32,000 nucleotides of DNA from Clostridium sp. UBA5530 (lineage in GTDB: Bacteria > Bacillota > Clostridia > Clostridiales > Clostridiaceae): the NCBI GenBank assembly GCA_002423705.1, contig DINW01000041.1:1-32000 (forward strand). The letters are read 5' to 3'. Each line of letters starts with the position of its first letter. Positions within the stretch are counted from its first letter, which is position 1. The position numbers were made by a program, and so were the translations under genes. This document shows positions 1-32,000 of the stretch, in pieces. The notes under the pieces were generated by a model. The model had not been told where the DNA came from. It was given only the letters and a program-made list of their open reading frames with translations, and did no database searches.

Positions 1-1
1 T

Positions 2-172
2 AAAGACGCAGAAGAACAAATATTCAAGACTTTATCACAAAAACAGATAGATGAAATAAAAGATGAGTATTACTCATATATTGATTTATTAAGGATGGAG
101 TTTAATAAATATAATAAGAAATTAGAGCACCATAGGGTAGATCAATTGAATCACATAATAAAAATACAGTAG
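2..172 (+). CDS. 3' end of an unidentified CDS that begins upstream of the window
   Basis: Frame 2 is open from the window edge to TAG 170-172 (KDAEEQIFKTLSQKQIDEIKDEYYSYIDLLRMEFNKYNKKLEHHRVDQLNHIIKIQ*). Too short for the ORF track. No domain recognised. Confidence 0.3.
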   Translation, partial: KDAEEQIFKTLSQKQIDEIKDEYYSYIDLLRMEFNKYNKKLEHHRVDQLNHIIKIQ

Positions 173-302
173 AATATATTTGAAATGAAGGGAGAAAATT
201 CATGATAGGATTAAATAGACTATGACGTTGTTGATATGTAGATAGAATCCGGGGACCTCCATAATAATTAGGTTAAGTAATTTTATGGGAAAGGAGATTA
301 TT

Positions 303-705
303 ATGGATTTTATTTATGTATTTAAGAAGCATTGGATTCTTGCCAAAGGGTCTAATGTCTATGATATCAGAGGATGGCATTAATATGTCAGGTGGAGAAA
401 AGCAGAGACTGGCACTTGCAAGGGGAATTTTCTCAATTAAAGACAGTAGTATTATCCTTTTGGATGAGCCAACTGCAAGTTTGGATGCGGAAACAGAATT
501 CAAGATATATGAGAGGATGTTTGCAAAATATCCAGACAAATGTATTGTAAGTGTGCTCCATAGATTACACTTATTACATCTATTTGATTACATTTATGTT
601 TTTAAGGATGGTCACATTATTGAACAAGGAACACTAGAGCAATTAGTAGATATGAATAGTTATTTTGGGGATTTGTGGAGTAGATATATGCAGACTACAG
701 AATAA
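303..705 (+). pseudogene. ABC exporter remnant: only the C-terminal ~125 aa of the nucleotide-binding domain remains
   Basis: ORF 316-705 has the ABC signature MSGGEKQRLALARG, Walker B IILLDEPTASLD and H-loop VLHRL. It has no Walker A, no Q-loop and no membrane domain. A good RBS+ATG (ggaaaggagattattATG, ATG at 303) opens another frame (MDFIYVFKKHWILAK...) that stops after 26 codons. Confidence 0.7.
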
Positions 706-725
706 TTGAAATTTAATATAATCTA

Positions 726-772
726 AAAGGGTATTTTTATATTAAGTATATGATATAAAAATACCCTTCTCA
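726..772 (+). terminator. Stem-loop terminator after the ABC remnant
   Basis: aaagggtattttta (726-739) pairs with ataaaaataccctt (755-768). The T-tract after it is weak. Confidence 0.45.
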
Positions 773-847
773 ATTATTAGTTCCTAAATAGACAACTTTG
801 TTACAGAGTTATTTGTGAACTGGATAAACCATGAGAAATAAAGCTAT

Positions 848-873
848 AATTTAGTTGTAACAAATCCTATATT
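848..873 (+). repeat. Module-A-like repeat copy (degenerate)
   Basis: aatttagttgtaacaaatcctatatt shares the AATTTAGTT...AAAT..ATATT frame with the copies at 3059 and 7844. It lies just upstream of the RBS of the next gene. Confidence 0.3.
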
Positions 874-896
874 AAAAGGAATTGGGAGGTTGAGGT

Positions 897-1397
897 ATGG
901 GAGATAGAGTTATATTACTTAATGGAGCATCTAGTAGTGGTAAATCTACATTAGCTTATAATCTACAAAAAATTATAAAGTATAAGAAAAACTATGAATA
1001 TGGAGTAATCTCCATTGATGATTTTCTCAAAATGAAAACAGATGAGAAGATATATGAAGATGATGTATACGAAATATCTTCAAAACTATGTAGAAAATCA
1101 ATAGAAATTCTTGGTTTAAAGGAAGGAATTATTATTGATCATGTAATTACTAGTGAGAGGATTTTTAATCAATTAATAGATACATTTAAAGAATATGATA
1201 TGTATTTAATACAAGTAACTTGCCCTTTAGAAAAATTAATAGAAAGAGAAAGGCAACGTAAAGATAGATGTATAGGGTCAGCAGAAGAATCATATAGATA
1301 TTTATTCCCAAAGGAAGTATATTATATCACTGTAGATACATCTCAGTCATCAACGGAGGAGTGTGCTTTAAAGATTATAGATGCAATTGTTAGTTGA
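897..1397 (+). CDS. P-loop kinase of the chloramphenicol phosphotransferase-like (CPT) family
   Basis: RBS gggaggttgaggtATG. N-terminal ILLNGASSSGKSTLA P-loop, later RERQRKDRCIGSAEE and VDTSQSSTEECA. This layout resembles Streptomyces CPT (ILNGGSSAGKS ... RGDR ... VDT..S..ECA). Confidence 0.65.
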   Translation: MGDRVILLNGASSSGKSTLAYNLQKIIKYKKNYEYGVISIDDFLKMKTDEKIYEDDVYEISSKLCRKSIEILGLKEGIIIDHVITSERIFNQLIDTFKEYDMYLIQVTCPLEKLIERERQRKDRCIGSAEESYRYLFPKEVYYITVDTSQSSTEECALKIIDAIVS

Positions 1398-1466
1398 ACT
1401 TATCTAGGGTCGTAGCTGGTATTATCTCCAGCCTAAAGAGGGAGGGGGTTACAGCGGATAGACAAT
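1389..1466 (+). repeat. Module B repeat, copy 1
   Basis: gttagttgaacttatctaggg box. The CDS stop TGA at 1395-1397 lies inside it. Hairpin 1415-1429 gctggtattatctcc / 1441-1455 ggagggggttacagc has 12 of 15 positions paired including G-U. Loop is agcctaaagag, tail is ggatagacaat. Confidence 0.8.
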
Positions 1467-1602
1467 TAACTAACAGTTAATTTTTATGAATAAAAGATGA
1501 AAATCCTTCAATTGTTTAAGTTATATAGCTTTGATATGATTTAATTAACAAAATCTTAAATTAATCAATAGTATAAATCAGATAAATGAAGGAGTTAATT
1601 TT

Positions 1603-2640
1603 ATGAAAATAAATGAGATTATTAGGAATTATAGAAAAAGAGAAAATCTCACACAGGAGCAGGTTGCTAACTATTTAAATATAACTGCACCAGCAGTAAA
1701 CAAGTGGGAAAGTGGAGCAGCCTATCCGGACATAACATTGCTAGCACCACTTGCACGTATTCTAAAAATTGATGTTAATACTTTATTGGCTTTTAATGAG
1801 GAGTTAACAGATGCAGAAGTGAAGAACCTTACAAAGGACATAGGGGAAATAGCATCAAGAGATGGATTTGAAAAGGCTTTTGAAAAAGCCAATGAATTAA
1901 TAAAACAATACCCAAGTTGTGATGAGTTAGTTTATTGGATATCAACAGTATTAAGAATACATTTGTTGAATCCTAAGATTGAGGAAAAGGCCAAATATGA
2001 AAGAAAAATCATTGCCTGGCTTGAACTTGTAGCCACAGGTAGTAAAGAGAAGAGCGCTTCTATGGCAAGGTTAGATTTATCTGCAATGTATAGGGAGAAA
2101 AAAGAATATAAAGAAGCTCAAGAAACATTAGATAGAATTCCAGAAGTACAGGTGGATAAAAAAATTCAGCAAGGATTACTATTTGAAAATATTGGACAGG
2201 TTGATAAGGCATATAACATCTATGAAGAAAAATTGAGAAATAATGCCCATGAAACATTTGTTACTTTGTCTTTTATAATAAATTTGCTATATAAAGAAAA
2301 GAAATTTAGTGATGCAGAAGAGTATTTAGAGTGTGCTAAAAAAGTTGTTGAAGTATTTGATTTTGGGGCGTATTATAAATACCAATTAGGTTTATCTTTA
2401 GCAAGGGAAAAACAGGATAAAGAAAAGGCTATAGAAATGATTATAAATATGGTAAATGAAGCAAGCACCATGAATGATTCTATGGAGTCAAAACTATATA
2501 GTCATATAAAATTTAATGTATCAGAAAGTTGGGATAAAGATAGATATAAAGAATTAGTAAAAAATGCAATTAGAAAAGACAAAACCATTGACTTTGTGAA
2601 AAATGATCCTAGAATAAAATTTTTATTGGATTACATTTAA
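1603..2640 (+). CDS. XRE-family HTH transcriptional regulator with a C-terminal TPR-like helical repeat domain
   Basis: RBS aaggag. N-terminal HTH LTQEQVANYLNITAPAVNKWESG. The remaining ~270 aa is a helical, repeat-like region. Confidence 0.75.
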   Translation: MKINEIIRNYRKRENLTQEQVANYLNITAPAVNKWESGAAYPDITLLAPLARILKIDVNTLLAFNEELTDAEVKNLTKDIGEIASRDGFEKAFEKANELIKQYPSCDELVYWISTVLRIHLLNPKIEEKAKYERKIIAWLELVATGSKEKSASMARLDLSAMYREKKEYKEAQETLDRIPEVQVDKKIQQGLLFENIGQVDKAYNIYEEKLRNNAHETFVTLSFIINLLYKEKKFSDAEEYLECAKKVVEVFDFGAYYKYQLGLSLAREKQDKEKAIEMIINMVNEASTMNDSMESKLYSHIKFNVSESWDKDRYKELVKNAIRKDKTIDFVKNDPRIKFLLDYI

Positions 2641-2738
2641 TCCTTCACGATATTTCACATATAATATAAATTTTACCTAAATATAGTGTCATAATAATGT
2701 AGCAAGTATACCTTAGGAATTTAAAAAGGAGAATAAGT

Positions 2739-3053
2739 ATGAGATGTGCTATTGATATACGGAAAGTAGAAAGTGGAGATGCTAACTCATTAGCATATAT
2801 ACAAACTGAATCATGGAAAAGTGCCTTTAACAAAATTTTATCCAAAGAAGATTTACAGAAATACACTAATATTGATAAAGCTATAGAAATGTATGATATG
2901 TTACTTAATAAAAATATTGGAAATGGATTTATTTTAACAATTGAAAAAAACAAAAGGGCACGTAAATTCTATGAAAATCAAGGGTTTATTCTAACAGAAA
3001 AATCTAAGAAATTTAGCGATGCTGTTGAGGTTATGTATTATAGGAAGTTATAA
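2739..3053 (+). pseudogene. GNAT acetyltransferase with an in-frame internal deletion (104 aa)
   Basis: The N-terminal GNAT segment (IRKVESGDANSLAYIQTESWKSAF ... NGFILTIE) joins directly to the C-terminal motif (NKRARKFYENQGF). The acetyl-CoA binding Q/RxxGxG/A segment is absent. Confidence 0.6.
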
Positions 3054-3058
3054 GATAA

Positions 3059-3086
3059 AATTTAGTTTGGCTGTATACCAAATATT
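3059..3086 (+). repeat. Module A repeat copy, possibly followed by a decayed start of module B
   Basis: aatttagtttggctgtataccaaatatt. Positions 3063-3086 repeat at 3455-3478 with one mismatch. The following cgtaggagtatctgtttagg resembles agttgaacttatctagg only weakly. Confidence 0.6.
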
Positions 3087-3123
3087 CGTAGGAGTATCTG
3101 TTTAGGCGAAATCAAATATATAC

Positions 3124-3152
3124 TTGACATAAAATTAATTCTTCTATATAAT
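3124..3152 (+). promoter_or_regulatory. Sigma-A type promoter for the T-box / metG-like transcript
   Basis: TTGACA (3124-3129), 17-nt spacer, TATAAT (3147-3152). Both hexamers match consensus. Confidence 0.6.
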
Positions 3153-3164
3153 TTTAGAAAAATA

Positions 3165-3430
3165 AAGGCAATGAAGAGAGAAGTAGCTATTTTGGAAGCT
3201 TACAGAGAGTTCTAATTGGTGAGAAAGAACAGTGGAAGATTAATGAAACAAGTCTTGGAGCTTCATAGTGGATCTTGTTTTAAGAGACAAGTGATATTAT
3301 GACGGGTGTTCACGTTACAGAACTAGAGTATATTTTGTACTTGATAAGGTTAATATGGTGACATATTAATGAAATAGGGTGGCAACGCGGAGAAATCGCC
3401 CCTACAAATTATTGTAGGAGGTGTTTTTTT
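3165..3430 (+). promoter_or_regulatory. T-box riboswitch leader with a Met (AUG) specifier
   Basis: Stem I elements aatgaagagag, AGAGAG (3204-3209) and ggtgagaa. Candidate specifier AUG at 3243-3245 followed by A. T-box sequence aaatagggtggcaacgcgg at 3372-3390. Terminator cccctacaa/ttgtaggagg plus a T-run ending at 3430. Confidence 0.85.
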
Positions 3431-3454
3431 TACGTCTTTTTGTAAAGTGAAGCG

Positions 3455-3562
3455 TAGTTTGGCTGTGTACCAAATATTAGTTGAACTTATCTAGCAGTGT
3501 AGCTGATGTAGCGCTCCAGCCTGAGTAGGATGGAGTGTTACATCAGGTAGATATCAGATTAA
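3455..3562 (+). repeat. Module A + module B repeat, copy 2, inserted between the T-box terminator and the metG-like start codon
   Basis: tagtttggctgtgtaccaaatatt followed by agttgaacttatctag. A 15-bp hairpin forms from 3503-3517 ctgatgtagcgctcc and 3532-3546 ggagtgttacatcag. Loop is agcctgagtaggat, tail is gtagatatcagattaa. Confidence 0.85.
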
Positions 3563-3582
3563 AGTTAGAAGGAGTGTGTACT

Positions 3583-5574
3583 ATGGGAAAATCAGATTTA
3601 CAAAGACCTATGTTCCCTAAGAGAGCTATTATAACTGCGGGTATGCCCTATGGAAATAAAGAGTTACATTTCGGACATGTAGGAGGTGTGTTTGTTCATG
3701 CAGACACCTTTGCAAGGTTTTTAAGAGACAGGATTGGAAAGGAAAATGTTATATTTGTATCAGGAACAGATTGCTATGGTTCACCAATTTCAGCTAGCTA
3801 TATGAGGGCCGTGGAAGAAAACAATTATAAAGGCACGATAGAAGATTATGTTAGAGAAAATCATCATAAGCAAAAAGAAGTATTAGACAAATATGAAATT
3901 AGTCTAGATTTATATGGAGGGTCTGCATTAGGTAGAAGCGGAGAAATCCATAAAGAGTTATCTGAAAAAATATTTAATAAATTGTATCAAGAAGGATATT
4001 TAGTTAAACTAAGTGACCCACAATTCTATGATACTGATTTTCAAGTGTTTTTAAATGGTCGACAAGTGGTTGGAAAGTGCCCTATAGAAGGCTGTGCATC
4101 AGATAAAGGATATGCTGATGAATGTGCCTTAGGACATCAATATATGCCAAGCGAATTAGTGGAGCCTAAAAGCACTTTATCAGGTAAGACTCCAGAGTTG
4201 AGGGATGTAACCAATTGGTATTTCAAACTAGAAGATTACAATGATATTTTAAGTGACATGGTAGGAAATTTGAGAGAAACTTCTAATTGGCGCAAATATT
4301 TATTAAATACTATTGAAGAGTTCTTAAAGAAACCAATTATTTATGTAAAACGTAAGGAATTGCAAGAGGTTTCAGATATAAGAGAAAAATTACCTAAGCA
4401 CTCAATAATCGATGACAATAAAAAGCCGTCTATATCCTTTGTATTTGATAGTCTTAAGGATAGAGATTTAGCTAGAAAAGTACTTGTGGAAAAAGGAGTT
4501 CATTTTAGAACAGGCAAAACCTTAGTACCATTTAGGTTATCAGGTAATGTTCAGTGGGGTATTGATGTGCCTGACAAAGATAATCTTAAGGATTTAACCT
4601 TTTGGGTATGGCCAGAATCACTTTGGGCACCTATTTCTTTTACTAAAGCCTGCCTTGAAGCTAGAGGAAAAAATCCTTCAGAATGGGAAACATGGTGGAC
4701 TTCTAAGGATTCTAAGGTATATCAATTTATAGGGGAAGATAATATTTATTTTTATGGAATTGCTGAAATGGCAATGTTTATGGCCCTCCTTGGAATTCAT
4801 GACCAACACAAGGTAAATTGGGAGGAGATACAACTTCCTCATATAATTGCTAATAATCACTTACTATTTATGAATAAAAAAGCAAGCAGCAGTGGAGCAA
4901 TAAAACCACCTATGGCAGGGGAACTATTGGAGCATTATACAGCAGAACAATTGAGAATGCACTTTTTAAGCCTTGGATTATCAAAGAAAAGTGCTAGCTT
5001 TGTTCCACAGGCTTTTATGGAAGAAGGCCTTAAAGAAGGAGCAGATCCAGTTCTAAAGGATGGCAATTTGCTTACCAATGTGCTTAACAGACTTATTCGT
5101 TCATGTTTTTATACCACCCAGAAATATTATCAGGGAGTTATACCAGAAGGAGAAGTTAGCCATAAAATTATAGAAGAATCCAACAAGGCCATTATTACCT
5201 ATGAACAGCATATGTATAACCATGAATTTCACAGTGTAACCTATGTTCTAGATAGCTATATTCGAAGTATGAGCAAATATTGGTCAAATAATATGAAAGT
5301 TGCCGATGTCAATGAAGATAATGACCTTAGAAAGCAAGTCCTTATAGATGGATTTCATGGGGTAAGAACTGCTATCACTTTGCTTCATCCCATTGCACCA
5401 AACAGTTGTCAATTAGTAAGAGAATACTTAAATGTAGGTGAAGAACTTTGGGATTGGACTTATATATTTGACCCAATATATAAATTCATGGAGGATAGGA
5501 TGAATCACAAGATAAAGTACTTGGAGCCACGAGTAGATTTCTTCAAGAAGCACAAGAATCAGATTTCTATTTAG
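3583..5574 (+). CDS. metG: Methionyl-tRNA synthetase-like class I aminoacyl-tRNA ligase (divergent paralog type)
   Basis: RBS gaaggag then ATG 3583. The track start at 3535 is a GTG inside the repeat hairpin. HIGH-type motif HFGH, knuckle CPIEGC...ADECALGH, WGIDVP, and a KMSKS-position motif KKASSS. It is preceded by a Met T-box. Confidence 0.75.
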   Translation: MGKSDLQRPMFPKRAIITAGMPYGNKELHFGHVGGVFVHADTFARFLRDRIGKENVIFVSGTDCYGSPISASYMRAVEENNYKGTIEDYVRENHHKQKEVLDKYEISLDLYGGSALGRSGEIHKELSEKIFNKLYQEGYLVKLSDPQFYDTDFQVFLNGRQVVGKCPIEGCASDKGYADECALGHQYMPSELVEPKSTLSGKTPELRDVTNWYFKLEDYNDILSDMVGNLRETSNWRKYLLNTIEEFLKKPIIYVKRKELQEVSDIREKLPKHSIIDDNKKPSISFVFDSLKDRDLARKVLVEKGVHFRTGKTLVPFRLSGNVQWGIDVPDKDNLKDLTFWVWPESLWAPISFTKACLEARGKNPSEWETWWTSKDSKVYQFIGEDNIYFYGIAEMAMFMALLGIHDQHKVNWEEIQLPHIIANNHLLFMNKKASSSGAIKPPMAGELLEHYTAEQLRMHFLSLGLSKKSASFVPQAFMEEGLKEGADPVLKDGNLLTNVLNRLIRSCFYTTQKYYQGVIPEGEVSHKIIEESNKAIITYEQHMYNHEFHSVTYVLDSYIRSMSKYWSNNMKVADVNEDNDLRKQVLIDGFHGVRTAITLLHPIAPNSCQLVREYLNVGEELWDWTYIFDPIYKFMEDRMNHKIKYLEPRVDFFKKHKNQISI

Positions 5575-5604
5575 AATACTTTTGTTAAAAAATCATAATA
5601 AAGA

Positions 5605-5647
5605 ACAGAGCTGTGGAACTAAATGATTAGTACACAGCTCTATTTTA
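5605..5647 (+). terminator. Rho-independent terminator of the metG-like gene
   Basis: agagctgtg (5607-5615) pairs with cacagctct (5633-5641), followed by atttt. Confidence 0.7.
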
Positions 5648-5768
5648 AGAAACCATAAATTCGGGTCACTATTTTTACAAAATATGTTATAATAAAAATT
5701 AGAAAAACACAATGTTAAGCTCACATTAGAATTGTTATTAAATAAGGATTTGAAAGGATGATAGGTAA

Positions 5769-6020
5769 ATGTTGGAATACAGATATGATACTCAACTATT
5801 GATTGAAGGAAAGAATCTTGATGAAGACGCTATAAGTGAATATTTTATAAATAATTTTAAAGGGGACTGTTTACTGGCTGTAGGTAGTGAGGAGCTTATT
5901 AAGATTCACTATCACACTAATGAACCATGGAAAATACTAGAATACTGTTCTTCTTTAGGTCAGATATTTGATATTGTAATTGAAGATATGGAGCGCCAAT
6001 CACAAGGTCTTAAAGGTTAA
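5769..6020 (+). pseudogene. Isolated fragment resembling the middle region of a DAK2-domain fusion protein (YloV-like)
   Basis: GDCLLAVGSEELIKIHYHTNEPWKILEYCSSLGQIFDIVIEDMERQ matches the YloV pattern as I recall it (GDSL.VVG...L.KVHVHT..PG.VLE....G.L..I.I.NM..Q). It is only 83 aa, whereas full-length proteins are roughly 550 aa. The RBS is weak. Confidence 0.5.
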
Positions 6021-6022
6021 TT

Positions 6023-6295
6023 ATGTCATTAAATCAGTATAGAAATCAAGTTAGAGAATTTTTGATTAAAATGGGATCACTGAATGGTGATAACCATGAG
6101 AAATTGGCTTGGCTAAGTGAAGAATTTGAATTATTAAAAAAGGCTATAAACACTTCAGAAAGGGATAAGATTCAGCATGAAATATATGATATGTTATATT
6201 TGTTGCTTGAAATAGCTGCTGACAATGATTTTGATTTAGATAAACAGTGGGAAGCAGGAACTAAAAGAAAAAAAGAAAAATATTTAAAAGATTAA
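6023..6295 (+). CDS. Small MazG-like all-alpha NTP pyrophosphohydrolase family protein
   Basis: 90 aa with acidic helices LSEEFELLKKAI and EIYDMLYLLLEIAADNDFDL, typical of MazG-type metal-binding EExxE/D helices. The start abuts the previous stop. Confidence 0.5.
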   Translation: MSLNQYRNQVREFLIKMGSLNGDNHEKLAWLSEEFELLKKAINTSERDKIQHEIYDMLYLLLEIAADNDFDLDKQWEAGTKRKKEKYLKD

Positions 6296-6317
6296 AGCGA
6301 TATCATAGGAGGTACAA

Positions 6318-7208
6318 ATGGTTAAATTAAAGATAGCTACTAAGGATGACTTAGGGACAGTGGCACAGTATATGTCAAAAATAAATGCCGTTTTACATAT
6401 GAGATCAGCTTACATCGAAACAGATGAAAGAGAAATTCTAGAATATCTTCAGGAAATCTATATGGAAAACCCTAAAGCAATATTGTTTCTTGAGGATGGC
6501 ACTGAAATTATAGGGGCAGTAGCTGGGGATCTATGCTGTGATAACCAGACAATTGAGGTTATAGGGCCCTTTATAAGTCCACATATTTGCCAGGACAAGA
6601 AATATGGACAAGATATGATAGAAGCTATGAAAGCATTAGCTCCAGGATATAAACTACAATTCTTTATTGATATAAAAAATATGTTTATAGATCAGCTAAT
6701 TCTAAGAAATAATGGTAAGAAAACCAGACAGCATTGTAATATGGTATTGGAACTTGAGGATTGGTACAAAGAGGACAATACAAATAAAACACCAAATAAT
6801 TGTATTAAATATACCAATGGGGCAGATGAACAAAAAATAATAAAACACCAGATTGAAGAATTACATGATAAATTATTCCCAAGATCATATTATAATGGTT
6901 CAACTATGATGGACATGCTAGACAATAATCATATTATAAGTTACTGTGTAGAGGAAGGTAGAGTAGTTAGTTATGCTTTTTACAATACTGAGGATGAAGG
7001 ATATTTAGAATTTTTAGGCACTAACCCTATGGATAGATGTAAAGGATATGCAAGTTCATTGCTTCAACAGGTATTTTCTATTGTAAAAAGCCAGAAATGC
7101 AAAAGGATAAAACTATGTGTAAATGTGGAAAATCATAATGCTATTAGGGTGTATAAAAGGTTAGGCTTTAAAGTTACGGAGAAGAACCAAGCATATATTC
7201 TTGAATAA
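6318..7208 (+). CDS. GNAT family N-acetyltransferase (296 aa, likely two GNAT-like folds)
   Basis: RBS aggagg. C-terminal YLEFLGTNPMDRCKGYASSLLQQVF ... NHNAIRVYKRLGFKV contains the acetyl-CoA loop and motif B. Confidence 0.7.
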   Translation: MVKLKIATKDDLGTVAQYMSKINAVLHMRSAYIETDEREILEYLQEIYMENPKAILFLEDGTEIIGAVAGDLCCDNQTIEVIGPFISPHICQDKKYGQDMIEAMKALAPGYKLQFFIDIKNMFIDQLILRNNGKKTRQHCNMVLELEDWYKEDNTNKTPNNCIKYTNGADEQKIIKHQIEELHDKLFPRSYYNGSTMMDMLDNNHIISYCVEEGRVVSYAFYNTEDEGYLEFLGTNPMDRCKGYASSLLQQVFSIVKSQKCKRIKLCVNVENHNAIRVYKRLGFKVTEKNQAYILE

Positions 7209-7235
7209 TTCAGGAAATAAGCACAAGGGAAGGAA

Positions 7236-7838
7236 ATGATCTTAATGGATATTGAAAGGATATTAGATGCCTTTAGAAAAAATAATTATCAGGTATCCTA
7301 TTTTGAAAACAAGGAAGAAGCTGCACAATACATTGATAAGGAAATTAATAATAGCACAGTTGCCTTTGGAGATTCTGAAACCCTTATAAACATAGGGTTG
7401 TACCAACTTTTGGCAAAACATAATGAAGTTCATGATCCAAAGCATGGGGAATTCTTCAAAGAGGCTAAAGATGGTATGAAAACTAAGTACTTTATAACCT
7501 CTGTTAATGGTGCAACTGAGGATGGAATAATAGTGAATTTAGATGGTACTGGAAACCGTGTGGCTGGGACTCTTTTTGGTCACCAGAAGGTATACCTTGT
7601 ATTTGGAGTGAACAAAATTGAGACTAACTTGGATAAGGCCCTTTGGCGCGTTCGTAATGTTGCAGCACCTAAAAATGCTAAACGTCATGGCTTTAAGACA
7701 CCATGTGCTGTAAAAGGAGATAAATGTTATGATTGTAGTAGTCCAGATAGGATATGCAATGGTCTTATGATTCATTATAAAAAGATGCGTCATGAAGATA
7801 TGGAGGTTGTAATTATAAATGAAAACTTGGGGTTATAA
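7236..7838 (+). CDS. LUD-domain (LutC/YkgG-like) protein
   Basis: FITSVNGATEDGIIVNLDGTGNRVAGTLFGHQKVYLVFGVNKI plus a C-terminal Cys-rich segment CAVKGDKCYDCSSPDRIC, as in DUF162/LUD family proteins. Confidence 0.65.
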   Translation: MILMDIERILDAFRKNNYQVSYFENKEEAAQYIDKEINNSTVAFGDSETLINIGLYQLLAKHNEVHDPKHGEFFKEAKDGMKTKYFITSVNGATEDGIIVNLDGTGNRVAGTLFGHQKVYLVFGVNKIETNLDKALWRVRNVAAPKNAKRHGFKTPCAVKGDKCYDCSSPDRICNGLMIHYKKMRHEDMEVVIINENLGL

Positions 7839-7843
7839 AGTGA

Positions 7844-7882
7844 AATTTAGTTTCAGGTGGAATTTGGACTCCACCTAAATAT
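7844..7882 (+). repeat. Module A repeat copy (stand-alone)
   Basis: aatttagtttcaggtggaatttggactccacctaaatat. It closely resembles 20724-20757 (core ggaatttgRactccaMctaaatat). Internal hairpin aggtgga/tccacct. Confidence 0.6.
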
Positions 7883-7892
7883 CAGATAAATA

Positions 7893-7936
7893 GAGGGATG
7901 TATCAAAATTATAAATTATTTTGATACATCCCTTTA
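7893..7936. terminator. Bidirectional terminator between convergent genes
   Basis: agggatgtatcaaaa (7894-7908) pairs with ttttgatacatccct (7919-7933). A/T runs flank both sides. Confidence 0.75.
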
Positions 7937-7951
7937 ATTTAGAATTTAAAA

Positions 7952-8596
7952 TTAAGGTTGTAATTCTATTGATTTGTTCTCCATATTGCTACGTCTACAA
8001 TCCAATGGATTTAGGTTTATATGATGAACAGTTTCACCTTCACAAGGGTTCATTATAAATTTGTCTAGATGAACTCTTCCATTTGGAGTATTTGCAATAA
8101 CGGAAATAGCTCCATTTCTTTTGTATTGAACCCAGTTAAAACCATCAGTTATAACATTATCTAAATCTTCAGAAGAAATTAAAGCCTTAGAATGTGGTAT
8201 GTCATACTTATCAGTTAGAATTATGGCAATGGTATCATCGTCAACCTTCTCATACTGATTTTTTTTGGTTCTTGAGACTATTTCTAAATTAGATTTTCTG
8301 TTGTCTAACATATTTCCATTAATATGTTTAACAGGAGTTTTGGCATTAGTATTTAAAATAAAAGTTTCAAGACTTTGTTTTAAAGGCTTTGCTCCTTTTA
8401 CTTTGCTTATATTTTGAATTGTATAAGCATTAAAGTCTTTATGCCACTCCACAAACCAACATCCCATTGATTTAATTCTATCTACATCATCCACGTCTAT
8501 TTGGAAAACCAATTCACCCCCATCTTTTTTCAAAGCAGTAATAGAAGCAATGGATCCTTCAATACGAAATCTATTGTTAAAAGTTTTATAATTCAT
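7952..8596 (-). CDS. HNH endonuclease-like protein with two HNH_3-type motifs
   Basis: VKHINGNMLDNRKSNLE and VHHINLNPLDCRRSNME, each preceded by a beta-rich module. ATG 8596 follows an agaggg RBS. The upstream ATG at 8617 has no RBS. Confidence 0.6.
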   Translation of the reverse strand: MNYKTFNNRFRIEGSIASITALKKDGGELVFQIDVDDVDRIKSMGCWFVEWHKDFNAYTIQNISKVKGAKPLKQSLETFILNTNAKTPVKHINGNMLDNRKSNLEIVSRTKKNQYEKVDDDTIAIILTDKYDIPHSKALISSEDLDNVITDGFNWVQYKRNGAISVIANTPNGRVHLDKFIMNPCEGETVHHINLNPLDCRRSNMENKSIELQP

Positions 8597-8720
8597 TAAG
8601 TGTGTACCCTCTTTCATAAGTATATATGAAAAGTATAACAGAGAAGGAGCAAAATTGATATAGAATTACAATAGGTGACTATATCGTTGCAGCAACCTTC
8701 TATGTTAAAGGGTCTAATGA

Positions 8721-9653
8721 TTACATATTTTCATTTATTAAATTTTTGTACTGAACTGAATCTTGGTACAGTTCATCTTTAAGCACATTCTTCTTTTTCT
8801 TAACTGCTATATAAATTTGATAAGCAAAAACCATTAAATTTACAACTAGTGCAATTATACTAACGGTGTAGTAAGCCGTTGCGCTATGGGTTGAAGCTAC
8901 AGCGTATTTACTTTGTACAAAAAAGTTAGGAATTGTAAGCATCAACATCATATATAGTGCAAGAGTATGAACACGATGTTGGGCCCAAGCGCCTTTTTTA
9001 ATCGTGAAGGCTGGTATTGTACATGATAGTAATAAAGCCATGCTGTAGAAGGAACGGTCTGTTAAGCAATTATATACATATGCAAAGTTCCAAAGATCAT
9101 ATGCTATAATCCAAAACCACATCATATCTGGCCAAACTAATGTATGGCGTTTATCCTTTGTGATAATGATTCCAAACCATCCGCACATAGTAACTAGATT
9201 TAATATACCGGCAATTGCATTCATTGCGTTCCATGGTCCACCCATATAAAACATACCATCTATTGTCCCTTGCATTCCCATGACTTGAATTTCACGGAAA
9301 ACAGCCTCTAAAATATTGATACCTAATATGGCAGGTGGAAAAACATAGTACCATTTTGGTGCTGTGCCATCCTGCATCTTCTTTGAGAAACGTAGCCACA
9401 TACCTATATAACATCCAGCTAGAGCAGAATACACTTTTGCCCAAGCAAACCAATTGGCAGTTTGAGATCCTGTCCCAACTCCTGATGTTTTTGGCCACAC
9501 AAAAAATGAAAGAATAATAGGTAAAATAATAAAAAATATGATTGCAGTTGTCTTATTGTACCGTGTGATTTCGTTGAATAGCATTAATAACCCCAAAATC
9601 AATAGCCAAACTAACCACGAAGACCACGGAATTGATTGAAATAAAAACATCAT
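8721..9653 (-). CDS. Uncharacterised polytopic membrane protein
   Basis: 310 aa with many hydrophobic segments and Trp-rich helices. RBS gggggag. No catalytic motif recognised. Confidence 0.6.
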   Translation of the reverse strand: MMFLFQSIPWSSWLVWLLILGLLMLFNEITRYNKTTAIIFFIILPIILSFFVWPKTSGVGTGSQTANWFAWAKVYSALAGCYIGMWLRFSKKMQDGTAPKWYYVFPPAILGINILEAVFREIQVMGMQGTIDGMFYMGGPWNAMNAIAGILNLVTMCGWFGIIITKDKRHTLVWPDMMWFWIIAYDLWNFAYVYNCLTDRSFYSMALLLSCTIPAFTIKKGAWAQHRVHTLALYMMLMLTIPNFFVQSKYAVASTHSATAYYTVSIIALVVNLMVFAYQIYIAVKKKKNVLKDELYQDSVQYKNLINENM

Positions 9654-9754
9654 ATCTCCCCCTTGAACTTGATGATTAAATCATAGTAGAGGGTTAATTA
9701 ATTGTCAATACAAAGTTTTATAAATATTAAAACAATTATCAAATATGGAATATA

Positions 9755-10675
9755 CTATGTAACAATTTGTTGTGGAACTGCAATTTGTTTAGGATAAGGG
9801 AACTTTTCTTTTAAATAATCCAAGAGAAGACTCACCTCAAGGGGCTGTTTATCTTGCTTTAGAACGGAACAATATAGATAGCCAGGAGTGGGAGTTCTTA
9901 ACTCTTTGATAATAATATTAGGATTGGTAATTAAAGATGCCATTTTTGCAGTAACTGTTCCTATACCCCTATTTTCTTGCATGCTGTTTATAATGCTAAA
10001 ACTATAGGAAGAAGAAATTACAATTCGGGGATTTATACTAGACAATTGGCAAAGGTAATCAAATAGCTCCCTTAACGAATTTTGGGGAGAGCCAGTAATA
10101 ATCTTCTCCTCATTCAAGTAAGAAAAATCTAAAGGATCTGGGTATGAAGATAAAGGATGATCTTTATGAATGGCAGCATACATGAACCCCTCAGCCAATG
10201 GAAAGCTATCAAGGGCAGTGGTATCAAAGGGGTTTACTAAAAAGGCTAAGTCCAACTCTTTTTTTCTTAGATTATCGATGCAAGTTTCCTTTGGAAACTC
10301 AAAAATATTAAATTCTATTTCAGGATGATACAATTGAAATTCACGTAAAAAGGAAGTATCAGTTGCATTGGAAACACCAATAGCAAAGCCAATAGATAAG
10401 GATTTATTTGTAGACAATTTATGCCTTTGAATTTCCTTTAAAGATTCGTTATAAGTATCATATATACTGGTGTAATAAAAATGAAGTTTATTAGCCATAT
10501 CAGTAGGAATGACCCCATTTTTAGAACGATGAAATAAAGTCACATCTAGCTCTCTCTCCAATGACTGAATTTGTCTGCTTAATCCCTGCTGACTTATATA
10601 TAAACGTTTGCAAGCTCTAGACATATTTAATTCTTCATAAAGAACAAGAAAGGATTCGAGAAATTTAATTTGCAT
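9755..10675 (-). CDS. LysR-family transcriptional regulator
   Basis: HTH LNMSRACKRLYISQQGLSRQIQSLERELDVTLFHR plus a LysR substrate-binding-type C-terminus. ATG 10675 follows a gaggtg RBS. It is divergent from the flavoprotein gene. Confidence 0.85.
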   Translation of the reverse strand: MQIKFLESFLVLYEELNMSRACKRLYISQQGLSRQIQSLERELDVTLFHRSKNGVIPTDMANKLHFYYTSIYDTYNESLKEIQRHKLSTNKSLSIGFAIGVSNATDTSFLREFQLYHPEIEFNIFEFPKETCIDNLRKKELDLAFLVNPFDTTALDSFPLAEGFMYAAIHKDHPLSSYPDPLDFSYLNEEKIITGSPQNSLRELFDYLCQLSSINPRIVISSSYSFSIINSMQENRGIGTVTAKMASLITNPNIIIKELRTPTPGYLYCSVLKQDKQPLEVSLLLDYLKEKFPYPKQIAVPQQIVT

Positions 10676-10838
10676 ATCACACCTCACAATAAAAAATTGT
10701 TAAAGTTTAATAATTAATTATATTCTACAACAAAATGTTGTAGATGTATATAAAAACATTGTTTTACAACCATTTACATATAAGATAAAATACAGTCAAG
10801 ATATTATAGAAATTAAAATTCTATTGGGGGGAAGTAAA

Positions 10839-13514
10839 GTGGCAGCAAGAAAAAAGATTATTAAGCTAGCAAAAAAAATGGCTGGGCCAACAAAAGCATT
10901 ATTCAAAATCGATGAAAATGCACCAGAATACTATGTATTGGACTGTATTGTAACCGATGAAATGGCAGAAGTTGCATTAGCTATGGAGCTTAGGAAACCA
11001 CAGACCCTTGAGCAAATTGCAAAAAAATGTGGAAAGCCTTTAACAGAAACAAAGGATCTTGCATATAAGTTAGCAGATGTAGGGGCTTGTATCTTTCATA
11101 GTGAAAATGGACAGGATGTATTTGAACTAACAGTGTTTGTTCCAGGGGTTATGGAAAAAACAAATGCAAATCGTGAATCTGCAGAAGCACATCCTCAGAT
11201 TGCAAAGGCCTTTGAAGAGTATGCTCGATTAAGGGGTGGGGTGTTGTCTCCTAATATGCCAATAGGAATGGGGCCAATGAGGGTTATTCCTATTGAATCT
11301 GCTATTGATGGAGATACTCGTGTGGCATCCTTTGAAGAAATATCATATCACCTAAATAAACACAACAAATTTGCAGTGGCACCATGTACATGTAGAGTAT
11401 CTAGAAGGATTTTAGGTGAAGCTTGTGGGGTTTTAGAAGATGAGTTATGTATACAATTAGGAGAAGGTGCAGAATATTATATTCGTACTGGAAGAGCTAG
11501 GGAGATTACAAAAGAAGAAGCCATTGAAATTATTAAAAAGGCAGAAGAAAATGGATTGATGCATTCAGTACCTAATATTGATGGTGCAGATACCCTTCAT
11601 GCTATTTGCAATTGTGATGGGAATTCATGTTATTCTATGAGAAATGCATTATATTTTAATTCTCCAGATATGATTCGTTCAAACTATGTAGCAAAGGTAA
11701 ATACAGATAATTGTGTTGCTTGTGGGCAATGTGTGGAGAATTGTCCTATGAATGCTTTAAAACTTGGTCAAAAATTGTGTTCTACAACCCCAATTATTCA
11801 TAAAGATTCCTTGAATCCACGAGATCATATGTGGGGTGAAAAGCATTTTAACCCAGATTACCGAAACACAAGAGAGAATGTAGTGGACACTGGAACATCT
11901 CCTTGCAAAACTCAATGTCCAGCACATATTGCAGTGCAGGGATATATAAAGTTAGCTGCCCAAGGAAGGTATATGGAAGCTCTTGAACTAATAAAAAAAG
12001 AGAATCCACTTCCAGCAGTTTGTGGTCGAATCTGTCCAAGGAAATGTGAATCAGAATGTACTAGAGGAGATATAGATGATCCAATTGCCATTGATGAAAT
12101 TAAAAAATTTATTGCAGATAAAGAAAAGCAACAAGAAACGCGTTATATTCCTAAAAAGATGCATGAATATGGGAAACCAATAGCAGTAATTGGGGCTGGT
12201 CCTGGGGGGTTATCTTGTGCTTATTACCTTGCAGTAGATGGCTATAAAGTAACAGTCTTTGAAAAACAAGAAAAATTAGGTGGCATGTTGGCCCTTGGAA
12301 TACCTTCTTTCCGTTTAGAGAAGGATGTAATCCAAGGAGAAATTCAAGTTTTACAACAACTGGGGGTAGAATTTAAAACAGGAATTGAAGTAGGGAAAGA
12401 TGTAACATTAGATCAATTAAGAGATCAAGGCTTTAAGGCATTTTATGTTGCTATAGGGGCACAGGATGGTAGATTGCTAGGTATAGAAGGGGAAGACAAC
12501 AGTGATGTTATTACTGGTGTAGATTTTCTCCGCAATGTGAACTTAGGCAAGGATGTTAAGCTAAATGGAACTGTAGTTGTCATTGGGGGAGGAAACGTAG
12601 CCATTGATGTAGCGCGAACAGCAACAAGAGTAGGTGCAGAAAGGGTTCAGATGTACTGCCTAGAGTCTGCTAATGAAATGCCTGCATTGCTAGAGGAAAT
12701 TCAAGAGGCAAATGAAGAAGGAATTTCTATTAATAATTCTTGGGGGCCAAAGCGCATTATTATTGAAGACGGCAAGGTTTCAGGTGTTGAATTCAAGAAA
12801 TGTATATCAGTATTCGATGAAAACAAAAGGTTCAATCCTCAATATGATGAAAAGGAAACCTGCATTGTGTCTGCAGACTATGTTTTAGTATCTGTAGGTC
12901 AAGGTATTAATTGGGGACAGCTCATGAAGGGAACTGCAGCAGAGTTTAATCCAAATCGCACTATAAAGGCAGATGGATTAACATACCAATCAGCACAAGA
13001 AGATGTATTTGTTGGGGGAGATTGTTATACAGGTCCCAGATTTGCCATTGATGCAATAGCTGCAGGAAAACAAGGAGCAATTTCAATTCATCGTTTTGTT
13101 TGGGAGGGTCATAGTTTAGTTTATGGACGTGACCGTAGAAAATATCATTCATTGGATAAGAAAGAAGCCATCTTAGAAGGATATGATACAACGCCAAGAC
13201 AAAAACCTGGGCATAATTCTAGTAATGAACATACATTTAAAGATACGCGATTAACCTTTACCGAGGAACAAGTTAAAGCTGAAACTTCTCGTTGTTTAGG
13301 CTGTGGAGCGGTGATACTGGATCAGAATAAATGTGTTGGCTGTGGAATGTGCACAACTAAATGCAAGTTTGATGCTATTAAATTATTTAAGAAATATGAT
13401 AAAGCAGGTACAACCTATGAAGGCCTTCCAGTGAAATTAGGAATGAATATGGCTGGACGTGTAGGAAGGATTGCAGTACGTGCAATTACAGATGCTATCA
13501 AGGGCGACAAATAG
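10839..13514 (+). CDS. Large multidomain Fe-S flavoprotein: Cys-rich N-terminal domain, ferredoxin, GltD-like NAD(P)H/FAD oxidoreductase module, C-terminal ferredoxin
   Basis: GTG 10839 after ggggggaag. Motifs CTCRVSRRILGEAC and CNCDGNSC. CVACGQCVENCP. CGRICPRKCESECTRG (GltD N-terminal cluster). Dinucleotide folds VIGAGPGGLSCAYYLA and VVIGGGNVAIDVART. CVGCGMCTTKC. Confidence 0.8.
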   Translation: MAARKKIIKLAKKMAGPTKALFKIDENAPEYYVLDCIVTDEMAEVALAMELRKPQTLEQIAKKCGKPLTETKDLAYKLADVGACIFHSENGQDVFELTVFVPGVMEKTNANRESAEAHPQIAKAFEEYARLRGGVLSPNMPIGMGPMRVIPIESAIDGDTRVASFEEISYHLNKHNKFAVAPCTCRVSRRILGEACGVLEDELCIQLGEGAEYYIRTGRAREITKEEAIEIIKKAEENGLMHSVPNIDGADTLHAICNCDGNSCYSMRNALYFNSPDMIRSNYVAKVNTDNCVACGQCVENCPMNALKLGQKLCSTTPIIHKDSLNPRDHMWGEKHFNPDYRNTRENVVDTGTSPCKTQCPAHIAVQGYIKLAAQGRYMEALELIKKENPLPAVCGRICPRKCESECTRGDIDDPIAIDEIKKFIADKEKQQETRYIPKKMHEYGKPIAVIGAGPGGLSCAYYLAVDGYKVTVFEKQEKLGGMLALGIPSFRLEKDVIQGEIQVLQQLGVEFKTGIEVGKDVTLDQLRDQGFKAFYVAIGAQDGRLLGIEGEDNSDVITGVDFLRNVNLGKDVKLNGTVVVIGGGNVAIDVARTATRVGAERVQMYCLESANEMPALLEEIQEANEEGISINNSWGPKRIIIEDGKVSGVEFKKCISVFDENKRFNPQYDEKETCIVSADYVLVSVGQGINWGQLMKGTAAEFNPNRTIKADGLTYQSAQEDVFVGGDCYTGPRFAIDAIAAGKQGAISIHRFVWEGHSLVYGRDRRKYHSLDKKEAILEGYDTTPRQKPGHNSSNEHTFKDTRLTFTEEQVKAETSRCLGCGAVILDQNKCVGCGMCTTKCKFDAIKLFKKYDKAGTTYEGLPVKLGMNMAGRVGRIAVRAITDAIKGDK

Positions 13515-13538
13515 TTTAGTCACTAGGGAGGAATTACT

Positions 13539-13880
13539 ATGCACGAATTAGGTGTAGTTTTTCAAGTAATAAACACCGTGGATAGGATTGCTGATAAAGA
13601 AGGAGTAGATAAGGTTGGTGCCATAGTCCTTCAGATTGGGGAACTATCCTCTATGATTCCTATGTATGTTGAAAGCTGCTTTCCCGCAGCTATTGACGGG
13701 AAACCTCGCTATGAGAATACAAAATTAGAAATAGAAGTTATTCCTGGAGAAGCAAAATGTACACAGTGCGGAGAAATCTTCAATGTAAAACAATATGAGG
13801 GGTACTGTCCTCAATGTGATAGTTTTGATAAGGAACTTATAACTGGAAGAGAATTTATTTTAAAAGAGATTCGGGTGTAA
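13539..13880 (+). CDS. hypA: HypA/HybF-type nickel metallochaperone
   Basis: N-terminal MHELG (MHE nickel motif), zinc site CTQCG...CPQCD, 113 aa. RBS gggagg lies 24 nt after the upstream stop. Confidence 0.8.
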   Translation: MHELGVVFQVINTVDRIADKEGVDKVGAIVLQIGELSSMIPMYVESCFPAAIDGKPRYENTKLEIEVIPGEAKCTQCGEIFNVKQYEGYCPQCDSFDKELITGREFILKEIRV

Positions 13881-13894
13881 TATAGAAAAGCAAT

Positions 13895-13940
13895 AAAGGG
13901 GATGTATCAAAATAATTTAATTTTGGTACATCCCCTTTAT
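13895..13940. terminator. Bidirectional terminator, a sequence sibling of the one at 7893
   Basis: aaaggggatgtatcaaaa (13895-13912) pairs with ttttggtacatccccttt (13921-13938). Confidence 0.75.
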
Positions 13941-13946
13941 TTAACA

Positions 13947-15296
13947 TTAGATAAGAGCATTTAAACCATTAACTGTAGTTTGTTCATCTTCGTTAACAGG
14001 AATAACTATACACTTTTGACCGTCAATTATTTGTGATTTTATTTGAGGTATTTTCTCGGGCCTTACTTGAAGGATAACGTCATAGTGAGGTGCAACATTA
14101 TTAGTTTCCGAATTTGAATCATCAGCTTCTTCTAAATTAATTTCAGAAATTTCTTTTACAAGGATATCTTCTTCATTAATTTCTTGTGATGATTCATTAT
14201 TGTTATCAATAACAGCTTCTTGATTTGCTCGTTGAAGTTTAGTTTGAAGGATTTCTACTTGTTTTTCAAGGTGTTTTTCCTTTTCTCTTTGGGCATTTTC
14301 CTTAAGAATCTTTGAGTCGATTAAACTTTCCGCTAAAGGAAGATCCTCACCAAAGGTTTCCATATAAGATTGTTGAATTTTAGAGGTAATTTCTTCAGGA
14401 ACACCACTTTCTGATAAATGATTTTCAACATCCTTCTTTGTTAGGGTTATAGGATCGCAATCCACATCTTCATACATGGAATTGTATTCATCTATCATTG
14501 CATTTAAGTTATCTTGTACTTCCATAAAAACTTTATCAGCCTTTTTTTCATCAGCACTAAAGGAATCTTTAATAATTGATTGGAAGGTTTCTTTTTGAAT
14601 AACAGCGGTCTGTTTTGAATAACAGCCTAAAGCATTTTCCATAAGTTCAGGGTGTGTGTCCTTTGCATTTTTTGTGTAATAGATAACAGAGTTAACGTCT
14701 GAACTACGATTAATAAAACCAGGGAAAACGAAGCCATTAGTGGGAGCATCAACTACCCAATCTCTAACACGTGCCTTTATTTTATTTTCCTCTTCAAAGT
14801 ATCTAAGACCAGGATCTGAAAGGGAAACAGGACATATTGCACATAACACATATTCATATACCTCCTCAGATTCATCCAGCTTTAAATTATCCTTGGTTTT
14901 GGTAATAACATCATAGGCATCGTGAAAAATAAGTATTAAAAAGTTCCCAGTATAATCATAGTTATTTATGATGGAATCATAAAAATCGTCAAGGAGATCA
15001 TCATTCTTTAGTTTACTGTTTTTAAGTTGCATTAGAGAGATTTGTTTTTCATTTATAAGATCTTCATTAGTTGGAAAGTTAAGTTCTAAAATATTGTTTC
15101 CAACGGTTCCAGACAGTACTTTTTTAGCAATATCTAAGTACTTAAAGTATTCATCTTCATCCAAATTTAGAAAGGTTTCTCTAAATTTTAGAATAATGTG
15201 CTTTTCTCCATTAACATAACATCCACACATTTTAGTGAAGGTACAATGGTCTTTTTTTAAACGTTTTTTCAACTCAAGTATATCTTTTTTTCTCAT
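13947..15296 (-). CDS. DUF4317-like protein (Clostridia-typical, function unknown)
   Basis: The N-terminus ...HCTFTKMCGCYVNGEKHIILKFRETFLNLDEDEYFKYLDIAKKVLSGTVGNNILELNF matches my recollection of DUF4317. It has an acidic coiled C-terminal half ending ...IDGQKCIVIPVNEDEQTTVNGLNALI. ATG 15296 follows a gagagg RBS. Confidence 0.5.
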   Translation of the reverse strand: MRKKDILELKKRLKKDHCTFTKMCGCYVNGEKHIILKFRETFLNLDEDEYFKYLDIAKKVLSGTVGNNILELNFPTNEDLINEKQISLMQLKNSKLKNDDLLDDFYDSIINNYDYTGNFLILIFHDAYDVITKTKDNLKLDESEEVYEYVLCAICPVSLSDPGLRYFEEENKIKARVRDWVVDAPTNGFVFPGFINRSSDVNSVIYYTKNAKDTHPELMENALGCYSKQTAVIQKETFQSIIKDSFSADEKKADKVFMEVQDNLNAMIDEYNSMYEDVDCDPITLTKKDVENHLSESGVPEEITSKIQQSYMETFGEDLPLAESLIDSKILKENAQREKEKHLEKQVEILQTKLQRANQEAVIDNNNESSQEINEEDILVKEISEINLEEADDSNSETNNVAPHYDVILQVRPEKIPQIKSQIIDGQKCIVIPVNEDEQTTVNGLNALI

Positions 15297-15470
15297 ATAT
15301 AAACCTCTCAATCTAGACTTTAATAGTTATCAATATTAAGTATAGTATTTTTTTTGTATTAATTAAAGATTTTAATCTTATTTTAATCTTTCTTATATTT
15401 CAGATTAATTTTGTAAAAGTATTATATAGGCATAGTTAAGTAAGTAATGAATTTGAGGAGGTAATATAAT

Positions 15471-16001
15471 ATGGAAAGAAATGAAATAATCGAAACTTTA
15501 ATGAAAAAGGCTAACGTAGGTCATGAAGAGGCAGAAGAAGCACTAGAAAAGTGCAATTGGGACCTTTTAGATTCTGTTATATACTTGGAAAGAAGAAGAG
15601 AACAAAATCAGCAAATTGCTACTAGGATAGAGACAAAAGAAGAAGAAGGCAAAAAGGATCATAGCCAAAAACAGGATGATAAATGTGGCGGCATTGGAGA
15701 TGTTATTGGAAGAATATTTAAGTTCATAGGAAAGTGTATAAAAAAAGGAAATGAGAATTTCTTTGAAGTGAGAAAAGAAAATGAGAAACCAATAAGAATA
15801 TCATTGACCATATCAGTGCTTTTATTGATATTTTTAACAATACCTATTGCAGTATTGCTAATCATAGGATTGTTCTGCGGATATAAGTACTCAATATCAG
15901 GAACCAATGTTAATTACCATGGAGTAAACACGGTCTTTGAAGAAGTAGCAAAATCAGCAGATAATGTAAAAAAAGATTTCAAGGAAGGATATGAAAAATA
16001 G
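15471..16001 (+). CDS. Membrane-anchored protein with an N-terminal UBA/EF-Ts-N-like helical domain (paralog 1)
   Basis: RBS gaggagg. ANVGHEEAEEALEKCNWDLLDSVIYLE, a charged linker, then hydrophobic span ISLTISVLLLIFLTIPIAVLLIIGLFCGY. Confidence 0.6.
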   Translation: MERNEIIETLMKKANVGHEEAEEALEKCNWDLLDSVIYLERRREQNQQIATRIETKEEEGKKDHSQKQDDKCGGIGDVIGRIFKFIGKCIKKGNENFFEVRKENEKPIRISLTISVLLLIFLTIPIAVLLIIGLFCGYKYSISGTNVNYHGVNTVFEEVAKSADNVKKDFKEGYEK

Positions 16002-16016
16002 TATAGAGACTTGATA

Positions 16017-16056
16017 AAGAGATTTTGAAGGGTGTTCAAAATCTCCTTATTTTTTG
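16017..16056 (+). terminator. Rho-independent terminator after paralog 1
   Basis: gagattttgaa / ttcaaaatctc stem (16019-16047) followed by a T-run at 16049-16055. Confidence 0.7.
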
Positions 16057-16082
16057 TGGAAGTCTTAGGTAAAATGATATAA
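16054..16082 (+). promoter_or_regulatory. Candidate extended -10 promoter for paralog 2 and the two-component operon
   Basis: TTGTGG (16054-16059), 17 nt, TATAAT (16077-16082), with TG at 16074-16075. Confidence 0.4.
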
Positions 16083-16129
16083 TTTAATAATTAATAAGAA
16101 ATTTAAAACCATGGATAAGGAGGTTATTT

Positions 16130-16693
16130 GTGGATAAGCTTAAAGCTGTAAATAAATTAAGAGATAAAGCTGATATAAGTTATGAGGAAGCAAACAGTGT
16201 TCTGGAAAATAATAATTGGGATGTATTGGATTCAATTGTATATTTAGAAAAACATAAAAAGATAAAGGCACCTTCAGTCAGTATATTTTACACTAATGAA
16301 TTTAAAGAAAACTGCACTAACCAAGAAGAAGCAGTTGCCATTATTAAAAATACAAGGAAAAATAACTTTAAGGAGGAAGGTAACTTTCAGGGGCTTTTCC
16401 AAACTATATGCCAAATTATAGATACTTGTAATAATATCTTTCTTGAAATAAATCAAAAAGGCAGGAGACTTTTAAAGATTCCCGTTACAGTAATAATAGT
16501 ACTTATACTTTTTGCTTTCTGGATAATAATACCTTTGGTTGTGGTTGGATTATTTTTCGATGTAGGGTTTTTAGTGTCAAGTAAGAGAATTAGTAGGGAT
16601 AAAATAGATAAAATAAACAAGGTTTTCAACCAAATGTCTAAGAAGGTTAAAGATATAAAGGATAAATTTAAGAAGGAGGTTAGTGATGACTAG
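16130..16693 (+). CDS. Membrane-anchored protein with an N-terminal UBA/EF-Ts-N-like helical domain (paralog 2)
   Basis: GTG start 6 nt after aaggagg. ADISYEEANSVLENNNWDVLDSIVYLE, then hydrophobic IPVTVIIVLILFAFWIIIPLVVVGLFF. Its end overlaps the response-regulator start. Confidence 0.6.
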   Translation: MDKLKAVNKLRDKADISYEEANSVLENNNWDVLDSIVYLEKHKKIKAPSVSIFYTNEFKENCTNQEEAVAIIKNTRKNNFKEEGNFQGLFQTICQIIDTCNNIFLEINQKGRRLLKIPVTVIIVLILFAFWIIIPLVVVGLFFDVGFLVSSKRISRDKIDKINKVFNQMSKKVKDIKDKFKKEVSDD

Positions 16694-17366
16694 AATTCTG
16701 ATTGTTGAAGATGAAGAGAGAATAGCAAGATTTTTAGAGTTGGAATTGAATCATGAAGGATACAAAGTTATAAAAGCGGACAATGGAAGGATAGGTCTTG
16801 AAATTGCACAGCATGGTGAAGCTGACTTAGTTATACTTGATGTAATGCTTCCTGAAATTAATGGCCTTGAAGTGTTAAGAAGGCTTAGAAGAACTTCAGA
16901 TGTTCCTGTAATAATGCTTACTGCAAGAGATGCTGTTATGGATAAGGTGTCAGGTCTAGATGCAGGAGCCGATGATTATATAACCAAGCCCTTCGCAATA
17001 GAGGAGCTCTTAGCTAGAATAAGAAGAGTGCTTAAAAACACAGTAGTGTCAGTAAAAACACAGGAAAGTTTAATAAGCTGTGGATTATTAACATTAGATA
17101 AAATGAAGTATAAAGTAATGTATGATGGTCAAGAAATTGAACTTACTAACAGGGAATTTACACTGCTGAAAATATTAATGGAGAATAAAAACATAGTTTT
17201 AACTAGAGATGTGCTTATAGAAAAGGTATGTGGATATGATTATATTGGGGAAACCAATGTAATAGATGTTTATGTGAGATTTCTAAGGACAAAGATTGAT
17301 GACGTATTTAATACTAAAATAATAACCACAGTTCGTGGAGTAGGATATGTAATAAAAGATGAATAA
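16686..17366 (+). CDS. OmpR-family response regulator
   Basis: Receiver ILIVEDEE...DLVILDVMLP...ADDYITKPF. Winged-helix tail TVRGVGYVIK. RBS ggagg 6 nt upstream. Confidence 0.9.
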   Translation: MTRILIVEDEERIARFLELELNHEGYKVIKADNGRIGLEIAQHGEADLVILDVMLPEINGLEVLRRLRRTSDVPVIMLTARDAVMDKVSGLDAGADDYITKPFAIEELLARIRRVLKNTVVSVKTQESLISCGLLTLDKMKYKVMYDGQEIELTNREFTLLKILMENKNIVLTRDVLIEKVCGYDYIGETNVIDVYVRFLRTKIDDVFNTKIITTVRGVGYVIKDE

Positions 17367-18612
17367 GAATAAAAAAAACAAAAATGTTACATCTATTGCA
17401 ATAAAAATTAATGCTATCTCTGTAAGAAATTTATTTTTTAAGTTTGTTGCACTTAATATATGTTTAATTGTTATTTTAATAGGGATTTGGTGTATAGACA
17501 ATGAAAACAATTTTTATGGGGAAATAGCACAAAATGCACAAAGATCCTTTCATTTATATCCTATAGAAGAAGCTAAATATACAGTAGTGTGGGATAATGG
17601 AAAGACTATGGTTAGGGAGGCTAGTGCTTTTCTATATTTTGTTAAAAAAATAGTTATTTTACTAGGAGTTATAGAAGGAATATTTTTATTAGAGGAAATG
17701 ATATTTGGTACAGCTAAAATCAGAAAACATTTAAAACCTCTTAACGAAATAGCAGAAACAGCAAGCAGGCTTAGTAATATGGTTTTGGATGAAGAAAAGT
17801 TTCAAAGTCTTGAAGATGCCATATCTAAAATCAGTCCTACAGCTTCAGATGAAAGAATATGCATTGGAGATAGTGACCTCCAAGGGCTAGAGGATGCCAT
17901 AAATAAATTATTAGATAGAATGAGAGAGTCATATAGACAGCAGGCAAGATTTGTTTCAGACGCATCTCATGAGCTTAGAACTCCTATTTCTGTAATTCAA
18001 GGTTATGCAAACATGCTGGATCGTTGGGGGAAAAATGATGGTAATGTATTAGAAGAATCCATTGATGCAATAAAATCTGAATCGGAAAACATGAAAAATT
18101 TGGTTGAGCAATTATTATTTTTAGCTAGAGGTATCAATGGAAAAACTCAGCTTACTTTAATGAAATTTTCACTTAATGATATGATAAAAGAGGTTTTAGA
18201 GGAATCTCAAATGATAGATAAAGATCATGAGTATATCTATATGGATTCAGGAGATGCAAGTGTCTATGGAGATGTAGCATTACTTAAACAGACAGCTAGA
18301 ATATTAGTTGAAAATGCAGCTAAGTATACAGAGCAGGGGGAAGCTATTATCCTTAGGGTAGGAAAAAATAATAAGGATGAACCATACTTTTCTATTCAGG
18401 ATAATGGAATAGGAATGGATGAAGGTGACGTTCCACATATATTTCAACGGTTTTTTAGAGCAGATACAGCAAGGATTAGAAAAAACGGGGGTACAGGACT
18501 TGGATTATCCATAGCAAAGTGGATTGTTGATAACCATAGAGGATATTTCGGCGTCCTAAGCAGAAAAGACATAGGAACAAGGGTAACGGTGTTTTTACCA
18601 CAAAAATTATAA
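17359..18612 (+). CDS. Sensor histidine kinase (HisKA + HATPase_c)
   Basis: H-box SHELRTPISVIQGY, N-box ENAAKYT, DNGIGM, GGTGLGLSIAK, and two N-terminal hydrophobic spans. Overlaps the RR stop. Confidence 0.9.
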   Translation: MNKNKKNKNVTSIAIKINAISVRNLFFKFVALNICLIVILIGIWCIDNENNFYGEIAQNAQRSFHLYPIEEAKYTVVWDNGKTMVREASAFLYFVKKIVILLGVIEGIFLLEEMIFGTAKIRKHLKPLNEIAETASRLSNMVLDEEKFQSLEDAISKISPTASDERICIGDSDLQGLEDAINKLLDRMRESYRQQARFVSDASHELRTPISVIQGYANMLDRWGKNDGNVLEESIDAIKSESENMKNLVEQLLFLARGINGKTQLTLMKFSLNDMIKEVLEESQMIDKDHEYIYMDSGDASVYGDVALLKQTARILVENAAKYTEQGEAIILRVGKNNKDEPYFSIQDNGIGMDEGDVPHIFQRFFRADTARIRKNGGTGLGLSIAKWIVDNHRGYFGVLSRKDIGTRVTVFLPQKL

Positions 18613-18653
18613 GAAAAAAATGTATTTATACAATAAACCCATGAAAACTAACA

Positions 18654-18730
18654 AGGGCGTAATTAAGATATTCAAAGCTAGATAAATTTTTATATTAAAG
18701 GAATAAATAGCTTTGAATATTTTAGTGCCC
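18654..18730 (+). terminator. Long imperfect inverted repeat, probable terminator of the two-component operon
   Basis: agggcgtaattaagatattcaaagcta pairs imperfectly with tagctttgaatattttagtgccct. The core atattcaaagcta/tagctttgaatat is perfect. The loop is long. Confidence 0.45.
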
Positions 18731-18821
18731 TAATATTGATTGTGAAAAAATAAATAGCTATTATCTATAAGTAGCTATATGTATAATGTTATATATATAT
18801 TTTTTTGTCAAGTGAGACTTA

Positions 18822-18940
18822 TTTTGGGGGAATGTGAAATCCATGAAAATAATTAGTTGAACTTATCTAGGGTAGTAGATACTGTTATGTCCAGCCTGAA
18901 GAGGGTGAAGAATTACAGTAACTAGACATGGGATTAGATG
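18822..18940 (+). repeat. Module A + module B repeat, copy 3
   Basis: ttttgggggaatgtgaaatccatgaaaataat followed by tagttgaacttatctaggg. Hairpin 18881-18892 actgttatgtcc pairs with the 3' arm within 18903-18919. Loop is agcctgaaga, tail is actagacatgggattagat. It ends about 12 nt before ATG 18952. Confidence 0.85.
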
Positions 18941-18951
18941 GGGGAATAAAT

Positions 18952-19620
18952 ATGTTAGAGAAGATGGATAGTTTTTTTGAAGCAAGGATTGAGGGTTATG
19001 ATGAGCATATGATAAACAATGTGGAAGGTTGTAAAGAGGCCTATGAAAAAATGGCTGAATTAATACCAGATCATTGCCTAAATTTACTGGACTTAGGTTG
19101 TGGTACAGGCCTCGAGCTAGATGAAATCTTTAAGAGAAATCCTGAAATTAAAGTGACAGGGGTAGATTTAACTAAAGCTATGTTAGATAAACTTAAAGAA
19201 AAATATAAGGGTAAAGAAATAACATTGATAAATGAAAATTATTTTGATTATAACTTTGATTATATGAAGTATGATGTTGTAATATCATTCCAAACTATGC
19301 ATCATTTTTATCATGAACAAAAAGTTTATTTATATACTAAAATTTACAACTCATTAAAAGAGAATGGAAAATATATTGAATGCGATTATATGGTATGTGA
19401 TCAAAAAGAAGAAGATTATAATCTTAGTGAATATGAAAGAATAAAGAAAGATTTGGGCATAGAGAAAAATGAATTTTACCATTATGATATACCGTGTACA
19501 ATTAGTAATGAGATAGAAATCCTTAGGAAGGCGGGTTTTAGAAAACCTAAGATGTTATGGAGAAAAGGAAACACAACAATAATAGAGGCTATTAAAAGCA
19601 TAGAACTAAATAAGGATTGA
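18952..19620 (+). CDS. Class I SAM-dependent methyltransferase
   Basis: Motif I LLDLGCGTGLELDEI. RBS ggggg then ATG 18952. The track start at 18928 lies inside the repeat tail. Confidence 0.8.
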   Translation: MLEKMDSFFEARIEGYDEHMINNVEGCKEAYEKMAELIPDHCLNLLDLGCGTGLELDEIFKRNPEIKVTGVDLTKAMLDKLKEKYKGKEITLINENYFDYNFDYMKYDVVISFQTMHHFYHEQKVYLYTKIYNSLKENGKYIECDYMVCDQKEEDYNLSEYERIKKDLGIEKNEFYHYDIPCTISNEIEILRKAGFRKPKMLWRKGNTTIIEAIKSIELNKD

Positions 19621-19681
19621 TATATATAATTGGTATGTTAAAATTATATATATTAAACAATAATTTCAAAGAGGTGCACAT

Positions 19682-20191
19682 ATGGAGATTATAAAGCCTG
19701 AGGAAAAGTATTTTTTGGAATATTTCAATGCATGTAAGGAATCCTATGAAAACAATATAGAGGAATGGATGCCTTTTAATCCTGAAAATTATGATGCATG
19801 GAAAGAGCGTATATTAGAAACATATGATAACTATGAAAAGGGTGAAAACATTCCAGAGGGGATGCCAAGAGTATACACTTATTGGTGTGTTGAAAATAAT
19901 GCTTTTATTGGAGAGATACAATTGCGGCCATATCTTACATATGAAGAAGCAACAAAATGGGGACATATATCTTATGCAGTACGGTACTCCCAATGGGGGA
20001 GGGGAAATGGTACTAAATTATTAAAAACCGCCATAGATAAACTCCATAAATTTGAAGTTACAGATGTATATGTTGCCTGTCATAAAAGCAATGATGCTTC
20101 AATAAGAGTTATTGAAAAAAATGCTGGAACATATGTAAAAACTATAGTTGATGAAAAGGGAATAGAGGAAAATGTTTATATAGTGAAATGA
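19682..20191 (+). CDS. GNAT family acetyltransferase (COG3981-like)
   Basis: FIGEIQLRPYL...WGHISYAVRYSQWGRGNGTKLLKTAIDKL...VACHKSNDASIRVIEKNAG. Confidence 0.75.
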   Translation: MEIIKPEEKYFLEYFNACKESYENNIEEWMPFNPENYDAWKERILETYDNYEKGENIPEGMPRVYTYWCVENNAFIGEIQLRPYLTYEEATKWGHISYAVRYSQWGRGNGTKLLKTAIDKLHKFEVTDVYVACHKSNDASIRVIEKNAGTYVKTIVDEKGIEENVYIVK

Positions 20192-20237
20192 TATCACTAG
20201 ATAAAATAAAATTATTAGAATATAGGGGGCTGATATT

Positions 20238-20723
20238 ATGAATTTCAGGATTATCTCATTACCACCTTTTAGAGCTGCGTCCTCAGGGGTGGATAAAGAT
20301 TTTGATTTTTCTTCAGAGGGAATCTTAGGAAAGTTTGATGCATATTTTTCCAAGATTAACCTATTGCCACGGGATGACTTTATGCCACGGGACTTTTTAT
20401 TTTTTGATCCTATAGAAGGAGGCATGGTTTGGTGGTGGGCCTTAAATGAGGACATGGATGCTAATAGTTATGATGTGGTTGACTTTGAAGGTGGATATTA
20501 TCTGACCTATGCATATAAAGATGGTGATGAGGACATGGATAATCAACTCCATAATGAAGCCATGGACTATATTAGAGAATCTGAACTATTTGAATTAGAT
20601 GAGCGTAAAAACCACTATACCATGGGTCATATCATAACACCTAGCAATATTATCAAGGCACAAGGATGGGCTCAGATGGAGACATTTATACCAATTAAGT
20701 TGAGGACGGAATGTAATAGCTAA
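20238..20723 (+). CDS. Putative GyrI-like / effector-binding-domain protein
   Basis: 161 aa. Layout and C-terminal HYTMGHIITP...METFIPIK resemble GyrI-like small-molecule binding domains. The family call is weak. Confidence 0.4.
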   Translation: MNFRIISLPPFRAASSGVDKDFDFSSEGILGKFDAYFSKINLLPRDDFMPRDFLFFDPIEGGMVWWWALNEDMDANSYDVVDFEGGYYLTYAYKDGDEDMDNQLHNEAMDYIRESELFELDERKNHYTMGHIITPSNIIKAQGWAQMETFIPIKLRTECNS

Positions 20724-20836
20724 GTTTTAGGGGGAATTTGAACTCCAACTAAATATTAGTTGAACTTATCTAGGCATATAGTTACTTTTATCTGCCACCT
20801 GAATAGGGTGAAGTAGTACAGCATGTAGACATTAAC
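20724..20836 (+). repeat. Module A + module B repeat, copy 4 (starts right after the stop codon at 20721-20723)
   Basis: gttttagggggaatttgaactccaactaaatatt followed by agttgaacttatctagg. In the hairpin, tacttttatc pairs with ggtgaag(t)agta. Loop is tgccacctgaatag, tail is tgtagacattaac. Confidence 0.85.
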
Positions 20837-20855
20837 GCAACAATCTTAACAATGA

Positions 20856-20884
20856 TTGACAGTATAGGTTAAATGAGGTATTAT
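20856..20884 (+). promoter_or_regulatory. Candidate sigma-A promoter for the cobalamin-riboswitch transcript
   Basis: TTGACA (20856-20861), 17 nt, TATTAT (20879-20884). Confidence 0.55.
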
Positions 20885-20906
20885 AAAGAAGGAAAATTTA
20901 ATAATA

Positions 20907-21072
20907 TAATTACAGTGCATGTGGAATATCATGCTTAAATGGGAACACGGTTAGAATCCGTGACAGTCACGCTGCTGTATGGTGAACGAAAGCCCAAGAA
21001 TGTCACTGGAGAGAAATCTCTGGGAAGGCGGGTAAGTAGGTTGAAGCTAAGTCAGAATATCTGCTGTAATTA
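20907..21072 (+). promoter_or_regulatory. Cobalamin (B12) riboswitch aptamer
   Basis: P1 taattacag (20907-20915) / ctgtaatta (21064-21072). Core aaatgggaacacggttagaatccgtgacagtcacgctgctgta. gtcactgg...gggaaggcg. B12-box-like agtcagaatatctgc. Confidence 0.9.
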
Positions 21073-21223
21073 CAGACAATGTTTATCCTTTCGACAGAAA
21101 AGGATGTCTGAACTTTAGTAAACACAGATTTGAGGATTTAAATATGTATGTTCTGTTGTAAACATTTACAGAAACATGTGTAGTTGCTATTAAGTGTATT
21201 AGTAAAGGAAACTGATGATTTTA

Positions 21224-21256
21224 AGACAGGCTGTCGAAGGACAGTCTGTTTTTTAA
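21224..21256 (+). terminator. Riboswitch-associated intrinsic terminator
   Basis: 12-bp stem agacaggctgtc / gacagtctgttt with GAAG loop, followed by a T-run. It lies 32 nt before ATG 21288. Confidence 0.75.
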
Positions 21257-21287
21257 TTTTCATTAAAGAGAAAGGGAGAGAAGGAAG

Positions 21288-24200
21288 ATGAAACAAACTA
21301 AAAGGATTATGTCTATCTTGCTGTGTTGCTGTTTGATGATGAGCTGGCTTTTTACAGCATTTCCAAAGGTAGCAAAAGCACAGAGAATAGGCAGTAAACA
21401 GACCTCAGTAATTGCAGATGTAGAAGTTGGGCTTATAATCAATAGCTTAAGTGAAAGAATTACAGAGAGACCAGTTGATCTCAAGGTACCCTATAGTAAG
21501 TTTAGTGAGCTAGGATTACAAGTTAGCAATGACGATCCTGGCTTCATAACCCCACTACATGTACTTGCACAATACTATATTCAGAAAAAAGGAGCTACCG
21601 TTGATAATATAAAACAATACATCGATATAAATACTGATGGCATAGTGAATAACATTGAGGATATCAATGGTATTGATAAGGGAAATAATGCTGATGCACA
21701 GTGGGTTTGCAGTGCAAGCTTTAGTGATAATGCCACTAATAATTTTACTACCTCAGAAGTAACATCCCAATGGGGAAAAGCTTCAGTATATTTTTATGGC
21801 ATAAGTAAAGCAGAAACCAAATTCGTAGCAAACGGAAATACAATGATAAACGCTGCTGCTGGAGTACCAGGAGATATTTATTTGAATGTAAGCTCTTATA
21901 ATAGCGAGGACTCAACATTAAATGCCATGGATGGTGCAACGACCTTAGTAAAACGAATTAATGATGATGGATCTAAAGTTGTAATATCACCAAACGAAGG
22001 AAACTATACTTTAGATGAGATAAAAGATAATGCTCTCAATTTTAAATTTAATGAAATAGGGAATTATGAAATATACCTTCAGAAGATTGACGGTAATAAA
22101 AGACTTTCAAATGCCTCTTATATTTTAGTTAATGTAGAGTCTAAAGAGCAGTATAATTTTAAACAAGATTGGGATTCTGTGAATTGGCCTGAGCACAATA
22201 CAGTTATGGGTGGTAATAGAACTAATGGCATGATTACTAGTGGAATAACTGTAGTTGGCACATACGGGCAAACAAAAGTTCATTGGAAGAGTTCTGACGA
22301 GAGCATTATAAAAATCACCTCTGATTATGATAAAGATCGTCTTCTCTATGAAACTACCAATATGGGTCTTGGGGATAGAGAGGTAGAAATTACAGCCAAT
22401 GCTGTGGATCCCTCAGGGAAAACTTATAGCAAAACATTTATGTTAACAATCTTAGGTGTAGACACAACAAAATTATCAAATTTAGAGGTTGAAGGAATTC
22501 CAAACTTTCATTTTGTAGAAGGAAAAGGAACTTATCGGTTTACTTTAGATAAAAATATGAGAGAAATCAAGGTTATTGCTACCCCTCTAGCCACAGATTT
22601 GGGATCAAATCTAAAATTAAAGGTTGGTAGTCAGCAGTATAAGTTTGGAGAACCTATCACCTTTAAAATTGATCCAAACAAAGTATTGAATTCTTTTTCT
22701 ATTATAGTAGAGAGATATCATTCCAAAGGGTTTAGCGGAGCCTTAGCAGTAAGCAAAAGTACTTATACGATTGAATTTTATAAGTCAGCAACAACTTTAC
22801 CAGCATATGATGCTTTTTATGGAATGGCACGAGTTGATAGCAGTAATAGTAGTATTGTAAATGCATTGACTCCCAGAAATATAAATGATATTGATGTAGA
22901 AGCCACCTGGGAAAAGGCTATTCGTAAAAATGGTGATGGAATGATGGGATGGGGAAAATGGACCTATCCAATTGTGGTAGATAAGCATATTTATATAGCG
23001 GTGGATCAAGAACTTCGTAAATATGATATGGATGGAAATTTAGTAAAAACAGGTGAAATAGGCACAACCGTATTAGGTGGAGGCTATACAGGATGGCTTG
23101 CTTATGGAGATGGAATGATCTTTGTTCCTATTGGTTCAGCAGTATATGCCTTTAACGCAAACGACCTCTCACCATTATGGAGAGGAGATACAGGAATACA
23201 CGCATCTCAGAGTAGTGCTCCTGTTTTATATCACAATGGTTATATTTATTCTGGAATTACTACAGGTGGAGGAAATCCCCCTACTGGTGGTTTCTATTGT
23301 ATGGATGTTATCGATGAAAATCCAGATAATCCTACGGAGAGGAAAGATGCTATATGGACTATAGAAGGCCCTAGTTTTTATTGGGCAGGAGCTTGCATAG
23401 CAGGAGATTACCTAGTTGTCCCTTGTGATACTGGAGATGTTTATTCAATAGATTTAAAAAAATCTATTACTCAGAAAAAGGCAGTTATTGTGGATATTTT
23501 AAATATGAGTGACAATGATAATGTGGGGGTAACAAGTTCCAAAGATAGAGCTCAGAGAAGTCGAATTCGCTCATCTGTACTCTATGATGACCAAAGAAAT
23601 ACAATTTACTATTCATCTTATAGTGGAAACTTTCATGCTGCAAAGATTGATAATGGAAAATTTCAAAAGGGAAAAAATAATGAGAACGTTAAAAGTCTTT
23701 CTTTAGGAGTATACAACAACTCTTCAGTTACCTTTAATGGGAAAGTATACGTTTGTGGACAAAAAGGACTAAATGTTATTGATGCTGACACCTTTAAGTT
23801 ACTTTACACAGCTCCTTTTGAGGCTGGAGAGGAAACTCAGCTTGGGAGCCTGACTCTTTCTACAGCATATGCAAACAAAGAAAATGGACAACAGATATAT
23901 TTATATTTCAACACAAATACCAACCCAAATAAAATTTATGTTTTCGCTGATAATGATAAAGCAGCTTCTGGCATAGTAAAAAAGTTATATGAGGCTAAAA
24001 CTTATCCTCAATATTCCACCTCTAATGTTGTTGTGGCAGATGATGGTTCATTGCTTGCAGTTAATGACTATTGCTCTATGTTGCGTATTAAAGGTACTGC
24101 AACTATAGAAACTTTGAAACAGGAGAAATATGTACAGACAATGATTAACGACCTTGGAGACAAACTTACTGATGAAAATGAAGAAGCATTTTTAGAGGCT

Positions 24201-24479
24201 GAAAAGGCTTATACTGAATTGACTGAGGCTCAAAAAGGACAAATAGACAATGCAAAATTGATAGCATTTAGATCACAATATAATGAAAAGCATAAGGAGC
24301 ATAAAGAAAATAGCACTAGCCAAGGTAAAGGGGAAGAAAATAATTTAGACAAAACAATAAACTCACCAGACACAGGTGATAAAACATCTATCCTTACTAT
24401 TTTAATAGCATTAATAGGGACCATAGAGGTTATCATATTTTCCAGAAAGAACAGAATTCATAGATTTACATCCAAGTAA
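21288..24479 (+). CDS. Secreted, sortase-anchored multidomain surface protein: DUF4430/transcobalamin-like N-domain, Ig-like and cadherin-like beta-sandwich domains, PQQ-like beta-propeller
   Basis: Signal peptide MKQTKRIMSILLCCCLMMSWLFTAFPKVAKA|Q. The N-domain (GFITPLHVLAQYY...DGIVNNIEDINGI...AQWVC) is DUF4430-like. LSNLEVEGIPNFHFVEGKGTYRFTLDKNMREIKVIATP is cadherin-like. The propeller-like region has repeated strand patterns (IYIAVDQELRKYDMDGNLV, MIFVPIGSAVYAFNANDLSPLW, LVVPCDTGDVYSID, VYVCGQKGLNVIDADTFKLLY). Confidence 0.8.
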   Translation: MKQTKRIMSILLCCCLMMSWLFTAFPKVAKAQRIGSKQTSVIADVEVGLIINSLSERITERPVDLKVPYSKFSELGLQVSNDDPGFITPLHVLAQYYIQKKGATVDNIKQYIDINTDGIVNNIEDINGIDKGNNADAQWVCSASFSDNATNNFTTSEVTSQWGKASVYFYGISKAETKFVANGNTMINAAAGVPGDIYLNVSSYNSEDSTLNAMDGATTLVKRINDDGSKVVISPNEGNYTLDEIKDNALNFKFNEIGNYEIYLQKIDGNKRLSNASYILVNVESKEQYNFKQDWDSVNWPEHNTVMGGNRTNGMITSGITVVGTYGQTKVHWKSSDESIIKITSDYDKDRLLYETTNMGLGDREVEITANAVDPSGKTYSKTFMLTILGVDTTKLSNLEVEGIPNFHFVEGKGTYRFTLDKNMREIKVIATPLATDLGSNLKLKVGSQQYKFGEPITFKIDPNKVLNSFSIIVERYHSKGFSGALAVSKSTYTIEFYKSATTLPAYDAFYGMARVDSSNSSIVNALTPRNINDIDVEATWEKAIRKNGDGMMGWGKWTYPIVVDKHIYIAVDQELRKYDMDGNLVKTGEIGTTVLGGGYTGWLAYGDGMIFVPIGSAVYAFNANDLSPLWRGDTGIHASQSSAPVLYHNGYIYSGITTGGGNPPTGGFYCMDVIDENPDNPTERKDAIWTIEGPSFYWAGACIAGDYLVVPCDTGDVYSIDLKKSITQKKAVIVDILNMSDNDNVGVTSSKDRAQRSRIRSSVLYDDQRNTIYYSSYSGNFHAAKIDNGKFQKGKNNENVKSLSLGVYNNSSVTFNGKVYVCGQKGLNVIDADTFKLLYTAPFEAGEETQLGSLTLSTAYANKENGQQIYLYFNTNTNPNKIYVFADNDKAASGIVKKLYEAKTYPQYSTSNVVVADDGSLLAVNDYCSMLRIKGTATIETLKQEKYVQTMINDLGDKLTDENEEAFLEAEKAYTELTEAQKGQIDNAKLIAFRSQYNEKHKEHKENSTSQGKGEENNLDKTINSPDTGDKTSILTILIALIGTIEVIIFSRKNRIHRFTSK
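24363..24476 (+). other. C-terminal cell-wall sorting signal, (S/P)PxTG type
   Basis: SPDTG, then hydrophobic ILTILIALIGTIEVIIF, then basic tail SRKNRIHR. The SPxTG motif is the class used by the Clostridioides difficile sortase. Confidence 0.7.
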
Positions 24480-24530
24480 TGATGATTTCATGGAAACAAC
24501 ATAGATAACAGAAGATATAACAATTAATAG

Positions 24531-24566
24531 ACCCACTATATGGATTTTATTCATATAGTGGGTTTA
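24531..24566 (+). terminator. Stem-loop after the surface-protein gene
   Basis: acccactatatg (24531-24542) pairs with catatagtgggt (24552-24563). The T-tract is poor. Confidence 0.5.
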
Positions 24567-24634
24567 CTAACTGCTAAAAGGCCAGTGAAATAAGGCTAAT
24601 AAATTTAAATAGCCATAGATTAAATAAAAAATCC

Positions 24635-25249
24635 TTAGTCTTCAATAATCCAATATGGCATGTCCAGTGATTCCTTTGACTCTAAAGGTATTTTTACATC
24701 CTTTCGTAATGGGCCATATAAAGTCTTGTGGTTATGCATCAGGGTTGTTATTTCTGACGGATCTAAGGGGCATAGTGCACCAAGAAGTAAAGCTTGCCAG
24801 CCCATACCGCAGGTGGCCATCTTATATACGGCCTGAAACCCATTTCTCTTATAGAAAGCTATTCGTCTCTCACGAATAAGGTTTTCTTTTAGATTGTCCC
24901 CAGGTACTGGTAATTCTGATTCTACAATTATGTATCTGTCTTTGTAGTATTCTTTAAGTAAGGATAAAAGTTCACTACCTAAGCCCTTATTTCTGAGATT
25001 TGAAGACACTCCAAGATAATCTAGAAGTAATAAATCTGTGTCTATAGATTTCCATATAGTTGCATATCCTAGCATTTGTTCATGAGGACATTGGAATAAT
25101 CCTAGTAAATCATAGCACCTAGAGTCTTTAAGTGATAGAATATAGGACAAAGGCTTTCTTTCTTGAGGATTAAAATCTTTTTGAAACTCTGTTGTATACC
25201 AATATTGAATTTCTGCATCTGTCATAGGACGTAGCTTTAAAGTGTTCAT
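24635..25249 (-). CDS. GNAT family N-acetyltransferase
   Basis: LDYLGVSSNLRNKGLGSELLSLLKEYY (acetyl-CoA loop) and RRIAFYKRNGF (motif B). RBS aaggtagg. Confidence 0.8.
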   Translation of the reverse strand: MNTLKLRPMTDAEIQYWYTTEFQKDFNPQERKPLSYILSLKDSRCYDLLGLFQCPHEQMLGYATIWKSIDTDLLLLDYLGVSSNLRNKGLGSELLSLLKEYYKDRYIIVESELPVPGDNLKENLIRERRIAFYKRNGFQAVYKMATCGMGWQALLLGALCPLDPSEITTLMHNHKTLYGPLRKDVKIPLESKESLDMPYWIIED

Positions 25250-25656
25250 TATTATAAACCTACCTTATTAAGAACTTATTGAAATTATAGCATATATTGT
25301 AACAAATGTGGGGTTTAATTATAGTAAAGCTACTTAAAATGCTAGATAGGACAACTAGATATTGGTAATATGAGGTAGACAAGGTATTTGCCAAATGATA
25401 AAATATAACTTGTATGAAATTAGAATAAAATATGATATTAAAGGGTGATAAAAATGGTAATGGTTCGTTTGAATCTAGGCTTTTTTAGAGTCAGGAAAAC
25501 ACCAGCAATAAAGCTCTATGCAGAATCAGTCTTATAGACAATGGCCATAAATGCATAGAGAACAATAATTTAAATGGCTATATTCATTCTAATTTTGAAA
25601 TTTTAATGAGTCTGATTTTGCATCCTTAGCTATTAAAAAGTAAGGGAGCAATTAGA

Positions 25657-25926
25657 ATGAAATATGTAAATGCTATAGAAATATTACCACAAAGTTTGCT
25701 TAATGAAATTCAGAAGTATATAGCTGGTGATGTACTATATATTCCACAGGTTAAAGGTGAGAAAAACTCATGGGGGAGTAGGACAGGTACAAGACAGGAA
25801 ATTATTAATAGAAATAAACAAATTAAGTATGAAAAACATAATGGAAAGACCATTGATGAACTTATGGTAAAGTATAATCTTTCCTATGATACAATTAAAA
25901 AAATCGTATATGCAAAACACAGGTAA
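25657..25926 (+). CDS. Small HTH protein of the Mor / CD3324-like type
   Basis: 89 aa. YIPQVKGEKNSWGSRTGTRQEIINRNKQI ... IDELMVKYNLSYDTIKKIVY. RBS aagggag. Confidence 0.5.
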   Translation: MKYVNAIEILPQSLLNEIQKYIAGDVLYIPQVKGEKNSWGSRTGTRQEIINRNKQIKYEKHNGKTIDELMVKYNLSYDTIKKIVYAKHR

Positions 25927-25933
25927 TGTTTGA

Positions 25934-25978
25934 AACCTCCAATATAAACTTATGTTTCTATTGGAGGTTAATTTTATT
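25934..25978 (+). terminator. Rho-independent terminator
   Basis: aacctccaata (25934-25944) pairs with tattggaggtt (25959-25969), followed by aattttattt. Confidence 0.7.
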
Positions 25979-26145
25979 TCATGTCTACCAGAGGTAGCAC
26001 TCCCTTAATTAGTATGAAAATCAAAATAAAACTGTGCAGAAAACAATTATAATAGTTGTTTGCCTTTAACAATAATCCCCAATGGTTTATGATAAATTAA
26101 GAACACCAATACAATATTGGATTAAATTAGGGGGATCAAAGGAAA

Positions 26146-26655
26146 ATGAAAAATTTAGAAACCAATAGATTAATTATTAGAAGTACTAAAAAAGAAGACA
26201 CTGATTTTTGCTTAGATATATGGTTGGATGATGAAATGGGAAAATATTTATCAGACCCGCCTCGTGAAAAAGCAAGTGAAACTTATATGGAATGGAAAAG
26301 CACTGTAGAAGTTTATGATGGATGTTATTATTTTGTTGCAATTTCAAAAGAAACTGGAAAATATATTGGAACATGCAGTGCTGTACCAAGTCAAGATCAA
26401 GAGCACTGGGATCTAGGATATGGTATTTATAAGGACTATTGGCGTCAAGGTTATGCTACAGAAATGATAAAAGCACTAATTGATTTTTGTCATACTAATG
26501 GTGGGAAAAAGATAACTGCAGATGTGGCAAAAGAAAACATAGGCTCAAATGAAGTGTTGAAAAAGCTTAACTTCTATGTAGAAAAGGAAGGTGCTTTTAA
26601 AAAATCTTGTACTGACATTATATATGATGATTATACATACAGACTTGATTTGTAA
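26146..26655 (+). CDS. GNAT family N-acetyltransferase (RimJ/RimL-like)
   Basis: LETNRLIIRSTKKEDTDF ... GYGIYKDYWRQGYATEMIKALIDF ... ENIGSNEVLKKLNF. Confidence 0.8.
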   Translation: MKNLETNRLIIRSTKKEDTDFCLDIWLDDEMGKYLSDPPREKASETYMEWKSTVEVYDGCYYFVAISKETGKYIGTCSAVPSQDQEHWDLGYGIYKDYWRQGYATEMIKALIDFCHTNGGKKITADVAKENIGSNEVLKKLNFYVEKEGAFKKSCTDIIYDDYTYRLDL

Positions 26656-26671
26656 CAGTATGTCAATTAAT

Positions 26672-26726
26672 AAGGCTATATCAAAACCATGGAAACATGA
26701 AGATTGATACAGCCTTTAATTTTTAT
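26672..26726 (+). terminator. Rho-independent terminator
   Basis: aaggctatatcaa (26672-26684) pairs with ttgatacagcctt (26704-26716), followed by taattttt. Confidence 0.7.
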
Positions 26727-26760
26727 TGTAAAATAATATATTATTAAATATCCCTGAATT

Positions 26761-26778
26761 TTAGTTGAGCTCTATAGT
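26761..26778 (+). repeat. Degenerate fragment of the module B 5' box
   Basis: ttagttgagctctatagt compared with ttagttgaacttatctag. Confidence 0.3.
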
Positions 26779-26876
26779 TAACATAACAAAAATGTAAACT
26801 TAATGAAATGTACTTCAATTGATGATATAGCTAGAATTGTATAAAATGAATTACAAGGAACCAAGTTAAGGTCATT

Positions 26877-26956
26877 GCTTGAACTTATCTAGGGTATTAG
26901 CTGTTGCTATGTCCAATGTGAAGAGGATGAAGTGTTACAGCACATAGGGATTAGAT
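26877..26956 (+). repeat. Module B repeat, copy 5
   Basis: gcttgaacttatctaggg. Hairpin arms lie within 26900-26914 and 26925-26941 (13 bp with a bulge, several G-U). Loop is aatgtgaaga, tail is cataGGGATTAGAT. It ends about 22 nt before ATG 26979. Confidence 0.8.
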
Positions 26957-26978
26957 TAAGAAAAGGGGAGAGTCATAA

Positions 26979-27746
26979 ATGAAGAATATATTAAGTGTAG
27001 AGAAAATTGAGAAGTATTATGGTAGTAAAGAGAATGTTACAAAGGCCATAGATAATATAAGTTTTAAAGTGGATCATGGAGAATTTGTTGGTATAATGGG
27101 ACCTTCAGGAAGTGGAAAAACCACATTGCTTAATTGTATATCCACCATAGACAATGTTACTACAGGGAAAATAACCATAAATAATAATGATATTACCAGA
27201 CTAAAATCAAAGAAATTAGATGAGTTTAGACAAAAGGAATTAGGATTTATATTTCAAGACTTTAACCTGTTAGATACCCTCACAGCCTACGAAAACATTG
27301 CTTTAGCATTGACAATAAAAGGAGAAAGTAGTTCCAACATAGATGAAAAGATAAAGTCAGTGGCTAAATATTTGGACATAGAAGAGGTGTTAAGAAAATA
27401 TCCTTATCAAATGTCGGGAGGACAAAAACAGAGAGTGGCTTCAGCAAGGGCAATAGTAACTGAGCCATCTCTAGTCCTTGCAGATGAACCAACAGGAGCA
27501 TTAGATTCAAAGTCATCTAGATTATTACTAGAAAGATTGGAAAAGCTCAACAAGGATTTGAATACTACAATTCTTATGGTTACTCATGATTCCTTTACAG
27601 CTAGTTATGCTCATAGAATACTCTTTATTAAAGATGGAAAAATTTTTAGTGAGCTAGTTAGGGGAAATGATACTAGAAAGGAATTTTTTAATAAAATTAT
27701 AGAAGTTATAACCCTACTTGGAGGTGATGACAACAATGTATTCTAA
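26979..27746 (+). CDS. ABC transporter ATP-binding protein, BceA/MacB-type
   Basis: Walker A GPSGSGKTT, signature MSGGQKQRVASARA, Walker B LVLADEPTGALD, H-loop VTHD. Confidence 0.9.
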   Translation: MKNILSVEKIEKYYGSKENVTKAIDNISFKVDHGEFVGIMGPSGSGKTTLLNCISTIDNVTTGKITINNNDITRLKSKKLDEFRQKELGFIFQDFNLLDTLTAYENIALALTIKGESSSNIDEKIKSVAKYLDIEEVLRKYPYQMSGGQKQRVASARAIVTEPSLVLADEPTGALDSKSSRLLLERLEKLNKDLNTTILMVTHDSFTASYAHRILFIKDGKIFSELVRGNDTRKEFFNKIIEVITLLGGDDNNVF

Positions 27747-29727
27747 GATAGCTATAGGAAATATAAAAAAGAGCTATAAAGATTATACTATATATTTCTT
27801 AACCCTGATTTTGGCTGTTTGTATATTTTATAGCTTTAACTCTATAGATTCACAACAAGCTCTTACTGGTGTAAAAGCCTTAAAGGCAGAGTATATAGCC
27901 AAGCTCACAGAGATTATTTCCTTGGTATCAGTGTTTGTATCAGTGATATTAGGAGGGTTGATATTATATGCAAATAATTTCTTAATAAAGAAACGTAAAA
28001 AAGAGTTAGGAATATACATGACTCTAGGTATGGGAAAAAGAAAAATATCGAAAATTTTAGTCATAGAGACCCTTATAGTTGGAGCTATATCCTTAATTGC
28101 AGGCATCCTATTAGGAATAGTTGTGTCTCAGGGGTTGTCAGCATTCACATTAAAACTATTTAATGTTGAAATCAGTGAGTATAAATTTGCTATTTCTACA
28201 GGGGCTATAGGCAAAACTATAATATATTTCGGAATAATGTTTTTGCTGGTTATGGTTTTTAATGTGTTTATTATTTCAAAGTATAAAATAATTGATTTAT
28301 TAGCTGCAGGAAGAAAAAATGAAAAGATAAAGTTCAAAAATCCATTTATATATTTAGTTACCTTTGTTTTATGTGTGGCATCCCTAGTATTTACATATAA
28401 GTATATGTTAAAAATAGGGTTAGATACTAGAGACCCTATGTTTAAACCATTGATAATGCTTGTAGTAGCAGGAACTGTACTATTCTTCTTTAGCTTGTCT
28501 GGAGTGATACTATATATAGTAAATAAAAACGAAAACTTATATCTAAAGGGTTTAAACATATTTGTTGTAAAACAGATAAATAGTAAAATAAATACAAATT
28601 TTATATCTATGTCAGTAATATGTTTAATGCTATTTATAACAATGGTTGTATTATCCACAGGAATAAGCTTTAAAAAAGGTTTTGAAGCAGGGCTTGAAAA
28701 GGAAACACCCTTTGATGCAAGTATAATGATTACTAGGAATGATAAACAAGAAAGTTTAGAAAGTATATTAAATAAGATTGACTTTAAGATAAATAGTAAT
28801 GAAGAATACGCAACCTATAATGAGTACCTATCGGGATTAGAGGTTGGGGATTTACTGTCAATTACAAATAAAGAATATGACGACATTGAAGCAAATCTCC
28901 TTAAGATATCTGATTATAACAAGATGCTAAAACTTAGAGGAAAGAAAGACATAAGTTTAGACACCAATGAGGTTTTAATTATGTCTAACTATAATGTATT
29001 GGTTAAGCCTGTAAATGAAAGGCTGAAGAATAACAGGAAGATTAATATGAAGGGCAAAGAATACTCCATAAAAAATGATGAAATAATAGAAGAAAATTTA
29101 TCAAACTATATTATGGCAAATAATCTTTTTACAATAGTAGTAAATGATGAAATCATAGATGGGAATAATAAAATCGCTATTTCAGGAATCAATGTAATGT
29201 ATTCAGATGATAATAGAGAGGAAAACAATAAAAAATATAGTGAAGTAAACAAGAATTTTATAAAAGGTAAATATGAAGATATAGATCCTATTTTTATTCA
29301 TGCTCTGTCAAAGGATGACAGATATATAAATGCAGAGAGCGCAACAACATCTATATTGTTTATTGGGATATATTTAGGACTAGTATTTTTAATAACCAGC
29401 ATGGCTGTACTGGCTCTTCAACAATTATCGGAAGCTAGCGATAGTATTGAAAGATATAGAGCATTGAAAAGAATTGGGGCCAATAAAAAAATGATAGATA
29501 AGACTATATTTACCCAGACTCTTATATATTTTAGTCTACCAGTAATATTAGCATTAGTTCATGCTATTGTGGGTATTACAATGGTTAGTAAAGAAATAAG
29601 TAAGTTTAGTCAAATAGATATTAGATTTTCAGCTTCAATAACAGCCTTAATCTTTGTGGTGATTTATGGAGGATATTTCTATACAACCTATGTTGGATAT
29701 AAAAACATAGTAAAAAATAATATTTAG
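27736..29727 (+). CDS. FtsX-family ABC permease, BceB-type (10 TM with a large extracellular loop)
   Basis: Start MYSKIAIGNIKKSYKDYTIYFLTL after ggagg. Two FtsX-like TM bundles are separated by a ~200-aa hydrophilic domain (aa ~330-540). Overlaps the ATPase gene by 11 nt. Confidence 0.85.
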   Translation: MYSKIAIGNIKKSYKDYTIYFLTLILAVCIFYSFNSIDSQQALTGVKALKAEYIAKLTEIISLVSVFVSVILGGLILYANNFLIKKRKKELGIYMTLGMGKRKISKILVIETLIVGAISLIAGILLGIVVSQGLSAFTLKLFNVEISEYKFAISTGAIGKTIIYFGIMFLLVMVFNVFIISKYKIIDLLAAGRKNEKIKFKNPFIYLVTFVLCVASLVFTYKYMLKIGLDTRDPMFKPLIMLVVAGTVLFFFSLSGVILYIVNKNENLYLKGLNIFVVKQINSKINTNFISMSVICLMLFITMVVLSTGISFKKGFEAGLEKETPFDASIMITRNDKQESLESILNKIDFKINSNEEYATYNEYLSGLEVGDLLSITNKEYDDIEANLLKISDYNKMLKLRGKKDISLDTNEVLIMSNYNVLVKPVNERLKNNRKINMKGKEYSIKNDEIIEENLSNYIMANNLFTIVVNDEIIDGNNKIAISGINVMYSDDNREENNKKYSEVNKNFIKGKYEDIDPIFIHALSKDDRYINAESATTSILFIGIYLGLVFLITSMAVLALQQLSEASDSIERYRALKRIGANKKMIDKTIFTQTLIYFSLPVILALVHAIVGITMVSKEISKFSQIDIRFSASITALIFVVIYGGYFYTTYVGYKNIVKNNI

Positions 29728-29745
29728 TCTTATAATATAGTTATT

Positions 29746-29815
29746 AAGGTTATTAAATTTTGCTGCTCAAAGTTTAATAGCCTTATCTTTATATAATGGT
29801 ATGATTATATAAAGA
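29746..29815 (+). terminator. Two tandem hairpins after the permease gene
   Basis: aaggttattaaa (29746-29757) pairs with tttaatagcctt (29773-29784). atctttatataat (29785-29797) pairs with attatataaagat (29803-29815). Confidence 0.45.
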
Positions 29816-29885
29816 TAGGACTTAAGATAAAGTATGGAGAAATCTCTATTTAAGTTTAACTTTGATTTTAAGAGGGGAGGAAGAA

Positions 29886-30560
29886 GTGGTGAGAAAAATT
29901 ATTATTATTGAAGATGATGAAGTTATGAGAGAAGAATTGCAGAACTTCTTGAAGCGATATGGATACCAAGTAAGTATTCCAACAGAATTTAATAACATAA
30001 TAGAATATATAAAAGGTGAGGAAGGTGACCTTATATTATTAGATATAAATCTTCCAGCCTTCGATGGTTATTATATATGCAGGGAGGTACGCAAAGTATC
30101 AGACATACCAATTATAATAGTTACAAGCAGAGATAGTGAAGTTGATGAATTAATAAGTATGAACTTGGGAGCAGATGATTTTATAACTAAGCCCTATAAT
30201 ACAGAAATATTATTAGCAAGGATAACAAATTTATTGAAGAGAACCTACGGCAATTCAAAGACTAATAATATATTAAATTATAAAGGTATCAATTTAAATC
30301 TTTCAAATGCTACAGTAACCTATAAAACTGAATCTTTGGAGCTAACCAAAAATGAAGTTAAGATACTTTCATATTTAATAAATAATAGAGGAAATATAGT
30401 AAAGAGAGATTCTCTTATGGAACATTTGTGGAAAGCAGACTACTTTGTAGATGACAGTACCTTAAGTGTTAATATTAATAGGTTAAGAAAAAAGCTTGAA
30501 GAGATAGGTATAGAAAATCCAATAGAAACGAGAAGGGGATTAGGGTATATTATGCCATGA
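29886..30560 (+). CDS. OmpR-family response regulator, BceR-like
   Basis: GTG 29886 (or 29889) after gaggggagg. IIIIEDDE...DLILLDINLP...ADDFITKPY. RRGLGYIM. Confidence 0.9.
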   Translation: MVRKIIIIEDDEVMREELQNFLKRYGYQVSIPTEFNNIIEYIKGEEGDLILLDINLPAFDGYYICREVRKVSDIPIIIVTSRDSEVDELISMNLGADDFITKPYNTEILLARITNLLKRTYGNSKTNNILNYKGINLNLSNATVTYKTESLELTKNEVKILSYLINNRGNIVKRDSLMEHLWKADYFVDDSTLSVNINRLRKKLEEIGIENPIETRRGLGYIMP

Positions 30561-31576
30561 GTATAGGAGAATTTATTAAAGATAAGATGATTATAATAGT
30601 ATGCAATATGATTTTATTTATTATATTAGCATCTATAATGGTAGTTATTAACACTGATATTATTGTAATAGTGTTTATGTTTTGCTTGTGGTTTTTTCCT
30701 ATGGGGTCATATATGGCCTTAGAATTTATAAAGTATAAAAATTATTACAATGAAATTGAGGCCATGTTAGAAAAGTTAAATAAAAAATATCTAGTTCCAG
30801 AAATGATAAAAGAAGCAAATTTTGTGGAAGGTGAGAAACTCAATAATATACTAAAGGAAATAAGCAGAGACATGCATGAAAATGTGAAGTATTACAAAGA
30901 TATGCAAGAGGAGTATAGAGAATATATAGAGGCATGGGTCCATGAAATTAAGACTCCAATAGCATCTGCAAAATTAGTCATTGAAAATAACAAAAATGAA
31001 GTCACTGACAAAATAGACCTTCAGCTAGATAGGATTGAGAGATTTGTAGAGCAGGTTCTTTACTACTCCCGCAGCAATAATGTTGGAAAGGACTATATTA
31101 TAAAGCAGATTGATCTTAATAATATAGTTAGAAATGTAATAAAAAGAAATTATAGAGACTTTATTCACAAAAAAATAAAACTAGATATCCAGGATACTAG
31201 TGAAGTAGTATATAGCGATGGAAAGTGGACAGAATTTATACTTAATCAAATAATAGTAAATTCTATAAAGTATTCAAGAGATAAAGAGCCCATGATAAAC
31301 ATCTATTCAATTAAGGAAACTAACTCAGTTATGCTAATTATAGAGGATAATGGAGTTGGGATAAATCATAAGGATATAAATAGAGTTTTTGAAAAAGGAT
31401 TTACTGGAGATAATGGAAGGAAATTTAGTAAAAGTACAGGGATGGGGCTTTATCTGTGCGAAAAGCTTTGTACAAAATTGGGATTAAAAATTGCCATTGA
31501 TTCAGATCCCGAGAAAGGAACTAAGGTAACGTTAATATTCCCGTTATCATCCATGGCCACATTTAGAGATGATTAA
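30557..31576 (+). CDS. Intramembrane-sensing histidine kinase, BceS-like
   Basis: Two N-terminal TM helices with almost no external loop. H-box VHEIKTPIASAKL, N-box NSIKYS, DNGVGI, GMGLYLCEKL. ATGA overlap with the RR gene. Confidence 0.85.
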   Translation: MSIGEFIKDKMIIIVCNMILFIILASIMVVINTDIIVIVFMFCLWFFPMGSYMALEFIKYKNYYNEIEAMLEKLNKKYLVPEMIKEANFVEGEKLNNILKEISRDMHENVKYYKDMQEEYREYIEAWVHEIKTPIASAKLVIENNKNEVTDKIDLQLDRIERFVEQVLYYSRSNNVGKDYIIKQIDLNNIVRNVIKRNYRDFIHKKIKLDIQDTSEVVYSDGKWTEFILNQIIVNSIKYSRDKEPMINIYSIKETNSVMLIIEDNGVGINHKDINRVFEKGFTGDNGRKFSKSTGMGLYLCEKLCTKLGLKIAIDSDPEKGTKVTLIFPLSSMATFRDD

Positions 31577-31597
31577 GAGCAGAGGAGTTTTTGTTTA

Positions 31598-31665
31598 CCT
31601 AGTGTAACACTCCACCATCTTTAGGTTGGAGTGTTACAGCAGGTACCATTCTAGATAAGTTCAAC
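31598..31665 (-). repeat. Module B repeat, copy 6 (inverted orientation)
   Basis: The reverse complement reads gttgaacttatctagaatggtacctgc, then a perfect 12-bp hairpin tgtaacactcca (31603-31614) / tggagtgttaca (31627-31638). The loop in element sense is acctaaagatgg. Confidence 0.8.
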
Positions 31666-31666
31666 T

Positions 31667-31699
31667 GTCCAAACTCCACCCCAATGTTAGTTGAACTTC
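31667..31699 (+). repeat. Partial module A (3' half) plus the first nucleotides of module B, abutting inverted copy 6
   Basis: gtccaaactccaccccaatgttagttgaactt compared with tttgaactccaactaaatattagttgaactt at 20738-20767. Confidence 0.55.
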
Positions 31700-31756
31700 A
31701 TAATAAAGGTGTAGGCAAAAGTTCTTTTTTATATAGTAAAATAGCTAAACCATAAA

Positions 31757-31939
31757 CTATTTCATATAAAATTTGTATATAGCATATCCAATTAGACAGA
31801 GAGTAGCTAGTCCATAAAATATAATAAATATTTTTGAAAATTTACTTGCGGTAACTTCTCTTTTTTTATAATCTTCTCTACTTAATTTTTTACTAGGATA
31901 GACACCTATAATCAGAGAAATAATAATAAGATTTATCAT
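31757..31939 (-). CDS. Hypothetical small membrane protein
   Basis: 60 aa with two hydrophobic segments (MINLIIISLIIGVYP, IFIIFYGLATLCLIGYAIY). No convincing RBS. Confidence 0.3.
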   Translation of the reverse strand: MINLIIISLIIGVYPSKKLSREDYKKREVTASKFSKIFIIFYGLATLCLIGYAIYKFYMK

Positions 31940-32000
31940 GGTCAATAAAGTATCTAGTCTGATAAAACCAGGAGAAATCTCGAAAAACTTTACTTTTAAA

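Follow-up and report, generated by a model that had tools for sequence, protein, structure and literature searches.

The window analysed here, a 32-kb stretch of DNA from Clostridium sp. UBA5530, carries a cobalamin riboswitch and terminator followed by a single large gene. The features of the locus, all of which lie on the + strand, are:

20856-20884, +: promoter-like site TTGACA-17-TATTAT, 11 of 12 consensus matches
20896-21082, +: cobalamin riboswitch aptamer (RF00174), full-length class with P6 extension
21088-21097, +: candidate antiterminator strand, 10 bp possible with 21231-21240 (terminator 5' arm and loop)
21223-21262, +: intrinsic terminator (expression platform) with 13-bp stem, GAAG loop and U-run; hairpin at 21223-21252
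21274-21280, +: putative ribosome-binding site GGGAGAG, 7 nt 5' of the ATG, read from the sequence
21288-24479, +: ORF of 1063 aa with ATG start, riboswitch-controlled surface protein (predicted)
21288-21380, +: Sec signal peptide, aa 1-31, cleavage after AKA (inspection of the translation)
21405-21842, +: SLBB / transcobalamin-beta-like (divergent DUF4430) beta-grasp domain, aa ~40-185 (profile and fold)
21843-22778, +: three probable beta-sandwich spacer domains, aa 186-497 (weak)
22779-24122, +: BamB/PQQ-like beta-propeller, aa 498-945, the family-defining unit
24123-24362, +: helical segment and charged low-complexity stalk, aa 946-1025 (inspection of the translation)
24363-24476, +: cell-wall sorting signal, aa 1026-1063 (SPDTG, hydrophobic segment, RKNRIHR tail)

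The leader and the stand-alone gene

A first-pass annotation had placed a cobalamin aptamer at 20907-21072, and this aptamer is real, the leader matching Rfam RF00174 (Cobalamin) over the slightly wider interval of 20896-21082 with 109 bits (gathering score 31.5; E 1.1e-26) and spanning the whole model (1-189). A riboswitch model built in this analysis, R1, gives 151.6 bits on the same aptamer, which is a match by construction since R1 was built partly from the window sequence. About 11 nt upstream of the aptamer ends the promoter-like site, which suggests a transcript start just 5' of the aptamer; only the position of this site is informative, because such sites are no more numerous in the region than in shuffles. 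Promoter-like sites also precede the aptamers of the relatives L001 and L002. The terminator claimed at 21224-21256 is likewise present, as a 13-bp hairpin (21223-21252, -18.8 kcal/mol) that is followed by a T-run and lies between aptamer and ribosome-binding site, and the leader folds better than 200 of 200 shuffles (z = -3.3). The leaders of L001 and L002 follow the same order of promoter-like site, aptamer, terminator-like hairpin and ORF, and the same riboswitch layout was found in the relatives of 64% and 41% identity and in L009.

These elements would form an OFF switch. When corrinoid is plentiful in the cell, the aptamer would be occupied, the terminator would form and transcription would end before the ORF, while under corrinoid scarcity a competing pairing, possibly that of 21088-21097 with 21231-21240, would permit read-through. 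This pairing has a duplexfold energy of -12.3 kcal/mol and is also obtained in a constrained fold of 21060-21240; as an alternative, 21088-21097 is sequestered in a local hairpin (21074-21110) seen in the MFE structure, and the strand is a candidate antiterminator by inference only.

The exact protein also occurs in NCBI and Logan assemblies. Its gene is monocistronic, being followed by a convergent GNAT gene on the - strand, and no BtuFCD, ECF or cobalamin gene was detected anywhere in the 32 kb when the remaining ORFs of at least 80 aa were scanned with Pfam, in agreement with the earlier description of a single large gene without an adjacent BtuFCD or ECF transporter. The sole ABC genes in the window are a truncated fragment (316-705) and a BceAB-like ABC/FtsX pair with a two-component system, and no sortase gene is found within it. 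This stand-alone state is unusual, the usual order in relatives being riboswitch, propeller protein, DUF4430 protein and ECF transporter in one operon.

Domains of the encoded protein

By inspection, the N-terminus consists of KQTKR, a hydrophobic stretch and AKA, with cleavage before Q, and the C-terminus of SPDTG (aa 1026-1030), a 19-residue hydrophobic stretch and the RKNRIHR tail, so that both the signal peptide and the SPDTG sorting signal had been read correctly from the sequence. Comparable signal peptides begin all homologues, xPxTG-type tails are frequent among family members, and NCBIfam gives a weak match to a sortase-dependent surface protein family. The product would be expected to undergo Sec export followed by SPDTG-mediated linkage to peptidoglycan, with the helical and charged stalk projecting from the wall and carrying, in order, the BamB-like propeller, the three beta-sandwich spacers and the distal transcobalamin-beta-like domain. 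A similar helical motif is repeated in the relative P0004.

The PQQ-like propeller of roughly 400 aa that had been proposed is present and is conserved far above any other part of the protein: 447 representative clusters match the window protein at E<=1e-3, nearly all of them over aa ~500-940. Its AF2 model (pLDDT 90.5, pTM 0.91) apparently has eight blades, and BamB is the best match both by Foldseek (E 8e-17, TM 0.71-0.79) and by comparison of the family profile with the PDB (5.5e-13), at an identity of ~15% to aa 498-945; PQQ_2 is matched by 37 of 50 family members scanned. This likeness to BamB and PQQ_2 propellers is one of fold, not function, BamB being an outer-membrane assembly lipoprotein of Gram-negative outer-membrane biogenesis. 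Tetrathionate hydrolase and quinoprotein dehydrogenases are also among the structural and sequence matches, and some eight-bladed PQQ-type propellers are enzymes. The gene might use the riboswitch to sense B12 scarcity while serving a function outside uptake, B12-sparing or unrelated, such as that of an extracellular PQQ-type propeller enzyme, and B12-independent isozymes are also under cobalamin riboswitches (PMC3766115). This is hardly probable, given that the best matches are to non-enzymatic BamB, that the window protein has no PQQ-enzyme Pfam match, and that the consistent operon partners in the family are SLBB proteins and ECF importers and not metabolic enzymes.

The N-terminal region had been likened to DUF4430, for which the InterPro name is transcobalamin-like C-terminal domain. 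This likeness holds through intermediate relatives and by fold, but not for the window protein directly, which has no match to Pfam DUF4430 (PF14478); 14 of 22 homologous N-domains match this model, the window copy not among them. About 22 of 153 family proteins begin with a domain of this type, and the family profile of the domain aligns to canonical DUF4430 with an hhalign probability of 93%, whereas the subclade of the window domain alone has no profile similarity to it. Compared with the PDB, the AF2 model of the domain (pLDDT 91) comes closest to transcobalamin, haptocorrin, intrinsic factor and 3u7z, at weak E-values (0.02-0.1). In this subclade the canonical SGWMY-VNG...GD ligand-contact motif is lost and the second half of the domain is degenerate, with the conserved Trp alone retained; with this region degenerate, the window domain may no longer bind corrinoid. 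Between this domain and the propeller, the proposed Ig-like and cadherin-like spacers are retained as probable beta-sandwich stretches, but domain matches in the window protein itself are sub-threshold (for the cadherin-like stretch at aa 396-499, PF12733 at 18.6 bits against a cut-off of 24.2). In P0003 and P0004, aBig_2 is above cut-off in a region aligned opposite window aa ~300-392.

The propeller family and vitamin B12 uptake

Relatives of the window protein were found at 64%, 41% and 36% identity, the nearest by name being those of C. luticellarii and Clostridium sp. JNZ X4-2. The wider family was sampled as 79 species-representative loci carrying the window-type propeller, which are not phylogenetically independent. 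Orthologues lie behind cobalamin riboswitches, as the first-pass annotation would have predicted, in each of the three close relatives whose upstream DNA is available (L001, L002 and L009), and a same-strand upstream riboswitch is found at 42 of the 79 loci; at the other 37, which include the close relative L007, there is none in the available DNA. R1 matches at family loci are on the gene strand in 52 of 53 cases. At the published density of 535 cobalamin riboswitches per 197 genomes (PMC3766115), we estimate that fewer than one would be expected by chance in the upstream DNA scanned.

The association extends to the neighbouring genes. An SLBB/DUF4430 domain is present at 56 of the 79 loci (in cis at 23, in a neighbouring ORF at 49), and the ORFs between riboswitch and propeller gene include DUF4430 proteins (11 of 26), ECF modules and cobinamide-salvage genes. 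Among 85 ORFs scanned, comprising downstream same-strand chains and four neighbours of L007, matches were to ABC_tran (17), DUF4430 (14), ECF S component (10) and CbiQ (6). At one locus the propeller gene lies inside a cbiB/cobD/cobQ-type operon, four genes of which were named by reading translations and not by family scan. Within single proteins, canonical DUF4430 occurs in P0004, P0021 combines DUF4430, propeller and a T9SS tail, and P0027 carries a DUF5074 domain matching PDB 9S6C (E 1e-15), which is the structure of BtuK1 with cyanocobalamin (PMC13616437). The anchors of relatives include sortase signals, TM anchors, SLH, dockerin and T9SS tails.

Haem, cobalt or some other tetrapyrrole or metal could in principle be the ligand in place of corrinoids, with transcobalamin-like subunits and ECF serving its uptake. 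Haem uptake has been proposed for a Lactobacillus sakei ECF operon with transcobalamin alpha-like and beta-like extracellular subunits, in a preprint (10.1101/864751), and the partner ECF genes here match CbiQ/CbiO-type families, which were first linked to cobalt (PMC1796856). Against this, riboswitch control at more than half of the loci ties expression to corrinoid status and not to iron or haem, one locus belongs to the cbiB/cobD/cobQ-type operon read by eye, and the fusion partner in Bacteroidetes members is a domain that has been solved with cyanocobalamin in the structure. We regard another ligand as very improbable.

A candidate for corrinoid capture at the surface

Extracellular cobamide capture in Gram-positive bacteria has been called "entirely uncharacterized" in a 2026 review (PMC13616437). 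The window protein is a strong candidate for the capture device presumed in these bacteria, a status supported, as the first-pass annotation held, by B12-regulon membership, predicted surface location and domain make-up. We consider it somewhat more probable than otherwise that it is a riboswitch-repressed, sortase-anchored accessory protein that captures corrinoid for import. It would bind free corrinoids at the cell surface and hand them over to an importer in the membrane whose gene lies elsewhere in the genome; relatives have the genes for an ECF transporter and a separate DUF4430 protein within the propeller operon itself.

It is possible, though we think it rather doubtful, that the protein belongs to corrinoid uptake with a BamB-like propeller that is a non-binding scaffold or tether. 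The propeller might have polysaccharide of the wall or capsule as its ligand, or be a docking site for separate SLBB proteins or the transporter, leaving corrinoid to SLBB/DUF4430 or BtuK-like modules alone, whether in cis or in trans; with its own SLBB domain degenerate in the ligand-contact region, the window protein might then bind no corrinoid itself. Propeller and Ig domains fused to SLBB have been read as surface tethers, and paralogous SLBB proteins have been proposed to form surface complexes (Burroughs et al., 2007, PMC1796856). BamB, structurally the nearest relative of the propeller, is a platform on which proteins dock, and the recurrent company of established B12-binding modules, at 56 loci and in the BtuK1-like and DUF4430 fusions, fits a non-binding partner equally well. 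Arguing for a propeller that does more are minimal members directly behind a riboswitch, such as L032 (515 aa) and L011 (786 aa), which have little beyond signal peptide, propeller and anchor, as well as the conservation of the propeller, highest in the protein as expected of a functional core, and the recruitment of propellers to B12 binding at least twice in Bacteroides, in BtuG and BtuK1 (PMC13616437).

The long, multi-domain, wall-anchored architecture with Ig-like spacers is also that of an adhesin, whose expression only under B12 scarcity would fit foraging. The propeller might in that case bind a corrinoid-loaded macromolecule or producer cell (a B12 carrier protein of host or microbial origin, extracellular vesicles, or the surface of a neighbouring cell that makes B12) and so draw the source near, after which SLBB proteins would strip B12 from it. 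Members of the family are frequent in Clostridia and Bacteroidales of gut and rumen, settings in which carrier-bound and vesicle-bound B12 exist (for vesicle reservoirs, PMC12751083, PMC13616437). We regard this as improbable, as the nearest named relatives are the two Clostridium species above, not tied here to any habitat, and capture of free corrinoid is the simpler account of the tight operon linkage to ECF importers of small molecules.

The prediction that Gram-positive surface proteins scavenge B12 is not new, having been made for SLBB proteins in a purely computational study (Burroughs, Balaji, Iyer and Aravind, 2007, PMC1796856), which lists a Clostridium SLBB and beta-propeller fusion (gi 28210494). 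Like those proteins, the window protein is of low-GC Gram-positive origin, secreted or wall-anchored (predicted), and combines a transcobalamin-beta-like beta-grasp with Ig-like domains and a propeller, and its relatives are operon-linked to CbiQ/CbiO-type (ECF) genes and paralogous SLBB proteins; it differs in its degenerate SLBB copy and solitary gene. That study treated the propeller as a tether, and riboswitches go unmentioned in its available text, whereas here the propeller family itself tracks cobalamin riboswitches (42/79), with or without SLBB in cis.

[quoted passage not shown] It stands insofar as both are surface-exposed propeller proteins (predicted for the window protein) in the cobalamin regulon of a corrinoid-scavenging organism, and BtuGH, in which BtuG is fused to a second B12-binding domain, resembles the SLBB and propeller combination. 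It is an analogy only, since the window propeller is BamB/PQQ-type, with apparently eight blades. Profile and Foldseek comparisons found no specific similarity to BtuG or BtuK, and a BtuG-like identity is ruled out by the lack of a detectable sequence relation and the BamB-type fold. Unlike BtuG, which has a lipobox, the window protein has a sortase signal, with no outer membrane or TonB-dependent partner involved, and it is a candidate binder only. BtuK1 (BT1486) combines PKD with a seven-bladed DUF5074 propeller and binds cyanocobalamin (PDB 9S6C; PMC13616437). The window protein has no DUF5074 by Pfam and its propeller is of a different family, yet in Bacteroidetes members BtuK1-like DUF5074 and the window-type propeller share one polypeptide, and so work in one protein there.

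Among the animal carriers transcobalamin, intrinsic factor and haptocorrin, it is the beta domain that the N-domain model most resembles, in a family homologous to DUF4430; unlike them, the window protein has no alpha/alpha toroid partner, and the beta-hairpin and SGWMY-type contact region are not conserved. On the import side, the nearest known systems are the vitamin B12 importer ECF-CbrT (PMC5997447) and the L. sakei Lsa1836-1840 ECF operon with its transcobalamin-like subunits (10.1101/864751). They are comparable in that relatives of the window gene share a transcript with genes for ECF T, A-A' and S components and for DUF4430 proteins. The available parts of these two sources describe no propeller protein, and the window gene differs in having no adjoining transporter. 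Many anaerobes of gut and soil have members of the propeller family within their gene clusters for B12 uptake.

Riboswitch, leader and extent of the transcription unit

The gene for the 1063-aa window protein is preceded by a cobalamin aptamer and a terminator hairpin, as had been proposed by the first-pass annotation, and both elements ahead of the one large gene were confirmed at slightly shifted coordinates.

Features of the window gene and its leader
20856-20884, + strand: promoter-like TTGACA-17-TATTAT (sequence match)
20896-21082, + strand: cobalamin aptamer, RF00174 (Rfam), 109 bits (gathering score 31.5), E 1.1e-26, match over all 189 model positions
21088-21097, + strand: candidate antiterminator strand, 10 bp possible with 21231-21240
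21223-21252, + strand: terminator hairpin of 13 bp followed by a U-run, -18.8 kcal/mol
21274-21280, + strand: ribosome-binding site GGGAGAG (sequence)
21288-24479, + strand: ORF of 1063 aa, ATG at 21288 (translation)

The terminator lies 141 nt past the aptamer and upstream of the ribosome-binding site and ATG, which places the expression platform between aptamer and ORF, and this layout is repeated in two related loci, L001 and L002. The leader fold is more stable than all 200 of 200 shuffles (z = -3.3), and pairing of 21088-21097 with 21231-21240 might provide an antiterminator. With such a leader, corrinoid would repress the gene through termination of transcription. From the position of the promoter-like site the transcript would begin a few bases ahead of the aptamer; the site is informative by position alone, since sites of this kind are no more numerous in the region than in shuffles.

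Downstream follows a GNAT gene in convergent orientation, and the unit is thus monocistronic. When the remaining window ORFs of at least 80 aa across the 32 kb were scanned with Pfam, no BtuFCD, ECF or cobalamin genes were recovered, in agreement with the earlier statement that no transporter adjoins the gene, and neither sortase nor btuB was found by these scans within the 32-kb window. The BceAB-like ABC/FtsX genes at 26979-29727 were considered as the missing B12 transporter and were ruled out by their domains and by the adjoining two-component system; this stretch (26979-31576), with its ABC ATPase, FtsX permease and own two-component system, is unrelated to the propeller gene, as are two adjoining DUF4342 ORFs followed by a response regulator and a histidine kinase at 15471-18612. 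An HNH endonuclease ORF (7952-8617, - strand) and a Mor-family activator ORF (25657-25926, + strand), lying among several GNAT acetyltransferase genes, may be mobile-element remnants around the locus. A second leader RNA, a T-box at 3162-3406 (+ strand; RF00230, 98 bits, just over the gathering score of 93), precedes an ORF at 3535-5574 that resembles a class-I methionyl-tRNA synthetase (PF09334), and AUG is legible by eye in its specifier region.

By inspection, the window protein begins with a Sec signal peptide cleaved after AKA at aa 31 (before Q), where a lipobox Cys is absent. Its C-terminus carries the SPDTG sorting signal noted previously, at aa 1026-1030, together with a hydrophobic segment (1034-1052) and the basic tail RKNRIHR, which form a tripartite sorting signal; xPxTG tails are frequent among propeller-family proteins. 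This motif points to a protein anchored to the cell wall. Piracy or adhesion could also be served by such a surface protein, a reading regarded here as a minor alternative.

Folds of the propeller and of the N-terminal domain

Direct scans of the window protein are nearly silent, with PF13570 reaching 20 bits against a cut-off of 133, a cadherin-like domain reaching 18.6 bits and Pfam and NCBIfam matches sub-threshold throughout, and a PDB sequence search with the protein gave no match. The domain calls are therefore drawn from family profiles and structural models. Alignment with the four first homologues, the sole proteins returned by a word-indexed search, delimited two conserved blocks at aa about 40-185 and aa about 498-945, and an exhaustive search of 1.84 billion representatives was needed to reveal the family, which comprises 447 clusters at E≤1e-3, nearly all of them matching aa about 500-940. 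Among the genomes, L006 has the propeller match nearest to the window protein (69% in its best segment), at 5563-6873 and in neighbouring ORFs, the gene there being split over several ORFs (P0023 with the N-domain, P0010 and P0182); the MAG is labelled Prolixibacteraceae (Bacteroidota) and the gene is Clostridium-like in appearance. Horizontal transfer, mis-binning of the contig, pseudogene formation or frameshifts due to long-read errors are possible causes.

Within the family, PQQ_2 was matched at E≤1e-3 in 37 of 50 representatives and Beta-prop_ACSF4 in 29 of 50, and a 20-sequence propeller profile (A3) matched BamB in the PDB at 5.5e-13. An AlphaFold2 model made from A3 (pLDDT 90.5, pTM 0.91) has about 33 strands, and Foldseek against the PDB placed BamB first (E 8e-17, TM 0.71-0.79 on the target, about 430 columns), followed within the best 50 by tetrathionate hydrolase, designed (Cake) propellers and WD40 proteins. 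Taken together, profile, model and Foldseek results identify the domain as a BamB/PQQ-type propeller, not a BtuG-type one, and the PQQ-like region first read from the sequence is borne out at the level of the family, the window protein alone being sub-threshold. The propeller apparently has eight blades, a number taken from the strand count and Foldseek rather than from coordinates. Homology to BtuG was rejected: neither BtuG nor BtuK occurs among the 60 listed of the 63 matches at E≤1 for the propeller profile against all PDB sequences, and BtuG does not occur in the best 50 Foldseek matches of the propeller model.

The other conserved block (aa about 40-185), the N-domain, was detected by a local HMM in about 22 of 153 family proteins, at the N-terminus and directly behind the signal peptide. 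It had been described as resembling DUF4430 (PF14478), the transcobalamin-beta-like SLBB domain, a description that holds as remote homology and fold but not as a direct Pfam match, as PF14478 matched neither the whole window protein nor the isolated N-domain, even at E≤1. In the N-domain alignment A4, 14 of the 22 members match Pfam DUF4430 (best E 8.9e-12), the window copy not among them, and hhalign of A4 with canonical DUF4430 (A8) gave a probability of 93% and E 2.8e-7. The profile of the window's own subclade (A9) has no similarity to canonical DUF4430; the direct call of DUF4430 for the window copy was for this reason dropped and replaced by that of a divergent member reached through intermediates.

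The family profile of the N-domain found no match among PDB sequences, and transcobalamin was reached by fold comparison alone. With an AlphaFold2 model of pLDDT 91 and pTM 0.87, the top Foldseek matches in the PDB were 5no0, 2v3n, 7qbg, 2bb6, 8ixt, 4kki, 2pmv and 3u7z, which represent the transcobalamin beta domain, whole transcobalamins, haptocorrin, intrinsic factor and a DUF4430 structure (3u7z), at probabilities of up to 0.98 and weak E-values of 0.02-0.1. By remote homology and fold, the window N-domain is a remote DUF4430 relative with a transcobalamin-beta-like beta-grasp fold. In A4 the canonical ligand-contact region, SGWMY-VNG...GD, is degenerate in the window protein, P0002 and P0023, where just the Trp is kept, and the window N-domain reads QWVCSASFSD... 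and lacks GD. A ligand other than a corrinoid, such as haem or cobalt (cf. the L. sakei preprint), is a minor alternative for such a protein.

Riboswitch association and operon partners across the family

Cobalamin riboswitches precede the gene in all three close relatives with upstream DNA, at 337-371 nt in L001 (Clostridium sp. JNZ X4-2, 64% identity) and L002 (C. luticellarii, 41%) and at 330 nt in L009 (a Lachnospiraceae relative). The wider family was represented by 79 loci from species-representative genomes, which were scanned with R1, a covariance model built from seven Clostridium sequences, and then with Rfam at every negative or weak locus. An upstream riboswitch on the gene strand was found in 41 loci, and in 42 of 79 with L008, which was counted as positive as its gene is that of L002 on a piece lacking the upstream DNA; the fraction is descriptive only, because the loci are not phylogenetically independent, and in eight of the negative loci the upstream DNA is shorter than 600 nt. 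The proposed check, whether orthologues lie behind B12 riboswitches, came out positive in the close relatives and in 42 of the 79 wider-family loci. In about twenty of the positive loci the riboswitch is at most 400 nt from the ORF, and 52 of 53 R1 matches are on the gene strand. R1 missed 12 Rfam-confirmed riboswitches at E≤1e-3 (seven at E 0.016-0.98, five without any listing), so that counts from R1 alone would understate the association. The published density (535 sites in 197 genomes, PMC3766115) would by our estimate put less than one riboswitch into the upstream DNA scanned. A function unrelated to B12 is considered a minor alternative.

Further riboswitches were seen around the orthologues. 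In L002, four lie within 8.3 kb (5483-13762), one ahead of the orthologue of the propeller protein, two in tandem (11712-11895 and 12013-12194) ahead of a 269-aa secreted DUF4430-like protein, and one (13571-13762) ahead of a 989-aa secreted protein with no Pfam match, and the stretch gives the impression of a small island of surface proteins under B12 control. In L001 (889-3687), a riboswitch at 889-1069 is followed by an opposite-strand IS transposase (DDE_Tnp_1) and therefore looks orphaned by insertion, and a further R1 match (11052-11214, 78 bits) lies among PDDEXK_2/DUF4351 genes. Such Rpn-like genes with GIEKGIEKG repeats (L001 4101-5084, L002 10271-11257) and ParE/Phd toxin-antitoxin pairs flank the orthologues, which suggests that these surface-protein genes lie in a mobile or recombination-prone region.

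The partners of the propeller gene are likewise recurrent. Three kinds predominate among the ORFs that separate a distal riboswitch from the propeller gene: DUF4430 occurs in 11 of 26 (FecR-DUF4430 membrane proteins and DUF4430 lipoproteins), others make up whole ECF modules (S component, T component and fused A-A' ATPase), and in one locus four read as cbiB, cobD, cobQ and cbiZ-like, as named from their translations without a family scan. Among 85 ORFs scanned, taken from the chains that continue on the same strand past the propeller gene and including four neighbours in locus L007, ABC_tran was found 17 times, DUF4430 14, ECF S component 10 and CbiQ 6. By local HMMs, an SLBB domain is present in the propeller protein itself in 23 of 79 loci, in a neighbouring ORF in 49 and in either in 56, and at least one of the two features, riboswitch or SLBB domain, is present in 64 of 79 loci. 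The elements usually come in the order riboswitch, propeller protein, DUF4430 protein and ECF importer, and the stand-alone gene of the window is the unusual case.

These operons recall the description of the SLBB superfamily by Burroughs et al. (2007), in which operons with CbiO and CbiQ-like genes were reported and B12 scavenging was predicted (PMC1796856); the general idea has hence already been published as a prediction. The main rival to a corrinoid-binding propeller, a non-binding scaffold or tether within the same corrinoid-uptake system, was also proposed in 2007. Fusions bring the propeller together with domains of proven B12 binders in single chains: P0004 (36% identity over 68% of the query) has a canonical DUF4430 near its C-terminus and another DUF4430 protein as upstream neighbour, and P0021, from Bacteroidetes, combines DUF4430, propeller and a T9SS tail. 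In P0027, also from Bacteroidetes, a DUF5074 domain, as carried by 5 of 50 family representatives, matches PDB 9S6C at E 1e-15, the structure of BtuK1 with cyanocobalamin (PMC13616437).

A candidate for corrinoid capture in Gram-positive cells

Competition for vitamin B12 and its analogues shapes anaerobic microbial communities. To our knowledge, surface machinery for B12 capture is known in molecular detail for Bacteroides alone (BtuG, BtuH, BtuJ and BtuK). Extracellular capture in Gram-positive bacteria (Firmicutes) has been called 'entirely uncharacterized' in a 2026 review (PMC13616437), and our literature search found no experimental work on any such SLBB/propeller surface protein and no statement linking the BamB-like propeller family to cobalamin riboswitches. 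The window protein and BtuG have membership of the cobalamin regulon in common, but the window propeller shows neither sequence homology to BtuG among the PDB matches listed nor the seven-bladed BtuG-type fold among its best 50 structural matches, and whereas BtuG is a lipoprotein capping the TonB-dependent transporter BtuB, the window protein has SPDTG in place of a lipobox and no btuB in the window. Relative to the characterised Bacteroides B12 proteins it thus differs in fold family, anchor and envelope.

Built on the RNA elements, ORF, folds, sorting motif and family-wide association shown here, the best supported reading is that the window gene encodes a corrinoid-repressed, wall-anchored accessory of corrinoid acquisition, which would capture a corrinoid ligand at the surface and hand it to an importer encoded elsewhere. 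The surface B12-capture protein envisaged by the first-pass annotation is, with the corrections made here, supported as a candidate, corrinoid binding being the presumed step.

A more extended reading, which we consider possible rather than probable as a whole, is that the propeller is an independently evolved corrinoid-binding module and the Gram-positive counterpart of BtuG/BtuK. Propeller and SLBB domain, in cis or in trans, would then form a two-part clamp replacing the alpha-toroid/beta-domain sandwich of transcobalamin; the clamp would be the outer stage of an extracellular relay feeding ECF-type B12 importers across Clostridia, and Bacteroidetes would have taken up the same propeller module and fused BtuK1-like domains to it.

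The locus and several hundred related clusters provide a concrete, testable candidate for Gram-positive capture, by which an acknowledged gap becomes directly testable: a wall-anchored BamB-like propeller that a cobalamin riboswitch controls in roughly half the species examined and that regularly occurs together with transcobalamin-like domains and ECF importers. Should the propeller bind corrinoids, the propeller fold would have been recruited for B12 capture independently once more, and the protein could serve as a marker to predict the Firmicutes that scavenge corrinoids; should it not bind them, it would still be an obligatory partner, so far overlooked, of the transcobalamin-like proteins of bacteria.

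A propeller homologue of 518 aa (34% identity) was also seen in an archaeon, in the MAG of a Methanomethylophilaceae member (L010, 5863-7419), with no riboswitch and no SLBB domain near it; the gene was likely acquired horizontally by this methanogen, which depends on corrinoid methyltransferases.
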